Shown: piece after piece, positions 1-64,000 of the stretch
Position numbering within the stretch: position 1 is the first letter of the stretch
Layout of the letters: every line of letters starts with the position of its first letter
Notes under the pieces: model-generated
The model's database searches: none
Told to the model about the DNA's origin: nothing
The model's input: the letters and a program-made list of their open reading frames with translations, nothing else
Program-made: the position numbers and the translations under genes
Source: Chthoniobacteraceae bacterium
GTDB taxonomy: Bacteria; Verrucomicrobiota; Verrucomicrobiia; Chthoniobacterales; Chthoniobacteraceae
Assembly: GCA_044226525.1 (NCBI GenBank)
Contig: JBGAGV010000006.1
Coordinates: 157,232 to 221,231 of the forward strand
DNA: 64,000 nucleotides
Direction: 5' to 3'

Positions 1-1110
1 GGCGATCTTCAGGCCGCGCGCGAAGGCGTCCATGCCGCCGATGTGCGCGTGAAAGAGGTCCTCGGGTTCGATGCTCTCGCGGCGGACCTTCGCGTCGAAA
101 TTAACGCCGCCGGTCGCGAATCCGCCATATTTCAGCACGCTGAGCATGCACTGTGTGGTGAGGTAGATGTCGGTCGGGAACTGATCGGTGTCCCAGCCGA
201 GGAGCAGGTCGCCGGTGTTCGCATCGATCGACCCTAGTGCGCCCGCGGCGCCGGCGACTTCCATTTCATGCTGCATCGAGTGACCCGCGAGCGTGGCGTG
301 GTTCGTCTCGAGGTTCAGTTTGAGGTAGGGCAGGAGGTTGTATTCGCGGAGGAAGTTGAGGCACGCGGCGGCGTCGCTGTCGTATTGATGTTTCGTCGGC
401 TCTTTCGGCTTCGGCTCGATGTAGAACTGGCCTTTGAATCCGATCGCCTTCGCGTGATCGACGGCGAGATGCAGGAACTTTGCGAGGTGTTCGAGTTCGC
501 GCTTCATGTCGGTATTCCAGAGCGTCGAGTAACCTTCGCGACCGCCCCAGAAGGTGTAGCCTTCACCGCCAAGCGCGTGCGTGACTTCGAGCGCTTTCTT
601 CACCTGCGCCGCGGCGAAAGCGAAGACTTCGGCGTTCGGCGAAGTGGCCGCGCCGTCCTTGTAACGCTCATGCACGAAGAGCTGTGCGGTGCCCCACAGC
701 AGCTTGATGCCCGTGGCCTCCTGCTGCTCTTTCAACAGCGCGACGATGGTGTCGAGATACTCGTTCGACTCGCGCAGCGTCTTGCCGTGCGGCGCCACGT
801 CGCGATCGTGAAACGCATAGTAGGGCATGCCGAGCTTCGAGGCGATTTCAAAGAACACCGGCACCCGCGCCTTGGCGAGGTCGAGCCCGCTGAGACCCGC
901 TTCCCACGGGCGAATGGCCGTCGGCCCGCCGAACATGTCCGCGCCCTGGCCACACATCGTGTGCCAATAGACGATCGAGAAACGCAGGTGATCGCGCATC
1001 GACTTGCCCTCGACGACTTCGTCCGGGTTATAGTGTTTGAACGAGAGTGGGTTCTTCGACTTCGGGCCTTCGTAGGCGATGCGGGGAATATTCGGCAGAT
1101 AGGAACTCAT
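1..1110 (-). CDS. xylA: Xylose isomerase (partial; C-terminus runs off the window start)
   Basis: Minus-strand translation from ATG(rc) at 1110..1108 gives [33 protein letters not shown]...FHDRD...WGGREGY...HATLAGH... This is a near-textbook XylA sequence. There is no stop within the window, so it is absent from the ORF track. The plus ORF 268..1131 is its antisense shadow. Confidence 0.9.
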
Positions 1111-1194
1111 GATGTGATGGTGAGGAGGTGAAACGGGGATGGCAGATGCCTGCCAGATTGACAGCACACGTGTAGCGCGACATGGAGCACAGGC

Positions 1195-2004
1195 GTGACG
1201 ACAAAGCCTATACCCATTGCGCCACGAACCCGCCACCGCGCTCCGGCGCGTGGCGGTCTGCGAAAGCTCGCGCAGGAGCGCGCGGCGTGGCTCAGCCGGG
1301 TGCACGCGGATGGGCATTTTCACCCGTTGTTCGATCATCTGCCCGGCGTCTGCTTTTACTGCAAGGATGCCGAGGGGCGCTTCATGCTGGTGAGCCGCAG
1401 CTTCCTCCAGCACTACCAATTGCGCCATGAACGCGAGATCCTCGGGTTGACCGATTTCGATGTCGCGCCGCATCATATGGCTTCCGGCTACGTGCTCGAC
1501 GACGCGCTGCTTCTTTCCGGCAAAAAGCGCCTCGTCGAGCGAATGGAGCTGTGGTTCGACGAGCAGGGCGTGCTCGACTGGTTCTTCGTAAGCAAGCTCG
1601 CGCTGAAGGACGCGAGCGGGCGAATCTGTGGCACGGCGGGAGTGGTCCGGCAGGCGGCCGAACACGAAATGCAGCTCCCGGTGATCCAGAGCGTGGCGCG
1701 CGCCGTGGAGATCATCCGGCGCGGCTTCGCCGGCTCGGTGGTGCTGAGCGAAGTGGCGCGCGCGTGCGGTCTATCGGTGCGGCATTTCCAGCGGCGTTTT
1801 CAGCACGCGTTCGGTTTCAGCCCGCAGGAGTTCCTGGTGAAAACCCGCGTGAGCGCCGCGATGAAGCTGCTCGAAGAGACGAATCTCTCCGCGTCGGAAA
1901 TCGCGGTGCGGTGCGGTTTTGGGGATGCGAGCCGGTTCGCGGAGCAGTTCCGCCAGCGCGTCGGCCGCAGCCCCACGGCCTATCGCCGGCACATTCGGAA
2001 TTGA
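1195..2004 (+). CDS. AraC-family transcriptional regulator with N-terminal PAS-like sensor (likely sugar/xylose regulon)
   Basis: GTG start. The C-terminus carries an HTH_AraC signature ([72 protein letters not shown]). The N-terminus looks PAS-like ([17 protein letters not shown]...). It sits next to xylA. Confidence 0.8.
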
Positions 2005-2044
2005 AGCACTGGCCTTGCGCCGGTGGGTTATGGTAGAAGCGCCG

Positions 2045-3223
2045 ATGCCCGACATCCATGAGTGGTTAAATCTGCTTGTCCGCATGGCGCACTTCATCGC
2101 TGGCATCATGTGGATCGGCACATCGTTTTACTTTGTATGGCTCGATTCCGCCTTTGAGCCGCCGAAGGAAAAAAGCGATTCCGTCGAAGGCGAACTCTAC
2201 ATGACGCACGGTGGGTTTTTCTACCGGGTGGAAAAGCGCCGGTTCGGCGCGGGGGCGGTGCCGCCGGGGCTGCACTGGTTCAAGTGGGAGGCGACCTTCA
2301 CGTGGCTCACGGGATTCGCACTGCTGTGGATCGTTTATTACGCTAGCAACGCTGCGTATCTCATCGACCCTGGGGTGCGAGCCCTCACCCAAGGCCAGGC
2401 CATCCTGCTCGGGCTCTCTTTTCTCGTCGGTGGCTGGTTGATTTACGATGTCCTGTTCCGTTCCCCGCTCGGTCGCTCGGCGTGGGGGAATGTGATCGGC
2501 CTCGCGCTGGCCGCCGTCGCGGTTTGGCTGCTCACGCATACTTTCAGCGGGCGCGGCGCGTTCATTCACCTCGGCGCGATGTTTGGCACCATCATGGTGC
2601 TGAATGTGTGGATGCACATTCTCCCGATGCAGCGCGCGATGATCGCTGCCGCGGAAGCCGGGCGCGAACCGGATTTCGAAATGGGCAAAAAGGCGAAGCG
2701 CCGCTCGATGCACAACTCCTACGTGACGCTGCCGGTGCTGTTCACGATGATCTCCAACCACTTCGCGGGCCTTTACGGTCATCCCCAAAACTGGCTCGTG
2801 CTTTGCCTCGTCGTCGTGGCCGGTGCGCTCGTGCGGCATACCATGATTCGGGCCAAGGCGTGGCCGCTCGCCCCGGCCTTCGGGTGTCTGGCGGTGATGA
2901 TGTGGATGACCGCGCCGCGCAAGGCGACGATTCCGAACGCCGCCGCCGGCGATGCGAAAGTCCCGTTTTCGCAGGCCTACGCCATCATGCAGACGCGCTG
3001 CTATGCCTGCCATTCGGCGAACCCGACCGATGACATTTTCAAGATCGCCCCGAACGGGATCATGTTCGACTCGCCGGAAAAAGCAAAAGCCTTTGCCCCT
3101 CGCATCTACGAGCGCGCCGTCGCGCAGAAGACGATGCCTTTCCTCAACAAGACGCAGATGACCGACGAGGAGCGCGCCGTTCTGGGCCGCTGGATTCAGC
3201 AAGGCGCGGACACATCGAACTGA
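2045..3223 (+). CDS. PuuD-like (urate hydroxylase family) multi-pass membrane protein with C-terminal cytochrome c domain
   Basis: Start at internal ATG (MPDIHEWLNLLVRMAHFIAGIMWIGTSFYFVWLD...). It has multiple TM helices and a single CxxCH (CYACH) near the C-terminus. The architecture is typical of the PuuD/DUF989 family. Confidence 0.6.
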   Translation: MPDIHEWLNLLVRMAHFIAGIMWIGTSFYFVWLDSAFEPPKEKSDSVEGELYMTHGGFFYRVEKRRFGAGAVPPGLHWFKWEATFTWLTGFALLWIVYYASNAAYLIDPGVRALTQGQAILLGLSFLVGGWLIYDVLFRSPLGRSAWGNVIGLALAAVAVWLLTHTFSGRGAFIHLGAMFGTIMVLNVWMHILPMQRAMIAAAEAGREPDFEMGKKAKRRSMHNSYVTLPVLFTMISNHFAGLYGHPQNWLVLCLVVVAGALVRHTMIRAKAWPLAPAFGCLAVMMWMTAPRKATIPNAAAGDAKVPFSQAYAIMQTRCYACHSANPTDDIFKIAPNGIMFDSPEKAKAFAPRIYERAVAQKTMPFLNKTQMTDEERAVLGRWIQQGADTSN

Positions 3224-3283
3224 CCTGCGACTCCCTGTTGCAGGCGGGCCAATCGCCCGCTACCTCATCGGCCCTTCATTTCC

Positions 3284-5134
3284 ATGGCTGCGAACTACAC
3301 CGAAGCTTCGATCAAGACCCTCAGCTCGCTCGAGCACATCCGCCTGCGTCCCGGCATGTATATCGGCCGGCTCGGCAATGGCGCGCATGCGGAGGACGGC
3401 ATCTACGTGCTGCTGAAAGAGACGATCGATAACTCGATCGACGAATTCATGATGGGCGCGGGGAAGAAGATCGAAGTGGAGATCACCGAGCGCAGCGTGC
3501 GCGTGCGCGATTACGGCCGCGGCATTCCGCTCGGCAAGCTGGTCGACTGCGTGTCGATCATCAACACGGGCGCGAAATACGACAGCGAGACCTTCCAAAA
3601 AGCCGTGGGCCTCAATGGCGTCGGGCAAAAGGCGGTGAATGCGCTCGCGCTGAACTATCGCGCGCAGGCGATCCGCGAGGGTGAGACGAAGGTGGTGGAG
3701 TTTGTGAAAGGGAAGCTGAAGAGCGAGTCGAAGGTCACGAAGACGACCGATCGCAACGGCACGCTGATCGAGTTCACGCCCGATGAGGAACTCTTCGGCG
3801 CGGACTTCCGGTTCCGCATGGAGTTCGTCGAGGACATGCTTTGGAACTACGCGTTCCTCAATCGCGGGCTCACGCTCACGCTCAACGGCAAGCCCTTCAA
3901 ATCCGCGAACGGGCTGAAGGACCTGCTCACCAAGGAACTGAGCGGTGAGCCGCTTTACCCGATCATCCATCTCGAGGGCGACGACATCGAGATGGCGGTC
4001 ACGCACGGCAATCACTACGGCGAGGAATACTGGACGTTCGTCAACGGCCAGCACACCACGATGGGCGGCACGCACCTCGCCGCGTTTCGGGACGCCTTCG
4101 TCGCCACGATCCGCAACCACTTCAAAAAGGAATACGACGCCGCGGACATCCGGCAGTCGATCGATGCGGCGATCGTGGTGCGCGTGCAGGAGCCGGTCTT
4201 CGAGTCGCAGACGAAGACGAAGCTCGGCTCGACGATGCTCGGGCCGAAGGGGCCGACGCTGAAGGAGTTCGTCGGCAAATTCGTGCAGCAGTCGCTCGAC
4301 ACCTATCTGCACAAAAACCGCGAAACCGCCGATATCATCCGGCGCAAGATTGAGGAGAGCGAACGCGAGCGGAAGGAACTCGCCGGCATCCGCAACATCG
4401 CCAAGGAGCGCGCGAAGAAGGCGTCGCTGCACAACCGCAAGCTGCGCGATTGCCGCCTGCATCTCGGCGACAAAAATCCGCGCGCCGAGGAGAGCACGCT
4501 CTTCATCGTCGAGGGCGACTCCGCCGCCGGTTCACTCACCAGCACGCGCGACGTGCAGACGCAGGCGGTGTTTGCGCTGAAGGGCAAACCGCTCAACACC
4601 TACGGCCTCACGAAGAAGGTCATCTACGAGAACGAAGAATTTCATCTGCTCCAGGCCGCGCTGAACATCGAGGAAGGTCTCGACGGCCTGCGCTACAACA
4701 AAATCGTCATCGCCACCGATGCCGACGTGGACGGCATGCACATCCGGCTGCTGCTCATCTCGTTTTTCCTCCAGTTCTTCCCCGACGTGATCCGCAACGG
4801 CCATCTCTTCATCCTGCAAACGCCGCTCTTCCGCGTGCGGAACAAGAAGACGACGAAGTATTGCTACAGTGAGCAGGAAAAACAGGCCGCGATGAAGGCT
4901 CTCGGTGCCAGCCACGAAATCACGCGCTTCAAAGGTCTCGGCGAAATCTCCGCCGGCGAGTTCAAGGATTTCATCGGCGAAAATATCCGCCTCGACCCCG
5001 TGAATCTCAGCCACCTCCACGACAGCAGCGAACTGCTCAGCTTCTTCATGGGCAAGAACACCATGGAGCGCCAGGAGTTCATCATCGAAAACCTGCGCGT
5101 GGAGAAAGACCTGGTGGAAGAAGCGGTGGCGTAA
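3284..5134 (+). CDS. parE: Type IIA DNA topoisomerase ATPase subunit (short ParE/GyrB-like, topo IV subunit B type)
   Basis: The N-terminus is GHKL-type ([25 protein letters not shown]). It has TOPRIM (EGDSAAGS) and PLKGK motifs. At 616 aa it is the short Bacteroidota/Verrucomicrobiota-type ParE. Confidence 0.85.
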
Positions 5135-5268
5135 GGCGCGACACCTGATCACCGCACGATCCGGCGCGGCGCACCGCCGCCGATTTGCCTCGTCTCGGCG
5201 TTGAAACACAGGGTGCGTGCTTGAGAACAGGCTCACATCGTGGACAAAGAATCCTCCACCCGGTGATC

Positions 5269-5976
5269 ATGACTCTCGATCAAACCATGAAACTGCTCGA
5301 ATCGAAGGGACGCGAACAGACGCGGAAGACCTTTCGCAGGCATGGCGCGCCGGAAAACATGTTCGGCGTAAAGGTGGGAGATTTGAAGCCCATCGCGAAG
5401 CAGGTGAAGGGTGACCAAGCGCTGGCGATGCAGCTTTACGCCACGGGTAATTCCGATGCGATGTATCTCGCGGGACTAATCGCCGATGGGGCGAAGATGA
5501 AGCGGAGCGAGTTGGATCGGTGGGCGAAAGCTGCGACGTGGCACATGATCTCCGGTTGCACGGTGCCGTGGGTGGCGGCGGAACATCCCGACGCGATTGA
5601 AATCGCGATGAGATGGATGGATTCTCCGAAAGCGGAGATCGCCGTGGCGGGTTGGGCGACGCTGGCGGCGGTGATCAGCGTGCGCAAAGACGAGGAACTG
5701 CCGATCGACCAACTGGACGCACTCCTTGCTCGTGTCGTGAAAAACATTCACTCCTCCCCCAACCGCGTGCGCTACGTGATGAATAGCTATTTGATTTGTT
5801 GCGGCACCTATGTCGCTCCGCTCGCAGACAAGGCCATGGCTGCCGCCCGGAAGATCGGATCGGTGAAAGTGGACATGGGCGAAACCGATTGTCAGGTGCC
5901 GGAAGCCGCGCCTTACATCGTCAAGTGCCGCCGCGGCCAGCCGGTGGCGCCAAAACGGAAGACGGCGCGCTGTTAG
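5269..5976 (+). CDS. DNA alkylation repair protein (AlkD/AlkC-like HEAT-repeat glycosylase family)
   Basis: MTLDQTMKLLESKGREQTRKTFRRHGAPENMFGVKVGDLKPIAKQV...LYATGNSDAMYLAGLI... is characteristic of the DNA_alkylation family. The start was chosen at an internal ATG of ORF 5185..5976. Confidence 0.7.
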   Translation: MTLDQTMKLLESKGREQTRKTFRRHGAPENMFGVKVGDLKPIAKQVKGDQALAMQLYATGNSDAMYLAGLIADGAKMKRSELDRWAKAATWHMISGCTVPWVAAEHPDAIEIAMRWMDSPKAEIAVAGWATLAAVISVRKDEELPIDQLDALLARVVKNIHSSPNRVRYVMNSYLICCGTYVAPLADKAMAAARKIGSVKVDMGETDCQVPEAAPYIVKCRRGQPVAPKRKTARC

Positions 5977-6057
5977 TTTCGAAGCCGCGAATTACGTGTT
6001 GTAATCCCGAACGGGATGACAGGATGGGATAGCCTGTATAATTGCCCATCACGCCAC

Positions 6058-7158
6058 ATGACTCCAAAACTTTTCACGCCGTTTACGCTCAAGGACATCA
6101 CCTTCCGCAACCGCATCGCCGTCTCGCCGATGTGCCAATACCAGGCGATCGATGGATTGCCGACGGACTGGCATCCGACGCATTACATTTCGCGGGCGCG
6201 CGGTGGAGCGGGATTGGTCGTCGTGGAGGCTACGGCGGTGAGTCCCGAGGGGCGTATCACCCCGGCGTGCACCGGGCTCTGGAGCGACGCCCACGCGGAT
6301 GCATTCCGACCGATCGCCGAGGGCATCAAGGCCGGGGGCGCGGTCGCGGGAATCCAGATCGGACACGCCGGGCGCAAAGCCTCGGCGAACGTGCCGTGGG
6401 AAGGGGATAATCACATCCCGGCGGGCGATCCGCGCGCTTGGGAGCCGATCGCGCCCAGCGCGGTGGCTTACGGTGGAGAGCTTTCCCGCGTGCCGCGCGA
6501 GATGACCCTGGCGGATATTGCGCGGGTGCGGGAAGATTTTGTGGCTGCGGCGAAGCGCGCCCGTGACACCGGCTTCGAGTTTCTCATGCTGCACTTTGCG
6601 CACGGTTACCTCGCGCAAAATTTCCTCTCCCGCTGGTCGAACCGGCGCACCGACGAATACGGCGGCAGCGCCGGGAACCGCGCGCGGTTCATGGTCGAAA
6701 CACTCGAAGCCGTGCGCGCCGTCTGGCCCGCGCATCTTCCGCTCGCCGCGCGGCTCGGGGTGATCGAGTTTGATGATCGCGACGAGGAGACGCTCGCGGA
6801 ATCCATCGCCCTCGTGAAACGCTTCAAGCAACTCGGGCTCGATTTCCTCGACGTCAGCATGAGCTTCTCGACGCCCACGGCCAAAATTCCGTGGGGGCCG
6901 GGGCAGTTGCGCCAGATTTCCAAGCGCGTGCTGAGCGAAGCGGGTCTGCCCGGCTCGACGACGTGGAACATCAACACCTCCACACTCGCCGAGGAGATGC
7001 TACAGGAAGGGTCCGCCGATCTCGTGATGATTGGCCGTCCCATCCTCGCCAACCCGCACTGGCCGTTCGCCGCCGCGCGCGAACTTGGTGTCGCGAATGC
7101 GCCCGCACTTTTACCCGACTCCTACGCTCACTGGCTCTCGCGTTATCACTTCGCCTGA
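6058..7158 (+). CDS. NADH:flavin oxidoreductase / NADPH dehydrogenase (Old Yellow Enzyme family)
   Basis: MTPKLFTPFTLKDITFRNRIAVSPMCQY...HYISRARGGAGLVVVEATAV...HFAHGYLAQNFLSRWSNRRTDEYGGS...GRPILANPHWP. These are canonical OYE/NamA motifs. Confidence 0.85.
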   Translation: MTPKLFTPFTLKDITFRNRIAVSPMCQYQAIDGLPTDWHPTHYISRARGGAGLVVVEATAVSPEGRITPACTGLWSDAHADAFRPIAEGIKAGGAVAGIQIGHAGRKASANVPWEGDNHIPAGDPRAWEPIAPSAVAYGGELSRVPREMTLADIARVREDFVAAAKRARDTGFEFLMLHFAHGYLAQNFLSRWSNRRTDEYGGSAGNRARFMVETLEAVRAVWPAHLPLAARLGVIEFDDRDEETLAESIALVKRFKQLGLDFLDVSMSFSTPTAKIPWGPGQLRQISKRVLSEAGLPGSTTWNINTSTLAEEMLQEGSADLVMIGRPILANPHWPFAAARELGVANAPALLPDSYAHWLSRYHFA

Positions 7159-7844
7159 GCGGCGGAGGAGCGCCGGAAGCGCACGAAATAATTCTCCTTA
7201 AGCAGGTCGGTCACTTCGCCGATTTTTTCGAACCCGGCGGCGATGATTTCACTCTCGAAGACTTCCTGCCCGGCGCGCACGTGTCCCATCACGAAGTCAC
7301 TGCTCACGCCCGGAATGCGCTTGAAATCGATGAGCACGATTTCGCCGCCCGGCTTCAGCGCATGGTGCAGCGAGGCGAGGCTGGCCTGCGGAAACTCGAA
7401 GTGGTGATATACATCGCAGATGAAGGCCACGTCGATGCTCGCTTCGGGTAGCGCGACGCTGCGCCCGGTGCCAAGCACGGTCTGGATGTTTTTTGCGCCA
7501 GCCTGAGTGGCCCGTTGCTGGATGAGTTCGAGAAACTTTGGCGCGATCTCTACCGCATACACTTTCCCGGCGCCGCCCACCGCTTTGGCAAAGGGGAGTG
7601 TAAAGAGGCCAGTGCCCGCGCCGATATCGGCCACGGTCTGTCCCGGTTTCAGCCCGACGGCGGCGACGATTTTCTGGTGCTGGTGAAAGATTTCGCGGCT
7701 CTCGGTTTCGAATTTCCCGACCCACTCTTCCGCCTTCATCTGCGGATCGAGGAACTTGTCGTTGATGCCGGGTTTGACGCTCTGCTCCTGGGCGAAAGCG
7801 GTCGCGAGCGAGAGAGCGAGGAAGAGAAGAGGGGTGAAACGCAT
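7146..7844 (-). CDS. Class I SAM-dependent methyltransferase with N-terminal signal peptide
   Basis: MRFTPLLFLALSLATAFAQE (signal peptide). Motif I is VADIGAGTGLFTLPFA and there is a downstream acidic motif (VAFICDVYHHF). Confidence 0.75.
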   Translation of the reverse strand: MRFTPLLFLALSLATAFAQEQSVKPGINDKFLDPQMKAEEWVGKFETESREIFHQHQKIVAAVGLKPGQTVADIGAGTGLFTLPFAKAVGGAGKVYAVEIAPKFLELIQQRATQAGAKNIQTVLGTGRSVALPEASIDVAFICDVYHHFEFPQASLASLHHALKPGGEIVLIDFKRIPGVSSDFVMGHVRAGQEVFESEIIAAGFEKIGEVTDLLKENYFVRFRRSSAAQAK

Positions 7845-7918
7845 AAGCACGCAACTTCGGCGTGGCCCGATATGAAGTCAGCCGTGAATTGCCCCGCTTT
7901 TTCGGTGGCGAAGCCGCG

Positions 7919-8908
7919 CTACGCCGTGAGGTGGAAGTAGGCGTGGATGTGCGGCTCGCCGCGGAAATACCACACCATGTCCGGGCCTTCGATCTGCCAG
8001 GTGTCCCACACGTGATCATCGCCGATGTCGTATTTGCCGCCGTAGCAGGAGACGAAAAGCTGATCGACCAGCTTGCGGTCCTCGATCGATTTCATTGTCG
8101 CGTTCACATCGTCCGCGCGGAAGCAGCCGAGCATCTTCCGCATCGTGTCCAGCAGCTTGGCCTGCTGATCCTTGCTCAAGTCCGCGACGGCGAGGCCAGG
8201 GAGATCGGTTTTCCGTTTCTCGATCACCGTCGCCGGCTTCTCCGCGCGCGGTTGCTGGCCCACGAGCATTTTCTCCTGCTGCTTCCCGTCGAGCGTGCCG
8301 GCGAATTCATTGAAGAGCAGGCCCTGATACCAGAACGGGTTCCCCTCGTGATCCTTCGACTCGTGGAAGCCCTTTGCGAAGTTCCCGTAGAAGATCGGCT
8401 CGCCGTGGAAGCCGAGCCCCTTGTCCGTGTGCGCATGGCACCGCCGCGTGACGTGGTGGCCGGTGTAGATGAATTCGAAATCCTTGTCTTCCGGCGTGCC
8501 GAAGAACCCGACGGACGGCGTGTTTTTGATCTCGCCCATCAGATCCTTCTGCACCTGCCACGTCATCTTTTCGCGATGCTCCGGCGCGTGGAGCGACTCG
8601 AAGATCTGCTGCACGAGATCCTGCTGCTCCTTGGTGTAAAAGGTATGCAGCCGCTGCTCCGGGCAGATATACCACCAGTTGCTCACAAATTGCCGCTTCG
8701 GGTCGTTCACCGGCAGCACGATCTTGCTGTGCTGCTCCTCGGTCAGCGATTTGTAAAACTGCATCGGCAGCGAGTCCTTCTCCGCGGCGAGCGCGCGCAG
8801 CGAGGGAAACGCCGAAAAAAGCGCCGTGGCGCCGAGCGTGCGGATGACATCGCGCCGCGTCGTCGGTTGATTGAGTTTCGTGAGTCCGGGGGGAACTAGC
8901 GAGTTCAT
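7919..8908 (-). CDS. DUF3500-family protein with twin-arginine (Tat) signal
   Basis: The start sits at an internal ATG, MNSLVPPGLTKLNQPTTRRDVIRTLGATALFSAF, which is Tat-like (RRDVI). The mature part is His-rich (HAPEHREKM...HHVTRRCHAHTD...). The ORF-track start at 9112 lies in a low-complexity leader that is unlikely to be translated. Confidence 0.55.
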   Translation of the reverse strand: MNSLVPPGLTKLNQPTTRRDVIRTLGATALFSAFPSLRALAAEKDSLPMQFYKSLTEEQHSKIVLPVNDPKRQFVSNWWYICPEQRLHTFYTKEQQDLVQQIFESLHAPEHREKMTWQVQKDLMGEIKNTPSVGFFGTPEDKDFEFIYTGHHVTRRCHAHTDKGLGFHGEPIFYGNFAKGFHESKDHEGNPFWYQGLLFNEFAGTLDGKQQEKMLVGQQPRAEKPATVIEKRKTDLPGLAVADLSKDQQAKLLDTMRKMLGCFRADDVNATMKSIEDRKLVDQLFVSCYGGKYDIGDDHVWDTWQIEGPDMVWYFRGEPHIHAYFHLTA

Positions 8909-8988
8909 ACGGGAACGAGTCGGCGATGCGCGGCCAAAATCCAGCCGAGTTTTCCCCCGGCCGATTGGGAGTCGCGACCGGCGCGGCG

Positions 8989-9300
8989 TTACAAATGGAA
9001 GACCTCGCACAGCGGTTCCGTGATCGGGCTGTGGTCTGGATTCACAGTCATCAGCTCGCGCATGTGCGTCCACCAGCGGCGGCAGGCTTCGGTCTGCGCG
9101 ATCGCGTTCCATCGCTCTTCGCTCTCGATTTCCGCATAGGCGAAAAGCTGCCGCGTTTCCGGATGAAGAAAGATCGAATACGACCGCACGCCGTGCTCGG
9201 CCAGCACCGCCTGCAATTCCGGCCAGATCGGATTGTGGCGCCGCTCGTATTCCGCTTCGGTGCCGGGGTGGAGATGCATGAGGAACGATTTTCGGATCAT
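8989..9300 (-). CDS. rhaM: L-rhamnose mutarotase
   Basis: MIRKSFLMHLHPGTEAEYERRHNPIWPELQAVLAEHGVRSYSIFLHPETRQLFAYAEIESEERWNAIAQTEACRRWWTHMRELMTVNPDHSPITEPLCEVFHL matches the RhaM family end to end, at about 104 aa. Confidence 0.85.
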   Translation of the reverse strand: MIRKSFLMHLHPGTEAEYERRHNPIWPELQAVLAEHGVRSYSIFLHPETRQLFAYAEIESEERWNAIAQTEACRRWWTHMRELMTVNPDHSPITEPLCEVFHL

Positions 9301-9386
9301 GATTCGCAGGGATGAATCATCGCGTCTGCGCGGACAAGCCCGTAGCGGCCGCCCACCGGGCATTCGCCCCGGAGATTGTCTTTTCG

Positions 9387-10172
9387 ATGCGACCTCACTA
9401 CGCGTCGAACATGATCTGTCGCTTTCTCCTCAGTGCGCTCGTTATTTCGCTCCTGTCGCTCGGCGTTCGCGCCGAAGACGACACCGCGCATCACCGCGCT
9501 GTTTATGCCGCGACGAATGCGGCCCTGCCGCGCTTGAAAAAAGTCACGGCCACGTTCAAGGACGATCCCATCGAGTTTGCCCTCACCGGCTGGCTGCAGG
9601 ATGGAGAGGTGAAGAAGATCGTCGCCACGAACAGCACCGACGAGGGTGAGGAGGAATACTATCTCGAGAAGGAAGCGCCGCTCTTTGTTTACAACACGTA
9701 TCGCACCGGGGCAGGTCGCGGTGCGAAGATCGAGGAGCGCGTTTATTTTCGCGACGGGCGAATCATCAAATGGCTGACCAGCGAGAAACCCGCCCCGGTC
9801 TTCCACGGCGAAGATGATCGGGCCACCACGGAACGAATCGTGACGAATACGCGCAACTTCGTCGGCGCTCTCAAGAAAGGAAAATCATCCGCCAAAGCCG
9901 CGCCCGCCGCGAACACCATCGAAGGAACTTTCCTTGGCATTGAGGAAGGCGACTACGCTCATTGGCAGATGCGCAAGAAGAGCGGCGAGGAAGTTTCGCT
10001 CTTCATCCTTCGCCCCGACGCCTCGGTGGAAAAGGTAATCGCCAATCCCAAATCCTACCGCGGCCGCACCTGCCGCGTGACCTTCAAGAAAACGACCGAA
10101 AATATCCCCGAGGCGGGAGGCAGGATGGAGGTCGAGCAGATCGTGCGTGTGGAGTGGGTGGAGAGGAAGTAG
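9387..10172 (+). CDS. Hypothetical secreted protein
   Basis: Start at an internal ATG. The N-terminus is hydrophobic (MICRFLLSALVISLLSLGVRA) and followed by a hydrophilic body. No recognisable domain. Confidence 0.5.
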   Translation: MRPHYASNMICRFLLSALVISLLSLGVRAEDDTAHHRAVYAATNAALPRLKKVTATFKDDPIEFALTGWLQDGEVKKIVATNSTDEGEEEYYLEKEAPLFVYNTYRTGAGRGAKIEERVYFRDGRIIKWLTSEKPAPVFHGEDDRATTERIVTNTRNFVGALKKGKSSAKAAPAANTIEGTFLGIEEGDYAHWQMRKKSGEEVSLFILRPDASVEKVIANPKSYRGRTCRVTFKKTTENIPEAGGRMEVEQIVRVEWVERK

Positions 10173-10451
10173 GCCGTCGCGTCAAAGCCACTGCGAGGGG
10201 CGAAGCCTCCCTTGTTTACTCTACCTGCTCTCCTTCTGCCACCTGACCAACGCGAAGGAATGTTTGATGAGTGCGCCTTCGCCGCAGACCGTGATGAAAG
10301 GGAAGCGCTTGAACCACCGACCGACGGGAACCTCGGGATTTGTGTCAGCCAGCGAGCCAATAGGACGAGTTGATCGCCTCCGATTTCCCGCTGTTTGATG
10401 CGTTCGCGAAGATGCTGAAGGAGCGCAAACGGCAGGCGTTCGCGCAGAACC

Positions 10452-10673
10452 TTAGGCATCGATCTTCATGCCATAGAAGTCGGTCATGAGCGCCTTCTCC
10501 AAGGTGGCGATCTCCTCCGGGTCGGTGGCTTGGGCGAGACGTTCGCCCAGTTCACCGAGTTGTTCGGGCGTCAGTTTGGGCGCGGTCTCGTATTCCCTCA
10601 CGAAGCGGAGCACGTCTAGCCGTTCCTCGGGCGGGAGCTGTTTGATGGCTTCGATCACCTGTATCGCGCTCAT
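10452..10673 (-). CDS. Small protein resembling a putative addiction-module component (antitoxin-like); no partner gene nearby
   Basis: MSAIQVIEAIKQLPPEERLDVLRFVREYETAP... follows the 'LPPEER...' pattern of small addiction-module component families. It is 73 aa and no toxin ORF is adjacent. Confidence 0.4.
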   Translation of the reverse strand: MSAIQVIEAIKQLPPEERLDVLRFVREYETAPKLTPEQLGELGERLAQATDPEEIATLEKALMTDFYGMKIDA

Positions 10674-10727
10674 AGGGCAGCGTAGAATTGCGGAGGGTGG
10701 TGTCAATTGTCGCCCCGTGAACCACCG

Positions 10728-10771
10728 GAAAAAACAAACATGCCTCCCACCTTGCGGCGGGAGGCATGTGC
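10728..10771 (-). terminator. Rho-independent terminator downstream of katG
   Basis: A GC-rich inverted repeat catgcctccc(acc ttgc ggc)gggaggcatg lies at about 10741-10770. On the minus strand it is immediately followed by a U-rich run (rc of aaaaaacaaa at 10731-10740). It sits 30-60 nt 3' of the katG stop at 10804. Confidence 0.5.
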
Positions 10772-10803
10772 GGGAGCGATGAATCGCGGGAAGGACGCGA
10801 CGC

Positions 10804-15465
<4,662 letters not shown>

Positions 15466-15526
15466 AGGACGTCTCGCCTGCGCAACTCACCAGATTCGTT
15501 CGGAAAATGGATGGGCCGCACTGCGA

Positions 15527-16231
15527 TCAGTCCACCGTCCTGGCGCGAATCAAATCGATAATCTTGGCGGGATCGAAGTGCCCGGGATTCAACTCCACTT
15601 TATGAACGCCCGTTGGGATTCCGGCGGCGGAAGTGCCCGAGGGCATCAAAGCGAGGACGGCTTTGCCTGCCGACGTCGCGACGTCGAGGTCCGCGCTCAC
15701 CAAGGGGCTGATTTCATCGTCGCCGACCAGCCCGACCACCGCGTCGGATTGCGCGATCATGCGGCGCAACGATTCCTTCCAGGATTCACCGGTGGCAATG
15801 CTCGTCTGGTCGAGGATCTCGTAGCCGGAATTCTTGAAGCTCTCGCGCAGCTTGGCGGCGGTGCGGGAGTCTTCGGTGCTGTAGGAGAGAAACACCGTCG
15901 GCGGCCGGCCGGAAGGCGAGGCCTGTGATGCTGCGGCCGGCTGTTCGCGGTCTGGATATTCCAGTTTGAGGTAGTGACGGAGCGAATGCTTCGTGCCGTC
16001 GAGAAGCACGACTTCGGCTCGGAGCATGAACGTTCCCCAGCCCGCCGTGGTGAGCCGGAAGGCATTGGCGCGATCCTCCACCGTGACGCGGGACTGGCTG
16101 AAGCTGGGGTGGAGGATCCAGACGACATGCTTCACTTCCTTCATTTCGGCCTCCGTCCCTTCCAGCCATGCCGACCAGCGCCAGTAGTCGTTGCCGACGT
16201 ATTCGTAGTCCTGTGCAATTCGGTAGCTCAC
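15527..16231 (-). CDS. Two-domain protein: N-terminal beta-rich (prokaryotic YEATS-like?) domain + C-terminal TIR domain
   Basis: GTG start at 16231 overlaps the TGA stop of the upstream gene (GTGA). The C-terminus is TIR-like: PTVFLSYSTEDSRTAAKLRESFKNSGYEILDQTSIATGESWKESLRRMIAQSDAVVGLVG... The N-terminus is VSYRIAQDYEYVGNDYWRWSAWLEG...KHVVWILHPSFSQSRVTVEDR..., a beta-rich module like those fused to TIR in conflict systems. Confidence 0.65.
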   Translation of the reverse strand: MSYRIAQDYEYVGNDYWRWSAWLEGTEAEMKEVKHVVWILHPSFSQSRVTVEDRANAFRLTTAGWGTFMLRAEVVLLDGTKHSLRHYLKLEYPDREQPAAASQASPSGRPPTVFLSYSTEDSRTAAKLRESFKNSGYEILDQTSIATGESWKESLRRMIAQSDAVVGLVGDDEISPLVSADLDVATSAGKAVLALMPSGTSAAGIPTGVHKVELNPGHFDPAKIIDLIRARTVD

Positions 16232-16938
16232 GCGTGTTCCTCCAGGCGCACGCCGCCCACGAAGGGGTCGATGGCGTGGCGCGATTGCCACATTTTTCCT
16301 CCCTGCCGCAGGCGAAGGCGAACACGTTCACCTTCTTTCAGCTTTGGGAGAATCGCGTAAGCGGCACCAGGTTCCAACCCGAGGCTGGCGCGTTCGAAGT
16401 CCCGGAATTGACCAGTCTGCGAGATGACCTGAAATTCGCACCTGTCCCCCTGCGTTTCGTCATAGCGCGCCGCCAGGTCGTCCGGTTCGATGCGAACTCG
16501 CGCGGCTTTGCCGTAGTCCCGTTTCCACAGGGCGATGGTGTTCATGAGTTTGAGGATGACATCGATTTCGCGGCCGGGCTGGTAGGGCGTGTATTCGTTG
16601 CCTGCGCCGAGGCCACGCGCCCGGAGCAGTTCGTGCAGGACGCGCATGGTCGGTTTTCTCAGGCCTTCGGCATACTGAAACTCGCTCAGGACGAAGGCGG
16701 GATCCGCGATGTCGCCGGCGTCGTTGGCTTGCGGGGTCACCAAGGCGATCAAACCGTCCGCATCCTCGATTCGCTTTTTCAGCGCGTCATCGAGCGGGCG
16801 ACCGCCGACATCGACGCCGTCGAGCACGCGCAAGCCCATCGCTTCGATTGTTCGAACGACGAATTTGCGTAACCGTTCGAGTTCGTTCTCGTGGTCTGGG
16901 TGAGGGCGGTAGGTGTAGGAAAGGAACAGCTTCTCCAT
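16228..16938 (-). CDS. TIR-like domain protein with uncharacterised C-terminal domain
   Basis: MEKLFLSYTYRPHPDHENELERLRKFVVRTIEAMGLRVLDGVDVGGRPLDDALKKRIEDADGLIALVTPQ... fits the TIR 'FxSY...G...D...I..S...ivvls' pattern. The C-terminal ~110 aa (…CEFQVISQTGQFRDF…RVRLRLRQGG…) is unassigned. It sits 10 nt downstream of the protease stop. Confidence 0.6.
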   Translation of the reverse strand: MEKLFLSYTYRPHPDHENELERLRKFVVRTIEAMGLRVLDGVDVGGRPLDDALKKRIEDADGLIALVTPQANDAGDIADPAFVLSEFQYAEGLRKPTMRVLHELLRARGLGAGNEYTPYQPGREIDVILKLMNTIALWKRDYGKAARVRIEPDDLAARYDETQGDRCEFQVISQTGQFRDFERASLGLEPGAAYAILPKLKEGERVRLRLRQGGKMWQSRHAIDPFVGGVRLEEHA

Positions 16939-16948
16939 CGCGTTGCGG

Positions 16949-18556
16949 CTAAGTCTTTTTTTCCTTGATGATGGCTTGGATCCACAAGCCTTCATTTGCT
17001 CCGTAGGTGCCGGCCTCGCCGTTCAAACGGGAGATTCCTTCCTTGCCGCCGAGATGGTGCAGGCCGACGACGCTCCATTCTTCATTGAAGACCGGGCTGC
17101 CGGAACTGCCGCCCTCGGTGGGGGCTCGATAGTGCAGCCGGACGACTCCCTCGATGGCCGGCCGGCCTTTGGTCGGTCCCTCATGATCGAGTAATTCGTT
17201 GTCTTGCAGCGAAAACGCCAGTTCCCGGCCTCCGGGATGGCCGATGACATAAACGCGCTGCGCCGGCTGTCCACCTGCCAGCGGAAGAGTCTTCCCGGCG
17301 GAGAGCGCCCCAACCCCTTGGGGCTGCTTCTTGAGCTTGAGGATGCTCGCGTCGTGGCGGTCGGGAGGAGAACTCCACAACACCTTTTCCACCTCGATGC
17401 GCTGAACCGGCGACAACGCCTCGAACACCACCTCGGCCGAGTCGGCCTTGATCGCCTCGCCCGATCCTTCCGCATTGACGACGTGGTGGTTCGTCAGCAC
17501 GACTAGCTCATCCAGGTCGAGGCCGAGATCGTGAGCCCGCATGAGAAAGCCCGTGCCCTGCCGACGAATCCCGCGCAATTCGATGGCCACCACGGAACGA
17601 GCCTTTTCCAGCCCAAGCAGCATCCACCGATACGTTTTCGGTCCGTCCGCCCCGAGAATCGCCTCGAGTTGGCCGCGGGCTGGTGTTGGCGTGGCGGCGA
17701 GTTTTTTGAAGTCCGTTGGGGTCAGTTCGAGGGTGCCACCTGGCTTCCGCATCAGTTGCGCCTGCAGAATAGCCAGCAAGGGGCGTCCGTGCTTCTTGTC
17801 TTCGTCCAGCCCCCACACTTCGCAAAACTGCCGCAGGGTGCTGCCCAGGTGGAAGGCTTCCACCTTCGGATGGGTGACATACGTCCTCAAATGGCGCGCG
17901 ACATTTTTCCAGTCTCCGAGGGCCAGACATGCCTCGGCCATGGTGGCGGCGTGCCACTCGTCTTGCTGGGAGGAGGGAACTTTTTCGAGCGCTTCCAACA
18001 CCCGTCGGGCCAGGTCCACCGGATCGAGTTCCGGTGCGGCCGGGATCCCCAGACGTCGTGCCGCAGCGAGAACGGCCACCACGTTGATTCCCTGCCATGT
18101 CCACGATCCTCCCGCATCGACCACGGCCCGATAGGCGGAAACGGCTTGCTGGAGCGCGGTGCGCGCCGCCGGCGAATGTTTGTCTCGTGCGTCGAAAAAG
18201 ATTTGTTTGTGTGCGCGCCCGAGCAGCCCGGTCGCTTCTCCCCAAGCTGGAAATGATTTCGGCAGCCATCCCGTCAAGGTGCGCAAGAGATCGATCGCCG
18301 CCGTCGCTTTACCAGTTTCGATCAAGGCCTGCGCATACCAGCACCGCACGACCGCATCCTCGGGCGCGTGCCGGCCCGCGGCCTCGGCGAGGCGCCCCAG
18401 CATGGCGAACTCCCGCATCCCTCGCAATTTTTTGGCAGTGGAGCCGGCGGCATAGAGGTCTTCATGGCTGGGGGTGCCACGCAAACGATCCAGGCATTCT
18501 TCCGCGGCGCGCAACAGGGCGGCGCGCGGATCCTCGGGATTCGCTGGCTGGCTCAT
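16949..18556 (-). CDS. Helical-repeat (TPR-like) N-terminal domain fused to C-terminal trypsin-like (S1) serine peptidase
   Basis: The C-terminus has ...VVLTNHHVV (His)...GGSSGSPVF (catalytic Ser, GxSGSP)...VVGLHHLGG. The N-terminal ~330 aa are alpha-helical and Ala/Leu-rich. The start ATG at 18556..18554 overlaps the stop of the upstream hydrolase (ATGA). Confidence 0.7.
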   Translation of the reverse strand: MSQPANPEDPRAALLRAAEECLDRLRGTPSHEDLYAAGSTAKKLRGMREFAMLGRLAEAAGRHAPEDAVVRCWYAQALIETGKATAAIDLLRTLTGWLPKSFPAWGEATGLLGRAHKQIFFDARDKHSPAARTALQQAVSAYRAVVDAGGSWTWQGINVVAVLAAARRLGIPAAPELDPVDLARRVLEALEKVPSSQQDEWHAATMAEACLALGDWKNVARHLRTYVTHPKVEAFHLGSTLRQFCEVWGLDEDKKHGRPLLAILQAQLMRKPGGTLELTPTDFKKLAATPTPARGQLEAILGADGPKTYRWMLLGLEKARSVVAIELRGIRRQGTGFLMRAHDLGLDLDELVVLTNHHVVNAEGSGEAIKADSAEVVFEALSPVQRIEVEKVLWSSPPDRHDASILKLKKQPQGVGALSAGKTLPLAGGQPAQRVYVIGHPGGRELAFSLQDNELLDHEGPTKGRPAIEGVVRLHYRAPTEGGSSGSPVFNEEWSVVGLHHLGGKEGISRLNGEAGTYGANEGLWIQAIIKEKKT

Positions 18557-19488
18557 ACCCCGAGCAAGCGGCGCAACTCCCGGCGCAGCACTGGCTGCCG
18601 GTAATATTTGGTGGCCGAATGAGGCCAGGCTCCCCCGTTGGCCACCTGGATGTCATGAACGGTTTCGGCCGCCTGCCGTTTATAGTCGTTGCGAAGATGG
18701 GGGTCGAAGCCGCACACCGGGTCGAGCGGATCGAAAACATTCACCCACTCGCCGGCCACTTTGCCGCTGGGAAAACCATCCGCGCGGGACCATTCCGGGC
18801 GCAGCTTGTCCTGCACTTCGTCGAGCCCGAGGGGACTGCCGAGCGTGATGAGCCCATCGACTTCCGGGCACCCGGCCACGCGCTTGAGGCAATCGTAGGC
18901 GATGACCGTTCCCATGGAGTGGCTCACCACGATATGCGGACGGCTGTCGACCCGCCCGAGAAGATTCACCGTGCGGCGTCGAATCTCGTCCTGAACGCGA
19001 AATGTCTCTCCGGGCCGCGGCGTCGATTCGACGTTGAACAAGTAGTGATGCACGTCGCGCAGGAAGGCGGCCATCATCGGCTTTTTCAAAAACCAGGGCA
19101 GTGGAATCCGTTCCAGCGGCTTGGTGCCCGTGGGTTCCGGTGCCTGAGTCGCGGTCGCGATTTCTTCATCCGAAAAATCGGTGAGATGGTGACGCAGAGC
19201 CTCGATGAATTCGGCCGACTCGGGTGAAACCGGCGTGGGCAACGCAGGATCGCCGCTCCCGTCGAGTGTGGCGGGCGTATTTTCGAGCACGCCTTCGTGC
19301 GCCGCGACGTCCAGATCGGGTGCCGGGTAAAGCACATCTGCCCAATAGACCAGACTGGAAGAAACTCCCAGAGCGCCCAACGCGAGCGGATCGTCTCCTG
19401 TGTCGGCCAGGGAGCGGCGCCAGATGTTCAGCAGCTCGTCCGCCGCCGGTTTGTTGGAGATGCCATGAATGAAAGTGACGTGCGCCAT
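18553..19488 (-). CDS. Alpha/beta-hydrolase (lipase/esterase-like, PGAP1/LCAT-like) protein
   Basis: MAHVTFIHGISNKPAADELLNIWRRSLA...VYWADVLY...IVVSHSMGTVIAYDCL (GxSxG nucleophile elbow HSMGT)...ITLGSPLGL. There is no signal peptide. It is the first gene of the minus-strand operon. Confidence 0.65.
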   Translation of the reverse strand: MAHVTFIHGISNKPAADELLNIWRRSLADTGDDPLALGALGVSSSLVYWADVLYPAPDLDVAAHEGVLENTPATLDGSGDPALPTPVSPESAEFIEALRHHLTDFSDEEIATATQAPEPTGTKPLERIPLPWFLKKPMMAAFLRDVHHYLFNVESTPRPGETFRVQDEIRRRTVNLLGRVDSRPHIVVSHSMGTVIAYDCLKRVAGCPEVDGLITLGSPLGLDEVQDKLRPEWSRADGFPSGKVAGEWVNVFDPLDPVCGFDPHLRNDYKRQAAETVHDIQVANGGAWPHSATKYYRQPVLRRELRRLLGV

Positions 19489-19697
19489 GGGATTCAGGAG
19501 GTGTGGGAGGGAGGGCTCGACGGTCGAGGGGGAGCAGGTTGCCCGAGACGGTTGGACTTTGGCAATTTAGAATCGCGTTGGGATCGGGAGGCATTCCTTC
19601 GAGAAAGATCAACGCGCGACGCGTCCGAGTTTTCTAAGACACTCGAATTGTCGGCTTCTCGCAGTCTCCCCTTGAAGGAAGGGGGCGGCGCACTTTA

Positions 19698-22600
19698 GTG
19701 CGGCGGATGTTCCGTCGCCTCCCCGCCTTCCGGCTTTTTTGCCTGTCCGGATTTTTCGCTGCTGCCCACGCATTCAGCCAGCAACCGCTGGCGCTGAGTT
19801 CGGCGGCACGATCGCAGATCGAACTCTTGAAGGCGGAGAAGGCCGAGCGCTCGCCGGAGCAACGCAAGATGGATTCGCGCCTCGTGCACCTCGTCAAAAA
19901 GCAACGAGGCGAACAGTTCGGCGCGGCGCTCTCCGCATTTGAGGCGAACATCAAGCCCGCGGCAGCAGGTGGGGAGTTGGTCGATATCGAGGGCACGGTC
20001 ACGGATGCATTGCTCGCGGGCTTGCACGCGGCCGGAGCGGAGATCGTGGCGAGTGTGCCGCGTTTTGGTGCGGTGCGGGCGCGGGTGCCGTGGGGCGAAC
20101 TCGAAGGCCTGGCGGCGCGGGCGGAGGTGAAGTTCATCAAGCCCGCCGCCCTGGCGCGAACGCGGGCGGGCTTGCAGACCAGTGCGGGTGATTTCACCCA
20201 CGCCGCGAATACCGCGCGGGCGAACTTTCAGGCGACGGGCCGCGGAGTGAAGCTCGGCGTATTGTCGAACAGTGTGGATTACCTGGCGAATGTGCAGGCC
20301 ACCGGCGATCTCGACGAGGTCACGGTGCTGCCGGGACAGGATGGCGTGGGTTACACCGGCGGTTCGCTGCCGAGCGAAGGCACGGCGATGCTGGAGATCG
20401 TGCACGACCTCGCGCCGGACACGGAGCTGTTCTTCGCGTCGGCATTCATCAGCGAAGCGCAGTTCGCACAGAACATCCTCGATCTGCGCAAGGCCGGTTG
20501 CGATATCATCGTGGACGACGTCTTCTACCTCGACGAGTCGCCGTTCATGGACGGGCCCGTGGCACAAGCGGTGGATGCAGTCGTGGCGGACGGTGCGCTT
20601 TACTTCAGCTCGGCGGGGAACGATGGAAACAAGAACGACGACACATCGGGGGTGTGGGAGGGCGATTTCAACGATGGCGGCGCGGCGAGCGCCCCGCTGA
20701 CTGCCAGCGGTCGCGTGCATCGCTTTGGCGTGGACAACTTTAACACCATCGTCGGTGGCAGCGATGCGGTGACGTTGTTCTGGGCCGACCCCTACGGTGC
20801 TTCAAGCAACGACTACGATCTCTACGTGCTCGATGCGACGGGGACGACGGTCCTCGCGTCATCCACGAATTTCCAGACAGGCTCGGAAGACCCGATCGAA
20901 TTTGTGCAATCGCCGGGCGCGGGAAGCCGGTTGGTGATCGTGAAAGCCGACGATGCGCAGCCGCGCTTTTTGCATCTCCAAAACTACAGCGGGCGTCTTT
21001 CGGTCAGCACGGCGGGGTCGTGTGCCGGACATGCCGCGGCCGCCGGTGCGCTGGCCGTGGCGGCGGTGAACGCGGCGACGTCGAGCCCGAATCCATTTGC
21101 CGGCGGCGCGGCGAACCCGATCGAGCAGTTCAGCAGCGATGGTCCGCGGCGCGTGTTTTACAATCACGACGGAACGCCCATCACGCCGGGGAACTTCGGC
21201 GTGACCGGCGGCAGCCTGCGGCAGAAGCCGGACATCGCCGCTGCGGATGGCGTAGCGACTTCCACCCCGAACTTCAGCGCGTTTTTTGGCACCTCGGCCG
21301 CCGCGCCGCATGCGGGGGCGGTCGCTGCGCTCTTGTGGAGCTACAACCGGGCGCTCACCCCGGCGCAGGTGCGGTCCGCACTCCTCAGCACCGCGCTCGA
21401 TATCGAAGGCGCTGGAATCGATCGGGATTCGGGGGCGGGCATCGTGATGGCGCCCGCAGCGATTCAAGCCGTCGATCCCGGACCGATCATCAGCTTCGTA
21501 GGTGCCGCCGTGGCGACGGAATCGTTTGCCCCTCCGAACTCGGCGGCCGATCCGGGGGAGACCGTCACGGTTTCGTTTACGCTGCAAAATGTCGGCGGTG
21601 CCGCCGGGGACATCACGGCCACGCTGCTGCCGGTGAACGGAATCGCGGCACCGAGTGGTCCGCAAAGTTACGGCACGCTCACCGCGGGAGGGGGACAGGC
21701 GGTGCGTGATTTCACCTTCACGGCCAACGGCGCGGGCGGTGGCACCTTGAATGCCACATTTGCCCTCCAGAGCGGCTCGACCCCGCTCGGCAATATCGTC
21801 GCCCCAATCGTCCTCGGTCCGGCGCAACCGGGCGCCGATCTCAATGTGCTCGTGTCGCCAGCGGGGCCGCTCAGCGTCGGCGATGCCGTCACGTTCACGG
21901 TGCAGGTCTTCAACAATGGTGGCACCCAGGCCGATGGAGTGACGCTCGATACGACGTTGCCCGGCGCGTTCATTCCGTTCGATGGGAATATTTCACAGGG
22001 CACTGGTTTCTTCGACGGTCAGCTCGTCTCCATCAGCTACGGTTCGATCCCTGCGGGCAGTTCGGCGACGCTCACGCTCGATTGCCAGGTGAAGAGCGCG
22101 GGCAGTCCGGTGGTGACTTTTACGAGTGGGTTGCAAGGGCTGGACAACGATCCCTCGAATAACACCGGCAGCGCCACCGTGGTGGTCGGTCGCCCCAATC
22201 TCACGCCCGCGCCGTTGATTCTCTCCACGGTTGCCGGCACCGACACCGACGCGGCGACGATCAATGCGACCCAGTCGGGTTTCGTGGATGTTGCGATGAA
22301 CAACGGCGGCAACGGGCCGGCGAGTCAGGCGCTTACCACGGAGCTTTATCTCGACGGCGTCCTGCAGCGGACCTTTACGCAGATGCTGCCAGTCGCGCCG
22401 GGCGCCGAGGCGCGGAATCTCGACGTGCCACTCGGCCTGTTGAGCGTGGGACAGCACACGCTCCGCGTGCGCGTGGACGCGGGCACCTCGGTGCCGGAAT
22501 CGGACGAGGCCGACAACGAAATCGTGCGCACGTTTACCGTCCTGCCGGGGCCGTCGCCGAATCTCGCGCCGGGCACGATTGCGGTCTCCAACACGACGGG

Positions 22601-24932
22601 GACGACGACCGACACGCCGGTCTTTCAAGTCACGGATTCGGTGTTCGTTGATTTTTCTGCGGTCAACGAAGGGCAGTTGGTCACCGGCACCGCGAGCACG
22701 GCGGATGTATTCCTCGACAACGTGCTCGTCTCACAGTCGCCCATCTCCGCGACGCTCGGAGTCGGGCAGACTGCGAGCGTGCTGGATCTTCCGCTCGGAT
22801 CGTTGGCTTCGGGTTCGCACACGATCCGCGTGGTGCTCGATTCGGGCAACGTGCTGGCTGAGTCGAACGAGACCGATAACGAGTTCACGAAGACGTTCAC
22901 GGTGAATGCCGCGCCGACGATCTCAGGTCTCGGCAATGTGAGGATCAATGAAGATAGCTCGACGGGGGCGCTGTCTTTCACTGTCGGTGACGTGGAAACA
23001 CCCGTGGCGGGCCTTACCGTGAACGCATCGTCGTCGGTGCCGTCGTTTGGCGTCGTCGTCGGAGGAAGCGGAGCGAACCGCACGGTGACGGTCACTCCTC
23101 CAGCCAATGCCAACGGAGCCGCGACGATCACCGTGACGGTGCAGGACGGCACCGGCGGACAGACGAGCGGCAGCTTCGTCGTTACGGTCGATCCGGTGAA
23201 CGATGCGCCGAGCTTCACCGCCAGTGGCAACGTGTCGGTGGCGGAAGATTCCGGCCCTGCGACGATCAATGCGTGGGCGACGAACATCAGCCCCGGACCG
23301 GCGGATGAGACTGCGCAAAGTGTCAGCTTCGCTCTCACGAACGATGCCCCGGCGTTGTTCTCCACCCAGCCCGCCTTGAGCTCAAGCGGGGTGCTCACGT
23401 TTACGCCTGCGCCGAATGCGAATGGGCAGTCGATGGTGACGGTTGTCGCGCACGACTCCGGCGGGCTCGAAGGCAGCTCGCCGATTACCTTCACCCTCAC
23501 GGTGACGTCAGCCAACGATCTGCCATCCTTTGCCCTTGGCGGTAACCTCGCGGTGGCTCAGGACGCAGGTCCGCAGACGATCGCCAACTTCGCGTCGAGC
23601 ATCAGCTCCGGCCCAGCCGATGAAGCGGCCCAGACGATCACATTCGCCGTGCAGGCTGTTGGCACGGGGCTCTTCTCCGTGGCCCCGGCGATTGCACCGA
23701 ATGGCACGCTCACGTTCACCCCGTCACCCACCGCCAGCGGCAAAACGAATGTCACCGTCACCGCGACCGATTCGGGCGGAGCGACGAGTGCCGTGCAAAC
23801 CTTCCAGATCGCGGTGACTTCGTTTGCCGGAAAAACGGGAAGCTACGCCGGGCTGATTGGGCCGGCGAGTCCAGTCGGGAGTTCCGTCGATCAGGTGGGG
23901 ATGATCAGCCTGCTCATTCGTCCGAAGGGCGATCTCTCCGGCCGTCTTGTGCTGGGTGGCGTGCGCTATTCCTTCAAGGGGTTCGTGCTCAACGATGGCC
24001 GCGTGCGTTTTGGCGGGGCGCAGAACACCGCCACCCTGGAGTTGCGCCGCCGAGGGAAGCCGACGCTCACACTGGCACTCAATCTGGATGTGACCGGGCC
24101 GACCGGCACGCTCGCCGGCACGGTCGCGCAGGGCGCCGGTTCCTTCGCTGTCGTGACGGCGGAGCGTGCGGGCTACGACGCGCGCACACACCCGGCGCTG
24201 CCTCCCCTCGTGGGAAATTACACCGCGCTCCTGGAGCATCGGACGGGCACGAACAACGGCGTGCCCCGTGCCTCCTATCCCCAAGGCGATGGTCCGGCGA
24301 CCTTTCGGATTAAAGCAAACGGTGTGATGTCGCTACGCGGAGCCCTGGCCGATGGAAGCGCGATCAGCGCGGCGGCGCCGCTTTCGGAAACGAACCTTTG
24401 GCCGTTCTATGCAGCCACGAATCGTGGGCGTGGCGCCGTGAGTGGCTTGGTCGATCTGGGGCTCGGCGGTAGCACATCCGCGGGCCTGCTCTGGCACAAA
24501 CCGGCGAATGCCCGCGCCATGCAATATCCCACGGGCTGGCCGGGCGGGATCATCATCGATCTGGTCGGCTCACCGCTCACCGTCACGAGCGGGCAGAGCG
24601 TTCTGCCGGGTCTTGGCACTGCGGATACCGATGGTAACGCTGAGTTTCGCGGGATGGACGGTGGACTCGCCTCGACTTTCCTGAAAGGGCTCTCCATCGA
24701 CTCAAAAGATCGCGTCCGCGTGATCAGTCCCACGGCCGACGCCTTCCGCCTCTCGCTCAAGCACAAGACCGGCCTGGTCAGCGGCCGATTCAGGCCCGTG
24801 GGCGAGGACCGTGTGCTCTCCTTCCGCGGAACCGTGCTCCAGTCCGAATCGCGGGTGAGTGGCTTCTTCATCGGTCGCAAGGAAGTCGGCAGCATCGGGG
24901 CCGTGGCCGACGATACCCCCGGCGTCCCGTAG
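19698..24932 (+). CDS. Giant secreted S8 subtilisin-family peptidase with multiple Ig-like/CARDB/cadherin-like repeat domains (1744 aa)
   Basis: Signal peptide MRRMFRRLPAFRLFCLSGFFAAAHA. S8 motifs are present: Asp region, SAGNDGN, GTSAAAPHAGAVAALL (Ser). Repeated ~95-aa modules (…VTVDPVNDAPSFTASGN…, …TVTSANDLPSFALGGN…) look like cadherin/Big-type repeats. CARDB-like modules are also present (…PNLAPGTIAV…ADNE…). Confidence 0.8.
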   Translation: MRRMFRRLPAFRLFCLSGFFAAAHAFSQQPLALSSAARSQIELLKAEKAERSPEQRKMDSRLVHLVKKQRGEQFGAALSAFEANIKPAAAGGELVDIEGTVTDALLAGLHAAGAEIVASVPRFGAVRARVPWGELEGLAARAEVKFIKPAALARTRAGLQTSAGDFTHAANTARANFQATGRGVKLGVLSNSVDYLANVQATGDLDEVTVLPGQDGVGYTGGSLPSEGTAMLEIVHDLAPDTELFFASAFISEAQFAQNILDLRKAGCDIIVDDVFYLDESPFMDGPVAQAVDAVVADGALYFSSAGNDGNKNDDTSGVWEGDFNDGGAASAPLTASGRVHRFGVDNFNTIVGGSDAVTLFWADPYGASSNDYDLYVLDATGTTVLASSTNFQTGSEDPIEFVQSPGAGSRLVIVKADDAQPRFLHLQNYSGRLSVSTAGSCAGHAAAAGALAVAAVNAATSSPNPFAGGAANPIEQFSSDGPRRVFYNHDGTPITPGNFGVTGGSLRQKPDIAAADGVATSTPNFSAFFGTSAAAPHAGAVAALLWSYNRALTPAQVRSALLSTALDIEGAGIDRDSGAGIVMAPAAIQAVDPGPIISFVGAAVATESFAPPNSAADPGETVTVSFTLQNVGGAAGDITATLLPVNGIAAPSGPQSYGTLTAGGGQAVRDFTFTANGAGGGTLNATFALQSGSTPLGNIVAPIVLGPAQPGADLNVLVSPAGPLSVGDAVTFTVQVFNNGGTQADGVTLDTTLPGAFIPFDGNISQGTGFFDGQLVSISYGSIPAGSSATLTLDCQVKSAGSPVVTFTSGLQGLDNDPSNNTGSATVVVGRPNLTPAPLILSTVAGTDTDAATINATQSGFVDVAMNNGGNGPASQALTTELYLDGVLQRTFTQMLPVAPGAEARNLDVPLGLLSVGQHTLRVRVDAGTSVPESDEADNEIVRTFTVLPGPSPNLAPGTIAVSNTTGTTTDTPVFQVTDSVFVDFSAVNEGQLVTGTASTADVFLDNVLVSQSPISATLGVGQTASVLDLPLGSLASGSHTIRVVLDSGNVLAESNETDNEFTKTFTVNAAPTISGLGNVRINEDSSTGALSFTVGDVETPVAGLTVNASSSVPSFGVVVGGSGANRTVTVTPPANANGAATITVTVQDGTGGQTSGSFVVTVDPVNDAPSFTASGNVSVAEDSGPATINAWATNISPGPADETAQSVSFALTNDAPALFSTQPALSSSGVLTFTPAPNANGQSMVTVVAHDSGGLEGSSPITFTLTVTSANDLPSFALGGNLAVAQDAGPQTIANFASSISSGPADEAAQTITFAVQAVGTGLFSVAPAIAPNGTLTFTPSPTASGKTNVTVTATDSGGATSAVQTFQIAVTSFAGKTGSYAGLIGPASPVGSSVDQVGMISLLIRPKGDLSGRLVLGGVRYSFKGFVLNDGRVRFGGAQNTATLELRRRGKPTLTLALNLDVTGPTGTLAGTVAQGAGSFAVVTAERAGYDARTHPALPPLVGNYTALLEHRTGTNNGVPRASYPQGDGPATFRIKANGVMSLRGALADGSAISAAAPLSETNLWPFYAATNRGRGAVSGLVDLGLGGSTSAGLLWHKPANARAMQYPTGWPGGIIIDLVGSPLTVTSGQSVLPGLGTADTDGNAEFRGMDGGLASTFLKGLSIDSKDRVRVISPTADAFRLSLKHKTGLVSGRFRPVGEDRVLSFRGTVLQSESRVSGFFIGRKEVGSIGAVADDTPGVP

Positions 24933-24938
24933 CCCCGC

Positions 24939-25300
24939 TTACTCCGGTCGCAGTTCGAAACGTCCGGTCGCCGCCGGACCGGTGAAGAAACCGGTCGCGC
25001 GATTGGTCTGTTGATAGATCGCACCGCTGAGCCGCGAGCGCTTGCCGGATGCCGGATGGATGAATGAACCGGTGATGACTCCGTTGCGGTGATTGATCTT
25101 AAGCGTGAGCCCGTCGGTCGAGGCGTCGTCGAGGGTGACGCGATCGGCTGTGCTGACCGCAATGCGATGACTGACGAGGGGAGTGCTGCCGCCATCGCGC
25201 AGATCAAATTGCGCATGGCCGGTGGGATAGCTCAGCGTCGCGTTCCCCTTCGGTGAAGTGAAAGCGAAGCGAACAGAACGAGACTGATGACACCAGGGAC
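24939..25300 (-). CDS. Hypothetical protein; C-terminal region resembles the C-terminus of the convergent S8 peptidase; 5' end uncertain (possible frameshift)
   Basis: ORF 24939..25553 is in frame. The plausible part begins around [29 protein letters not shown]...[50 protein letters not shown]. The upstream part of that ORF is low-complexity (RRRPRRPRP) and spans a heptamer tandem repeat. Confidence 0.3.
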
Positions 25301-25458
25301 GAGCCACCACACGCTGCGCTGCTGCCGAAGCCACGCCCACAGGCTGAAACCACCGGCAATTTTGAACAATGCGGCCAAGTTGCACTCCGGGAAGGCGCCA
25401 GAGGTCTCCTCGAATGCCACCGCTGACGGATAGTGTGTTTATTGTGTCTGTTTGGGGG

Positions 25459-25495
25459 AACGAGTTGAGAGTTGAGCGTTGAGGGTTGAGAGTTT
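25459..25495. repeat. Tandem heptamer repeat (NGTTGAG) x5
   Basis: cgagttgag agttgag cgttgag ggttgag agtt lies in the putative upstream/5' region of the minus-strand hypothetical gene. Confidence 0.5.
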
Positions 25496-25556
25496 TCTGG
25501 GTGCACGCTGCGCGTGGGTGGGGGCGTGGCCGGCGGGGACGCCGGCGCTCCATGGT

Positions 25557-25793
25557 TCATAGGAGCTTCGCCGCCTCCTCGATCTGGCGGAGGACTTCGG
25601 GGGTGAGGCCGGTGGGTTTGGGCGGAGGTTGATGGGCGCGTTCGTAGCGCAGCTTGGAATCCTCGAACCGGTCGCGGGCGAGTTGGAGGGCCTTCTCGCG
25701 CAGGGCGACCGTTTGAGTCCATTGACGTTCCCGCTGGCGCTGGCGCCAGGTGTCCCGGGCGGATTGCAGATCGAGCTGGCGCTGGCGGTCCAC
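25557..25793 (-). CDS. Hypothetical small coiled-coil protein
   Basis: 78 aa, Arg/Gln-rich predicted coiled coil (…RQRQRERQWTQTVALREKALQLARDRFEDSKLRYE…). It abuts the next minus-strand ORF with a 3-nt gap. Coding status is uncertain in GC-rich DNA. Confidence 0.25.
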   Translation of the reverse strand: MDRQRQLDLQSARDTWRQRQRERQWTQTVALREKALQLARDRFEDSKLRYERAHQPPPKPTGLTPEVLRQIEEAAKLL

Positions 25794-25906
25794 GGCGGCG
25801 GTGGCCAGGGCGAGCAGACGCGCGTTGCGCTCGGCCAGGGCGAGATCGAGGAGGAGCTTCTGGGCACAGGCGTGGGTGCGGGCGATTTCGGCGGGGTCGA
25901 GGTCGA

Positions 25907-26308
25907 TCAGGCTTCGCTATCGCGGGCCTGCTCGAGGAGTTCGCGCAGTTGGAACCACGCGCAGAACCGGCGCAGGGAAGTGATCGCGACCTCGATGCCT
26001 TCGGTGGCGAGTTGTTCGCGGGCAAAGGCGACCCCGCCGCGGCCCGAGCCGGACCCGTCGCGCCCAGCTTCGCACCAGGCCATGATTTCTTCCTGTCTGG
26101 CGCGAGGCAGATTTTTGAGCACACAATCGGAGCGGACCTTGCGGCCTGTGAGCAGCCCGATACCGCCGGCGTCCGCCGCCAGCCCAAGCGGATGCGGTGG
26201 GGCGAGCGGATCGGGGGGATCTTTTTTTACCGAACGTTTCGCGCGCTGCGGAGTGGAGTGAGTTGCCGCGCCTTCCGAAGGACGACCAGACCGCGTGAGT
26301 GTTTTCAT
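25907..26308 (-). CDS. Hypothetical protein
   Basis: 133-aa ORF with no recognisable domain. It is the first of three tandem minus-strand ORFs between the S8 peptidase gene and repeat copy A. Confidence 0.25.
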   Translation of the reverse strand: MKTLTRSGRPSEGAATHSTPQRAKRSVKKDPPDPLAPPHPLGLAADAGGIGLLTGRKVRSDCVLKNLPRARQEEIMAWCEAGRDGSGSGRGGVAFAREQLATEGIEVAITSLRRFCAWFQLRELLEQARDSEA

Positions 26309-26433
26309 AGACGCCTAGTTTCGCCTCCGACCCGAATTCACGCGAACCGTCCATTCCCTCCATTCCGTGGGTTCCGGTTTCATTTTTGGTTAACCGGGGG
26401 CGGTATCGTAACCGCTCAGGCGCCAGGGGGGGA

Positions 26434-26578
26434 GGCGCGCTTCCGGCCAGGCGAACCTCAGCTTCGCTCGGTGGGGCGTTGGCGAGGAGAAATGCGTGTG
26501 CTGCGCAGCATGAGGTTGCGCGATCCGATTCTGGAGTTTGTCTCACCTGTCAATGTCAAGAGTTGCCCCCTGCCGCGG
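26434..26578. repeat. Copy A of a ~145-bp intergenic repeat (about 85% identical to copy B)
   Basis: gcttccggccaggcgaacctcagcttcgctcggtggggcgttggcgaggagaaatgcgtgtgctgcgcagcatgaggttgcgcgatccgattctggagtttgtctcacctgtcaatgtcaagagttgccccctgccgcg aligns with 27596-27738. It ends 71 nt upstream of the DUF4203 gene. Confidence 0.6.
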
Positions 26579-26648
26579 ATTGCGCCGGTAAGAAACAACC
26601 TGAACGGAGGACGGCATCCGCTCCGTTCGGGGCGAACGATTTGCCTAT

Positions 26649-27185
26649 ATGGAAATCCCCGTCCTGCTCCTTGGCCTTGCCCTGCTGGTCGCGGGCCGCC
26701 GTGTGTTCTGGCTGTTTGTGGGAGGCGCAGGGTTTCTCTATGGCTGGAGCATTGCCCCGATTTTGGTGCCCGACGGGTCGGCTGGGGCGTTGCTCCTCAT
26801 CGCCGTGGCAGCCGGGGTGATCGGCGCCGTGCTCGCCATTTTCGCCCAGAAGCTGGCCGTTGGATTCGCCGGGGGCATGATGGGCGGCTACCTGGCGTGG
26901 GCCTTTGTCCACGGCACCACGTGGGAGCCTCATCATTTCACCGAACTGTCCTTCCTCGTCGGCTTCGTGATCGGCGCGGTGCTCGTCCTCGTCCTGTTTG
27001 ACTGGGCGCTCATCATTTGGTCGTCCATCGCGGGCAGCGCGTTGATCCTTCAGACCTTTCATCCCGCGCCCTTGCTCAGGGGCCTTCTGTTTCTCGCACT
27101 GGCAGCCCTCGGCATCATCTTCCAGGCGAATCTGCTGGCCCGGGAGCGCCAGCGAAGGATCCTGCACAGCTACGACGCCCCTTGA
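26649..27185 (+). CDS. DUF4203-like polytopic membrane protein
   Basis: MEIPVLLLGLALLVAGRRVFWLFVGGAGFLYGWSIAPILV... has 5-6 Gly/Ala-rich TM helices. Confidence 0.6.
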   Translation: MEIPVLLLGLALLVAGRRVFWLFVGGAGFLYGWSIAPILVPDGSAGALLLIAVAAGVIGAVLAIFAQKLAVGFAGGMMGGYLAWAFVHGTTWEPHHFTELSFLVGFVIGAVLVLVLFDWALIIWSSIAGSALILQTFHPAPLLRGLLFLALAALGIIFQANLLARERQRRILHSYDAP

Positions 27186-27197
27186 ACGGCTGAAGCC

Positions 27198-27566
27198 ATG
27201 CCCGCCTCGTTCACCATCGACACCGACACCGCCTGGGTGCTCACCACGGCCACCGGCATTCTTTCGTATGCGGATGTCGTGGAGCTGATCCGGGCCAAGG
27301 TGAAGGCCGGAGTGATGGCTCACGACGAATTGGTCGATGCCCGGAACGTCACGCTCGACCTGTCCTCGGCCGACCTGCCCGCCATCGTCCGCGAGGTGCG
27401 CACAGCGCTCGGGGATCGTGCCCCGGGCCGGACCGCGATCGTCACGAATAGCGGTTTCCTATATGGACTCGCCCGTGCCTACGCCGATCTAATCAAGGAC
27501 ACCCAGCCGACCTTCGAGGTATTCACCGATATGCTAGAGGCCCGGCAGTGGCTTGCGAAGCGGTAA
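27198..27566 (+). CDS. Hypothetical protein (STAS/SpoIIAA-like fold suspected)
   Basis: 122 aa, MPASFTIDTDTAWVLTTATGILSYADVVELIRAKVKAG... It starts 13 nt after the DUF4203 gene stop, so the two are probably co-transcribed. Confidence 0.5.
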   Translation: MPASFTIDTDTAWVLTTATGILSYADVVELIRAKVKAGVMAHDELVDARNVTLDLSSADLPAIVREVRTALGDRAPGRTAIVTNSGFLYGLARAYADLIKDTQPTFEVFTDMLEARQWLAKR

Positions 27567-27595
27567 GAGACGCGGGATCGGAACCACCAAGGGGC

Positions 27596-27738
27596 AAGCT
27601 TCCGGTCACACGAAGCTCAGCTTCGATCCCTGGGGCGTTGGCGAGGCGAATGCGTGTGCTGCGCGGCACGAGGTTGGCGATCCGATTTGGAGTTTGTATC
27701 ACCTGTCAATGTGAAGAGTCGACCCCTCCCGCGCGCGA
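27596..27738. repeat. Copy B of the ~145-bp intergenic repeat
   Basis: gcttccggtcacacgaagctcagcttcgatccctggggcgttggcgaggcgaatgcgtgtgctgcgcggcacgaggttggcgatccgatttggagtttgtatcacctgtcaatgtgaagagtcgacccctcccgcgcg contains a perfect palindrome, cgaagctcagcttcg. It lies at the boundary of the AT-richer island and upstream of the 27906 gene. Confidence 0.6.
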
Positions 27739-27905
27739 CAGACCGTTCAAGGCGGGCTTCTTCAAGAGCGCTAAGCTTTTGCGATTGAACGCTGGATAGA
27801 CCATGTGTAGAAAATTCAGATCGCGATCAATCCCAAAATTTGTTTTCAGCCTGTGCTCCTCTGTCGCTCAGTTAAATTGACTGATCTAGCTTCGCCTTAT
27901 AAGGT

Positions 27906-28307
27906 ATGAAACTACATACCGGAAGGACTCTCTTGGCGGGCGCATTTCAAGCACATAGGTTGGCGTCGGCTGGTGGAGACATCCCAGGTGGTTCAGGTGC
28001 ACTTCTGCTCTGCTATTCTGTAGAGTGCGGGCTGAAACTCGTTCTGCTTATTCAGCGAAACCTGCACAGCACGGAGCGGCTTTCGGATGATGATCTAACG
28101 CACGATTTGGATGAACTCAGCACAAAGGTTGGGTGCCGACATCGCATTGGAATAACGGATGTAGCCCAGCCCGCGAGCCTGCGCCTCGAATCTCGGCGAT
28201 TACATGAACTTTTTCGATATGGAGGGAAGCTAAGTAACAATAATTTACAAGCGTTGCGAAGTAGGCTGCAGGAAATTGTATTTTGGATCGAGGAGCAACT
28301 CGAATGA
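27906..28307 (+). CDS. Hypothetical 133-aa protein, translationally coupled to the downstream dual-NTPase gene
   Basis: MKLHTGRTLLAGAFQAHRLASAGGDIPGGSGALLLCYSVECGLKLVLLIQRN... The stop TGA (28305-28307) overlaps the ATG at 28304 of the next gene (ATGA). It lies in the AT-richer island. Confidence 0.5.
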   Translation: MKLHTGRTLLAGAFQAHRLASAGGDIPGGSGALLLCYSVECGLKLVLLIQRNLHSTERLSDDDLTHDLDELSTKVGCRHRIGITDVAQPASLRLESRRLHELFRYGGKLSNNNLQALRSRLQEIVFWIEEQLE

Positions 28308-30907
28308 AGGAGTTGTTTACATGGCGAGACGTTCAGGATCAGGTTGACGGCTCTAACGAAAAGCCGTGGATTCGGGCGAGTGCCGACACCACCACCCTCC
28401 GAATCGAATGCCTCCCTGGACAAGCGGCGGAGTGTAGCCGCGTTTTGACAGATATTATTCCTTCGTTCGAGGCGGAGACGAATTCAGTCCGCCTCGCTGG
28501 ATTGCCCTCGAATCAGCGGAAACTCATTGTGGAGATTATCGAGGATGCTGATGTTGCCCCGGTGGTCACGATTGAGAGACCGCTATGGACCAATCGGACC
28601 GCTGAGTTGAAGCCGCCAGCAGCCCCGCTGAAATCAAAAGTCTGTGCTTTCTATTCATACAAAGGAGGCGTGGGGCGAACGACCGCTGTCGTTGCGATGC
28701 TGGCGGAAATTTTGCATCAACATCCTACCAGCCGCGTCTTGGTGATCGATGCGGATTTTGAGGCTCCTGGTCTAACCTGGCTTCTTAAGCCACCCACTGA
28801 GGATGGCTTTTCTTATATCGACGCACTTTCGTTGCTTCATGATGCCGACGATTGGAAACGCGATGCGCTACCTCTCATTGCCGATTGCGTCCGACTGGGT
28901 AGCGCAACTCTCGAGATACCGGATGGGCGTCGCGATTTTTGGTTTCTTCCGGCGGTTCGATCGGTGGACCAACTTTTTAAAATGCCGATTCGTCCAGAAC
29001 AAGTGGTGCGTGCACGAGGACGAGCATGGTTGATGGCTGACTTTTTATTCGAACTTTCGCAAACGCTGAAATTTGATGTAGTGTTGGTGGACATGCGGAC
29101 GGGGATAACAGAGTTTTCATCACCGCTTTTGCTGGACCCTCGTGTTGAAAAGATTTTGGTGACCTCCTGCAATGCTCAATCGGTGCGGGGGACAGTAGAG
29201 ACTTTACGGCGGGTGCAAAAGGCTCATCCGTCTAGTGAAAAGCCGGAGGTCATTGTTAGCCTTGTGCCTCCCGATTCGGGAGAGTTGTTTGAAAAAATTA
29301 GCACTGACATAATTGACGTATTCAATGATCAGCCGCCAACGGGAGGGGATTCGGTCGGCTCGCAGCTTGGAATTCACCGGTCTGATTTTGCGCAGGAGCT
29401 TCTGCATTTCGAAAGCTTGGACGACTTTGCGTTAAAACGGCTTTCCGGAACTCAGCTTGGAAAAAAGGTTGCCCCCGATTTAGTTGAGCGCCTTGTCGAT
29501 ATTTCTGATTCAGTGCCTGCGCGTGAAGACGCCGGAGTTTCGGCCGCGATAACGCCAAAGGATGTCGCAGAGGCAGCGAAAAAATTGGAGTTTGCCGAAC
29601 AAAATTCTGAAGTGGGGTTGTTACCGATCCCCGCTTTGCGAAAGCTTTTAGAGGTGCCGACCGGGAGACTTCCGATAGCTAACGTGATTGGTGCAAAGGG
29701 GGCGGGTAAAACATTTGCCTGGGGACAGTTGGTTCTTGCGAAACGTCTCTTGAAGTTTTCTCAACTCGTCTCGACGACTCATGAAGTGCGGGACGCGCAA
29801 ATATTTCCACTTTTAGCTCCCACTTCATTAAGCCCGCATTTGGCGGATCAAGTGAGGGCACTTGAGGAGCAGGTGGTAGGGAGTCGTGAATCGAGGCTGA
29901 CGCGTTTTGCGCTCAAGGATCAAGTGGAGCGGTCTGATACCTCATGTGAGCCATTTGATTTTTGGTTGTGTGCTATAGCCGATCGTTTGGGTTTGCCCGT
30001 TCCAGCGGGGAACAATGCTCGTGAAAAGCTTCGATCAGTCTTTTCTCAGGTTGAGCCCATTCTTCTGATTGTGGACGGTCTAGAAGATGCACTTCAGGTA
30101 ACCGTTGGGACGGGATTAACTGAACCGCAAAAGAAAATCCTCCGCTACCTGTTGCAGGATTTTCCTAGCATCCTTCGGGAATCCGGAGTTGATAATATTG
30201 GCTTGGTCGTTTTTGTGAGACGAGACTTGGCTGCATTGGCTATCAGGCAAAACTTTGGGCAGTTCGAGGCTCTTCACCGCGACACGACGTTGACATGGAC
30301 GCCGGCAGACGCATTGCGCTTACCGCTCTGGTTGCTGGCGAGACTTGGGTGGGACACAAAACTTCCGAGTGTCGCGACTGCGTCATACGATGAATTGCGT
30401 AAAGCCTTGTTTGCATTTTGGGGCGAGAAGATGGGGGGGAAGCGCGAGGCTTTTACGGACGAATGGGTAATCGCGACCCTTTCAGACTTTAATCTCGTTT
30501 TGCAGGCGAGAGATATGACGAGGTTAGTGCGCTACGCTGCGGAGAATCACGGGATTCGATCATTTCCAATTCCGCATACAGCCCTGAGGAACGCAGTGCC
30601 ATCTGTGTCGCAAGAGAAAATTGCCGAACTGGGAAAAGAAGTTGCCGCGTTGGAATCAATATTTTCGCGTCTCCAAGGGCATGCCATTAATTTGAAAGTG
30701 ATTCCTTTTTCTCCAACGGATGTAGGTCTATCGGCAGAGGAGGTCGTATTTATGCAGCAGCTAGGGTTGCTCGCCCCTTCCGACGAACCGGATAAGTTGT
30801 TCATGCCGGAAATTATTCGGCATGGCTTGGGCTTTAAACTAGCCAACAGGGGCCGTGCTCGCGTTCTTGCGCTTTATCGAGAGGCGCGGCAGCGGCGACA
30901 ATCATAA
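28304..30907 (+). CDS. 874-aa two-NTPase protein: ParA/MinD-type (SIMIBI) P-loop domain with Arg-substituted Walker A + C-terminal NACHT/STAND-like NTPase
   Basis: The N-terminal half has VCAFYSYKGGVGRTTAVVAMLAEIL...RVLVIDADFEAPGL...FDVVLVDMRTGITEF, a ParA/MinD deviant Walker A with GRT in place of GKT. The C-terminal half has LPIANVIGAKGAGKTFAWGQLVL (Walker A) ... EPILLIVDGLEDAL (Walker B of hhhhDGhDE type, as in NACHT/STAND). The first ~100 aa are unassigned. It lies in a visibly lower-GC region. Confidence 0.7.
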   Translation: MKELFTWRDVQDQVDGSNEKPWIRASADTTTLRIECLPGQAAECSRVLTDIIPSFEAETNSVRLAGLPSNQRKLIVEIIEDADVAPVVTIERPLWTNRTAELKPPAAPLKSKVCAFYSYKGGVGRTTAVVAMLAEILHQHPTSRVLVIDADFEAPGLTWLLKPPTEDGFSYIDALSLLHDADDWKRDALPLIADCVRLGSATLEIPDGRRDFWFLPAVRSVDQLFKMPIRPEQVVRARGRAWLMADFLFELSQTLKFDVVLVDMRTGITEFSSPLLLDPRVEKILVTSCNAQSVRGTVETLRRVQKAHPSSEKPEVIVSLVPPDSGELFEKISTDIIDVFNDQPPTGGDSVGSQLGIHRSDFAQELLHFESLDDFALKRLSGTQLGKKVAPDLVERLVDISDSVPAREDAGVSAAITPKDVAEAAKKLEFAEQNSEVGLLPIPALRKLLEVPTGRLPIANVIGAKGAGKTFAWGQLVLAKRLLKFSQLVSTTHEVRDAQIFPLLAPTSLSPHLADQVRALEEQVVGSRESRLTRFALKDQVERSDTSCEPFDFWLCAIADRLGLPVPAGNNAREKLRSVFSQVEPILLIVDGLEDALQVTVGTGLTEPQKKILRYLLQDFPSILRESGVDNIGLVVFVRRDLAALAIRQNFGQFEALHRDTTLTWTPADALRLPLWLLARLGWDTKLPSVATASYDELRKALFAFWGEKMGGKREAFTDEWVIATLSDFNLVLQARDMTRLVRYAAENHGIRSFPIPHTALRNAVPSVSQEKIAELGKEVAALESIFSRLQGHAINLKVIPFSPTDVGLSAEEVVFMQQLGLLAPSDEPDKLFMPEIIRHGLGFKLANRGRARVLALYREARQRRQS

Positions 30908-30974
30908 CATTTCCGCTTGCGCCGCAGCGGATGGGACGCTGCGGCGGGGATCGAAGCGGGAGCTTCGAACTACT

Positions 30975-33026
30975 TTAGGCGGCTAGCTTATCGATCGGCG
31001 TGGGTTTCGGCGGCTCGGGGTCGGACTTTACTTCCTGCCAGGTGGTTAAGACTTGGAGGATCGCCTGGAAGAGGCCGACTTCGGCGCCGGCTTTGCCTTC
31101 CTGGCCGCCGAGCAAGACGACGCGCTCGGGGACGAGGGGTTGTTCGCTTTGGGCGAGTTGTTGGGCGACGAGGTTGATGGCGTAGAGACGCGGGTCGGTG
31201 AAGGCTTCGACCTTCTGCCGGCTGACTTCGGCTTCGGCCTGGCCGACCTGGGCGACGCGGGCGGCTTCACCCTGGCCTTCGAGTTCGGTGGCGCGGGCGC
31301 GGCCTTCGGCGAGGGTGACTTCGCGTTTGGCGAGGCGCTCGGCTTCGGCGAGTTGGGCGGCACCGCGGTTGCCCGCGATCTCGATCTCGACGCGGGTCTG
31401 GGTGAGCTGCGTCTGGCGCTCGGCTTCGGCCTGGGCGTGGTTCAGCTGTTTCTGCTGCATGGCGGCTTCCTGCTGCTTCGCGAAGGTTTCTTTTTGCTCC
31501 TCGGCGAGGCGGCGCTGGCGGAGCTGATCGAACAGGCGATCGATCGGGTCTTCGGCGCCGGGTTTGAGCACGCCGGCTTCGGGGCGGCCGATAAGGACGG
31601 CGACGCAGTTGATATCGAACTCCTGGAAACGCTTGCCGAGTTGCTCGGTGGCGTGGCGTTGGATTTCTTCACGACGAGTGAGCAGGTCGAGCATGTGGCT
31701 GCTCTGCGCCACGTCGCGGAAATACGCGGTGAGGATCGGGTCGAGCGTCTGCGTGATGAGGCGGCGCACGTCGCCGAACCGCTGCACGACGCGCGGGGCT
31801 TTTTCGTAGTCGATGTGGAGCACGAGCGACAGCGGGAGCAGGGGCTCGTAACCGTCGGCGGTGATGAGCGGGATGCTGGTGAGATGCTCGTCGTAACGAT
31901 GCGCCTCGACCTGGCCGCTGATCCAGCGGAGGACGAAGTTCACCGTGGGCACGTGCTCGACTTTGAGCGCGTAGGGATTGAGCGCGTATTTGCCGGGCGC
32001 GAGGGCTTCGCGCCAGACACCGCGGCGACCGGCTTCGACCTGCATGCCGTAGCGGAATTGCGCGCCGGTGACGTCTTCACCGCTCGCGCCGTAGTAACTG
32101 ATGACGACGCCGACGTAGCCGATGGGGATGAGGGTTTTCGGTTGCAGCTCGACGCTCGCGAACCAGCGGTTCACGAAATAGGTGCCGTCGGTAAGGACTT
32201 GCAGTTGTTTACCGCGGCGACCGCCCAGGGCGAGGAATCCCTCGGGATCCTGGAAGTAGTTGTGGCCGCCATCGGTCGGCGTGCCGACCTGCGGGGCGAT
32301 GAATTCGCCGGGCTCGAGCGTGGGGCCATCGTGAATGGTCACGACGCCGATGAGATCGTGCGGCGAGAGTTTGCTCGCGTCGGCCTGCACAGCGGGGTCG
32401 CCGCTGCGTTGCACGTAGTAGGCGCTGCCGATGAGGACGGGCTCGAAGCCATTCGCTCCATTGAGCTCTTCCTGCCAGGTGGCGCATTGTTCGCGTTCGC
32501 GGCGATCGACCGGGCCGGCATGGACGCCGGTTTCGGTGATGACGACGAAGAGCGCGGTATTGATGGCATAGACGCCTTCACGCAGGATGAGGCGCTGGCG
32601 GCCGCGCTGGCCGTTATTTTCCAGGAAGCCGACGGCGTCCTGGAACGAGTTGCAGGTCACCACGGCGCCGAGGGTCTGGGTCGGGCCGAGCGGCAGGCCG
32701 TCGCGGGCATAGACGTAACCGATGCGGCCTTCCGCGACGGTGACGAGCGGGACGGTGTGCACGCGGAACATCCAGAAGGGATATCCGAGATGGAGGCCAC
32801 CGCGCAGGACGCGAGCCTGGAAGCCCGCTTCACCTGCGAGGGCGATGATGCGTCCATGCGCGAGCGAGCCGCGATGGGACCAGAGTTTTTCCACGATGCC
32901 CACGCGATCGTGCGGGATATACCGCAGACCGAGGAGGAAGTTGAGCAGCAGGAGGGTAAGGGCCAGGCCCGCGATGATTTTCACGAGCAGGAACCCGACG
33001 GTGAACAGCGTGATGATGCCGTTCAT
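30975..33026 (-). CDS. Flotillin-family SPFH/band-7 protein (YqiK/FloA-like)
   Basis: N-terminal TM segment (MNGIITLFTVGFLLVKIIAGLALTLLLL) followed by an SPFH domain. The C-terminus is a long Ala/Glu/Gln-rich coiled coil (…AEAERQTQLTQTRVEIEIAGNRGAAQLAEAERLAKREVTLAEGRARATELEGQGEAARVAQVGQAEAEV…), as in flotillins. Confidence 0.85.
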   Translation of the reverse strand: MNGIITLFTVGFLLVKIIAGLALTLLLLNFLLGLRYIPHDRVGIVEKLWSHRGSLAHGRIIALAGEAGFQARVLRGGLHLGYPFWMFRVHTVPLVTVAEGRIGYVYARDGLPLGPTQTLGAVVTCNSFQDAVGFLENNGQRGRQRLILREGVYAINTALFVVITETGVHAGPVDRREREQCATWQEELNGANGFEPVLIGSAYYVQRSGDPAVQADASKLSPHDLIGVVTIHDGPTLEPGEFIAPQVGTPTDGGHNYFQDPEGFLALGGRRGKQLQVLTDGTYFVNRWFASVELQPKTLIPIGYVGVVISYYGASGEDVTGAQFRYGMQVEAGRRGVWREALAPGKYALNPYALKVEHVPTVNFVLRWISGQVEAHRYDEHLTSIPLITADGYEPLLPLSLVLHIDYEKAPRVVQRFGDVRRLITQTLDPILTAYFRDVAQSSHMLDLLTRREEIQRHATEQLGKRFQEFDINCVAVLIGRPEAGVLKPGAEDPIDRLFDQLRQRRLAEEQKETFAKQQEAAMQQKQLNHAQAEAERQTQLTQTRVEIEIAGNRGAAQLAEAERLAKREVTLAEGRARATELEGQGEAARVAQVGQAEAEVSRQKVEAFTDPRLYAINLVAQQLAQSEQPLVPERVVLLGGQEGKAGAEVGLFQAILQVLTTWQEVKSDPEPPKPTPIDKLAA

Positions 33027-33692
33027 GATGGATGTGTTCTCTTTCTATATGTCGGCTTTGCGAACACTGCGGTCCGGGCTCGGGTGGGCTGGAGCGGCGT
33101 GGCGGCCTTGGGCCGTTCACGTTTGGTGCTGCCGCAGGACGGCAGGGCTCCCGGCATCCGGGCACGGGTGTGCGCGAAGCTGGCTATTTTCGAGAGGATG
33201 GAGCGCCGCTTTGGCGCCCGGTGAGTTTGCTCACCGAGGGTTGCCGCGGCTCCCTGCCTCTGGGTGTTGAGCGGACGGAGTTAGCTGTCGGGCTTGGGCC
33301 ACTCAGTGCCCCCGGCGCCGCAGTGCGCCGTTCGCCCCAGTGGCCGCTCTTCTAGGAAAGAAGGGCGGCGGAATTTGGGTCCCCCGTTGATCGGGCCACT
33401 TGGCTCGATCATTACGCTGGCAAAGAACCGCTATTAGTATGACACAAGCGATGGCGGGGTCAACTCGGCCCGGCCTTCGGGTGGGCGTTCTGAGAGGCTA
33501 AGGTGCTGCCCAGTCGAACTTTACAGCAAAACCCCGAAAAGGATGGCATGCCGTCGAAATCGCCACAAAAAGGCGTTTGGGCAGGAGATTCATTGTTGAC
33601 CCCGAGCTGGGAAACAGGTCTCCTCGCCCGACTAAATTGCAGTGGAGGCGCTTCATCGTGCTCATGAAGCGCTGCACAGCCCATTAACTTCC

Positions 33693-36600
33693 ATGAAAAA
33701 GCCGACTCCTGTCCGTTCGCGTAAAGCCCGTTCCCGTTCCGTGGAACCTCTCGAGGCCCGTCTTGCCCCGGCGGTGATCGGATTCAGTGTGGCGTCGATC
33801 GATCGCGACACTCCGGCACCGTCGGAAGTGCAGACCGACGCCGTGGGTTTCAAGGTGACCTTCAACAACCCAGGCGGCAATCCCATCACCGGACTCGACG
33901 CGAGCGACTTCGAGGTGGTTACGACCGGCAACCTGAAGGCCGATGCCACGGTGCTCGTTACTGGCACGGTTGATCCGAATGTTTATAACGTCAGCGTCAT
34001 GGGCATCAAAGGCAACGGCTACGTGGGGCTGAACCTGGTGGATGACGGCACGATTTTCACCGACAACTCCGAGACCGGGTTGGGCGGGTCCGGCACGCTG
34101 AATGGCAGCTTTACCGGGGAGACCTATCACGTGGTGCAGACGCACCCGACGGTGACTTCGATCGTCCGCGCGGCCACGAATCCGACGAACAGTTCGTCGG
34201 TGTCGTGGACGGTGACCTTCAGCGAACAGGTGGCGATTGCCGATGTGGGCACGGACGATTTTTCGTTTCCGACCGAAGGGCTCACGTCGCCGACGACCAC
34301 CTCGGTGGTGCCGACGGATGCCGAGGGTAATTATGCGACGACTTACACCGTGACGGCGAGCGGGTATGTGGGGCAGGGATTGATCGCGCTGAACCTCGTG
34401 GACGACGGTTCCATCCACGATCGCGAAGGCAATCCACTTCAGACCGATCCCATCAGCTACAGCAGCGCTTCGCTCGCTGGTTCGGGCTTCAGCCCGGTGG
34501 CGGTGGTGACGGGCGACATCAACGAAGATGGCAAGACTGACATCGTCGCGGCGGATTACAATAGCGGCATGTTGCTGGTGCTGATTGGCGACGGCCAGGG
34601 TGGGTTCACGCAGCAGTCGAACATCATCGTCGGCAGCAATCCGCGCGACATCGCTCTCGCCGACCTGAATGGCGACGGCCATCTGGACATCGCGATCACG
34701 GAGTTTGCCTTCAACCCTGCTAACTCGAGTTTCACGTCGGTGACCGTGATGATGGGGGATGGTCAGGGCGGCTTCGGCGCGCAGCAGCATTACGGTTTTG
34801 CGAATCAGCACCTCGCCATCGCCGTGGGCGATGTGAACGGCGATGGGAAGCCCGATATCGTGCAGACCTCGCAGAGCGGGATCGGCTTCGTGAATGTGCT
34901 GATCGGCAACGGCGACGGGACTTTCCAAAATCCCCAGACCTACGCGACTGGACAGGAGCCGAGAGCGGTGGTTCTGGCGGATCTGGACGGCGACGGTCTC
35001 ACCGACATCGTGACGGCCAATTTCGGGAGCGATAATGTGGGGGTCCTCCGGAACCAGGGAGGCGGACAATTTAGCAGCGCGTTCTTCTCCGTGGGCTTCG
35101 CACCGGCCGATCTCGACGTCGCCGACCTCGATGGCGACGGCAAACTCGACATCGTGACGGCGAACAATTCCGACGGCACCGTGAGCGTGCTGCACAACGC
35201 TTCTTCCAGCGTTGGCTCGATCAGCTTCTCCAGCCATGTGGACTACGATACCGGCACCTCGCCCGGCAGCACCTCGCCCAGCGGAGTGGCGCTGACGGAT
35301 GTGGACGGCGACGGTCGGATCGACATCGTCTCGACCAGCGGCGTGTTTTTCGCAGTGCAAGGCGCACAACCGGAGCAAGGCGCCGTGCTTACCGGCCTCG
35401 TCAGCGTGCTGCACAACGACGGCGCTGGCACCTTCAATGGGACCACGCCCTACGTGATCGGCACCAATGCATTCGACGCGCTGGCGCTTTCGATCGCGGA
35501 CTTCAACGGCGATGGCCGGCCTGACATCGTGACGGTTGGCACGACCCAGCAGGCGGTGATCCCGCCGGAGCAGGGGGCCGAGCAGTTGGGCCTGCCTTTC
35601 GGGGTGGTCGATGTGCTGCTGAACAACGGCCACGGCGACACCAATGGGGAAATCTACACGATCACGGCGCCTGCGGTCGATCTGACCGTGACGAGCGTGA
35701 CCGACACCAAGAACAGTGCGGCACCGGGCGATCTGCTCACTTACACGATCAACTACGGCAACATTGGCTCTGCTGCCACGAACAGCAGCAGTGTCGTGCT
35801 GACGGTGCAGCTCGATCCGAACCTGGACTTCGTCGGCAGCGAGAACACGGGCTGGTCGCTGAATGGCAGCACGCTCACCAAGACGCTCGTGGGCGGTCTG
35901 GCCGCTGGCGCGACGGGCAGCAGCACCTTGAAGCTGCACGTGAAGAGCACGATCGACGGCTTTAGCTCCACGGTTGCGACCACGGCCACCATTTCCGGCG
36001 GTGGCGATGGCAACAGCGAAAATAACTCGGCGTCGGATTACGACCTGCTGACCGGCGTCTCCCACGATCTCACGGTCACCAAGATCGACGATCCCAAGGT
36101 CGCGGTGGAGTTCCGCACGGCGACGTTCCTCATCCACTACGCCAACCTCGGCAATCGCAACCTCACGGATGTGCCGCTCACGGTCACGCTGCCGGCGGGA
36201 AGCTCGATCAACAACGGGTTGAGCGATCCGCGCTTTAGCTCCGGCTTTGGCACGGTGACGGCCTATGTGGATGTGCCCGGCAACAGTGGCGACCAGACCA
36301 TTTCGCTGGTCATCAACGTCGGCTTCAGCTCGGGTGCCGCCGAACTCACCACCACGGCAGCGTTCGACGAGGAAGGCGATAGCAACTCGGCTAACGACTC
36401 AGCCACCGAGGACACGCCGCTCTACCACGGCTACGTGGTCACGGCGCCGGGTGTGGCCATCAAAAAGAAGTATGCGCCTTCGATCCTTCGCGTGTTCGAT
36501 CGATTGAGTGGCGAGGAACTCTTCACCATCAACGCCTACGGCAACTATCGCGACAGCATCCGCGTCGCGCTGGGCGACTTCAACTTCGACGGCATCGACG

Positions 36601-37586
36601 ACATCGTCACCACCACGTCGCGCGGCACCGGCAAGCTCCGTATTTTTGACGGCGCCACGGGCGATCAGCTCATCAACGAATTCGCCGTGTTCGACGGCCG
36701 CCGTGATCGGGGCGCCTTCGTCGCCGTGGGCGACCTGGATGGCTTCGGTCTGCCGGAGATCATCGTCGGTTCCGCGCTGGGCGGCGGCAAGGTGCGCGTT
36801 TACAGCTTCCAGCAGCCGACGGCCCAGCCCGAGGAGGGCGGGAGCCAGCTCCCCCCGCTGCAGATGATCAAGCAGTTCACGCCGTTCGGCGCGCGGTTCA
36901 AGGGCGGCGTCCGCGTCGCGGCTGGCGATGTGGATCGCTTCGGCTTCGGCGAAGCCCTGCCTGAAGACGGCAAAAGCATTCTGAATGACGATATTGTCGT
37001 CGGTCAGGGTTACTACGGCAGCAAGGTGATCGCCTACAACGGCGAGGTCATGTTTTCGTCGCCTGGGCAGGAGAGCAATTTTGAGATTGGCGAGATCAAA
37101 GTCGGTGGTCCGAGATTCCGCGGCGGCGTTTCCGTGGCCTTGGGCGACATCAATGACGACGGCCACGCCGACATCATCACCGGCCGCAATACGGGCCGGC
37201 CTTCCGTGGTCGAAGTCTTCGACGCCCGCAGTCTCTCGACCGATCCGAACACCGCCCGCCATTTTGGGCCGGAGGAAAATCCGCTGCTGAATCCGTTCGA
37301 TACCGACCCCCTGCATCCGAAGAACACCTTCGGCGTGCGCGTGGCCGCAGCCGATGTGAACGGCGACGGCATCGCGGACATCATTGTCAGCGTGGGCATC
37401 AAGAACAAGAGCCTCGTGAAATTCTATGACGGCGACGACTTCGCCAGTGGCACCATCACGGAGATCATGACGCCGGATCCGGAACATGAAGGGCAATTCC
37501 TCCGTCCGCTGACCGCTTACTCGCAGTTCCCGAACGTGGCGCTGTGGATCGCTGGCAGCTCTGGCAATAGCAGCCAGCGTAATTAA
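33693..37586 (+). CDS. Giant secreted FG-GAP (integrin-alpha-like beta-propeller) / VCBS repeat protein with CARDB/DUF11-like modules (~1298 aa)
   Basis: N-terminus is MKKPTPVRSRKARSRSVEPLEARLAPAV... Many FG-GAP-type repeats are present (DLNGDGHLDIAI, DVNGDGKPDIV, DLDGDGLTDIV, DVDGDGRIDIV, DFNGDGRPDIV, DFNFDGIDDIV, DINDDGHADII, DVNGDGIADII). The middle region is CARDB/DUF11-like (DLTVTSV…NIGSA…). Confidence 0.7.
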   Translation: MKKPTPVRSRKARSRSVEPLEARLAPAVIGFSVASIDRDTPAPSEVQTDAVGFKVTFNNPGGNPITGLDASDFEVVTTGNLKADATVLVTGTVDPNVYNVSVMGIKGNGYVGLNLVDDGTIFTDNSETGLGGSGTLNGSFTGETYHVVQTHPTVTSIVRAATNPTNSSSVSWTVTFSEQVAIADVGTDDFSFPTEGLTSPTTTSVVPTDAEGNYATTYTVTASGYVGQGLIALNLVDDGSIHDREGNPLQTDPISYSSASLAGSGFSPVAVVTGDINEDGKTDIVAADYNSGMLLVLIGDGQGGFTQQSNIIVGSNPRDIALADLNGDGHLDIAITEFAFNPANSSFTSVTVMMGDGQGGFGAQQHYGFANQHLAIAVGDVNGDGKPDIVQTSQSGIGFVNVLIGNGDGTFQNPQTYATGQEPRAVVLADLDGDGLTDIVTANFGSDNVGVLRNQGGGQFSSAFFSVGFAPADLDVADLDGDGKLDIVTANNSDGTVSVLHNASSSVGSISFSSHVDYDTGTSPGSTSPSGVALTDVDGDGRIDIVSTSGVFFAVQGAQPEQGAVLTGLVSVLHNDGAGTFNGTTPYVIGTNAFDALALSIADFNGDGRPDIVTVGTTQQAVIPPEQGAEQLGLPFGVVDVLLNNGHGDTNGEIYTITAPAVDLTVTSVTDTKNSAAPGDLLTYTINYGNIGSAATNSSSVVLTVQLDPNLDFVGSENTGWSLNGSTLTKTLVGGLAAGATGSSTLKLHVKSTIDGFSSTVATTATISGGGDGNSENNSASDYDLLTGVSHDLTVTKIDDPKVAVEFRTATFLIHYANLGNRNLTDVPLTVTLPAGSSINNGLSDPRFSSGFGTVTAYVDVPGNSGDQTISLVINVGFSSGAAELTTTAAFDEEGDSNSANDSATEDTPLYHGYVVTAPGVAIKKKYAPSILRVFDRLSGEELFTINAYGNYRDSIRVALGDFNFDGIDDIVTTTSRGTGKLRIFDGATGDQLINEFAVFDGRRDRGAFVAVGDLDGFGLPEIIVGSALGGGKVRVYSFQQPTAQPEEGGSQLPPLQMIKQFTPFGARFKGGVRVAAGDVDRFGFGEALPEDGKSILNDDIVVGQGYYGSKVIAYNGEVMFSSPGQESNFEIGEIKVGGPRFRGGVSVALGDINDDGHADIITGRNTGRPSVVEVFDARSLSTDPNTARHFGPEENPLLNPFDTDPLHPKNTFGVRVAAADVNGDGIADIIVSVGIKNKSLVKFYDGDDFASGTITEIMTPDPEHEGQFLRPLTAYSQFPNVALWIAGSSGNSSQRN

Positions 37587-37624
37587 TCTTCACCTGACGC
37601 TCGTTTTTCCAACCAACCAAGAAA

Positions 37625-38668
37625 ATGACCGATATCCGTAACCTGATTCTGACGACCGCCGTGGCGGTGCTGCTCGCGCCGCTGGCTCGCGCGGGCCAGG
37701 AAATCTCGCCCTCGACCGGGAAGGAGACCAAGGAAGCCAAAGAAACCGCGCCGCTCCGGGAGTTTTTCCCGGATGAACCGCGTAGCCTCACCACCATCGG
37801 CGCGCAGTTCAGCCAGCACGCCACCGGCATCTTCGCCGACTCGATCACCGGCCTCTGGTCGCCGCAGTCGCGCGATGCATTTCTCTTCTTCAACTCCCGC
37901 TATCACTGGGAGGACAACCACGAATACATCAGCAGCATGGGCCTCGGCTTCCGCAAGCTGCTGCCCGATCACGACGTGATCATCGGCGCGAATGCCTACT
38001 GGGATTCGGTGCACGGCCCCAGCGGCAGCGACTTCGACCAGCTCGGTCTCGGTGCGGAAATTCTCACCAAGTGGGTCGATGCCCGTTTTAACTACTACCT
38101 GCCGGACAACGATCAGCCGGTCGTGAAGCGCCACACCTGGGTCTCGGAAGACGACGGCGGTGCCCGCACGCGCGTCTTCGAGCGCCGTGAGGCGGCCTTG
38201 CAGGGCTTCAACGCCGAACTCGGTTTCCTCATCCCGCTGCCCGCGCAGTGCGGCGAATACCGCATCTACGGCGGCTACTACCACTACGACAATCCGTTCG
38301 GCAGCGACTTCGAAGGCTTCAAGGCCCGGCTCGAAGCGCGCGTCCTGCCCGGCCTCATCGCCGACCTCGAATACTGGGACGACGCCGCGCTCATGGGTGG
38401 CCACTGGACCGCGGGCGTGCGCGTGAGCGTGCCGTTCTCGATCTTCAACCTCGCTACCGGACGCAATCCGTTCGAGGGCGCGGCCGAGCAGTTCACGCCG
38501 CGTGGACGCGAGTTCAAGGAACGCCTCAGCGATATGGTCGAGCGTTCACATCGCATCCAGACCGTCACCTCCGGCGACAAGGTCACCGAGGATCATTTCG
38601 AACCCACCTCCGGCATCCGCGTCGTGAATGGCGTGGTTCTCGGAGCCAACGGTCTCCCGCTCGAATAA
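37625..38668 (+). CDS. Putative outer-membrane beta-barrel protein (inverse-autotransporter/invasin beta-domain-like), signal peptide
   Basis: Signal peptide MTDIRNLILTTAVAVLLAPLARA. The body is Tyr/Gly/aromatic-rich with alternating patterns (…RFNYYLPDN…YRIYGGYYHYDNPFG…). It lies 38 nt downstream of the FG-GAP giant. The family assignment is tentative. Confidence 0.45.
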   Translation: MTDIRNLILTTAVAVLLAPLARAGQEISPSTGKETKEAKETAPLREFFPDEPRSLTTIGAQFSQHATGIFADSITGLWSPQSRDAFLFFNSRYHWEDNHEYISSMGLGFRKLLPDHDVIIGANAYWDSVHGPSGSDFDQLGLGAEILTKWVDARFNYYLPDNDQPVVKRHTWVSEDDGGARTRVFERREAALQGFNAELGFLIPLPAQCGEYRIYGGYYHYDNPFGSDFEGFKARLEARVLPGLIADLEYWDDAALMGGHWTAGVRVSVPFSIFNLATGRNPFEGAAEQFTPRGREFKERLSDMVERSHRIQTVTSGDKVTEDHFEPTSGIRVVNGVVLGANGLPLE

Positions 38669-38976
38669 GCGGGGCCGGGGCTGAAAATTTCGGCCCGGCA
38701 TCGCCTCCGGAAAGATTTGTCAGGAATCTCGCGATGACCGCTTGACAGTCTTTTCGGAGTGGCCGATGAGAGGCGCTCGTTCTCCCCATCTCGCCCCCAC
38801 GAGAATCCTCCAGGACGAAAAACGGGCCGGTCGAAGTTTCAATACCTCGACCGGCCCGACTCTTTTCGGGCCATGCAGCTCCGGCGCTCGCCGACCTCGA
38901 CACGGCACGCGCAGCATGGATTGCTCCGTTCAGGAACGGGATGCCCCGCATGCTTGGATCGTGGCCTCTGTGGCCG

Positions 38977-40473
38977 CTACCCCAGATACCCCAGCGCCTC
39001 GAGCCGCTTCTCGATCTCCGCGTTCTCCTGCTTGGTGTAAGTCTGCGCGGGTGCACCCGGCGTGCTCGCCGCCACGGGAGCTGGTTCGCCTGCAAGCCGC
39101 ACCCGACCGTTCATCCGCGCCGGGACCGGCACGCCCAGATGCGTCAGCAGCGTCGGCGCGATATCGAGGATGTCGATGTCCTGCGCCCCCGCAGTCGCCG
39201 GCACTCCCGGCACGACGAGCTGGAAAAACCCGTATTGCGCGTGGTTCGCTTCATCGGGCCCCGTGTCGTTTTCGAAAAGGTGCAGCGCCGGCCAGCCGAG
39301 CGTGCCCACTGCGCGCCAGTGCAGTCCGCCGAAGATCGTGATCAGATCCGGCGCAATTCCTTCCACGCGCGGATACAGCCGCTGCGGCCGGTGCGATTCC
39401 GTGGGAATCTCCGCGCCGCGATCGTCCGTGATCCGCGCCAGCCGATGCGCGATCTCTCCACGCGTGCGCTCATATGCCGCCGGTTCCACGATTCCCTGCG
39501 GTTCGCGTCCGCGCACATTAAGGAAAATGCGCGCGTAATATCCGCCCTCCGCCCACGCCGTCGTGCGCGCCCAATCGACCTCGCATTTCGCCAGCGGCGT
39601 CCCCGGCGCGGGCGGCTCGCTCCTCAGCACGAGCAGCCCTTCCCGCCGCAGCCAGTCGTTCACGCAAATCCCCCCATCGAGGCGTTGCGCGCCGTGATCC
39701 GACACCAGCATCACGATCGTCTCGCGCAGATCGATCAATTCCAGCAGCCGGGCGATCTCGCGATCCAGCGCCACGTAATAATCGTGAATCGCCGCCGTGA
39801 GTTCGTGCCCCGGCTCATGCTTGCGATGCTGCGGGTCCATGTAGTGCCAGAACCCGTGGTGAATCCGGTCGCTTCCCATCTCCACCATTGCAAAAAAATC
39901 CGGCTGCCCGCGTCGCATGAATTCCCGTGCCACCGTGAACCGCCGCCGCGTCATCTCGTGGATATCTGCAAGGATGCGCTTCTTATTCGCGCTGCGAAAA
40001 TCCGGCACGTCGAAAAGGTAATCGTCCCCGCCGAGCCACCTGCGCACCTCGTCCTTCAGCTCCGGCGGATGCGTCCACGCGCTCTCCAGCGACGGCGTCA
40101 TGAAGTCCGCGATCATCGCCCCATTCACGGGGCGCACCGGATACGTCCCCGGCACGCCCAACACCACGCACGATTTGCCCCGCGCGCCGAGGATGTCCCA
40201 CAGCCGCTCCTGCTTCACCCAATCGCTCGTCGCAAATCCCAGCGCCTCGTAGCCATACCCGGTCCGGTTGCGAAACCCATAAATCCCCAGCGACCCCGGA
40301 TCGAGCCCGCTCATCATGCACGACCACGCCGGCACCGTAATCGGCGGCACGCAACTCCGCATCCGCCCCCACGCCCCCAGCGCTCGCAACCGCGCGAACG
40401 TCGGCAGTTCCACCAGCCACCGCTCCACCAGCGTGGGTTCCAGGCAATCGAGGCCGATGATGCAGAGCTTCAT
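38977..40473 (-). CDS. Alkaline-phosphatase-superfamily metalloenzyme (type I phosphodiesterase / nucleotide pyrophosphatase-like)
   Basis: MKLCIIGLDCLEPTLVERWL...VPPITVPAWSCMMSGLDPGSLGIYGF...MLVSDHGAQ are hallmarks of the AlkP-core phosphodiesterase family. The start ATG at 40473..40471 overlaps the stop of the upstream Gly-rich gene. Confidence 0.75.
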   Translation of the reverse strand: MKLCIIGLDCLEPTLVERWLVELPTFARLRALGAWGRMRSCVPPITVPAWSCMMSGLDPGSLGIYGFRNRTGYGYEALGFATSDWVKQERLWDILGARGKSCVVLGVPGTYPVRPVNGAMIADFMTPSLESAWTHPPELKDEVRRWLGGDDYLFDVPDFRSANKKRILADIHEMTRRRFTVAREFMRRGQPDFFAMVEMGSDRIHHGFWHYMDPQHRKHEPGHELTAAIHDYYVALDREIARLLELIDLRETIVMLVSDHGAQRLDGGICVNDWLRREGLLVLRSEPPAPGTPLAKCEVDWARTTAWAEGGYYARIFLNVRGREPQGIVEPAAYERTRGEIAHRLARITDDRGAEIPTESHRPQRLYPRVEGIAPDLITIFGGLHWRAVGTLGWPALHLFENDTGPDEANHAQYGFFQLVVPGVPATAGAQDIDILDIAPTLLTHLGVPVPARMNGRVRLAGEPAPVAASTPGAPAQTYTKQENAEIEKRLEALGYLG

Positions 40474-43256
40474 GAAACCAAAGGAGGCAGAATGACGATA
40501 TCGACAAGCCTGCCTTGTGGTTCTCCCCCTCCCACCACCAACTGCGGCACAAACGGTGCGCCTGCTTCGAGATCCGCATGGATGATCGATCCGCCGATAC
40601 CAAAGCGGCGGGGCCCATCTCCCCCTTCGCCTGCAAAAATCCCGACCGAATTGAGAACCTGACCGGTGATTTTCAGGGTGACATCCGTCACCGTGCCCCC
40701 GTGGCCCCCGACGGCTTTGTAATTGACGTTGCCGCCCGATCCACCGGTGCCGCCCGCGACAGAAAATCGGGTGACGTCGCCGGCGAGGGCCACCTTCAGC
40801 CCGCGCACCGTGCCGCCAGCACCGCCGGCTTTCGTCCATGCACCACTACCACCGGTCCCCGCCACGATTTCGATCGCCGCCGGTTCTCCCGCCGCCAGCA
40901 GAGTGGTGATCGACAGGCTGGAAATGGTGCCTCCGCGACCTCCCGGACTGGCGACGGCCTGATCCTGCTCATAGGGGCCGGATAAATCCCCGTTGCGCAC
41001 TCCGCCGCGACCGCCATGGCCGGCGCTGACCGTAAATGTTTTCACGGCATCGACGGTGAAGCGGAGATTACGGAGGTCTCCGCCGTGACCGGCGCGTGCG
41101 CTGGTTTCGTCCTCCGCATCGGCGCCCTTGCTCGTGGTGAGGCTGATGCCGTCGAACGACGCGCCCGTCACCGTGACATTGGCGATCGATCCACCTGCGC
41201 CCGCTTGCTTCGACCCCTTGCCCCCCTCACCGGTGTAGAGTGACAGCCCGCTGGCGGCGCCTGGGAAATCGAGCGTGAGATCGCTGATTTGACCGCCCTG
41301 GCCTGCCACACCTCCGCTGCCGCCCGTGCCCGTGCTGGCACCGAAACCGTAAAGATGATCGAGCGTCAGGTGAGCGATGTTCCCGGCGCTGCCGCCCGCC
41401 CTGCCTTCCGAGCCCGCTCCCCCGTTTCCGGAGGTGAGATAGACGGAGTCCGGCGTGCTCGCTCCTGCCAGAGCCTGCAACGTAATGTCGTGCACCGAGC
41501 CGCCCTGTCCCCCCCGTGCGCCGACGATTCGCGCATCCCCGCCGTAAGGGTCGCCGCTGTTCCCCAAAATCATGCGGCTGCCTCCGGAGCCTCCCGCGCC
41601 GGCTTGGATCGTCACGTAATTGCTGCCGCTCGAGTCGATCCGAATGTCGCTCACCGATCCGCCCGCGCCACCGGCGGCATTGGTGCCGATTCCCTCGGCC
41701 GAACCGCCATCGCCGGCAGACAGGTAAATGCTGCTCAGGCTGCCTTGAATCTGAACGTCCTGAATGTTCCCGCCGCTGCTGCGCGGGCCGATTCCGCCAC
41801 CTCCGCCGTTCAATCTCAGCCGGGCGTCTTCACCGATCAGTTCGGCGTTTAGATGGAGGATCGATCCTCCTTTCCCGGCGAATCCACCGCTGCGGCCTCC
41901 CACCGCGGACACGAGGTTCACCTTGGTCGCGGTGATCCCGCTCACCGAGCCGCCCTGGCCGGCCTGCAATCCGGTGGAGCCGAAATTTCCGTCCCCGGCG
42001 GTCAGGCTGAGCGAATTCACCTGCTCCAGTGCGCGCACCAGCACTTTCGAGATCGAGCCTCCATCGCCTCCCGGAGTGGGGAAGGGGGCTCGGGCTCCAA
42101 TTTCGCCAAGGTAGAGGTCCGCTCCGAGTCCGCCAGTCCCGGCGGTCACGTAGAGGTCCCGGGCCGATTTGCATAGCACTTGCACGTTCACGACCGATCC
42201 GCCTCGCGCGCCCGCGAGAGCGAAATGATCGAGCGGCACTTCCAGCCCCCCGCTATTGCCGGCCCGGAACAAAAAGCTGTCCAGCGCCGTGTCCGGGCAA
42301 GCGATGATGATATCGCTCACATTCCCTCCGGGACCAGATCGAGTGCGCCCCGCTCCGCCATTCCCCGCCTCGAACGAAGCCCATCCGAAGTCCATAAATC
42401 CGCCGATGAACACATCGGAAATCGATCCGCCGGCTGCCCCCACCCGTGCCAGGGAGTCGGCTCCCGACCCCGCCTTCACGCTCAGTCCATCCTGCTGCCG
42501 GGCGATCTTGACGTGGGAGATCGAACCACCCGCGCCGACCGCGTTGCCGCCAGCCGCGATGACGCGCGCTCCGTGGGAGAGCGTCACCTTGGAAATACTC
42601 GTGTAGCCGAAAGGGGCCGCCCAAAGGTCCCCGAGGCTGAACGTGGTCGTTCCTCCATTCCACGAAAACTCTTCGGAGAAGACCTCCGCCCCGGTGAGGA
42701 TCTTGTCGATGCTCGTCGTTTCCGTGGCCGCGTTCGATTGGATCTCGAGATTGGAGATGCTTCCACTCACCAGCAGATGGCCCTGCACCCTGCCGTGAAT
42801 GGTGAGCCGCGCCACATTGCGCGGGGTGTGCATGAAGTCGCCAATTTCCCGCTCGTTGAGAGCCGTGACGATCGAGCCATGGACATCGGCATTCACCGTC
42901 GCTTTCACCCCGCCGCCCAGGCCCAGCCCTGTCAAATCCCCGGCCCCGAACCCCGCAATGCCATCGATGTCCGTGAGGAACACCGCGACACGTCCCGCCT
43001 CGACCTCGATCATCGTGACCTCTGGGCTGTTTGGGGTCAGCGTGCCGTCCCCATCGAGATCGAGCGCGAGCCGGTCGCCCTTGTTCAAAACCGCCGCGAG
43101 CCCAGACTCTGCAAAACCGGAGAGATCCGAGTTGCTGGCATCCACGAGTCCGCCCACGCTGACCTTATAAATTCCGGTCGGCTGCAGGAGGAACAAGGCG
43201 GGCGCAATCCGGGCTTCCAGCGCCTCGGCAGGCCATGAACGCGAAAAGGGGGGCAT
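40470..43256 (-). CDS. Gly-rich repeat secreted protein (928 aa; parallel-beta-helix-like GGxGG repeats) with N-terminal 'EALEARIAPA' motif
   Basis: MPPFSRSWPAEALEARIAPALFLL... is followed by dozens of degenerate ~20-aa Gly-rich repeats (AGGSISxV, GGxGGxG). ORFs 41289..41852+, 42180..43238+ and others are antisense shadows. Confidence 0.6.
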   Translation of the reverse strand: MPPFSRSWPAEALEARIAPALFLLQPTGIYKVSVGGLVDASNSDLSGFAESGLAAVLNKGDRLALDLDGDGTLTPNSPEVTMIEVEAGRVAVFLTDIDGIAGFGAGDLTGLGLGGGVKATVNADVHGSIVTALNEREIGDFMHTPRNVARLTIHGRVQGHLLVSGSISNLEIQSNAATETTSIDKILTGAEVFSEEFSWNGGTTTFSLGDLWAAPFGYTSISKVTLSHGARVIAAGGNAVGAGGSISHVKIARQQDGLSVKAGSGADSLARVGAAGGSISDVFIGGFMDFGWASFEAGNGGAGRTRSGPGGNVSDIIIACPDTALDSFLFRAGNSGGLEVPLDHFALAGARGGSVVNVQVLCKSARDLYVTAGTGGLGADLYLGEIGARAPFPTPGGDGGSISKVLVRALEQVNSLSLTAGDGNFGSTGLQAGQGGSVSGITATKVNLVSAVGGRSGGFAGKGGSILHLNAELIGEDARLRLNGGGGGIGPRSSGGNIQDVQIQGSLSSIYLSAGDGGSAEGIGTNAAGGAGGSVSDIRIDSSGSNYVTIQAGAGGSGGSRMILGNSGDPYGGDARIVGARGGQGGSVHDITLQALAGASTPDSVYLTSGNGGAGSEGRAGGSAGNIAHLTLDHLYGFGASTGTGGSGGVAGQGGQISDLTLDFPGAASGLSLYTGEGGKGSKQAGAGGSIANVTVTGASFDGISLTTSKGADAEDETSARAGHGGDLRNLRFTVDAVKTFTVSAGHGGRGGVRNGDLSGPYEQDQAVASPGGRGGTISSLSITTLLAAGEPAAIEIVAGTGGSGAWTKAGGAGGTVRGLKVALAGDVTRFSVAGGTGGSGGNVNYKAVGGHGGTVTDVTLKITGQVLNSVGIFAGEGGDGPRRFGIGGSIIHADLEAGAPFVPQLVVGGGEPQGRLVDIVILPPLVS

Positions 43257-43374
43257 GCCTCTTCACCTACCCCGGGGGCGCGCCATGCAGCAAGCGCCAT
43301 CTTCCCTCGCTCTCCCACGACGCGATTTCACTTGGTCCGGCGCCATTTCTGGCCCACTCATCCCAGCCGTTAAC

Positions 43375-43447
43375 GGGGCTGTAGCTCAACGGTTAGAGCA
43401 GGCGACTCATAATCGCTTGGTTGCGGGTTCAAATCCCGCCGGCCCCA
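43375..43447 (+). tRNA. tRNA-Met (anticodon CAU; could alternatively be a lysidine-modified Ile2)
   Basis: ggggctgtagctcaacggttagagcaggcgactCATaatcgcttggttgcgggttcaaatcccgccggcccca has a 7-bp acceptor stem (GGGGCUG/CGGCCCC), a D-loop agctcaacggttagagc, a TΨC arm ggttcaaatcc and discriminator A. It does not have the initiator-type C1 mismatch. Confidence 0.8.
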
Positions 43448-43497
43448 TGCCGCGCTGCGCGCGGAAATTCGAAGCTCGAAATCCGAAATGGGGGGAA

Positions 43498-44667
43498 TCA
43501 GCGGCCTGGGGCGAGTTCGAAGAGGAAACCTTTCAGGTATTCGGTCTCGGGGAGAGTGGAGATGATGGGGTGGTCGAGGCCTTGGGAGTAGGTGGCGAGC
43601 TGGCGGAGGGTTTTCTTGGCATCGACGACGGCTTCGTTGATGACTTCGCGGAAGTCCTCGGCGCTGACGTGGTGCGAGCAGGTGAAGGTGGCGAGGAGGC
43701 CGCCGGGGTTCAGCAGGTTCAGAGCGCGCAGGTGGATCTCCTTGTAGCCGCGGCGGGCTTCGTCGCGCTTGCCTTTGTTTTTGGTGAAGCTCGGCGGGTC
43801 GAGGATGATGAGGTCGAACTTGCGGCTGGCGCGTTCGAGTTCGCGCAGGGCGCCGAAGACGTTTTCTTCGCGGGCATCGATGCGGAGCTGGTTGCGCTCG
43901 GCGTTGCGCTGGATCTGGGCGACGCAGTCGGCGCTGATCTCGATGGCGGTGACGTCTTTGGCGCCAGCGCGGGCGCAGGCGAGAGCGAAACCGCCGGCGT
44001 TGGAAAAACAATCGAGCACACTGCGACCGGCCGCGTGCGCCGCGACGGCGCGGTAGGCGGGGAGTTGATCGAGGTAGAGGCCGGTTTTCTGGCCGCGCAG
44101 CAGATCGACCTCGAAGCTGATGCCATCGGCCTCGACGATGAAGGGAGGAGGCGGTTCGCCGAAGAGCATGCCGCTGCGCGATTCGAGACCCTCGGCCTGG
44201 CGCACGGAGCTGTCGTTGCGCTCGACGATGCTGGCCGGGGCGCACTCGCTGCGCAACGCTTCGACGATGATGTCGCGGCGCTGATCCATGCCGAGGGTGA
44301 GCGTTTGCAGCACGAGATGATCGCCATAACGATCGATGATGACGCCGGGCAGGCCGTCGCTTTCGCTCCACACCAGCCGGCCCAGGCGCAGGTTCACGCC
44401 GTGTTTTTCCCGGTATTGCAGCGCGAGCCGGATGCGGCGCTGGAAGAAATCGAGATCGAGATCCTGCCGCTGCCGGCTGAAGCGGCGGGCGACGATGGTG
44501 GAGCGCGCATTGTAAATCGCGCTGCCGAGCAGTTGATCGTGCCCCGACTTGAGCGAGATGACATCGCCATCCTGCGGATCGCCGAAGGCCTTGAGCACTT
44601 CGCTCGCATAGACCCAATCGTGGCCATGATAGAGACGGGAACGTGGGCGAATGACGAGTCCGGGCAT
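43498..44667 (-). CDS. rlmI: 23S rRNA (cytosine-C5)-methyltransferase RlmI-like class I SAM-dependent methyltransferase
   Basis: MPGLVIRPRSRLYHGHDWVYASEV... is a PUA-like N-terminus. ...SVLDCFSNAGGFALACA (motif I) ... LIILDPPSF (motif IV). At ~390 aa it is typical of RlmI/YccW. Confidence 0.8.
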   Translation of the reverse strand: MPGLVIRPRSRLYHGHDWVYASEVLKAFGDPQDGDVISLKSGHDQLLGSAIYNARSTIVARRFSRQRQDLDLDFFQRRIRLALQYREKHGVNLRLGRLVWSESDGLPGVIIDRYGDHLVLQTLTLGMDQRRDIIVEALRSECAPASIVERNDSSVRQAEGLESRSGMLFGEPPPPFIVEADGISFEVDLLRGQKTGLYLDQLPAYRAVAAHAAGRSVLDCFSNAGGFALACARAGAKDVTAIEISADCVAQIQRNAERNQLRIDAREENVFGALRELERASRKFDLIILDPPSFTKNKGKRDEARRGYKEIHLRALNLLNPGGLLATFTCSHHVSAEDFREVINEAVVDAKKTLRQLATYSQGLDHPIISTLPETEYLKGFLFELAPGR

Positions 44668-44727
44668 GTGTTGAAGGGGAGTGCTGTAACCGAGGCGAGC
44701 CGATGGGCAAGGGCGGCCTGCATGCGA

Positions 44728-45186
44728 CTAATCTTCGGACCAATAGGTTCCGAGGAGTGACCAGTGGATTCGCCCGTTTTCCCACCGCTCTTTTTCGCTC
44801 GTGAAACGCCACACCGCGAAACTGGAAAGCGAGAACATCTTGACCCGTTCGGTGGGAATAAAGATTTCAAAAACCTTGGGAGTGAGCAGCATTGTAAGGT
44901 CGTGATCGCTGACCTCGAATGGACTCCAAGTCAGTCCGGTATCCCCGCGTTCGCCGGTGTAAACTCGAAATGAGCAAGACAAAGAAGCGTAAGCTGAAGT
45001 CTCGCTGATTTGAGCAGGGTATTCGCCGTGTGCGGCCCGATACGCCTTCAGTTCGGCAAGCAATGGTCGAAGACTTTTGACTCGGGCTGGAGGTGATTCC
45101 GGCCACCACAACCACAGACCCACGTGAAAGAGGACGGCGATTGAGAGAACGCTCCAGCGGCTCGTGAGCAGAGGGAGGATATGCAC
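44728..45186 (-). CDS. Hypothetical membrane-anchored protein
   Basis: 152 aa. The N-terminus is hydrophobic (MHILPLLTSRWSVLSIAVLFHVGLWLWW). No recognisable domain. Confidence 0.35.
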   Translation of the reverse strand: MHILPLLTSRWSVLSIAVLFHVGLWLWWPESPPARVKSLRPLLAELKAYRAAHGEYPAQISETSAYASLSCSFRVYTGERGDTGLTWSPFEVSDHDLTMLLTPKVFEIFIPTERVKMFSLSSFAVWRFTSEKERWENGRIHWSLLGTYWSED

Positions 45187-45241
45187 GGCCGGATTCTATC
45201 AGAACGGGATGTCCAATCCACCGACAGATGCTGCGTTTGCT

Positions 45242-46139
45242 CTACGCCGCCAGCGCCTGATCGCGGTATTGCGTGGGGCTCTGGCCGGTGACCTTGCGGA
45301 AGATGCGGTTGAAATGGGTGAGCGACTGGAAGCCGATTTCGTAGGCGATTTCGCTGATGCGTTTCTGCGGATTGGCCAGCAGTTGCTTGGCTTTCGCGAC
45401 ACGCACGATGCTCAGGTATTGGGTGAAGGTGAACCCGGTCGCTTTCTTGAACGTCTTGCAGAAGTGGAACGTGCTGGCGTGGACCGCCTGCGCCACGTCG
45501 GCGAGGGTGAGCTCGTTGTCCTGATGCTCGGCGATGTATTCGCGCGCCTTGGTGACGAGGACCGGTTCGGTGTGATTCTGCTGCGTGGCGATCTGCTCCG
45601 CGGCGAGGGAGAGATGGCTCGCGAAGACTTCGAGCAGATGCACGATGGCCTTGTATTGCTGCCGGTTCAGCACTGGCGAATCGAGGTAAGCCGCTTCGAG
45701 TTCTTTCCAGTCGAGATGCGCGCCACCGCGCTCCAGCCATTCGGCGATGCGCCGGAAATTTTCGCGGCCCGGCTTTTTCATCATGACCTGCCCGGTTTGG
45801 AGGAAACCAAGGGTGTGACTGCCAAAACGCACCGGCACGGCTGTGTCGGTGAGCCCGGCGTCGCACACGTCCGTGTGCGATTCGCCGTCGTCCTTGCGGA
45901 TCTTCTGCTGCATCTCCAGGCACAGCTTGCAGCCGGGGGAAGTCTCGCTGATCCGCCGGCAGAAATCGTTGGCCCATTTGCTCTGGCGCAGAGCGGGCGC
46001 GCGGCGATCGGCGGAATGAAAGGCGAGCGGCAGGCCCGTGGCTTCGCTGAAGGCACGCTCGTAGTCGCGGTAAATCTGCGACCGCGTGAGCTGGCTGATC
46101 AGGTCGAAATGCTGGGGATCGGACACGGTCGCCATCATG
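45242..46139 (-). CDS. AraC-family transcriptional regulator with N-terminal sensor domain
   Basis: C-terminal HTH_AraC (…LTLADVAQAVHASTFHFCKTFKKATGFTFTQYLSIVRVAKAKQLLANPQKRISEIAYEIGFQSLTHFNRIFRKVTGQSPTQYR). The start is taken at MMATVS, downstream of the ORF-track start. Confidence 0.8.
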
Positions 46140-46400
46140 CGCGTGGAAAACGGATGGGCAAGCGCAAGCAGTGCCAAGAGCAAGAACGGGTCAACACCGG
46201 CCAATCTACGGAGAGCGGGGAAAACCGGACCTTTGCAGATTGGGGCCAATGAATGTGATCGCTCTAACAGTGTTCGTGGGACTGGTGCTCGTCACCCTGT
46301 TTGCCCTGCTTTTTGTCGCGCAGCTCCTCCAGCATCCGCCCGGAGGCGGACAGGAGGCGCTGCTGCCGTTGACGGATGAAAAACCCCAAGGCCCCAACCA

Positions 46401-48731
46401 TTGATGAACGCAACTACTGGAACCAAAACAACGATTGAGTTTAACGACAAGGTCGTCCGGCAATTTCTCGTCGCCACGCTGCTCTGGGGCGTCGTGGGCA
46501 TGCTCGTGGGCGTGCTCGTCGCGACCCAGCTCGCTTTCTGGCAGGCGAACTTCAACACCTCCTTCACCACCTTCGGCCGGCTCCGCCCGCTGCACACGAA
46601 CGCGGTCATTTTCGCCTTCGTGGGCAACATGATGTTTGCCGGCATTTACTATTCGCTCCAGCGATTGTGCAAAGCGCGGCTGGCGTCGGATTTCCTGTCT
46701 TCGCTCCATTTCTGGGGCTGGCAGCTCATCATTGTCGCGGCGGCGATCACTCTCCCGCTCGGGCTGACCCGTGGTAAGGAATACGCCGAGCTGATCTGGC
46801 CGATCAATATCGCGGTCGTGGTGATGTGGGTGGTCTTTGCGGTGAACTTCTTCTGGACGCTGGCGAAGCGAAATGAACCGACCATCTACGTCGCCATCTG
46901 GTTCTACATCGCGACGATCATCACCGTGGCGATGCTCTATATCGTCAACCACCTCTCGATCCCCACGAGCTGGACGCATAGCTATCCAATCTTTGGCGGT
47001 GTGCAGGATGCATTGGTGCAGTGGTGGTATGGGCACAATGCGGTCGCGTTCTTCCTCACCACGCCGATTCTGGGCATCATGTATTACTTCCTGCCGAAGG
47101 CGGCAGGGCGGCCGGTCTATTCCTATCGGCTCTCGATCGTGCACTTCTGGTCGCTGGTCTTCATCTACATCTGGGCCGGTCCGCACCACCTGCTGAACAC
47201 GGCGCTGCCGAACTGGCTCCAGGCGCTGGGCACCATGTTCTCGCTCATGCTGTGGGCGCCGAGCTGGGGCGGCATGCTCAACGGCCTGCTGACGCTCCGC
47301 GGCGCGTGGCACAAGCTGCGCACGGACCCGGTGCTGAAGTTCTTCGTGGCGGGCGTGACCTTCTACGGCATGTCCACCTTCGAGGGGCCGCTCATGTCGA
47401 TCAAGGCGGTCAACGCACTCTCGCACTACAGCGACTGGACCATCGGCCATGTGCATAGCGGTGCACTCGGCTGGAACGGCTTCATGGCGGCGGGCATGAT
47501 CTACTGGCTCGTGCCGCGGCTGTGGAAGCGGCAGCTCCATTCCACCCTGCTGGCGAACATGCACTTCTGGGTCGGCCTGGTGGGCATTCTCCTCTACGTG
47601 GCTTCCATGTGGACGAGCGGTGTGACGCAGGGCCTCATGCTCAGCGCCACCCGTGAAGGCGGCACCGTGCTGGCGAACCCGAACTTCCTCGATGCGGTCA
47701 CGAGCACGAAGTTCCTCATGCACATCCGTGCATTCGGCGGCTTCCTCTATCTGATCGGCTTCATCGTCTGCGCCTACAATGTGTGGAAGACGGCCTTCGG
47801 GGCGGAAGTCGTGAATGGCACGATGGAAGTTTATATCGAAGAAAAGGCCAAACCCATGGGCCTCGGCCAGGGGTTGCTCAGCGCGCCGGTGCTGGCGAGC
47901 GTTTCTCTCATCCTCTGCCTCGTCGGCTGGAGCATCCTGCCGGGAATCTGGGGAGGCCTCGCCTTGATCGGCGTGCTCGTGACCGTGCTGGGAGCGATCT
48001 ATCATAAGGAATTCCACGGCTCTTCCTGGGGCGAGTGGTATGAGACGCTGCTGGCGAACTCACTGCCCTTCACCCTGCTGACCGCTGCGGCGGTCGCGGT
48101 CGGCGGCATCGTGCAGATCGTTCCCACCGTCATCGTGCAAAAGGCCGAGAACATGGAGAGCGTGCGTCAGATTCCCTACACGCCGCTCGAACTGGCCGGT
48201 CGCGATATCTACGTCCGCGAAGGCTGCTACAACTGCCATTCGCAGATGATCCGCACGCTGGTGGGTGATGTTCTCCGCTACGGCGATTACTCCAAGCTGG
48301 GCGAGAGCATCTACGATCATCCCTATCAATGGGGCAGCAAACGCACCGGTCCGGACCTCGCTCGCGAGGGCGGGAAATATCCGAACGTGTGGCACTTCAA
48401 CCACATGCTCGATCCCCGCACGGTCAGTGCCGGTTCCACCATGCCGAATTACCCGTGGCTCTTCCGTCAGCAGACCGATGTCGGCGCGCTGGTGAGCAAG
48501 ATCGCGGTGCAAAAGAAACTCGGCGTGCCCTTCACCGAAACCACGCTGGCCGAGATCGAAGCCAGCGCGGCGAAGCAAGGCAAGGCGATCGCAGACGACC
48601 TCAAGACGGCTGGCGTCGAGACGCCAGCGGACCGCGAGATCGTGGCCCTCATTTCCTATCTCCAGAAGCTCGGGAAGAGCGAACCGGTCAAGCCGGTCGA
48701 ACCGCCCGCCAAATCCGTCGTTAACCGTTAA
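46401..48731 (+). CDS. ccoNO: cbb3-type cytochrome c oxidase, fused subunits I+II (CcoN-CcoO)
   Basis: The N-terminal 12-TM heme-copper oxidase core has conserved His (…GHNAVAFFL…HFWSLVF…WTIGHVHSG…HFWV…). The C-terminal monoheme cyt c domain has CYNCH and the CcoO-like …YDHPYQWGSKRTGPDL… At 776 aa it indicates a fusion. Confidence 0.9.
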   Translation: MMNATTGTKTTIEFNDKVVRQFLVATLLWGVVGMLVGVLVATQLAFWQANFNTSFTTFGRLRPLHTNAVIFAFVGNMMFAGIYYSLQRLCKARLASDFLSSLHFWGWQLIIVAAAITLPLGLTRGKEYAELIWPINIAVVVMWVVFAVNFFWTLAKRNEPTIYVAIWFYIATIITVAMLYIVNHLSIPTSWTHSYPIFGGVQDALVQWWYGHNAVAFFLTTPILGIMYYFLPKAAGRPVYSYRLSIVHFWSLVFIYIWAGPHHLLNTALPNWLQALGTMFSLMLWAPSWGGMLNGLLTLRGAWHKLRTDPVLKFFVAGVTFYGMSTFEGPLMSIKAVNALSHYSDWTIGHVHSGALGWNGFMAAGMIYWLVPRLWKRQLHSTLLANMHFWVGLVGILLYVASMWTSGVTQGLMLSATREGGTVLANPNFLDAVTSTKFLMHIRAFGGFLYLIGFIVCAYNVWKTAFGAEVVNGTMEVYIEEKAKPMGLGQGLLSAPVLASVSLILCLVGWSILPGIWGGLALIGVLVTVLGAIYHKEFHGSSWGEWYETLLANSLPFTLLTAAAVAVGGIVQIVPTVIVQKAENMESVRQIPYTPLELAGRDIYVREGCYNCHSQMIRTLVGDVLRYGDYSKLGESIYDHPYQWGSKRTGPDLAREGGKYPNVWHFNHMLDPRTVSAGSTMPNYPWLFRQQTDVGALVSKIAVQKKLGVPFTETTLAEIEASAAKQGKAIADDLKTAGVETPADREIVALISYLQKLGKSEPVKPVEPPAKSVVNR

Positions 48732-48737
48732 TCAACC

Positions 48738-48920
48738 ATGTTTCACCGCATCCTTGTGACCGAATGGATGAATCAGTTCGCGCTGCTCAGCTTCGCGATC
48801 TTCTTCCTGGTCTTTATTGGCACCGTCGTGTGGGCGTTCGCCCTCCCGCGCGAACGCGTGAATCACCTCGAGAGCCTTCCGCTGGAAACCGAACCGAAGA
48901 ATGATGAACCAAACGCCTGA
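48738..48920 (+). CDS. Small single-TM cbb3 oxidase subunit (CcoQ-like)
   Basis: 60 aa with one TM helix (LLSFAIFFLVFIGTVVWAFAL). It lies between ccoNO and ccoP and overlaps the ccoP start by 20 nt. Confidence 0.5.
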   Translation: MFHRILVTEWMNQFALLSFAIFFLVFIGTVVWAFALPRERVNHLESLPLETEPKNDEPNA

Positions 48921-49530
48921 TCCTAACCAACCCGCCGAGGCTTCGATCGATGTCGCAGACCTCCGGCCCCACGTCTATGACGGCATCCAGGAATACGACA
49001 AGCGATTGCCGAACTGGTGGCTGTGGACCTTCTACGGAGCGATTATTTACTCCGCCATCTATTGGACCTTCGGCTTCAATATGAAGATGGCGCCTGACCC
49101 CGGTCTGGCGCTCCGCGAGAAAATGGAAGCGGCCAAGGTCGAGGCGCTAAAAAATTCGCCTGAGCTGAGCGATGAAAAGCTGTGGGCGATGAGCCGCGAC
49201 GCTGGCATCACCGCAGCCGGCAAGGCGACCTTCGAGACGACCTGCGCGTCGTGTCATCGGCCGGATCTGCTGGGCATGATCGGGCCGAATCTGCGCGATC
49301 AGCAGTGGGTGCATGGCGGCACGCCGATGGTCGTGGTGAAGACGATCACTGAAGGCGTGCTGGCGAAAGGCATGCCGACCTGGGCACCGATTCTCGGAGC
49401 CAAGAAAATCGGCGAAGTCAGTGCCTATATCATGAGCTTCCACAAGGAAGGCGAGCCCGTGGAAATCAAACCGTGGGTGCCGGTCCTTACCCCCGGCGCC
49501 GCACCTGCCCCCGCCCCTGGAGCGAATTGA
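48901..49530 (+). CDS. ccoP: cbb3-type oxidase subunit III, monoheme variant (CcoP-like)
   Basis: N-terminal TM anchor (WWLWTFYGAIIYSAIYW) plus a single CxxCH (CASCH). The GMPxW-like motif (KGMPTW) is present. Only one heme-binding motif is seen, whereas classical FixP has two. Confidence 0.75.
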   Translation: MMNQTPDPNQPAEASIDVADLRPHVYDGIQEYDKRLPNWWLWTFYGAIIYSAIYWTFGFNMKMAPDPGLALREKMEAAKVEALKNSPELSDEKLWAMSRDAGITAAGKATFETTCASCHRPDLLGMIGPNLRDQQWVHGGTPMVVVKTITEGVLAKGMPTWAPILGAKKIGEVSAYIMSFHKEGEPVEIKPWVPVLTPGAAPAPAPGAN

Positions 49531-49544
49531 AAGGAGATACCAAG

Positions 49545-50915
49545 ATGAGCCAGCAACCGCCGCCACCCAGCCTCGCCCGAGTTACCACGATCAATGAGGA
49601 CGGTTCGCGCCGGGTCATTCATCCGGCGGCGGTGCACGGGCGCTTTACGAAATGGCGTGGAGTGGCCGCTGTGATGCTCCTGGCGATCTATATCCTGCTG
49701 CCGTGGATTCCGATTAATGGGAACCCGGCGGTGTTTATCGACCTGGCTCATCGGCAGTTCCATTTCTTCGGGCTCACCTTCGTCACACAGGATCTCTGGC
49801 TGGCGTTCTTCCTCGTCAGCGGGCTCGCGTTTTCCCTTTTCTACCTCACCTCGCTCTTCGGCCGGGTGTGGTGCGGATGGGCGTGCCCGCAGACGGTGTT
49901 CCTCGATATCTCGCGCCGGATCGAGCGCTGGATCGAAGGCGATCCGGCGAGCCGGGCGAAGCTCGACCGCAAACCGGATGGGCGGCGCACGCTGAAGCAG
50001 ATCGTGTATGGGCTGTTTGCGGCGGTGCTGGCGCACATCTTCCTGAGCTACTTCACTTCGCTGCCGCAGCTCTACCGGATGATGACCCATTCTCCGGGTG
50101 AGAACTGGAGCAGTTTCCTCGTGGTGTTCCTCATGACGGCGGCGCTGTGGTTCAACTTCGCGTGGTTCCGCGAGCAATTCTGCATCATCCTATGCCCTTA
50201 CGGGCGGTTGCAGGGTGCATTGATCGACAAACACACCATGGTGCTCGGCTACGACGTGAAGCGGGGTGAGCCCCGTGGGAAAAAAGGCACGGAAGGCGCG
50301 GGCGCGTGCGTCGATTGCCGCCGCTGCGTCGCGGTGTGTCCGACGGGTATCGACATTCGCCAAGGCCAGCAGATCGAGTGCATCGGCTGCGCGGCCTGCA
50401 TCGATGCCTGCGACGCCGTGATGGACAAACTGAAACGTCCGCGCGGACTCATTCGTTACGACAGCCTCGAAGGTCTCGAAGGCCGTCGCACGCGGTGGGT
50501 GCGCCCGCGCACGCTGCTCTATACCGCACTGCTGTGTCTCGGGCTGACGGCGATGACTTTCGCGCTGAGCACGCTGCGACCGGCGACGTTAAGCCTGCTG
50601 CGCATCCAGGGAGCGCCTTACATCATTTCCGAAGGCGAAGTGCGGAATCAGTTTTTCCTCCGCGTGCTGAACAAGCGGAATCGCGACGAGGTGTATCACC
50701 TCGAACTGGTGAACCCGCCCGCTTCTCTCAAGACGACCGGCTTCACGGAACCGCTGGCGGTTTCCGCGCTGGGCGAGCAGATGCGTCCGCTCGTGGTCAC
50801 GCTGCCGCGGAAAGATTTCCGAGCGGACTTTACGCTTCAGGTCCGTGTGCGCGACGCCGCCGGAAAATCCGTCGGCGAGAAAAGCGTCACCTTCCTCGGC
50901 CCTTTCACACCATGA
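49545..50915 (+). CDS. ccoG: Cytochrome c oxidase accessory protein CcoG/FixG (polyferredoxin-like)
   Basis: An RBS aaggag lies 9 nt upstream. TM helices are present along with CGWACPQ and two 4Fe-4S clusters (CVDCRRCVAVCP, CIGCAACIDAC), as in FixG. Confidence 0.85.
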   Translation: MSQQPPPPSLARVTTINEDGSRRVIHPAAVHGRFTKWRGVAAVMLLAIYILLPWIPINGNPAVFIDLAHRQFHFFGLTFVTQDLWLAFFLVSGLAFSLFYLTSLFGRVWCGWACPQTVFLDISRRIERWIEGDPASRAKLDRKPDGRRTLKQIVYGLFAAVLAHIFLSYFTSLPQLYRMMTHSPGENWSSFLVVFLMTAALWFNFAWFREQFCIILCPYGRLQGALIDKHTMVLGYDVKRGEPRGKKGTEGAGACVDCRRCVAVCPTGIDIRQGQQIECIGCAACIDACDAVMDKLKRPRGLIRYDSLEGLEGRRTRWVRPRTLLYTALLCLGLTAMTFALSTLRPATLSLLRIQGAPYIISEGEVRNQFFLRVLNKRNRDEVYHLELVNPPASLKTTGFTEPLAVSALGEQMRPLVVTLPRKDFRADFTLQVRVRDAAGKSVGEKSVTFLGPFTP

Positions 50916-51139
50916 ACTCGACCACTTCCGAAAAGAAACCCTGCCGCTGCACGCAATGTGGAAACGGGTGTTCGCATCGCAAGGAAACGCCCGAGCCCAA
51001 GCCCGAGGGTTTCTTCGCCCGCCGGCCGTGGATCTGGGTGATGTTAGGTTACGTCGCGATGGTCAGTGTGCTCTGCTCGATGGTGGTCATCGCGGTGAAA
51101 CATCAGCAAAAGGAGGTGCCGCTGGTCCATGGACGCTAA
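50912..51139 (+). CDS. Small Cys-rich membrane protein inside the cco cluster (possible metal-binding assembly factor; FixH/CcoS-position)
   Basis: MNSTTSEKKPCRCTQCGNGCSHRKETPEPKPEGFFARRPWIWVMLGYVAMVSVLCSMVVIAVKH... has five Cys in an N-terminal 12-residue stretch and then one TM helix. The ATG overlaps the ccoG stop (ATGA). Confidence 0.4.
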   Translation: MNSTTSEKKPCRCTQCGNGCSHRKETPEPKPEGFFARRPWIWVMLGYVAMVSVLCSMVVIAVKHQQKEVPLVHGR

Positions 51140-51737
51140 CCTGGCCACACCGCTCGCCGCCTTTGCCGCAGGGCTCGCCACCAGCCTGCATTGTGTGGGC
51201 ATGTGCGGCCCGCTGGCTTGCGCGGTTCGCGCAAAGCCACTGCGTTATCATGGATCGCGGTTCATCGCCTATTCGCTCGCCGGAGGCGTGTGCGGTGTCT
51301 TCGGCCAGAGCATGGCGATGCTCTTCCACGCGCCCGCGTTACGCCTCGCGCCCTGGGCCATGGCGGTGGTTTTGATTGGCCTCGCGCTCGGCCTCGAAAA
51401 GCGCATTCCCCAGCCTCGCTGGCTCGCGAAGATCATGCTCCAGGCTCGCCTCCGCGATCATCTCGGTTTTCTCACTCCGCTGCTCCCCTGTGGCCCCCTG
51501 TGGATGATGCTGAGCGTCGCCGCGGTGAGCGCTTCGGCGCTCCGCGGCGCGCTCCTCCTTTCAGCGTTCGTGGCCGGCACCATCCCGCTCTACGCCGGTC
51601 TGCAATCCTCTTTCCTCCGCGCCCAGAATCGACTGCCGGCCCAGTGGTTGTTTTGGCTCCAGCGCACCGTCGCCGTGGTGGCGGCGGGCCTGCTGGTGTG
51701 GCGCGCGATGATTCCTGTCGATGGACACTGTCATTGA
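51129..51737 (+). CDS. TauE/SafE-like (DUF81-type) membrane protein with HCxxMCGP motif, cco-cluster associated
   Basis: SLHCVGMCGPLACA is followed by 5-6 TM helices. Members of this family recur next to ccoGHIS. The start overlaps the previous gene's stop. Confidence 0.55.
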   Translation: MDANLATPLAAFAAGLATSLHCVGMCGPLACAVRAKPLRYHGSRFIAYSLAGGVCGVFGQSMAMLFHAPALRLAPWAMAVVLIGLALGLEKRIPQPRWLAKIMLQARLRDHLGFLTPLLPCGPLWMMLSVAAVSASALRGALLLSAFVAGTIPLYAGLQSSFLRAQNRLPAQWLFWLQRTVAVVAAGLLVWRAMIPVDGHCH

Positions 51738-54006
51738 ACGCAAGCTGTGCCTGCACTGCGGCACCCCGTTTCGCCCCAATGCGCAATGCAAGGACTATTG
51801 CTGCACAGGGTGCCAGTTCGTCCACGACTTGATCGTTAAGAACGGCCTCGGGCAATTTTACGATCTCCAGGACGGCGCGCTGCCGCCTGCGCCAGCCACT
51901 GTCTTCCAGCCGCGCGAATACGCCTGGCTCGAAGGTCTCGCGCAAGCGGCGGCCGGGAAGCCGTTGGAACTTGATCTGCAAGGCCTCTCCTGCGTCGGCT
52001 GCGTCTGGCTCATCGAGCGCCTTTTCCTTCGCCGGGCCGGAGCACTCGCTATCCGCATCGATACTACGCTGGGCCGAATGACCCTGCACACGACCCCCGA
52101 GTTCGACTACGTTGGTTTCGCGCAGGAGTTGCAGAGCTTTGGTTATCTCGTCGGGCCGCCGGGCCAGACGGCGAAACCCGCCTCACGCACGCTGCTCCTC
52201 CGCCTCGGCGTCTGCGCGGCACTGGCGTTGAATGCGATGCTCTTCACCGTGCCGACGTATTTTGGCATGAAGCCGAGCGCGGAATTCGCGGGGCTGTTCG
52301 CCCACATCGCGTTCGCTTGCGGGACGCTGAGCTTTTTGATCGGTGGTAGTTATTTCATCGTGCGGGCGGCGCAAAGTCTCCGACGCGGGGTCGTGCACAT
52401 CGATCTGCCCATCGGGCTTGGCCTGATCGCGGCATGGAGTGGGTCGGTCATCGCGTGGCGGGCGAACCAGCCCGGCTTCGTCTATTTCGATTTCGTCTCG
52501 ATGTTCACGTTTCTGATGCTGGCGGGACGTTGGTTGCAGCAGCGGGCGGTGGAAGCGAATCGGAGTCGGCTGCTGGCCGCGGAGCCGGACATCGTGCGGC
52601 CGGACACCGGCGAGCGTTATCACGTGGCCCGCGGCGGCACGGTGCCCGTGCGTTCGCTGCTCCTTTCCGCGAATGCGAGCGTGAGCCTCGAGTGGATCAA
52701 TGGTGAAAGCGAAACCCGGTCGGCGCACGCCGGGCAGTCGCTCGCGGCGGGATCGATCAATCTCGGAAACGAGCCGATCGAGTGTGAGGCCCTCGAGTCG
52801 TGGAGCGAATCGCTGCTGGCGCGTCTCGTCGAGAGCGGCCGGCGCGAACCTGCGCGCGACACGGCCCTCGAACGTTTTCTCCGCGTTTACCTGCTGGTCG
52901 TGCTGGCTCTCGGGGTCGGGGCCTTTGCGGGATGGTTCTTCGCCGCCGGCGATCTCTTGAGGGCGCTCCAGGTGCTCACTTCCATCCTCGTCGTTTCCTG
53001 TCCGTGTGCGGCGGGGGTTGCGCTCCCGCTGGCGGATGAACTGGCCGCGGCCGCCGCCCATCGCTTGGGAGTATTCGTGCGCGAGCAATCGCTGTGGGGC
53101 CGGTTGCTGCGGATCAAACAAATCGTTTTCGACAAGACCGGCACGCTCACACTGCAAGGCACTCGCCTCGCCGACCCCTCCGCGCTTCTCGCGCTCGATA
53201 CTCACCAACTGGCGGTCCTGCTCACGATGGTCCGCGAAAATCTCCATCCCGTCGCTTCGGCGCTGCGGGAAGGGCTGATGTCCGTCGGCGTCATCCCCGA
53301 AGTGGTGCACATTCCGCCGCGCGAACAGATCGGTCTCGGCATCGAACTCGACCACGACGGGCATCAGTGGAAGCTGGGTCGTCCCTCCTGGATTGGCGGA
53401 GAAGATAGCTGGGCGGAATGCATCTTTGCCTGCGATGGCCGGGTGCTGGCGGCGTTCACGTTCTGCGAGAGCCTGCGCACCGACGCCCGCGTGGCACTGG
53501 GTTCATTTACCCGGCAGGGCATCGAGGTGGCGATCCTGAGCGGCGACGCTCAACAGAAAGTCGATCGAATGGCCGAGTCGCTGAATCTCACGCATGCGCA
53601 CGCGCTTGGTGGCCTTTCCCCCGACGACAAGGCGGACTGGCTGCGACATCACGACGGCGAGCATACGCTGATGATCGGCGATGGTGCGAACGACAGCCTC
53701 GCCTTCAACGAAGCGCTCTGCACCGGCACGCCGGTGATCGATCGTGGATTGCTCGAGCACAAAGCCGATTTCTATTTCCTCGGCCGCAGCCTCTCTGGTT
53801 TGCGCACACTCTTCGACCTCGCCCGCTCCCGTGCTCGCGCTTCGCACCGCGTCATCGCTTTCGCGATCACCTACAATGTGGTGACCGTCGCCTTTTCCGC
53901 CGCGGGCCGGATGAGTCCGCTGGCTGCCGCGGTGCTGATGCCGCTGAGTTCACTGGTCACGATCGGGCTGGTGCTGGCGACCCTGCGACGCGCGAAAAGT
54001 GCATAA
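51721..54006 (+). CDS. ccoI: Copper-translocating P1B-type ATPase (CcoI/FixI)
   Basis: N-terminal Cys cluster (CLHCGTPF…CCTGCQF), a CPC motif (SCPCAAGVA), DKTGTLT, GDGANDS and a TM topology typical of P1B ATPases. It is the last gene of the cco cluster and overlaps the previous gene. Confidence 0.85.
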   Translation: MDTVIERKLCLHCGTPFRPNAQCKDYCCTGCQFVHDLIVKNGLGQFYDLQDGALPPAPATVFQPREYAWLEGLAQAAAGKPLELDLQGLSCVGCVWLIERLFLRRAGALAIRIDTTLGRMTLHTTPEFDYVGFAQELQSFGYLVGPPGQTAKPASRTLLLRLGVCAALALNAMLFTVPTYFGMKPSAEFAGLFAHIAFACGTLSFLIGGSYFIVRAAQSLRRGVVHIDLPIGLGLIAAWSGSVIAWRANQPGFVYFDFVSMFTFLMLAGRWLQQRAVEANRSRLLAAEPDIVRPDTGERYHVARGGTVPVRSLLLSANASVSLEWINGESETRSAHAGQSLAAGSINLGNEPIECEALESWSESLLARLVESGRREPARDTALERFLRVYLLVVLALGVGAFAGWFFAAGDLLRALQVLTSILVVSCPCAAGVALPLADELAAAAAHRLGVFVREQSLWGRLLRIKQIVFDKTGTLTLQGTRLADPSALLALDTHQLAVLLTMVRENLHPVASALREGLMSVGVIPEVVHIPPREQIGLGIELDHDGHQWKLGRPSWIGGEDSWAECIFACDGRVLAAFTFCESLRTDARVALGSFTRQGIEVAILSGDAQQKVDRMAESLNLTHAHALGGLSPDDKADWLRHHDGEHTLMIGDGANDSLAFNEALCTGTPVIDRGLLEHKADFYFLGRSLSGLRTLFDLARSRARASHRVIAFAITYNVVTVAFSAAGRMSPLAAAVLMPLSSLVTIGLVLATLRRAKSA

Positions 54007-54061
54007 GCGCGAGCGGTAGCGTGCCTTGCTTCAGGCGGAGGGCGGGCCTACTCGTTGCCGT

Positions 54062-56329
54062 ATGAGTCCCCATCAAGTTTCCCACCGCCGCTCGCTGTCC
54101 GCATGGATGCCATTTGGCGTCGGGCAGATGAAGCCGCAGCACTTTCGCGACATGGGGAAGATCATCTGGGAGAATCGAGATAATCTTGGCTACGCGTGGC
54201 AGGTGCTGAGCAAGGGCGTATGCGACGGGTGTGCGCTGGGCGTGGCGGGCTTGCACGACTGGACCGTGAAAGGCCCGCACCTGTGCATGACGCGGCTGAA
54301 TCTGCTCCGGCTCAACACCATGCCGGCGCTTGATCATCGCCTCATGGCCGATGCCGCGGGCCTCGCGATGCTGGACAATCAACAATTGCGCAAACTCGGC
54401 CGGCTTGCCTATCCGATGCTGCGAAAGGCCGGCGAAACGGGGTTTCGGCGCATCTCGTGGGATGACGCGCTCGATCATCTGGCGGGACGAATTCGCACGA
54501 GCGATCCGAAGCGCGTCGCGTTCTTCGTTACGTCGCGTGGCGTGACGAACGAAGTCTATTACATGGCGCAGAAAGCGGCCCGGTTCATCGGCACCAATCA
54601 CGTCGATAACGCCGCGCGCCTCTGCCACTCGCCCAGCGGCGCGGCGATGAAGGCCACGCTCGGCGTCGGGGCGACGACCTGCAGTTACAAGGACTGGTAT
54701 CGCGCCGATCTGGTGGTGTTTTTTGGCTCAAATCCCGCCAACGATCAGCCCGTTTCCACGAAGTATCTGCACGAGGCGAAGAAAGAGGGGATGAAAGTCG
54801 TGCTGGTGAACCCCCTCCTCGAGCCCGGCATGAAACGCTACTGGGTGCCGAGCAATCTCGACTCGGCGCTCTTCGGCACGGACATCGCGGATTACTGGTT
54901 CCCCGTCACGCAGGGCGGTGACATCGCCTTCATCTACGGCACGCTGAAGGTGCTTTTCGCCGAGGGCTGGATCGAGCAGCGTTTCCTCGAGGAAAAGTGC
55001 GAGGGCTGGCAGCAACTCAGGGCGCGCACCGAAGCACTTTCGTGGGAAGAGTTGGAAAAGGTGAGTGGGCTGCCGCAGTCGGCCATGCGCGAGTTTGCCG
55101 GGATGCTGCACGAGGCAAAAAAAGCAGTGCTCGTGTGGAGCATGGGCATCACGCAACACCCGTGGGGCGCCGATGGTGTGCAGATGATTTTGAATCTTGC
55201 CCTCACGCAAAATTGGGTGGGCCGGGACGGCTGTGGGGTGATGCCGATTCGCGGGCACTCATCGGTGCAGGGCGGCGCGGAAATGGGCGCTTACTCGACC
55301 GCGCTGCCCGGGGGTAAACCGATCACTCCCGAGAACTGCGCAAAGCTCTCCGGGGAATACGGCTTTCCGATTCCCGAATGGTCCGGGCTTACGGCGGTGG
55401 AAATGGTCGAAGCCTGCGCACGCGGTGAACTCGACGTGTTTTTCTGCCTCGGCGGAAATTTCCTCCGCACGCTGCCGGAGCCGGGCTACGTGGCCGATGC
55501 GATGTCTCACGTGCCTCTGCGTGTGCATCAGGACATCATCCTCACCGATCAGATGTTTATCGAACCTGCTGCCGGCGGTGAGGTGCTGCTGCTTCCGGCG
55601 AAGACACGTTACGAGCAGGATGACGGCGGCGTCGAGACGAGCACCGAGCGCCGTGTGATGTTCTCACCCGAGCTTCCACGCCAGGTTGGCGAAGCGCGTG
55701 CCGAGTGGAAAATCCTGCGCGACCTCGCCGCCCGGGTGCATCCCGAAAAAGCGCACCTGCTCGGCTGCGAAACCGGCTGGGCCATGCGCGAGGAAATCGC
55801 CCGGGTGGTGCCGTTCTACGACGGCATCCAGCACCTGCGCAAAACCGGCGATGCTTTCCAATATGGCGGCCCGCACCTCTGCGCCGGCGGCAATTTTCCC
55901 ACGCCCGACGGCAAGGCGCACCTCGCCGCCGTGGACGTGCCGAACGCGCATCGCCCCGGTTTTTTCCACGCGAGCACCCGCCGTGGGAAACAGTTCAACT
56001 CCCTCATCTACGCCGAGGTCGATCCGCTTACCGGTGCCGAGCGCGACGCTATTTTCATGAGCGGCGAAGACGCCGGGCGCCTCCATCTCAAGCAAGGCGA
56101 TTCGATCGCTCTCGTGAACGAACTCGGCCGCTACGAAGGTCGCGTCTTCCTCGCCGACCTCGCCCCGGGAAACCTGCAGGTCATGTGGCCCGAGGGAAAC
56201 GTCATCATCCACCGTGGCGTCGTGGACAAAGGCGGCGGCGTCCCCGACTACAACGCGCTGGTGCGTATCGAGAAGCTGGCAGAAGCGGAAAAAATGCCGT
56301 ATGCTCTCGTTCATGCCGACGCTTCTTGA
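54062..56329 (+). CDS. Molybdopterin oxidoreductase, FdhF/YdeP-family (formate-dehydrogenase-alpha-like)
   Basis: N-terminal Cys cluster (…GVCDGCALG…HLCMTRLN…). The body is MopB-like and there is a C-terminal molybdopterin-binding beta-barrel. At ~755 aa it is typical of YdeP. Confidence 0.8.
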   Translation: MSPHQVSHRRSLSAWMPFGVGQMKPQHFRDMGKIIWENRDNLGYAWQVLSKGVCDGCALGVAGLHDWTVKGPHLCMTRLNLLRLNTMPALDHRLMADAAGLAMLDNQQLRKLGRLAYPMLRKAGETGFRRISWDDALDHLAGRIRTSDPKRVAFFVTSRGVTNEVYYMAQKAARFIGTNHVDNAARLCHSPSGAAMKATLGVGATTCSYKDWYRADLVVFFGSNPANDQPVSTKYLHEAKKEGMKVVLVNPLLEPGMKRYWVPSNLDSALFGTDIADYWFPVTQGGDIAFIYGTLKVLFAEGWIEQRFLEEKCEGWQQLRARTEALSWEELEKVSGLPQSAMREFAGMLHEAKKAVLVWSMGITQHPWGADGVQMILNLALTQNWVGRDGCGVMPIRGHSSVQGGAEMGAYSTALPGGKPITPENCAKLSGEYGFPIPEWSGLTAVEMVEACARGELDVFFCLGGNFLRTLPEPGYVADAMSHVPLRVHQDIILTDQMFIEPAAGGEVLLLPAKTRYEQDDGGVETSTERRVMFSPELPRQVGEARAEWKILRDLAARVHPEKAHLLGCETGWAMREEIARVVPFYDGIQHLRKTGDAFQYGGPHLCAGGNFPTPDGKAHLAAVDVPNAHRPGFFHASTRRGKQFNSLIYAEVDPLTGAERDAIFMSGEDAGRLHLKQGDSIALVNELGRYEGRVFLADLAPGNLQVMWPEGNVIIHRGVVDKGGGVPDYNALVRIEKLAEAEKMPYALVHADAS

Positions 56330-56410
56330 GAGTTCGCCCGCCGCCCCCGCGCGGCGCCGCCGTCGCCCCATCCCCTTGGAGAATGGGATACGCTGACCAG
56401 CGTTGAGTTT

Positions 56411-56980
56411 TTGCGCCGGTTCGAGGCTCACCCCGAGATCAAGAAGATCGAGCTCATCGAAGGGAAGGTCCATAGGTTTCCCCCACTCAGCGCGGTCTCC
56501 CACGGCAAACCCGACGGCCTGCTTCACATCTGGCTCGGCTATTATTCGATTCAGGTGCCGGGTCTTGAATTTTTTCCGAACACGACCATCCTTCTCGATG
56601 GTGATAATACCCCGCAGCCTGACTGTATTCTCTGCACCACGCCACGACGCGGGCACCATGTTTGGTTCGACGAAAAAGGATATCTTTGCGGTCGTCCCGA
56701 GCTGATTTGCGAAGTGGCGGCCAGCAGTGCGTCGATCGATTTGCACGACAAGATGAACGTTTTTCGCCGGCATCGCATCCCCGAATACCTTGTGTGGATC
56801 GTGGGTGAAGAACGGGTCTGTTGGTTCGAACTGAAGGATGAGCGGTATGTCGAAAAAACGCCACGAAGCGGCGTCCTCGTGAGTGACGTTTTTCCGAAGC
56901 TCGCGCTCGATGTGAAAGCCCTGCTCAAGCACGACGGTGCCAAGATTCTCGCGATGCTCCAGAAGCATCTGGCCAGGTAA
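56411..56980 (+). CDS. Uma2-family (DUF820, PD-(D/E)xK-like) putative endonuclease
   Basis: TTG start (or CTG 18 nt upstream). …IELIEGKVH…PDCILCTT…PELICEVAASSASIDLHDKMNVFRRHRIPEYLVW… matches the conserved Uma2 pattern (E…D…E-x-K-like). Confidence 0.7.
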   Translation: MRRFEAHPEIKKIELIEGKVHRFPPLSAVSHGKPDGLLHIWLGYYSIQVPGLEFFPNTTILLDGDNTPQPDCILCTTPRRGHHVWFDEKGYLCGRPELICEVAASSASIDLHDKMNVFRRHRIPEYLVWIVGEERVCWFELKDERYVEKTPRSGVLVSDVFPKLALDVKALLKHDGAKILAMLQKHLAR

Positions 56981-56989
56981 CGTCGCCCG

Positions 56990-59323
56990 CTACTCCACGA
57001 CCGGATCCAGCGCGTCGCGCAGCTTTTTGCGGAGGGTGCTGGGTCGGAAGGGCTTTTGGATGAAGCCGGCGAGACCCTTGCCGGTGAAGCGGTTGATGGC
57101 GTCCTGCTCGTTGAAGCCGCTCATCAGGATCACGCGGGCGTCGGGGGCGATGGCGCGCAGTTCGCGGAAGGCGGTTTCGCCGTCCATCTGCGGCATGGTG
57201 AGATCCATCAGCACGGCCACAATTTCTGTCTGGTGCGTCCTGAACTTTTCCACGCCTTCGCGGCCATCCACGGCGGTCACGGCCGAAAAGCCCATCTTTT
57301 CCACCATACGTGAAGCGACGGTTCGCACGGTTTGCTCGTCATCGACGATCAGAATGGCGCCGGCGCCGGACCATTCGGTTTCCGGGATGCCATCCTTGGT
57401 GATCGGATCGGCTTCACCGCTGGCCACGGGGAAGATGACTTTGAACGTCGTGCCTTTGTCGGGCTCGCTATAGACCCGCATGGCGCCGTGATGTCCGCGG
57501 ACGATGCCGAGGACCGCGCTCAGACCGAGGCCGCGTCCCGCAAATTTGGTGGTGAAGAAGGGTTCGAAGATCCGCGCTTGTTGCTCCGGCGTCATGCCGC
57601 AGCCGTCGTCGCAGACTTCGAGGTAGGCATAGTCTCCCGCAGGCAGATCGGGGGAGAGCACCGTCTTCTCAAGATAGGTGCGATCGGCGTGGACGATACC
57701 CGTATTGATCGTAATGACCCCGCTCTTTCCGCCGAGCGCTTCGCTGGCGTTGATCACGAGGTTCATGATGATCTGCCGAATCTGCGTGGCGTCTGCTTCC
57801 ACCGGCGGCAGCGGCTCGGTGAGGTTGAAGCGCAGCACGGCCGTTTTATCGATCGAGAGACGGATGAGATCCGTTGTTTCGCGCACCAGCGCGCTGAGAT
57901 CGAGTCGCCGCACCTGGAACCGGCCCTTGCCGGAGTAGGCGAGCATCTGTTTGCAAAGATCGGCCGCGCGCTGGGCCACGGCTTCGATCTGCTCGAGGTG
58001 CGGATGGGCCGGGCTGAGCTGGCTCAGTTCACTTCGGGCCAGGCTGGCGTTGCCGAGGATGCCGGTGAGCAGGTTGTTGAAATCGTGCGCGATGCCGCCG
58101 GCGAGCACGCCGAGGCTTTCGAGTTTCTGCGTCTCCTGGAGCTTATGCTCCAGTTCATTGCGCTCCTTTTCCAGTCGGTGCTGCACCGTGATGTCCTCCG
58201 CGATGCCGACGACGCGACGGCGGCCCCCTGGGTCCGGATTGAAGATCGTGCCGCGATTGCGCACCCAGCTTTCGGTGCCGTCGGGACGCAAGACGCGGAA
58301 GGTCACGTCGTAGGTATCCGCGCGGCCTTCGATCCAGTCCAGATATGCGGCTTTGGCGCGCACGCGATCCTCGGGATGGATGCGTTCGCTCCACAGTTCG
58401 GGGTGCGCGTAGAATTCCTCACGCTTGCAGCCCCACAGCCGCTCGAAAGCAGGAGCGACATAGAGCGGGCGATAAGGGTCGAGTTCGTCGAGCCAGAACA
58501 CGTGCGGAATGCCTTCCACCAGAAAGCGAAAGCGCGCTTCGCTCTCTCGCAGCTCGCTATTACCCCGTTGCAGGTCGGACGCCATTCGATCAAAGGAACG
58601 CGCGAGATCGGCCAGTTCATCCGCGCCGGTGAGGCCGGTGCGTGCGGAGAGATCGCCGCCCGCCAGCCGGCTGGCGGCGCGGGCAAAGCGCCGCACCCGC
58701 GACATGAGCAGCGGCTGGAAGATGAGCGAAAAGACGATCGTGAGCCCGAAGAGCACGATGCCGCCGACCCAGAGCCGCCGCGCATTGCTCGCAGCCGAGA
58801 GCGTCTTCACCGGCAGCAGATTGAAATCGAGGAAGACGATGCCGTATTCCGAGTCGCGCAGGGAGCCTCCCAGGCGCCGCGTGATAGGGAAGGGGAACAC
58901 GGCGTGCAGGCTGTTGTGATCGGGCGAAAGCTCGATGATGCCGGAGCGTTGCAGCCGCACCCGCTCGAAGAGATCGCCCAACGGCGCGATCGGCGTCTCT
59001 TTCAGCGGGCGGTTCAGGAATTCGTAACGCGTCCCGAAGATCACTCGATTGTCCGAATCCGCCACCAGCGCGGTGCGCAGGTCGCGGTCCGCGGCGGCCA
59101 GCGCGATGGAGCGCTGCGCACCTGCGAGGTTATTGCTCTCGATGAAGTAGGCGGACATGCCCGAGAGTTTCGTTCCGAGGAATTGAGCGCGTTCGCGGAA
59201 GCGATCTTCGATATAGCGCTGCTCGATGCCGCGCCCGTAGCGAACGGTGATGAAGGCTGCCGTGCTCGCAAACAGCATCAGCATCGCGGGAATCAGGTAA
59301 CGAAGGGGAGGAGGCCAGCTCAT
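56990..59323 (-). CDS. Hybrid sensor histidine kinase / response regulator (periplasmic sensor-HAMP-PAS-HisKA-HATPase_c-REC)
   Basis: N-terminal TM regions, then PAS (…FRVLRPDGTESWVRNRG…), an H-box (LAGGIAHDFNNLL), N/G boxes (…NLVINASEA…DDGCGM…GRGLGLSAV) and a C-terminal REC (ILIVDDEQ…DLTMPQMDG…). Confidence 0.85.
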   Translation of the reverse strand: MSWPPPLRYLIPAMLMLFASTAAFITVRYGRGIEQRYIEDRFRERAQFLGTKLSGMSAYFIESNNLAGAQRSIALAAADRDLRTALVADSDNRVIFGTRYEFLNRPLKETPIAPLGDLFERVRLQRSGIIELSPDHNSLHAVFPFPITRRLGGSLRDSEYGIVFLDFNLLPVKTLSAASNARRLWVGGIVLFGLTIVFSLIFQPLLMSRVRRFARAASRLAGGDLSARTGLTGADELADLARSFDRMASDLQRGNSELRESEARFRFLVEGIPHVFWLDELDPYRPLYVAPAFERLWGCKREEFYAHPELWSERIHPEDRVRAKAAYLDWIEGRADTYDVTFRVLRPDGTESWVRNRGTIFNPDPGGRRRVVGIAEDITVQHRLEKERNELEHKLQETQKLESLGVLAGGIAHDFNNLLTGILGNASLARSELSQLSPAHPHLEQIEAVAQRAADLCKQMLAYSGKGRFQVRRLDLSALVRETTDLIRLSIDKTAVLRFNLTEPLPPVEADATQIRQIIMNLVINASEALGGKSGVITINTGIVHADRTYLEKTVLSPDLPAGDYAYLEVCDDGCGMTPEQQARIFEPFFTTKFAGRGLGLSAVLGIVRGHHGAMRVYSEPDKGTTFKVIFPVASGEADPITKDGIPETEWSGAGAILIVDDEQTVRTVASRMVEKMGFSAVTAVDGREGVEKFRTHQTEIVAVLMDLTMPQMDGETAFRELRAIAPDARVILMSGFNEQDAINRFTGKGLAGFIQKPFRPSTLRKKLRDALDPVVE

Positions 59324-60285
59324 TTCGGGGACGCGGGAAGCACTCGATCAGTGCGGAGAATGTCGGCGTCGACCTCGTGCGGGAGCATGCCCGTCCGGGT
59401 CATCAGGTTCATCATTTTCCTCATATGTCCTAGTAGTGGGGTGGCAGGCGTGCCGAGCTGGCGCCGATTTTCCGTGAGTCCGACGAAGGTTACTCGTGAG
59501 AGGACCTCGGTGAATTGCGGGGGAGTCAATCCTTCGCGGGGAGCCATTCGCGCCGCGGCGTCTTCGCCGCTGGTGGCCAGGTAATCCAGCGCGCGGAACC
59601 ACGCGGCGGTGGTTTCGTGCAGCGCCTTCGGAGGCTTGGCGACCAGTGCGTCCGGCACCACCAGCACGTCGGCGATTTCGTCGGGGATTTTGCCGGAGTC
59701 GAAGATCGTTCTGAAGCCGGGTCGGTTGATCCGCATGCGGTGAGGATCGCAGAGCACCCCTGCGTCCACCTGCCCTGCCATGAGCTCGACCCCCATGCGA
59801 TCCACCCGTTCGGAGATGAGGTGAACGTCAGCAAGCCCGAGCCGGGCTGTCTCGAGGGCGCGACTGAGCACGTAGGTGCCGAGCGCGTTGGATTCTACGG
59901 CGACCTTTTTTCCTTTGAGGTCGGACACACTGGCGATGTCCGGCCGCGCGAGGATCGCGTCGGCTCCGGAGGAGTAGGCCATGAGGAGGGCAATGCGCAC
60001 CGGTTGGCCCTCCGCGGCCAGCCGCAGCACATCGTCGGTCGTCAGGGCCGCGCCGTCGATCGCGTGATTGCGATAGGCGAGCAGCGTTTCCGCCGCGGTG
60101 GGAAACTCGACGAGCTGAACTCTTTGCTCATCCAGATAGCCGAGGTTGCGCGCAAGGAAGAGCGGTTCGAAGCCCGGGCGCAGATACGCTCCGATGCGCA
60201 AAGTCGGTTCCGGCTCCTCGACACAAGCGGAGAGCAGGAGAGCCGTCAGGACGACGGCAAGGCAGCGGAGCGCCGGAAACATCAT
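59320..60285 (-). CDS. ABC-transporter substrate-binding protein, NMT1/SsuA/TauA-like (nitrate/sulfonate/bicarbonate family)
   Basis: Lipoprotein-like signal (LLLSAC). The fold is periplasmic-binding-like (…LRIGAYLRPGFEPLFLARNLGYLDEQ…GKKVAVESNALGTYVL…). The stop overlaps the start of the downstream histidine kinase, so the two are co-transcribed. Confidence 0.7.
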   Translation of the reverse strand: MMFPALRCLAVVLTALLLSACVEEPEPTLRIGAYLRPGFEPLFLARNLGYLDEQRVQLVEFPTAAETLLAYRNHAIDGAALTTDDVLRLAAEGQPVRIALLMAYSSGADAILARPDIASVSDLKGKKVAVESNALGTYVLSRALETARLGLADVHLISERVDRMGVELMAGQVDAGVLCDPHRMRINRPGFRTIFDSGKIPDEIADVLVVPDALVAKPPKALHETTAAWFRALDYLATSGEDAAARMAPREGLTPPQFTEVLSRVTFVGLTENRRQLGTPATPLLGHMRKMMNLMTRTGMLPHEVDADILRTDRVLPASPK

Positions 60286-60645
60286 TCGCAGATATTTTTC
60301 GGAGAGGACTTGGTTGGGCCGTTAAGACATGGGCGCTCGGCCTGCCGCAGAAGTAAGCAATTTCATGGCCAAAAAGGTGCGGGGAAATGCTGGGTGCGTA
60401 ACGGATTCGTGAATGAAGCAATGGGCGGACTGCATCGGGTCGCTCCTCGGGAATGGCGGTGGGGAAATCTGCTCCATGGAGTCGCATCGTAAAATGCGGG
60501 ACATTTCGGTCAAGTCGGGTAAACCCGGATGCTCCGCCGGGTTGACGCCCCTCCATCCGTTGTGCTCATTCCGGTTGCCAATGGAGCGGTTTGCGCCCCA
60601 AACTGTTCGCTTTCCTTTTCTGCATCCCGCTCGCTCATTTTTGAT

Positions 60646-61785
60646 TTGAAGCTCCTCGACCGTTACGTCTTCCGCTCGTTCCTCGAGCCATTCATCATCT
60701 GCACCTTCGGTTTTCTGGCCATCTGGTTGATCTTCGACCTGTCCGACAATGGCCCGGATTTCATCGCCGCAAAGGCCCCGCTGAAAATCGTGGGTCTTTT
60801 CTACCTCACGCAGCTTCCGGCGATCATCCTCATCGTGCTGCCGGTCGGTCTCCTGCTGGCCATGCTCTTTTCGCTCAGCCGCATGAGCCGGACGAATGAG
60901 ATCATTTCCCAGCTCACTGCCGGCCGCAGTGTCGTCCGGGTGCTGATGCCGCTATTCTTCGTCGGGCTGGTTTGCACTGGCATTCTCGGCTGGCTGAACT
61001 ACGAACTCGCGCCCCATGCCGACGCCATCAAGAAGATCGCACTGGAGCAAATCTCCAAGGGCCAGAAATCGATGCGCCAGGAAGCCATCGAAGGGCATCT
61101 TTTTCGGGATCGCATGACCGGCCGCACGTGGTATTGCGAAAAATACCGCATGGGGGCGAACACGCTGCAGGGCATCGTCATCGTGCAGCAGGACGACAAG
61201 GCAAACATCGTTTCCAAGTGGTATGCGCGGCGGGCGGATTGGGACCCGCGTTCGGGCGACTGGGGGCTGCTCGGGGGCATGAAAGTGGAGTTCGATACCG
61301 AGGGCAACGAGGTCCGTCGTGAGGATTTCTCGGAAAGCATGCGCCGCATCGCCGGCTGGCCGGAAACTCCCTGGCGCATCTCTTCCTCGAATCTCGAAGC
61401 CCAGAACCTCAGTATTCCCGAGCTGAAGCAATATCTCGTGCAAAATCGAGACTTTCCCGAGTTCAACCTCGCGCCCTACCGCACCTTCCTGCAATACCGC
61501 TACGCGGTGCCGTGGACGTGCTTTGTGGTGGTGCTCATCGCCGCGCCGCTCGGCATCGTCTATAACCGCCGTGGAGTGCTCGCCGGGGTCGCCAGCTCCA
61601 TCTTCATTTTCTTCGGCATGATCTTTTCCACAAACCTCTTCCTCGCCCTCGGCAAAGGCATGCGTGTCTCCGCCGAGGTGGCCGCGTGGACGCCGAATGC
61701 GGTCATCGCCGTCATTGGCTTTTTCCTTCTTTACCTGCGCTCGACCAACCGCGATTTCGCGGGTCTCTTCATCCGGCGCCGCTGA
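60646..61785 (+). CDS. LptF/LptG-family permease (YjgP/YjgQ)
   Basis: TTG start giving LKLLDRYVFRSFLEPFIICTFGFLAIWLIFDL..., the typical LptF/G N-terminus. It has 6 TM helices with a large periplasmic insert. The ORF-track start at 60529 is probably upstream of the true start. Confidence 0.7.
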   Translation: MKLLDRYVFRSFLEPFIICTFGFLAIWLIFDLSDNGPDFIAAKAPLKIVGLFYLTQLPAIILIVLPVGLLLAMLFSLSRMSRTNEIISQLTAGRSVVRVLMPLFFVGLVCTGILGWLNYELAPHADAIKKIALEQISKGQKSMRQEAIEGHLFRDRMTGRTWYCEKYRMGANTLQGIVIVQQDDKANIVSKWYARRADWDPRSGDWGLLGGMKVEFDTEGNEVRREDFSESMRRIAGWPETPWRISSSNLEAQNLSIPELKQYLVQNRDFPEFNLAPYRTFLQYRYAVPWTCFVVVLIAAPLGIVYNRRGVLAGVASSIFIFFGMIFSTNLFLALGKGMRVSAEVAAWTPNAVIAVIGFFLLYLRSTNRDFAGLFIRRR

Positions 61786-61791
61786 TTTTCT

Positions 61792-62424
61792 ATGCAACAG
61801 GAATGGACGATCCAGAACCGGGGCCATCAATGCAGTGCCACGGGCAAACCCTTCGCCGAGGACGAGTATTTTTACGCGCTGCTCTTCGATGATACCACGG
61901 GCTACCGCCGCGAAGATCTATGCGAGGAGGCCTACAAGGCGCGTCCGGCGGATGCAGTGCAGCCGTTTTCCTTCTGGCGCACCAAATACACGCCCCCGCC
62001 ACCGGCTGCGCCAGAGACGTTGGGCAAGCAGACCGCCGAGGATCTGCTGCGCTCTTACATGGCTGAAAGCACGCCGATGCACGCCAGCGCCCGCTATCTG
62101 CTCGCCGTCATGCTGGAACGCAAACGCATCCTCAAGGAAGTTCAGGTCAAGCGAGCCGACGATGGTTCGCGCATCCGCGTGTATGAGCGCGCCGGCACCG
62201 GCGAAGTCTTCGTCATCCCCGATCCCGAACTGAAGCTCGAGGAACTCGAGCAGGTGCAGAACGAACTCGCCGGTCTGCTCGCCCCGGGCGCCCCGCGCGC
62301 GGCAGCTCCAAGTGCCCCCAGCGAACCAACCCCGGCCGCATCAAGCGAGTCCACACTGGCGGCTCCAAGCGAACCGGCGCCGGAGGGCGCGGGCGAATCG
62401 AAGCCAGACGTTCCCGCCGAATAG
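61792..62424 (+). CDS. Hypothetical protein with Pro/Ala-rich C-terminal tail
   Basis: 210 aa. It starts 7 nt after the lptF/G stop. No recognisable domain. The C-terminus is low-complexity (APSAPSEPTPAASSESTLAAPSEPAPEGAGES). Confidence 0.45.
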   Translation: MQQEWTIQNRGHQCSATGKPFAEDEYFYALLFDDTTGYRREDLCEEAYKARPADAVQPFSFWRTKYTPPPPAAPETLGKQTAEDLLRSYMAESTPMHASARYLLAVMLERKRILKEVQVKRADDGSRIRVYERAGTGEVFVIPDPELKLEELEQVQNELAGLLAPGAPRAAAPSAPSEPTPAASSESTLAAPSEPAPEGAGESKPDVPAE

Positions 62425-62438
62425 GGCGGGTCCGAGCG

Positions 62439-63350
62439 TTATGACTCTCCCACCCGCCGCAACCAGAGACTTCCGCCGAGGCGTTTCAGGAAGTGCGGAC
62501 AGCCCGCTGCGAGCCGTTCGCGAAAACGTTCGCGGGCGAAGGAGTTGAACCATTCGACGGTGAAATCGCGATTTCCAATGAGAAATGCCTGCAAAAATGG
62601 CACCTCATTCCAGGCGCGCCCGAGCAGCAGCCAGCTCGTGGGATACGGCCCTGGATAGAAGATGTCGTGAAAGTGAACCCACACGCCGGGCTTGAGCGCC
62701 GGCAGCACGCGCAGCAGCAGGTCGCTCAAATCGCTGCCCGCCTTGGCCACGTGCGAGGAGTCGATGAAGAGAAAATCGCCCGATTCCAACCGGGTAAACT
62801 CTTCCAGCCCCACTTGCTGCACCGGCTGGGCCAGCAGACGGCTGGTCGGGTAATCCGATTCGCGCATGAGGCTCTTCAGCCGCTCCGGATACGGCTCGAT
62901 GAAGGTCAGTTCGGTCGGCAGGGCGAAGTGTTCGCGCGCATCGAGCATGAGCGCCGAGGAAAAGCCGGACCCGACCTCGACGATCCGGCGCGGTTTTTCG
63001 GTCGCCATCATCCCGGCGAGTGCAAAGGCGTCCGCATGGACGAAGAAGTCGTTTTCCGAATAATAACGCCAGCGCGATCCGGCCTGCTCCGGAAAGGGGA
63101 AGGGATTTTCGATCGCGAGAAATTGCTCCAACCGCGCTGCCTGCACGTTTTCGCGGAGATCGATATGGTCCCAGCCGCGGGCGCTCGAGTTCAGGAAGGC
63201 TTTCGGATCACGGGCTAGTTCGTGCAAATCGAGCAGCGGCGAATAGTAGTTTCCCGGTTCAAATAGCGTCGCTCCCGCCAGGTTCCGGTCCAGCCGGGTG
63301 GCTAGCCGGACAAGCTGCCGGGCAAGAGAAAGCGAAAGGGAGCGAAACAT
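62439..63350 (-). CDS. Class I SAM-dependent methyltransferase (TylF/MycF-like O-methyltransferase family)
   Basis: …PRRIVEVGSGFSSALML… (motif I) and …GDFLFIDSSH… resemble macrocin-O-MTase-like methyltransferases. Confidence 0.65.
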   Translation of the reverse strand: MFRSLSLSLARQLVRLATRLDRNLAGATLFEPGNYYSPLLDLHELARDPKAFLNSSARGWDHIDLRENVQAARLEQFLAIENPFPFPEQAGSRWRYYSENDFFVHADAFALAGMMATEKPRRIVEVGSGFSSALMLDAREHFALPTELTFIEPYPERLKSLMRESDYPTSRLLAQPVQQVGLEEFTRLESGDFLFIDSSHVAKAGSDLSDLLLRVLPALKPGVWVHFHDIFYPGPYPTSWLLLGRAWNEVPFLQAFLIGNRDFTVEWFNSFARERFRERLAAGCPHFLKRLGGSLWLRRVGES

Positions 63351-63442
63351 CGCGCGTGTAAAAGCGAGCCGCGCCGAATTGTCCAGCGCGAGCCGCCTTG
63401 CGGAGGCTTGCCTGTTGCTGTCCGGCCACTCAATCTCTGCTC

Positions 63443-64000
63443 ATGCGTTTCGTTCTCCTCCTTCCCGCGCTTCTCCTCCCGTCTTCCCTGCTCGCGGCGA
63501 AAATCGAACTGGTCGCCGGAAGCGGCACGAAAGCACCACCCTGCGCGGCGCAGGAGGTGGAGTTGAAAGAACCGTTCGGAGTCGAGTTCACCTCCGCCGG
63601 TGAAATGGTTATCGTCGAAATGACGAAGGGCGAACGTGTGCTGCGGCTCGACAAAGCCGGGCAGGTCAATCTTCTCGCCGGCACTGGCCAGAAGGGTGCA
63701 GCGGGCGATGGCGGCGATCCGAAAAGCGCGCAGTTCAACGGCATCCACAATCTCGCCATTCTGCCCGATAACACGATCTTCCTGAGCGACGCCTTCAATC
63801 AACGCGTGCGCCGCATCGATGCGAAGTGGAGCATCGTCAATACCTTTGCCGGCGATGGCCGCAAAGGTTACGCGGGGGATGGCGGCCCGGCGGCGAAAGC
63901 TGGTCTCGGCACGCCGATGTCCGTGGCGCTCGATCCGAAAAACGAGTGGCTCTACATCGCCGACCTCCCGGCTTCGCGCGTGCGCCGCATCAATCTCAAG
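63443..64000 (+). CDS. NHL-repeat secreted protein (partial; continues beyond window end)
   Basis: Signal peptide MRFVLLLPALLLPSSLLA, then NHL-type repeats (…AGTGQKGAAGDGGDPKSAQFNGIHNLAIL…, …AGDGRKGYAGDGGPAAKAGLGTPMSVALD…). There is no stop within the window. Confidence 0.6.
   Translation, partial: MRFVLLLPALLLPSSLLAAKIELVAGSGTKAPPCAAQEVELKEPFGVEFTSAGEMVIVEMTKGERVLRLDKAGQVNLLAGTGQKGAAGDGGDPKSAQFNGIHNLAILPDNTIFLSDAFNQRVRRIDAKWSIVNTFAGDGRKGYAGDGGPAAKAGLGTPMSVALDPKNEWLYIADLPASRVRRINLK

Follow-up and report, generated by a model that had tools for sequence, protein, structure and literature searches.

A four-gene operon of a Chthoniobacteraceae bacterium coupling two TIR-domain proteins to a TPR-S protease and an α/β-hydrolase: a candidate Thoeris-type system

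In a 64,000-nt stretch of DNA from a Chthoniobacteraceae bacterium, here called the window, an earlier note described four tightly linked genes, g1–g4, as a candidate Thoeris-like immune operon. This raises the question of whether a hydrolase, a protease and two TIR-domain proteins act together in defence, and how far such a combination is new. The operon consists of two separable modules, g1–g2 and g3–g4, joined together, and it is read here, with a probability of about 0.6, as a Thoeris-type, TIR-signalling abortive-infection (anti-phage) system.

Organization of the operon and its surroundings

The minus-strand genes g1–g4 are a real four-gene operon, and a separate gene prediction for the contig agrees on all four. 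Their features, in window coordinates, are as follows.

19489–19697, minus strand: intergenic region from g1 to the divergent S8 protease gene, presumed operon promoter region
18553–19488, minus strand: g1, ORF of 311 aa
16949–18556, minus strand: g2, ORF of 535 aa, ATGA overlap with g1
18071–18394, minus strand: TPR-S core of g2, aa 55–162 (PF20308)
17060–17557, minus strand: trypsin-like protease domain of g2, aa 334–499 (PF13365)
16228–16938, minus strand: g3, ORF of 236 aa
16510–16938, minus strand: TIR domain of g3, aa 1–143 (hhalign and Foldseek)
16231–16509, minus strand: unassigned β-rich C-terminal domain of g3, aa 144–236 (no match among PDB sequences)
15527–16231, minus strand: g4, ORF of 234 aa, GTG start, GTGA overlap with g3
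15965–16183, minus strand: pYEATS domain of g4, aa 17–89 (Pfam pYEATS)
15641–15895, minus strand: TIR domain of g4, aa 113–197 (Pfam TIR_2)
15689–15691, minus strand: GAC codon of g4, Asp181, at the TIR catalytic Glu position (DNA read and alignment)

The junctions, read directly in the DNA, are those described earlier: an ATGA at 18553–18556 is common to g1 and g2, the TAG stop codon of g2 is followed by 10 nt and then by the g3 ATG at 16938, and a GTGA at 16228–16231 is common to g3 and g4. No terminator was found between g2 and g3. The genes are conserved and not chance ORFs, since g1, g2, and g3 have 1971, 1465, and 148 homologous clusters, respectively. The length of g3 was set at 236 aa, although a longer ORF extends to 16995, because nearly all homologues have 236 aa. 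The motifs quoted in the earlier note (HSMGT, TNHHV, GGSSGSPVF, FLSYTY, and VFLSYS) are all present and occupy invariant or near-invariant alignment columns. None of the four translations opens with an apparent signal peptide: in g1 the first β-strand, and in g3 the βA strand of the TIR domain, comes right at the start.

The placement of the operon was also described correctly. A 61-bp gap separates it from the convergent parC gene for topoisomerase IV subunit A (13300–15465; Pfam DNA_topoisoIV, 1.9e-107), and on the other side the divergent S8 protease gene, coding for 1744 aa, starts at 19698. The stretch between g1 and the S8 gene is 209 bp long and was included in the end coordinate given earlier, 19697, the start of g1 being 19488. 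No sigma-70-like consensus is found in 19489–19697 and no Shine–Dalgarno-like sequence is visible in the bases 5' of the g1 ATG. The neighbours of the operon within the window are housekeeping genes, without a defence island, and the sole other defence-like match in the window lies ca. 8.8 kb away. A housekeeping locus conserved in synteny with parC, a possibility raised in the earlier note, is not what is found, because the relatives have quite different surroundings and are in part plasmid-borne.

The hydrolase–protease pair

The description of g2 as a helical, putatively sensory N-terminus fused to a chymotrypsin-fold protease agrees with its Pfam matches, TPR-S (PF20308, 45.7 bits against a cut-off of 27.6, E 1e-11) and Trypsin_2 (PF13365, 83.5 bits, 3.2e-23). 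The helical region spans ca. aa 15–320, and there is also a weak match to MAP3K_TRAF_bd. In the alignment of g2 homologues the catalytic triad H358/D402/S485 is invariant, and so are the polar or charged residues of its helical region E58, R62, R71, R114, K117, Q118, D122, D125, R167, and R242. The same architecture is present in the best 120 of the 1465 clusters; with more than 1,400 homologous clusters, the family is therefore abundant in soil and plant-associated bacteria. In PADLOC, g2 is matched through its protease part only, by the defence-associated proteases RT-Protease_XI and LmuA.

g1, an α/β-hydrolase as the earlier note had it, is predicted to be cytoplasmic and belongs to an un-named, lipase/phospholipase-like family. 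Its AF2 model has a pLDDT of 84.7, and its matches are to the generic α/β-hydrolase fold only. An alignment of 49 homologues shows H8-G9, S191 (in SHSMG), D253/D256, and H290 to be invariant; a helical insertion occupies ca. aa 50–150 and contains a variable linker at ca. aa 104–124. In 11 scan loci, in L030, and on three plasmids, the g1 gene immediately precedes a g2 homologue, and on plasmids the coupling is kept even at 37–45% g2 identity. In a g1-less sister clade a patatin phospholipase is encoded directly beside g2, and g1 can be argued to be a lipid-hydrolase effector because this non-homologous enzyme replaces it. A GH108 muramidase is conserved with g1–g2 in 13 of 19 loci and is absent from this operon, so the version in the window may be incomplete.

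The TIR pair

Pfam TIR_2 matches g3 weakly (E 0.037). Its N-terminal part aligns with the TIR domain of the pYEATS–TIR family of g4 (hhalign 98.3%, E 2e-14), with E86 at the catalytic Glu, and the Foldseek matches of g3 are mostly SARM1 and plant TIRs and include RPS4, RUN1, and AbTir. The AF2 model of g3 has a pLDDT of 87.6. In the aligned g3 homologues F5, S7, and Y8 do not vary, and at least 90% keep E86. The C-terminal domain has no match among PDB sequences.

A YEATS-like N-terminus followed by a TIR domain was proposed for g4 and is borne out by Pfam (pYEATS 65.3 bits, 4.8e-18; YEATS 1.8e-10; TIR_2 51.5 bits against a cut-off of 28, 1.8e-13), and human YEATS2 structures are matched by g4 in phmmer (E 1e-5). 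Across 131 representatives of the family, the pocket motifs LHP[ST]F and GWGxF do not vary. Non-TIR Rossmann folds, considered earlier as a source of misassignment, do not account for the pair: g3 is a TIR that retains the catalytic Glu, and g4 passes TIR_2. At the position of this Glu in g3, in the TIRs of the other loci, and in ThsB of types IV and VIII, g4 has Asp181; within the pYEATS–TIR family the column holds Glu in 112 and Asp in 9 of the 131 representatives. Hence, of the two TIR signal generators envisaged earlier, g3 with its E86 may be active and g4 impaired.

Distribution of the two modules

That the four genes make one indivisible unit, as the earlier note implied, does not hold, as g1–g2 and g3–g4 each occur alone many times. 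The modules are hosted by α-, β-, and γ-proteobacteria, Vicinamibacteria, and conjugative plasmids, in differing genomic contexts, and the neighbours of the relatives include SIR2, restriction–modification, and toxin–antitoxin genes; none of the relatives was found on viral contigs. Close to the Sinorhizobium locus are genes for a DUF6531 protein and an autotransporter.

The g1–g2 pair is found in proteobacteria, Acidobacteria, and rhizobial plasmids, often near unrelated TIR genes and the GH108 muramidase gene. In 11 of 20 distinct loci a g2 homologue has unrelated TIR genes at most 8 kb away, of several types (TIR-only, TIR-FGE-sulfatase, TIR-WD40, and TIR-SCP2), and a 1422-aa TIR protein is encoded next to a further plasmid g2 homologue. 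In nine of the 20 loci no TIR gene is detectable within 8 kb of g1–g2, nor is one detectable in two of the three plasmid loci. The pair stands alone on an A. fabrum plasmid, on an R. etli plasmid, and in L006.

g3 and g4 are always paired. They are often on their own, with housekeeping genes around them in Bradyrhizobium and elsewhere, and no TPR-S protein is encoded within the available flanks of L024, L025-28, L029, L031, L042, L044, L046, L052, L053, and L062. The co-localisation in other genomes that the earlier note asked about is nevertheless found: g3–g4 adjoins g2 in L037 and L038, where the order found here (g2–g3–g4) is kept, and a g1 homologue in L055 in an independent order, g3–g4–g1 (51% identity). 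The pair also recurs beside different TPR-S proteins, in L049 and L060 (77–85 bits) and, next to a homologue of that type, in L059, while in L057 it is adjoined by a patatin gene. Co-localisation of TIR and effector genes is thus recurrent across genomes but facultative, and since either module is often found by itself, the two pairs could be autonomous. This clean modularity, with signal and effector pairs alone, swapped, and re-joined in varied orders, offers material on the assembly of signalling immune systems.

Comparison with known systems

No named system model in PADLOC-DB 2.0 matches the operon; PADLOC 2.0 gives no hits for g1 and g3 and only weak generic TIR matches for g4. TIR-domain proteins, by which Thoeris systems are generically recognized, are encoded by g4 (TIR_2 51.5 bits) and by g3 (hhalign and Foldseek).

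A validated system of a TIR protein and a TPR effector is type VIII Thoeris, composed of the TIR protein ThsB and of ThsI, with canonical cADPR as the signal (Yirmiya et al., bioRxiv 10.64898/2025.12.03.692087). ThsI joins a CMP hydrolase to a TPR proposed to perceive cADPR (bioRxiv 10.64898/2025.12.03.692087). With this precedent, the principle of the operon is already known, and in both cases a TIR gene lies beside that of a TPR-bearing effector. Pfam TPR-S is found in g2 and also in a ThsI-like protein of an E. coli plasmid (PF20308, 64.5 bits), whose gene adjoins that of a homologue (56% identity) of the Yersinia ThsB that has been tested; the link is at the profile level only, the two TPR-S regions having no significant BLAST similarity. 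The enzyme of g2 is a C-terminal trypsin-like protease, whereas that of ThsI is an N-terminal CMP hydrolase. Moreover, the operon has an extra conserved α/β-hydrolase partner, and two TIR proteins with additional domains instead of one minimal ThsB, and its TIRs are of the TIR_2 type, below the ThsB_TIR threshold. Membership of type VIII is ruled out by the enzyme domain of g2, which is Trypsin_2 without a CMP hydrolase.

Type IV Thoeris comprises a TIR protein and the caspase-like protease ThsE, which cleaves cellular proteins indiscriminately, with N7-cADPR as the signal. Its likeness to the operon lies in a protease effector, activated in type IV by a TIR-made messenger, but g2 has a chymotrypsin/trypsin fold instead of a caspase one, a TPR-S sensor region, and an additional lipase-like gene at its side. 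The operon does not belong to type IV, as g2 is Trypsin_2/Trypsin with a His–Asp–Ser triad and not caspase-like. With type III Thoeris (several TIR proteins and a SLOG effector) it shares more than one TIR-domain protein per operon, but it encodes no SLOG effector, and the NCBIfam match of g4 to ThcB4 is far under the cut-off (25 against 220 bits).

Signalling by NAD+-derived molecules through TIR, TPR-S, and pYEATS proteins was reportedly predicted by Burroughs and Aravind (J Bacteriol 2020), whose work is said to be the source of PF20308 and PF20305 and in whose logic a TPR scaffold reportedly senses the NAD+-derived signals. All three, TIR, TPR-S (PF20308), and pYEATS (PF20305), are present above their Pfam thresholds in this one operon. 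Both the TPR-S and the pYEATS families were defined for TIR/NAD-derived signalling (Burroughs & Aravind 2020, as cited in bioRxiv 10.64898/2025.12.03.692087). In the literature searched no experimental test of a version with trypsin and α/β-hydrolase, or of a g3-type partner with TIR and β-domain, was found. Of the novelty claimed in the earlier note, the effector part stands, in that the pair of a trypsin-like protease and an α/β-hydrolase appears to be unnamed, but the TIR/TPR-S principle does not count as new.

Protease-activated pro-enzyme pairs, HamM and its relatives, occur in Hachiman, AVAST, Lamassu, and DRT systems (bioRxiv 10.1101/2025.07.28.667249). [quoted passage not shown] It is not itself a HamM-type pair, g1 being an α/β-hydrolase (lipase-like) and not a metallo-β-lactamase (MBL) nuclease; the g2 protease is, in addition, C-terminal to its partner domain. 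In plants, TIR-derived nucleotides act through the lipase-like proteins EDS1, PAD4, and SAG101. TIR is linked there too with a lipase-like α/β-hydrolase domain, by analogy only; the g1 triad is intact, and the predicted receptor is the TPR-S of g2 and not the lipase-like protein.

Proposed mechanism and alternatives

In the Thoeris-type reading, the translationally coupled g3 and g4 would be the signal module, probably a hetero-oligomeric TIR assembly with an active site provided by g3 (E86) at least. Infection would be sensed by the non-TIR domains, namely the aromatic pocket of the g4 pYEATS domain and the β-domain of g3, and the activated assembly would convert NAD+ into an ADP-ribose-derived second messenger. 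Binding of the messenger to the TPR-S of g2 would release the C-terminal trypsin-like protease, which might cleave g1 into an active (phospho)lipase damaging the membrane, or cleave cellular proteins, or both, the infected cell being killed or arrested. Cleavage of g1 by g2 is suggested purely by analogy.

The abortive-infection reading draws on the catalysts being intact in g2 (H358/D402/S485), g1 (S191, D253/D256, and H290), and g3 (E86). Signalling from TIR to TPR-S is favoured because TPR-S is common to g2 and the ThsI-like protein of the type VIII kind, and because TIR and TPR-S genes are juxtaposed independently in diverse loci; the protease step is supported by the RT-Protease and LmuA matches of g2 and by the precedent of type IV. 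The conserved coupling of g1–g2 and the mobile, patchy distribution of the modules argue for the Thoeris-type reading as well. Against it count the modules being often apart, the Asp of g4, the housekeeping flanks, the non-significant TPR-S BLAST comparison, the lack of relatives on viral contigs, the lack of a matching named system in PADLOC 2.0, and the absence of GH108. An extended version, doubtful though conceivable, is a three-tier cascade undescribed in bacteria: a pYEATS–TIR/TIR–β-domain sensor, in which the pYEATS pocket detects infection, would act through an NAD-derived messenger and TPR-S on the protease, and this on a zymogen, the DDHD-like phospholipase g1 (with the GH108 muramidase in relatives), so that the envelope is dismantled in a holin–endolysin-like manner along a TIR-to-lipase axis reminiscent of plant TIR–EDS1. 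If confirmed, the Thoeris-type reading would extend Thoeris by one more type, with a serine protease gated by TPR-S and its own lipase-like partner as the effector arm, and would provide a tractable system for the TPR-S ligand, for the cue sensed by the prokaryotic YEATS pocket, and for proteolytic pro-enzyme activation, extended from nucleases to lipases.

It is rather unlikely that two independent systems merely lie side by side here, g3–g4 being self-contained, with its pYEATS and β-domain sensors and NAD+ depletion by TIR, and the TPR-S of a separate g1–g2 sensing a cue that these TIRs do not make. The loci listed above in which g3–g4 lacks a TPR-S neighbour or g1–g2 stands alone would fit such independence, and standalone TIRs are known NAD+-depleting effectors; however, g2 and g3 lie on the same strand with a 10-nt gap and no terminator, and the joined orders of L037, L038, and L055, the other TPR-S proteins beside g3–g4, the diverse TIR genes near g2 homologues (11 of 20 loci), and the type VIII precedent for TIR-to-TPR signalling all tie the modules together.

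Still less probable is a regulatory g1, for instance an esterase that sets the activation threshold by degrading or modifying the signal, or else a protein that inhibits or chaperones the protease, with the protease alone killing by indiscriminate proteolysis. The indiscriminate cleavage by the type IV protease and the generic fold matches of g1 are compatible with it, whereas the patatin that stands in for g1 in the sister clade suggests that selection acts on lipid hydrolysis, and no α/β-hydrolase is known to cleave ADP-ribose-type messengers. A role other than anti-phage, in envelope remodelling or in inter-bacterial or host-directed action (for example with TIR and YEATS directed at the eukaryotes in which rhizobia live, and protease, lipase, and muramidase attacking cell envelopes), is very improbable. 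It is suggested by the many homologues in rhizobia and on symbiosis-type plasmids, the conserved GH108 muramidase, the DUF6531 and autotransporter genes of the Sinorhizobium locus, and YEATS being otherwise a eukaryotic chromatin reader; it is opposed by the four translations having no apparent signal peptide, by the wide occurrence of the families in several phyla of free-living bacteria from soil and freshwater metagenomes, and by TPR-S, TIR, and trypsin modules being hallmarks of intracellular conflict systems.

Two modules of the operon

The operon is not indivisible: it consists of two modules, g1–g2 and g3–g4, each often found without the other. Its four genes code for an α/β-hydrolase, a protein joining a TPR-S domain to a trypsin-like protease, a TIR protein with a β-domain, and a pYEATS-TIR protein, and the ORF call places them as follows:

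g1, 18553-19488, minus strand, 311 aa, α/β-hydrolase
g2, 16949-18556, minus strand, 535 aa, TPR-S and trypsin-like protease
g3, 16228-16938, minus strand, 236 aa, TIR and β-domain
g4, 15527-16231, minus strand, 234 aa, GTG start, pYEATS-TIR

Read in the DNA, ATGA is common to g1 and g2, the TAG stop of g2 is followed after 10 nt by the ATG of g3, and GTGA is common to g3 and g4. A separate gene call for this contig yields the same four products. The ORFs and junctions are as the earlier note claimed, and its domain calls proved remarkably accurate. Neither a convincing internal terminator nor a sigma-70 promoter was detected, and no difference in G+C content from the surroundings was seen. The topoisomerase IV subunit A gene (Pfam DNA_topoisoIV) lies convergently 61 bp off the operon, with katG (Pfam peroxidase) farther out on the same side, while the other flank is formed by a divergent gene for a 1744-aa S8 protease.

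The g1–g2 module

The α/β-hydrolase matches of g1 in Pfam are all sub-threshold, and PADLOC and NCBIfam gave none. Its homologues form 1971 clusters, mostly 308-315 aa in length, and in an alignment of 49 of them H8-G9, S191 (within SHSMG), D253/D256, and H290 are invariant. Residues ca. 50-150 form a helical insertion, with a variable, lower-confidence linker immediately N-terminal of an invariant LERxPLPW motif. In g2, Pfam detects TPR-S (PF20308, 45.7 bits against a cut-off of 27.6) and Trypsin_2 (83.5 bits); H358, D402, and S485 are invariant in the homologues, as are many charged residues of the TPR-S region. The protease part is also matched by the PADLOC models RT-Protease_XI and LmuA.

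A scan of species-representative genomes together with contig look-ups, in which genes of high-G+C loci were defined by all-frame clustering and Pfam checks, found a g1 homologue directly 5' of a g2 homologue at 11 loci spanning α-, β-, and γ-proteobacteria and Vicinamibacteria. L030, a locus described below, has the same arrangement, as do three plasmids from cultured rhizobia and Agrobacterium, where g2 identity is only 37-45%. Thus g1–g2 is a conserved pair and its coupling is strict. At the alphaproteobacterial MAG locus L020 (6529-9582) both the g1 and the g2 homologue are broken across two reading frames, and are either pseudogenes or assembly errors. In viral contigs there were no relatives of g3, and g2 had matches at the level of the protease domain only.

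A muramidase gene (GH108 with PG_binding_3) lies directly 5' of g1–g2, or of g2, at 13 of 19 loci, the Sinorhizobium plasmid pK101b among them, and is absent from the window; its product could be a second effector with a cell-wall target. A sister clade of g2 (43-47% identity) is devoid of g1 and has a patatin phospholipase gene directly adjoining g2, in a set coding for a ca. 700-aa protein with a second TPR-S domain, a ca. 280-aa unknown protein, GH108, the protease, and the patatin. The positions in the homologous loci (L-numbers) are:

GH108 + PG_binding_3 muramidase gene: L006, 6405-7019; L007, 6134-6934; L015, 7279-7902; L033, 5251-5871; and others
g1-less sister-clade neighbourhood: L015, L016, L017, L019, and L021, around 4000-11000

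The g3–g4 module

As Pfam gave only TIR_2 at E 0.037 for g3, further tests were applied. Its AF2 model (pLDDT 87.6) has a flavodoxin-like N-terminal domain and a C-terminal β-domain, most of its Foldseek matches are catalytic TIRs, and comparison of its profile with that of the TIR in the pYEATS-TIR family gave 98.3% (E 2e-14). E86, which is near-invariant, falls at the TIR catalytic glutamate in the alignments. For the C-terminal domain, a profile search of PDB sequences returned no match and hhalign against the pYEATS family gave the TIR-TIR match alone, the fold-search match lists for g3 being dominated by the N-terminal domain. The assignment of g4 is direct, with 65.3 bits for pYEATS and 51.5 bits for TIR_2 in Pfam; human YEATS2 structures match its YEATS domain (E 1e-5), and the LHP[ST]F and GWGxF pocket motifs are invariant among 131 representatives of the family. 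The position of the TIR catalytic glutamate is occupied in g4 by Asp181 (GAC, 15689-15691). In the family this column holds Glu in 112 of the 131 representatives, as in the g4 homologues of L024, L025, L029, and L031, and Asp in nine, so that Asp is a recurrent minority state.

g3–g4 is a conserved pair too: at every locus with sufficient downstream sequence a pYEATS-TIR gene lies directly 3' of the g3 homologue, usually overlapping it. The pair occurs alone in Bradyrhizobium (for example GCA_000878305.1), between oxidoreductase and transporter genes (the protein is present on 79 contigs), and also at several metagenomic loci. In L031 (9482-14406) a convergent TIR-DctP fusion, an S8 peptidase, and an Amidase_2 gene come after the pair, and genes for a phage sheath and for PIN and HigB toxins lie in the vicinity; the S8 neighbours of L031 and of the window may be a coincidence.

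Association of the modules and the proposed mechanism

The g2-g3-g4 order of the window recurs in two other metagenomes (L037 and L038, g3 identity 82-85%), and in L055 a g1 homologue comes after a more distant g3–g4 pair (51%), an order unlike that of the window. More distant g3–g4 pairs adjoin other TPR-S proteins in L049 and L060 (TPR-S 77-85 bits), a homologue of such a protein in L059, and a patatin in L057. A TIR gene lies within 8 kb of the g2 homologue at 11 of 20 distinct loci, and the TIR proteins found there have unrelated architectures (TIR-only, TIR-FGE-sulfatase, TIR-WD40, TIR-SCP2); on a Sinorhizobium plasmid a 1422-aa TIR protein adjoins a further g2 homologue. That TIRs and TPR-S proteins, both of them variable, come to lie side by side repeatedly and independently is the signature of a signal generator and its receptor, and is evidence that the two modules work together.

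Two further kinds of loci were observed. In the metagenomic loci L036 (366-623) and L068 (797-1441), of 83-84% g3 identity, g2 is shrunk to a short ORF, its first ca. 58 or 79 residues being joined to its last ca. 14; TPR-S and the protease seem to have been lost by in-frame deletion, independently in the two loci, with g1, g3, and g4 retained. L030 (1097-7008), a 70%-identical relative, has four other same-strand genes 5' of g1–g2, coding for a 456-aa protein with a weak TIR_2 match, a weakly MBL-like protein, a TIR-SCP2 protein, and a separate 440-aa TPR-S protein, and is a dense TIR/TPR-S island.

We propose, with a probability of roughly 0.6 for the scheme as a whole, that in the TIR assembly of g3–g4 the pYEATS and β-domains would sense infection, that the assembly would produce an NAD-derived messenger, and that binding of the latter by the TPR-S domain of g2 would release the protease, which would then activate g1 as a phospholipase, degrade cell proteins, or both, so aborting the infection. 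Activation of g1 by the g2 protease, taken alone, is a tentative and rather doubtful step, suggested by analogy with the protease-activated pro-enzyme pairs, by the strict g1–g2 coupling, and by the replacement of g1 by a patatin in the sister clade.

The occurrence of each module on its own would also suit two autonomous systems lying side by side, an unlikely arrangement when set beside the recurrent TIR/TPR-S neighbourhoods. g1 might be a regulator and not an effector, but a phospholipase stands in its place elsewhere, and we regard this role as distinctly improbable. Still less probable is a non-defence role of the locus, envelope or host-directed, even with muramidase genes and rhizobial plasmids among the settings of its homologues.

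Relation to known systems

According to the preprint by Yirmiya et al. (bioRxiv 10.64898/2025.12.03.692087), type VIII Thoeris has been validated as a TIR protein with ThsI, the signal being canonical cADPR; ThsI is described there as 'CMP hydrolase and TPR', and its TPR is proposed to perceive the signal, a role for which the authors credit an earlier prediction by Burroughs and Aravind (2020). On that account the TIR-to-TPR-S principle is known, having been predicted in 2020 and validated in 2025. A ThsB homologue 56% identical to the tested Yersinia ThsB, encoded on an IncP plasmid of E. coli, adjoins a 402-aa 'TRAFs-binding domain' protein, which is TPR-S in Pfam (64.5 bits). As pairwise comparison of this protein with g2 gave no significant similarity, the relationship of g2 to ThsI-like TPR-S proteins is at the family level only. 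In L072 (conjugative E. coli IncP plasmid pKMi029_2, NZ_CP147111.1 1-6614) the type VIII-like pair of TPR-S and ThsB-type TIR has a second TIR gene directly beside it and then a convergent DUF4231 gene.

A protease gated by a TIR signal is found in type IV Thoeris, and in Hachiman and AVAST a protease activates a pro-enzyme encoded immediately 5' (bioRxiv 10.1101/2025.07.28.667249); g1/g2 has the same layout as these pairs, but its enzyme is lipase-like, whereas theirs is a nuclease. PADLOC has no model that covers the operon as a system, and no description of a trypsin-TPR-S and α/β-hydrolase pair was found in the searchable literature, which does not include Burroughs and Aravind (2020). No effector category of the trypsin, protease-TPR, or α/β-hydrolase kind appears in the available parts of the supplementary tables of Yirmiya et al., and their 29 putative types could include the present configuration. 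The operon had been put forward in the earlier note as a candidate novel four-gene Thoeris-like system; its Thoeris-like character stands, while the single four-gene unit gives way to two separable modules that follow a known principle, with one TIR lacking the canonical Glu. Judged by its sequence, it is a candidate for a further Thoeris type whose effector arm would be a protease and a lipase, and it is of a kind abundant in soil bacteria.

Other features of the window

An 874-aa ORF (28283-30907, plus strand) lies in a low-G+C stretch (0.51-0.52 vs. ca. 0.62 for the window) and has matches to PDC-M28B, a candidate defence model of PADLOC (E 2e-18), and, weakly, to AAA_31. Ca. 8.8 kb off the operon, it may represent a second defence gene, gained by horizontal transfer. 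The window contains no rRNA. A c-di-AMP (ydaO-type) riboswitch (33255-33415, minus strand; Rfam 46.4 bits) is located 5' of an ORF (30975-33026, minus strand) that codes for a 683-aa protein with a Band_7/SPFH domain.

Follow-up and report, generated by a model that had tools for sequence, protein, structure and literature searches.

Direct repeats that flank genes are known from several systems. The repeats of integron cassettes, such as the VCRs of Vibrio, are ~120-150 bp long, are 80-90% alike, and lie in direct orientation beside cargo with little upstream DNA. MITEs and MITE-flanked units have short non-coding repeats that flank passenger genes. Where CIMEs share one att site, attL- and attR-type repeats alternate with cargoes that lack an integrase, in the order repeat, cargo 1, repeat, cargo 2. 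Lastly, a Campbell-type or microhomology-mediated duplicative insertion leaves direct, host-like copies that exactly bracket a segment found elsewhere in relatives. Such a segment can do without a recombinase of its own, and the copies are able to excise it.

Here we describe a repeat that resembles each of these in some respects. It lies in a 64-kb stretch of DNA from a Chthoniobacteraceae bacterium (the whole stretch is referred to as the window), where its two copies bracket a pair of genes. Most likely, the repeat is an ordinary scar of recombination that is specific to this lineage. In the literature, we found nothing relevant on Chthoniobacter repeats, on KGGVGR, or on a c-di-AMP riboswitch together with SPFH.

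The two copies and their surroundings

The core of copy A is at 26434-26578 and the core of copy B is at 27593-27738 (both on the plus strand; 63% and 62% GC). The initial annotation described two copies of ~145 bp that are ~85% identical, and blastn agrees (87% identity over 139 nt, 26439-26577 versus 27598-27733, E = 6e-42). The copies are direct repeats, with three collinear segments (26434-26491/27593-27650, 26491-26518/27649-27676, and 26532-26577/27688-27733) that are 83-93% identical and are spaced 1156-1159 nt apart. If the cores are aligned globally, there are 124 matches, 17 substitutions, and 3 internal single-base indels. To the left, there is a weak extension in a MAFFT alignment (16 of 21 positions are identical between 26400-26420 in A and 27572-27592 in B), followed by a 13-nt insertion in A. 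To the right, in a profile alignment, the similarity reaches ~26584 in A and ~27744 in B. When the window is compared to itself, this pair is the sole repeat at E < 1e-6, and each of the conserved blocks of the repeat occurs exactly twice in the window.

Both copies are intergenic and, as had been proposed, they share an orientation and lie upstream of plus-strand genes, at 26649 and 27906. Copy A ends ~65-70 nt before the ATG of the DUF4203 gene (26649). Copy B begins 6 nt past the 122-aa gene's stop codon, and it ends where the GC content drops, 168 nt before the ATG at 27906. The 15-nt palindrome CGAAGCTCAGCTTCG is indeed perfect in copy B (27611-27625), and copy A (26452-26466) departs from it by a single mismatch. 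The initial annotation also placed copy B at a compositional transition, and the step is sharp: GC falls from 62% to 36% within 100 nt (in 50-nt windows, 62% at 27700, 52% at 27750, and 36% at 27800). Overall, GC is 62-63% in the repeat, 62% in the host, 64% in the two-gene module, 51% in the island, and 45% in the 160 nt after copy B.

The left neighbor is a Mu Gp27-like (DUF3486-type) gene on the minus strand (25557-26308), which is 125 nt from copy A and is transcribed away from it. This gene is frameshifted near 25910: in the window, one half is out of frame with the other, and in homologs of 175-249 aa the halves are fused. A viral relative has a match to Pfam's Phage_Mu_Gp27 and is encoded near a Mu portal gene. 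Other large NCBI contigs encode at least 10 distinct versions of the Gp27-like protein, which are 62-96% identical (nine of them are at least 83% identical), versus 1-2 NCBI versions for each of the single-copy neighbor genes. Also, a 126-nt solo remnant of the gene lies in an unrelated context in another locus (L019). Because of the many versions and the remnant, the gene appears to be multicopy. Farther to the left is the C-terminal remnant of a surface protein.

The right neighbor is a low-GC island (27745-30919, plus strand; 51% GC versus 62%). It includes a gene for a 133-aa protein (27906-28307, plus strand) and a gene for an 874-aa protein (28283-30907, plus strand). The longer protein is a KGGVGR-type AAA ATPase with a Sll1717-family P-loop domain, and it matches PDC-M28B from PADLOC; a viral scan found no relative of it. 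The island is foreign, horizontally acquired, and defence-like.

After the island comes the 3' end of a convergent SPFH gene (30920-30967, minus strand), with two hairpins. The hairpin at 30920-30946 is the gene's native terminator, which is conserved, with compensatory changes in its stem, in two related loci (L015 and L016). In these two loci and in L014, homology to the window resumes at the SPFH stop codon (30975/6), or at ~30920 if the terminator hairpin is allowed for; in L015 and L016, synteny is lost on either side of the SPFH gene. The L014 contig stops 28 nt past the SPFH stop codon. The other hairpin (30947-30967) is absent from the relatives, which have a shorter and different spacer, and it resembles the hairpin of copy B together with ATCCC. 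The motif CGAAGC-N(3-4)-GCTTCG followed by ATCCC occurs twice in the window versus 0.09 times expected by chance: one occurrence is in copy B (27611-27630), and the other, which is inverted, separates the SPFH stop codon from the native terminator (30947-30967). We considered whether these hairpins could be the terminal inverted repeats of the island and rejected this idea, as the right-hand hairpin is outside the native SPFH terminator and not at the island's edge.

Relatives of the bracketed gene pair

The module between the copies (26585-27571, plus strand) comprises 64 nt of native leader, a DUF4203/TM7S3_TM198 gene (26649-27185, plus strand; Pfam PF13886), and a gene for a 122-aa protein (27198-27566, plus strand). 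These two genes are the only ones in the bracketed segment, which has no integrase gene. The gene pair also occurs in related loci: in L012/L013, from activated sludge (94% nucleotide identity, matching the window only at 26585-27567), in L001 (83% identity, only at 26587-27574), and in L002 (70% identity, only at 26637-27541). Translated searches of these loci against the window found nothing else in common. The limits of the relatives' matches are within ~6 nt of where copy A stops on its right side and of where copy B starts on its left side.

In L001 and in L012/L013, a divergently transcribed bactofilin gene lies before the operon, from which ~127 nt of intergenic DNA separate it, and in L001, a SWIB-domain gene lies 3' of the operon. 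Neither locus has the repeat at either end of the operon, nor any other flanking direct repeats. Since L012 is nearer to the window than L001 is, yet has the same context as L001, the bactofilin context is ancestral. The arrangement in the window is derived, either by relocation of the gene pair or by gain of an extra copy of it. The L012/L013 contigs stop 3 nt past the module.

Both genes are under purifying selection (versus L012, the DUF4203 gene has a dN/dS of ~0.08 and the 122-aa gene one of ~0.11). Copy A now lies upstream of genes on which purifying selection continues to act. The divergence between the two copies (Jukes-Cantor K = 0.131) is below the synonymous divergence between the window and L012 (dS = 0.164 for the DUF4203 gene and 0.230 for the 122-aa gene). 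This implies that a duplication after the split from L012, followed by neutral decay, is sufficient to explain the copies, and that no constraint is needed. If the copies were identical at the time of the event and have drifted neutrally, then the event is ~0.6-0.8 times as old as the split from L012.

The pattern of differences between the copies also looks random. The initial annotation held that the substitutions are concentrated in discrete positions, which we did not find: the longest identical run between the copies is 16 nt, versus a mean of 22.8 nt if the differences are placed at random (P = 0.93), and the variance in run lengths is not beyond chance either (P = 0.80). The core of the repeat is slightly better conserved than its edges (9 differences in 92 columns versus 11 in 52; P = 0.08, Fisher exact test).

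Regulatory, coding, and mobile readings of the repeat

The initial annotation described the repeat as structured and suggested that it might be a cis-regulatory leader, a riboswitch-like RNA, or a small RNA. Rfam has no match at the repeat when the whole window is searched with the gathering thresholds, and at E ≤ 10, the hits within 26300-27950 are at chance level (17-19 bits, versus gathering scores of 39-70). Elsewhere in the window, Rfam identifies one tRNA and one c-di-AMP riboswitch. Both strands of both copies are predicted to fold less stably than dinucleotide shuffles do, with z scores of +0.96 to +1.56 for RNA and +0.66 to +1.78 with DNA parameters. In the consensus fold of the plus strand, none of the 36 predicted pairs has changed on both sides, and 3 have one-sided changes between G-C and G-U. 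On the minus strand, 2 of 31 pairs have changed on both sides, in a weak fold; with two sequences, this comparison has no statistical power. Thus, neither the proposed structure (z of +0.7 to +1.8, and no compensatory pair on the plus strand) nor the leader, riboswitch, or small RNA is upheld, and the repeat is also absent both 5' and 3' of the orthologous DUF4203 operons in L001, L002, and L012/L013.

More broadly, the repeat might be a functional cis-regulatory module, either a promoter or operator or else a 5' leader RNA, that selection maintains in front of two operons, the DUF4203 pair and the island genes. Both copies do lie in the same orientation upstream of plus-strand genes, but this would be automatic in a direct duplication. 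The somewhat better conservation of the core would fit a regulatory site, as would the near-palindrome GTGCTGCGC(A/G)GCA(T/C), where both substitutions preserve G-U or G-C pairing on the plus strand. Just 64 nt of native upstream DNA came along with the gene pair, on which purifying selection still acts, and its promoter may therefore be in copy A. However, a scan of 26100-28100 for sigma-70-like promoters found none, there is no Rfam family, and the folding is weaker than for shuffles on both strands, with no compensatory pair on the plus strand. The element is missing from orthologous operons that are 94%, 83%, and 70% identical, and the divergence between the copies can be explained without constraint. 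We consider a regulatory module to be rather improbable. Reading by eye, we also noticed a sigma-54-like promoter in TGGCGAGG(N)ATGC, which we rejected because its spacing differs by one base between the copies.

Another suggestion was that the repeat is a remnant of a coding duplication. Inside the core, three 1-nt indels put the copies out of frame with each other, and the middle 12-13 residues are wholly different between them. A comparison of the translated repeat to 1.84 billion representative proteins yielded one compositional artefact and no relative. Given the three indels and the lack of a common reading frame across the core, the repeat is probably non-coding, and we rejected both a small conserved ORF and a coding remnant.

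We searched for additional copies of the repeat in several ways. There are 2 copies in the 64-kb window and 0 in 19 related loci. A profile of the two copies, run with nhmmer --max against the window and ~170 kb of related loci (including L019), found just copies A and B. GTDB species representatives, metagenome contigs, and viral contigs were searched only with exact blocks of 19-20 nt. The pattern GTTGGCGAGGN{2,4}ATGCGTGTGC had 7 matches in the GTDB representatives, all of which were confined to the pattern itself, as expected by chance; the pattern AGTTTGTNTCACCTGTCAATG had 2 chance matches in the metagenome contigs; and two exact-block scans of the viral contigs had 0 matches. Using blastn, we found no match to the repeat in plasmids or phages.

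We also looked for the defining features of mobile elements. For terminal inverted repeats, the first 30 nt of a copy and the reverse complement of the last 30 nt match at 10-14 of 30 positions in the best ungapped alignment (P = 0.17-0.94, from shuffles). The 12-nt flanks of either copy have no direct repeat in common that might be a target-site duplication. The integron attC core sites (RYYYAAC and GTTRRRY) are absent from either strand of either copy, and neither strand forms an end-to-end hairpin as single-stranded DNA. There is no tRNA or tmRNA in 25800-31200, none of the ORFs tested between 15.5 and 46 kb encodes an integrase or transposase domain, and a third copy of the repeat was not found after the island. 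With these features absent, we rejected the attC, MITE, and tRNA-att readings of the repeat. As far as these searches reach, the initial annotation's MITE-like or REP-like element is not supported, given the lack of terminal inverted repeats, of a target-site duplication, and of any extra copy in the collections we searched.

A less typical mobile element might still account for the locus. The repeat could be a low-copy, non-autonomous mobile or dispersed element, with two copies that captured the gene pair in the manner of a composite transposon, or it could be the terminal or upstream part of a multicopy element that carries the Gp27-like gene, with copy B as a solo copy. Both copies have the same discrete ends, and their right ends abut different cargoes. 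The Gp27-like gene, from which copy A is 125 nt upstream, belongs to a family with at least 10 near-identical versions on other contigs, and the hairpin motif of the repeat appears again at 30947-30967. A remnant of the Gp27-like gene stands alone in L019. The window and the ~170 kb of related loci, L019 among them, have no third copy, and the exact-block scans of GTDB, the metagenomes, and the viral contigs gave chance matches only. Without terminal inverted repeats, target-site duplications, or a transposase or integrase domain in the neighboring ORFs that we tested, such an element is unlikely.

A more speculative variant is that the repeat is the conserved head of undescribed cargo units that accrete in tandem, at a hot spot beside the multicopy Gp27-like gene, where the head might be an attachment or packaging site or a promoter-bearing boundary. 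New cargo would join at the right end of the repeat, the island first and then the DUF4203 pair. The repeat would be recognized by the Gp27-like protein (which is small-terminase-like and DNA-binding) or by an unlinked recombinase. We consider this very improbable.

Possible origin by duplicative insertion

The explanation that we favor is that the repeat is ordinary intergenic DNA of the host (~145-185 bp) that was duplicated by the recombination that placed the gene pair here. Our belief in this account is about evenly balanced against our doubts. The copies are in direct orientation and bracket the gene pair exactly, the relatives have the pair at another home locus and lack the repeat, the GC content of the repeat is host-like, and the divergence between the copies is low and free of any sign of constraint. 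We infer that a single event is responsible and that the copies have no sequence-specific function.

In this scenario, the gene pair would have been copied or moved from its ancestral site, between the bactofilin gene and the SWIB gene. The landing site would be a plastic region, prone to rearrangement and rich in conflict genes, between the multicopy Gp27-like gene and the defence-like island. One duplicative insertion would convert "X - repeat - Y" to "X - repeat - gene pair - repeat - Y", and this accounts for all four boundaries at once. There are three ways this might have happened. First, a circular fragment might have been inserted by a Campbell-type single crossover via a shared flank. 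Second, two alleles of a variable locus, with the same flank and different cargo, might have merged. Such a merger would account for the start of both cargoes at the repeat's right end, as well as for the 13% by which the copies already differ. Third, there might have been a microhomology-mediated template switch. There are short similarities of the type GCGG(T/G)ATCG at the junction of the module and copy B, which are too short to be evidence for a template switch. After the event, the copies would have drifted apart roughly neutrally.

The host-like GC, the plastic surroundings, and the fact that the contigs of relatives break at the junctions all count in favor of a duplicated flank. Several observations count against it. 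We did not find a relative with the pre-insertion allele, in which the repeat would occur once, with the island or other DNA after it. Our search of the source genome covered the window, and further copies may lie elsewhere, for example upstream of the other Gp27-like paralogs. What adjoins the repeat on its right differs between the copies (the gene pair after A, the island after B), so the repeat could have been a discrete unit that was active in the insertion, rather than a passive flank. The copy B-like hairpin at 30947-30967 is more than chance would predict (0.09 expected). Finally, there are more transversions (11) than transitions (6) among the substitutions between the copies, which is unusual for neutral decay, although the numbers are small.

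A related possibility is that a 1.16-kb unit, comprising the repeat and the gene pair, was duplicated in tandem, and that the second gene pair was later replaced or deleted as the island arrived, which spared the first ~150 nt of the second unit. The direct orientation would be expected, the spacing of 1156-1159 nt equals the length of the repeat plus the module, copy B begins 6 nt past the end of the module, and the divergence between the copies fits a duplication in situ. But this scenario requires two independent breakpoints to fall within ~6 nt of each other (26584|26585 corresponds to ~27744), which we infer would happen by chance about 1 time in 100, and there is no remnant of a second module after copy B. 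We think that a tandem duplication is quite unlikely.

Returning to the duplicated flank, it is not far from what had been suggested before. Of the four candidates in the initial annotation, a recombination target that marks an insertion boundary comes closest, with the correction that the bracketed segment is the two-gene module and not the AT-rich island. It had also been anticipated that if there were just two copies, with no compensatory changes, then they would be a simple local duplication. Within the collections we searched, this is the outcome we favor.

The names given to homologs place the organism close to Chthoniobacter, within the Verrucomicrobiota. The rearrangement in its genome is recent and, in general terms, of little importance. 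It offers a clean, small-scale case of two chromosomal genes that were inserted again next to a defence island, between direct repeats through which they could be lost. It also illustrates that what looks like a conserved intergenic motif ahead of two operons can arise as a side effect of duplicative insertion. The repeat would be of greater interest if it accompanies the multicopy Gp27-like gene elsewhere in the genome.

How does this locus compare to the known systems? The ~145-bp direct repeats and the scant native DNA upstream of the cargo recall integron cassettes. Unlike attC sites, however, the copies have no R''/R' core sites and no hairpin in single-stranded DNA, there is no IntI-like gene, and there are just two copies. 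As with MITE-flanked units, a short non-coding repeat flanks passenger genes, but no terminal inverted repeats, target-site duplication, or additional copies were detected. The order of the locus is that of CIMEs at one att site, with cargoes that lack an integrase, and the second cargo is a foreign, defence-like island. In contrast to attL/attR and CIMEs, the target is neither a tRNA nor the 3' end of a gene, and there is no nearby integrase and no third repeat. Also, the DNA of cargo 1 is ordinary and chromosomal, and relatives have it at a conserved home locus. A Campbell-type or microhomology-mediated duplicative insertion differs from our locus in that its donor and pre-insertion allele are unseen here, and the 13% divergence between the copies implies either an old event or alleles that had already diverged. 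It is like our locus in that direct, host-like copies exactly bracket a segment that relatives have at another place, the segment can do without a recombinase of its own, and copies A and B could recombine and loop the gene pair out.

The SPFH gene, its riboswitch and its 3′ hairpins

The gene that adjoins the right end of the low-GC island encodes a 683-aa SPFH/Band_7 (YqiK-like) protein (window 30975-33026, minus strand), and immediately 5′ of it is a c-di-AMP (ydaO-type) riboswitch (33255-33415, minus strand). This pairing is kept in four contigs from related genomes, while the remaining neighbours vary; the riboswitch is at 7396-7574 in L014, 512-679 in L015, 9694-9872 in L016, and 1000-1178 in L017. 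In the literature library that we searched, we found no paper that mentions "c-di-AMP riboswitch" together with SPFH.

The terminator hairpin of the SPFH gene is at 30920-30946. When compared to L015 and L016, its loop (TCCCATC) is retained and the changes in its stem are compensatory. Between the SPFH stop codon and the terminator, the window has an additional hairpin (30947-30967), which the relatives lack. This extra hairpin is similar to the hairpin-plus-ATCCC within copy B of the repeat (27611-27630), and these are the only two occurrences of the motif in the window (0.09 expected).

The low-GC island and nearby contig ends

The island (27745-30919, 51% GC) contains two genes. One encodes a 133-aa protein with a weak match to phrog_5737. 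The other encodes an 874-aa protein that combines a KGGVGR-motif AAA ATPase domain with a Sll1717-family P-loop domain and that matches the PADLOC candidate system PDC-M28B. The island is probably a defence module that was gained horizontally.

In close relatives, contigs end at two junctions near the island, one at the end of the gene pair and one at the SPFH stop. Two contigs stop 3 nt past the 122-aa gene that precedes copy B (L012, 10919-10921; L013, 3713-3715), and L014 stops 28 nt past the SPFH stop (9752-9780). The contigs come from independent assemblies. Their ends coincide with the window's synteny breaks, which suggests strain-level variation or repeats at these junctions in the relatives' populations.

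Genes to the left of the repeat

A frameshift near 25910 breaks a Mu Gp27-like (DUF3486-type) gene (25557-26308, minus strand) in two. Other large NCBI contigs contain at least 10 distinct versions of this protein (62-96% identical, with 9 at 83% or above), and the adjoining single-copy genes have just 1-2 NCBI versions each. An isolated 126-nt 3′ remnant of the gene is present in another related contig (L019, 9964-10089). The gene looks like a member of a multicopy family, and the family is possibly mobile.

Farther left, the end of a minus-strand ORF (24939-25300) is similar to the C-terminus of a convergent 1744-aa subtilase/CARDB protein (19698-24932). The ORF looks like what a truncation has left of a surface-protein paralogue.

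Two minus-strand genes that lie some 8-11 kb to the left of the repeat encode a protein with prokaryotic-YEATS and TIR domains (15527-16291) and a protein with TPR-S and trypsin-like peptidase domains (16949-18556). Both domain pairings are of a kind typically seen in defence or conflict systems.

Follow-up and report, generated by a model that had tools for sequence, protein, structure and literature searches.

The window (the whole 64-kb stretch of DNA analysed) contains a 3.2-kb island, delimited by base composition at approximately 27750-30910, that carries two genes on the forward strand: a small gene (27906-28307, +) encoding a 133-aa HEPN-fold protein that we propose as an effector, and a large gene (28304-30907, +) encoding an 867-aa double NTPase that is 100% identical to the public protein P0001 (867 aa). 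The small gene is without annotation in the source record. The ATG of the large gene overlaps the TGA of the small gene in an ATGA at 28304-28307, and a Shine-Dalgarno-like GAGGAG (28289-28294, +) lies inside the small gene close to its 3′ terminus, 9 nt upstream of that ATG, in agreement with the translational coupling proposed in an initial annotation of this DNA. The 874-aa length given there corresponds to the maximal open reading frame from a TTG at 28283 and is revised here to the 867 aa encoded from the ATG, the same length as P0001; the TTG start conflicts with the ATGA overlap, both of which had been cited.

In 400-bp windows, the island (27780-30950) has a mean GC content of 0.514 (range 0.49-0.55) versus a mean of 0.628 (sd 0.028) in the remainder of the 64-kb window, which places the island mean at z = −4.0, and it is the sole multi-kilobase stretch of the window with a GC content below 0.56. 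The earlier description of an AT-richer island, which quoted an A/T-rich string that we located at 28975, is thus upheld, as is the horizontal acquisition proposed with it: GC3 is 0.47 in the small gene and 0.51 in the large gene versus 0.78-0.82 in five flanking genes (~0.80), a very large contrast of ~0.3 that indicates recent acquisition. The pair is a horizontally acquired, self-contained two-gene module. At the 5′ border, the GC content in 100-bp windows falls from 0.57-0.64 to 0.42-0.48 at 27750-27850, and the AT-rich segment beginning there (27750-27905, +) is likely the promoter or leader of the operon; a sigma-70 consensus scan of this segment returned zero matches. There is no integrase or transposase in the island flanks, the 5′ and 3′ borders have no repeat of ≥ 8 nt in common in either direct or inverted orientation, and the nearest tRNA is 12 kb from the island; the mobility genes, tRNA target, and att-like flanking repeats that can mark a horizontally acquired island are thus absent. 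The ~145-bp repeat said to flank the island is real (26434-26577 and 27593-27733, ~88% identical, the only two copies in the window), but both copies lie upstream of the island and bracket another gene pair (26649-27566), such that the island has no meaningful repeat flanking. Downstream, two G+C-rich hairpins (30920-30968) lie between the convergent large gene and Band_7 (flotillin) gene, the first with a perfect 10-bp G+C stem CGCCGCAGCG/CGCTGCGGCG (30920-30946) and the second with the stem TCGAAGC/GCTTCGA (30951-30968). The 71-nt spacer (30905-30975) has a dG of −34.6 kcal/mol, in keeping with the strong hairpin noted previously, and the structures are probably a bidirectional terminator, unlisted by the terminator scan because a T-run is absent.

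Relatives of the large protein were found in at least 546 stretches among 185,579 GTDB species genomes, a count to which non-fused KGGVGR proteins may contribute; every one of the best 80 loci has the fused form. The homologues (> 540) are mostly full-length at 860-930 aa, and the small protein forms 724 clusters at 50% identity, nearly always as a standalone protein of 130-150 aa. Among the best 80 of the at least 546 loci, a small-gene homologue lies directly upstream on the same strand in ~75, the gene junction being a 4- or 1-nt overlap in 41 of 70 and the gap ≤ 20 nt in 64 of 70, and the pairwise distances of the small and large proteins are strongly correlated (r = 0.90, Mantel p = 0.001). 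The two genes are thus inherited together, and no third conserved gene was found near them, the next commonest cluster of open reading frames being an ABC transporter (11 loci). The pair is present in Firmicutes, Cyanobacteria, Actinobacteria, Proteobacteria, Myxococcota, Chloroflexi, Verrucomicrobia, Acidobacteria, Spirochaetes, Bacteroidales, and Nitrospirae, as well as in one Methanotrichaceae archaeon. Full-length pairs were found twice among 72,556 plasmid records, each time on a ~2-Mb Ralstonia replicon, and the pair was found in 0 of 50,697 phage records and once in 2.9 million viral contigs.

Many of the homologues carry MinD-like, BcsQ-like, or ParA family annotations and the neighbouring genes are mostly metabolic or transport genes, which, together with the lack of mobility genes and att-like repeats at the island, would suit a housekeeping or regulatory role unrelated to conflict, for instance as a positioning ATPase of the ParA kind assisted by an accessory subunit, the low GC content then reflecting an old transfer without functional significance. 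Such a role is difficult to reconcile with the patchy distribution, in non-conserved genomic contexts, over at least 12 phyla plus one archaeon, with the absence of the pair from all 80 of 80 metagenomic loci that carry an orthologue (62-83% identical) of the neighbouring flotillin gene, with the recency of acquisition that GC3 points to, and with the HEPN fold of the partner. It also sits poorly with homology to PDC-M28, a phage defence candidate of PADLOC-DB v2 composed of three genes (a HEPN-like A, a KGGVGR ATPase B, and an ATPase C). PDC-M28 is cassette CAS_00115 of Payne et al. and has 121 RefSeq instances, and the PDC systems trace back to cassettes located inside BREX, DISARM, or type I RM loci (bioRxiv 10.1101/2024.01.29.577857). 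We accordingly consider a housekeeping role very unlikely.

The HEPN fold is the fold of many RNA-cutting toxins. The small protein adopts the four-helix up-down bundle of two α-hairpins that characterizes this fold and represents a divergent form of the HEPN-T/AF0298/AbiV type; the fold had been overlooked in the initial annotation. Its motifs are Y37-x2-E40-x3-K44 (28014-28037), H66 within THDL (28098-28109), and H100-x3-R104-Y105 (28203-28223). E40 and K44 (ECGLK, the E-x3-[KR] of HEPN helix 2) are invariant in alignments of 27 and 48 sequences, and E40, K44, H66, R104, and Y105 are invariant across phyla, with Y37 and the R-Y dipeptide being invariants specific to this family. The canonical Rx4-6H is absent, there being no His 4-6 residues downstream of the invariant R104 (RYGGKLS), and RNase activity is therefore uncertain; the conserved His of the family is H66 and, commonly, H100. 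Searches of the window protein against PADLOC and Pfam, including PF05168, gave zero matches. The combination of E-x3-K with an alternative His is known from AF0298-like HEPN-T proteins and the abortive-infection protein AbiV, in which the catalytic Arg is kept, the catalytic His is lost, and a conserved His lies between helices 2 and 3 instead, a residue pattern that has been proposed to constitute an alternative active site (PMC3710099). We regard the small protein as the probable effector, most likely either an RNase or an RNA-binding toxin.

The AF2 model of the large protein (pLDDT 85.3, pTM 0.83) begins with an α/β domain (aa 1-80, 28304-28543, +), a confidently modelled segment of four strands and two helices for which profile searches gave no family match, followed by a low-confidence linker (aa 83-101). 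The ParA/MinD-fold domain (aa 110-400, 28631-29503, +) has the Walker A motif KGGVGRT (aa 120-126, 28661-28681), the motif IDADFEAPG (aa 148-156, 28745-28771), and the Walker B motif VDMRTG (aa 262-267, 29087-29104), and it matches NCBIfam NF047398 (KGGVGR variant) above the curated cut-off. Its Walker A motif is of the deviant type in that the signature K120 is kept, but the P-loop Lys is replaced by Arg (R125) in 28 of 28 aligned homologues, such that the full KGGxxGK[ST] with both Lys residues is not present. The same Arg occurs in PDC-M28B and in a KGGVGRS ParA-type domain that a Sinorhizobium plasmid encodes as a fusion with a TIR domain. The replacement, which had been overlooked in the initial annotation, predicts nucleotide-dependent dimerization with hydrolysis slow or absent, and the ParA-like module could be inactive.

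These features could also accommodate the converse arrangement, in which the large protein would be the effector, its ParA/MinD-like domain dimerizing on the nucleoid or membrane upon activation and then blocking chromosome segregation, cell division, or the partition of invader DNA, and the HEPN-fold protein a non-catalytic adaptor or a nucleotide- or RNA-binding sensor. The missing canonical HEPN motif fits this arrangement, predicted-inactive MinD/ParA-like domains are listed at effector positions in other NTP-dependent conflict systems (PMC7159879), and the pTM suggests that the domains are packed as one body. However, the invariant E40, K44, H66, R104, and Y105 of the small protein resemble a site for catalysis or ligand binding more than a simple scaffold, an alternative active site has been proposed for the same pattern in AF0298 and AbiV, and the fusion of a KGGVGR domain to TIR, an established effector type, suggests that the KGGVGR domain is the regulatory part; we hold the converse arrangement to be unlikely, if somewhat less so than a housekeeping role.

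The second P-loop ATPase (aa 455-680, 29666-30343, +) is STAND/ORC-like, with the Walker A motif GAKGAGKT (aa 463-470, 29690-29713), the Walker B motif IVDGLED (aa 589-595, 30068-30088), and FVRRD at 30212-30226; its Walker A (G463-T470), Walker B (D591/E594), and sensor-1 Arg (R639) are invariant. The motifs of both NTPase modules quoted in the initial annotation (KGGVGRT, IDADFEAPG, VDMRTG, GAKGAGKT, and IVDGLED) are all present and are invariant across the aligned homologues. The assignment of the second module to STAND/NACHT proteins agrees with the canonical Walker A and B motifs, but the nSTAND, NACHT, and AAA_16 matches are sub-threshold: AAA_16 scores 21.3 bits against the large protein (threshold 32.6), STAND models match 26 homologues at E-values of 1e-5 to 1e-2 only (nSTAND1 in 11, NACHT in 7, nSTAND3 in 2, and nSTAND5 in 2), and none of the STAND Pfam models reaches its curated cut-off. 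Among solved structures, SSO1545/PABY2304, ORC/Cdc6, and BrxC come closest rather than Avs or Apaf-1, and NF047389 (P-loop ATPase Sll1717 family) matches aa 571-793 with 45 bits (E = 8.2e-12) relative to a cut-off of 75 bits, which indicates a sequence relative below the level of family membership. The protein ends in a helical region with a small β element (aa 690-867, 30371-30904, +) that has many invariant residues and is a candidate sensor or winged-helix-like module. Of the ~350 aa after the second Walker B motif that had been put forward as a sensor, most are a helical/β continuation of the ATPase, and no repeat-type sensor is seen there.

We conclude that a function as a defence or toxin-type module is the most likely one for the pair, and we give an about even chance to our preferred reading, that of a HEPN effector gated by NTPases and active in defence or abortive infection. 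The 867-aa product would be the sensor and regulator, comprising the N-terminal α/β domain, a ParA/MinD-fold nucleotide switch, the STAND/ORC-like ATPase, and the helical C-terminus. Translational coupling would keep the two proteins at a fixed ratio in a complex that holds the HEPN subunit inactive; the STAND-like/C-terminal part may read an invader-derived cue, upon which ATP-dependent assembly, aided by dimerization of the ParA-like domain, would gather or free the HEPN subunits. The active site formed in this way would then cut RNA, arresting growth or translation before the cycle of the invader is complete. No recognized defence gene adjoins the pair within the window. In other genomes, the enrichment in defence genes that the initial annotation suggested looking for is slight: mad3 (three times), DpdF, PglZ, SspH, PsyrT, and HmaA are among the immediate neighbours, but the majority of immediate neighbours have ordinary functions (ABC transporters, RecG, and KARI, for example), and the association with defence islands is weak. 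Apparent Cas3 and PbeA neighbours were rejected as RecG-type helicases.

A toxin-antitoxin or addiction module, in which a constitutively toxic HEPN protein is neutralized by the ATPase, an antitoxin acting by nucleotide-dependent binding or modification, and the module mainly stabilizes itself or its carrier DNA, is improbable in our view, yet the strongest of the competing explanations. This is how Anantharaman et al. (2013, Biol Direct 8:15; PMC3710099) interpreted dyads of a HEPN protein of the MAE_18760 family and a ParA/Soj-like ATPase, which they predicted to be toxin-antitoxin systems, and the tight translational coupling, the strict co-inheritance, and the varying contexts of a two-gene mobile unit are in line with it. 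Rarity on plasmids and phages would be unexpected for an addiction module, an 867-aa ATPase with two engines is far more elaborate than an antitoxin requires, and the HEPN protein of the published dyad has the canonical Rx4-6H that the window family lacks. The toxin-antitoxin and defence readings overlap, as many abortive-infection systems are toxin-antitoxin-like. Should the pair prove to be a working immune or toxin module, it would validate the whole clade along with candidate PDC-M28, assign a role to the KGGVGR ParA-like proteins, so far named only for their motif, and show how a ParA-type dimer switch and a STAND/ORC-type ATPase, two different NTPase engines, jointly control a HEPN effector that is without the canonical catalytic motif. 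Loci of the fused pair would go unnoticed by current defence finders.

Among known systems, the MAE_18760 dyad resembles the pair in that a HEPN gene adjoins a gene for a SIMIBI-class ParA/Soj-like ATPase, the proposed roles being toxin for the HEPN protein and nucleotide-dependent regulator of that toxin for the ATPase. It differs in that no second STAND-like ATPase module is mentioned in PMC3710099 and in that the MAE_18760 family, by its published description, has the conserved Rx4-6H and fusions to Schlafen, HEPN/Toprim-NTD1, and similar domains. HEPN-T proteins (PF05168; AF0298, TT1696, ST0689, and sacsin HEPN) and AbiV share with the small protein the E-x3-[KR], the retained Arg, and the replacement of the catalytic His by one between helices 2 and 3, whereas PF05168 has no sequence-level match to the window protein, the partner in the window is a double NTPase instead of a minimal nucleotidyltransferase, and the R-Y dipeptide and invariant Y37 belong to the window family only. 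Avs/NLR-like STAND proteins have in common with the pair a P-loop ATPase with a Walker A motif, an hhhhDGxE Walker B motif, and a sensor-1-like Arg, weak nSTAND1/NACHT/AAA_16 similarity, and coupling to a nuclease-type effector fold; in the window, however, the effector is a polypeptide of its own, a ParA/MinD-type NTPase is added N-terminally to the ATPase, and the large protein is without a TPR, WD40, or LRR sensor array. Unlike ParA, MinD, and McdA, every member of the window family seen has the P-loop Arg of KGGVGR[ST], the domain sits inside a multidomain protein, and both a ParB/MinE-type partner and a conserved chromosomal position are absent.

The closest counterpart is candidate PDC-M28, of which plasmid pSM-2 of Skermanella mucosa carries an example (JL100_RS33970/65/60; A 7.5e-25, B 6.4e-95, C 1.5e-120). 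Its existence, and that of the HEPN and ParA/Soj dyad predicted in 2013 (PMC3710099), runs against the earlier impression that nothing similar had been described, and its organization corroborates the earlier claim of two distinct P-loop modules, which are separate genes in this related three-gene system. Both systems have three parts in equal order with overlapping stop and start codons, namely a small HEPN-like protein, an N-terminal domain with a KGGVGR ATPase, and an AAA_16-like ATPase with a shared C-terminal region, and the HEPN proteins of both have an E-x3-K ... H ... R-Y pattern. Profile matches link all three parts, family-wide in the case of A: 13 of 48 members of the small-protein family weakly match the PDC-M28A profile (best E = 0.0015), and genuine PDC-M28A, annotated by NCBI as "HEPN domain-containing protein," matches the Pfam HEPN model PF05168 along its entire length (E = 3.8e-4). 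The N-terminal region of the large protein is also found in PDC-M28B, with profile positions 100-180 aligning with aa 82-165 only (E = 2.3e-18), and the PDC-M28C profile aligns with aa 691-795 (E = 2.3e-5). In hhalign, the C-half profile aligns with genuine PDC-M28C over 284 columns (probability 84.5%, E = 7e-6), reaching the conserved PEI-R-x-GLGF motif. The differences are that the window has two genes instead of three, the B-like and C-like parts being joined in one 867-aa polypeptide, and that the similarity is remote, with no PDC-M28A match for the window small protein itself, such that PADLOC would not call the window locus. On these sequence comparisons, the pair is a distant, fused relative of candidate PDC-M28.

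The base composition of the window falls visibly at 27780–30950, as the initial annotation had described, with a mean GC in 400-bp windows of 0.514 (range 0.49–0.55) versus 0.628 (sd 0.028) in the rest of the window (z = −4 for the island mean), and the A/T-rich string quoted from this region was found in the island sequence. No stretch longer than 600 bp with a GC below 0.56 was found elsewhere in the window at the same window size. GC3 is 0.47 in the small gene and 0.51 in the large gene versus 0.78–0.82 in five flanking genes, a gap that points to the fairly recent horizontal acquisition of the island, which had been proposed from its composition. The compositional borders lie at ~27750 on the 5′ side and ~30850–30910 on the 3′ side; no direct or inverted repeats of at least 8 nt common to both borders and no integrase or transposase in the island's flanks were found, and 12 kb separate it from the only tRNA. 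Eighty metagenomic loci contain an orthologue of the neighbouring flotillin gene (62–83% identity); all of them lack the pair, and these relatives are also without the upstream genes, leaving no clean empty site.

A copy of a ~145-bp repeat had been described as flanking the island upstream. Both copies lie on that side of it, around the preceding gene pair (26649–27566), and since the borders themselves are without repeats, the 145-bp copies were rejected as island borders. The two copies (26434–26577 and 27593–27733, forward strand; ~88% identity) are the only ones in the window, enclose a TM198-like 178-aa gene and a 122-aa gene, and have no match in Rfam; they might be a leader, a REP-like element, or a duplication scar. 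The strong hairpin reported downstream of the island was confirmed; it comprises two stems, one of them 10 bp long and made of G+C (dG −34.6 kcal/mol). Beyond it, a 683-aa Band_7/flotillin-like gene (30975–33026, reverse strand) is preceded ~230 nt upstream by a c-di-AMP (ydaO-type) riboswitch (33255–33415, reverse strand; 46.4 bits versus a gathering score of 38), which suggests that this SPFH-domain protein is under c-di-AMP control. Approximately 10 kb upstream of the island, adjoining an α/β-hydrolase gene, a gene for a 535-aa protein (16949–18556, reverse strand) encodes both a TPR-S (“tetratricopeptide repeats-sensor”) domain and a trypsin-like peptidase domain, an architecture typical of NTP-dependent conflict systems.

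The island's two genes are joined through an ATGA, as annotated: the TGA of the small gene (27906–28307, forward strand; an ORF of 133 aa) overlaps the ATG of the large gene at 28304 (forward strand), and a GAGGAG Shine-Dalgarno motif lies 9 nt before this ATG. The small product was given its correct length; the 874 aa assigned to the large one corresponds to the maximal ORF from a TTG, and translation from the ATG yields 867 aa, the length of a public protein (P0001) with 100% identity to it.

All of the motifs quoted for the large protein were located in it. The NCBIfam model NF047398, “KGGVGR-motif variant AAA ATPase”, covers aa 112–304 (142.6 bits versus a cut-off of 90), NF047389, “P-loop ATPase, Sll1717 family”, matches aa 571–793 weakly (45 bits versus a cut-off of 75), and the Pfam matches to AAA_31/CbiA and AAA_16 are sub-threshold. 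An AlphaFold model built with 28 homologues as input was confident (pLDDT 85.3, pTM 0.83) and resolves an α/β domain (aa 1–80), a disordered linker, a Rossmann-like NTPase domain (aa 110–400), a second NTPase (aa 455–680), and a helical region with a small β element (aa 690–867). When the C-terminal halves of 26 homologues were searched, they matched nSTAND1 (11), AAA_16 (11), NACHT (7), and in a few cases nSTAND3 or nSTAND5, all below the curated thresholds. Residues invariant across phyla comprise K120-G-G-V-G-R125-T126, D151-x-E153-A-P-G, and D263-x-R265-x-G267 in the ParA-type domain and G463-x-K-G-x-G-K469-T470, D591-G-x-E594, and R639-x-D641 in the second ATPase. The two P-loop regions are indeed different modules, and they are encoded by separate genes in the related PDC-M28, a three-gene phage-defence candidate of PADLOC (A, HEPN-like; B, KGGVGR ATPase; C, ATPase).

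In 28 of 28 homologues, collected independently of the KGGVGR motif, an Arg takes the place of the ParA-type P-loop Lys, and the same substitution is found in PDC-M28B proteins and in one TIR fusion. Walker-A Lys-to-Arg mutants of ParA-family proteins bind nucleotide with little hydrolysis; by analogy, the Arg-variant ParA module is predicted to do likewise and to serve as a switch, not as a motor. The TIR fusion, from Sinorhizobium chiapasense plasmid pSchITTGS70c (locus L083, 3688–6214), is a 734-aa protein in which an N-terminal KGGVGRS ParA-type domain is joined to TIR_2, so that the Arg-variant module is reused with another effector type; its gene is preceded by a 106-aa ORF, and a second TIR protein is encoded nearby. 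A 206-aa “ParA family protein” of Microcystis phage Mic1 (Mic1_05; locus L181, 3034–3654) shows a weak alignment (24% identity, E 4e-7) with aa 437–665, which is the second ATPase and not the ParA-like one, a likeness that probably reflects P-loop similarity alone.

The small protein itself had no match among Pfam, NCBIfam, PADLOC, or PDB sequence profiles, and a word-indexed homologue search returned two relatives only; its family was recovered from genomic loci by tblastn. A collection of ~15 billion proteins does not contain its exact sequence, and on the public Logan contig with the identical large gene no call was made for the small one; public records thus appear to lack an annotation of it. 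A profile search of 1.84 billion representatives placed the family at 724 clusters at 50% identity, nearly all of whose members are standalone proteins of 130–150 aa. Y37, E40, K44, H66, R104, and Y105 are invariant, and E40-x3-K44 corresponds to the HEPN-domain motif E-x3-[KR]. The PDC-M28A profile is weakly matched by 13 of 48 family members; a bona fide PDC-M28A, which shares the E-x3-K ... H ... R-Y pattern, bears the NCBI name “HEPN domain-containing protein” and has a full-length match to the Pfam HEPN family PF05168 (E 3.8e-4; 21.1 bits versus a cut-off of 22). The small protein keeps the Arg of Rx4-6H, lacks its His, and has a conserved His between helices 2 and 3, a pattern also seen in AF0298-type HEPN-T and the abortive-infection protein AbiV (Anantharaman et al., PMC3710099). 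We regard as rather improbable an alternative system with the ParA/MinD-like protein as its effector and the HEPN protein serving as a non-catalytic adaptor. In two loci the small gene is incomplete, through either decay of the copy or faulty assembly: in a Lachnoclostridium MAG (L010, 7636–7990) the gene is split into two short ORFs, and in a Symploca MAG (L053, 7795–7977) a C-terminal remnant alone is detectable.

With one genome scanned per species, at least 546 stretches encode relatives of the large protein, a number in which non-fused KGGVGR proteins may be counted; taxonomy, neighbourhood, and pairing were tallied on the best 80 of these loci. Among these 80, Firmicutes account for ~32 (mostly Lachnospiraceae), Cyanobacteria for ~20, Proteobacteria and Desulfobacterota for ~10, and Actinobacteria for 5, alongside Myxococcota, Verrucomicrobia (which supply the best match, at 47% identity), Chloroflexi, Acidobacteria, Nitrospirae, Spirochaetes, Bacteroidales, and one Methanotrichaceae archaeon. 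In ~75 of the 80, tblastn places a small-gene homologue directly 5′ of the large gene and in the same orientation. Stop and start overlap by 4 or 1 nt at 41 of 70 junctions, the gap is at most 20 nt at 64 of 70, and the pairwise distances of the two proteins are correlated (r = 0.90, Mantel p = 0.001). In an all-ORF clustering of the best 80 loci, the two genes alone were conserved (in 80 and 70 loci) and the next cluster, an ABC transporter, reached 11, ruling out a conserved third gene or mobility gene. Carriage by phages or plasmids is essentially absent: among 72,556 plasmid records there were two full-length copies, both on Ralstonia megaplasmids, and the pair was found in none of 50,697 phage records and in one of 2.9 million viral contigs.

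Enrichment of defence islands around homologues, which the initial annotation had put forward as a check, was not strongly evident. Defence genes (mad3 three times, DpdF, PglZ, SspH, PsyrT, and HmaA) form a minority of 118 immediate neighbours, most of which are ordinary genes, with ABC transporters and the like recurring; apparent Cas3 and PbeA neighbours turned out to be RecG. Support for a defence function in particular is modest. A housekeeping role of the pair seems very unlikely to us. The pair's anatomy, conservation, and homology are established; for its function, the best-supported reading, in which we place about even confidence, is a putative NTPase-gated HEPN effector. Translational coupling would set the stoichiometry of the two proteins, and the large protein would restrain the HEPN subunit in an inactive state; the STAND/ORC-like ATPase and C-terminal region may answer an invader cue by ATP-dependent assembly, with the Arg-variant ParA domain supplying a nucleotide-dependent dimer interface, and the HEPN subunits, juxtaposed or released, would then cut RNA and arrest the cell. 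The interpretation first offered for the island holds in part, and the analysis adds two findings to it, the HEPN fold of the partner and the Arg for Lys in the ParA-type Walker A.

Two known kinds of system bear on the pair. In the HEPN survey of 2013, a MAE_18760-family HEPN protein and a ParA/Soj-like ATPase were predicted to form a toxin-antitoxin dyad (PMC3710099); that family has the canonical Rx4-6H, whereas the small protein here lacks its His, and we consider a toxin-antitoxin or addiction module possible but unlikely. A ParA fusion is not mentioned in the 2026 STAND survey (PMC13581612), and searches of the literature for “KGGVGR”, “Sll1717”, and “PDC-M28” found no paper. PDC systems are candidates drawn from cassettes that sit inside BREX, DISARM, or type I RM loci; among these candidates, PDC-M28 is cassette CAS_00115, a candidate with 121 RefSeq instances (bioRxiv 10.1101/2024.01.29.577857). 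Unfused, it occurs on Skermanella mucosa plasmid pSM-2 (L100, 3357–6591) as three genes with 4-nt overlaps, encoding a 125-aa HEPN protein, a 445-aa P-loop NTPase (KGGVGRS), and a 508-aa hypothetical protein that score 7.5e-25, 6.4e-95, and 1.5e-120 against PDC-M28A, B, and C. Another unfused three-gene PDC-M28 operon, again of HEPN, KGGVGRS ATPase, and second ATPase genes, is found on Gemmobacter fulvus plasmid p3 (L099, 3223–4984), where an IS110 transposase and a fragment of a tyrosine recombinase adjoin it. The PADLOC models PDC-M28B and PDC-M28C match aa 82–165 (2.3e-18) and aa 691–795 (2.3e-5) of the large protein, and a profile of its family's C-terminal half aligns with Skermanella PDC-M28C in hhalign (probability 84.5%, 284 columns). 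The module is widespread, partly unannotated, and mechanistically unusual, yet one of many candidates, with clear precedents. Existing tools would not call it as a member; B and C are separate genes in PDC-M28 but fused here in a two-gene locus, which on these profile matches and the three-gene unfused form is a highly divergent, fused variant of a candidate kind rather than a wholly new architecture.
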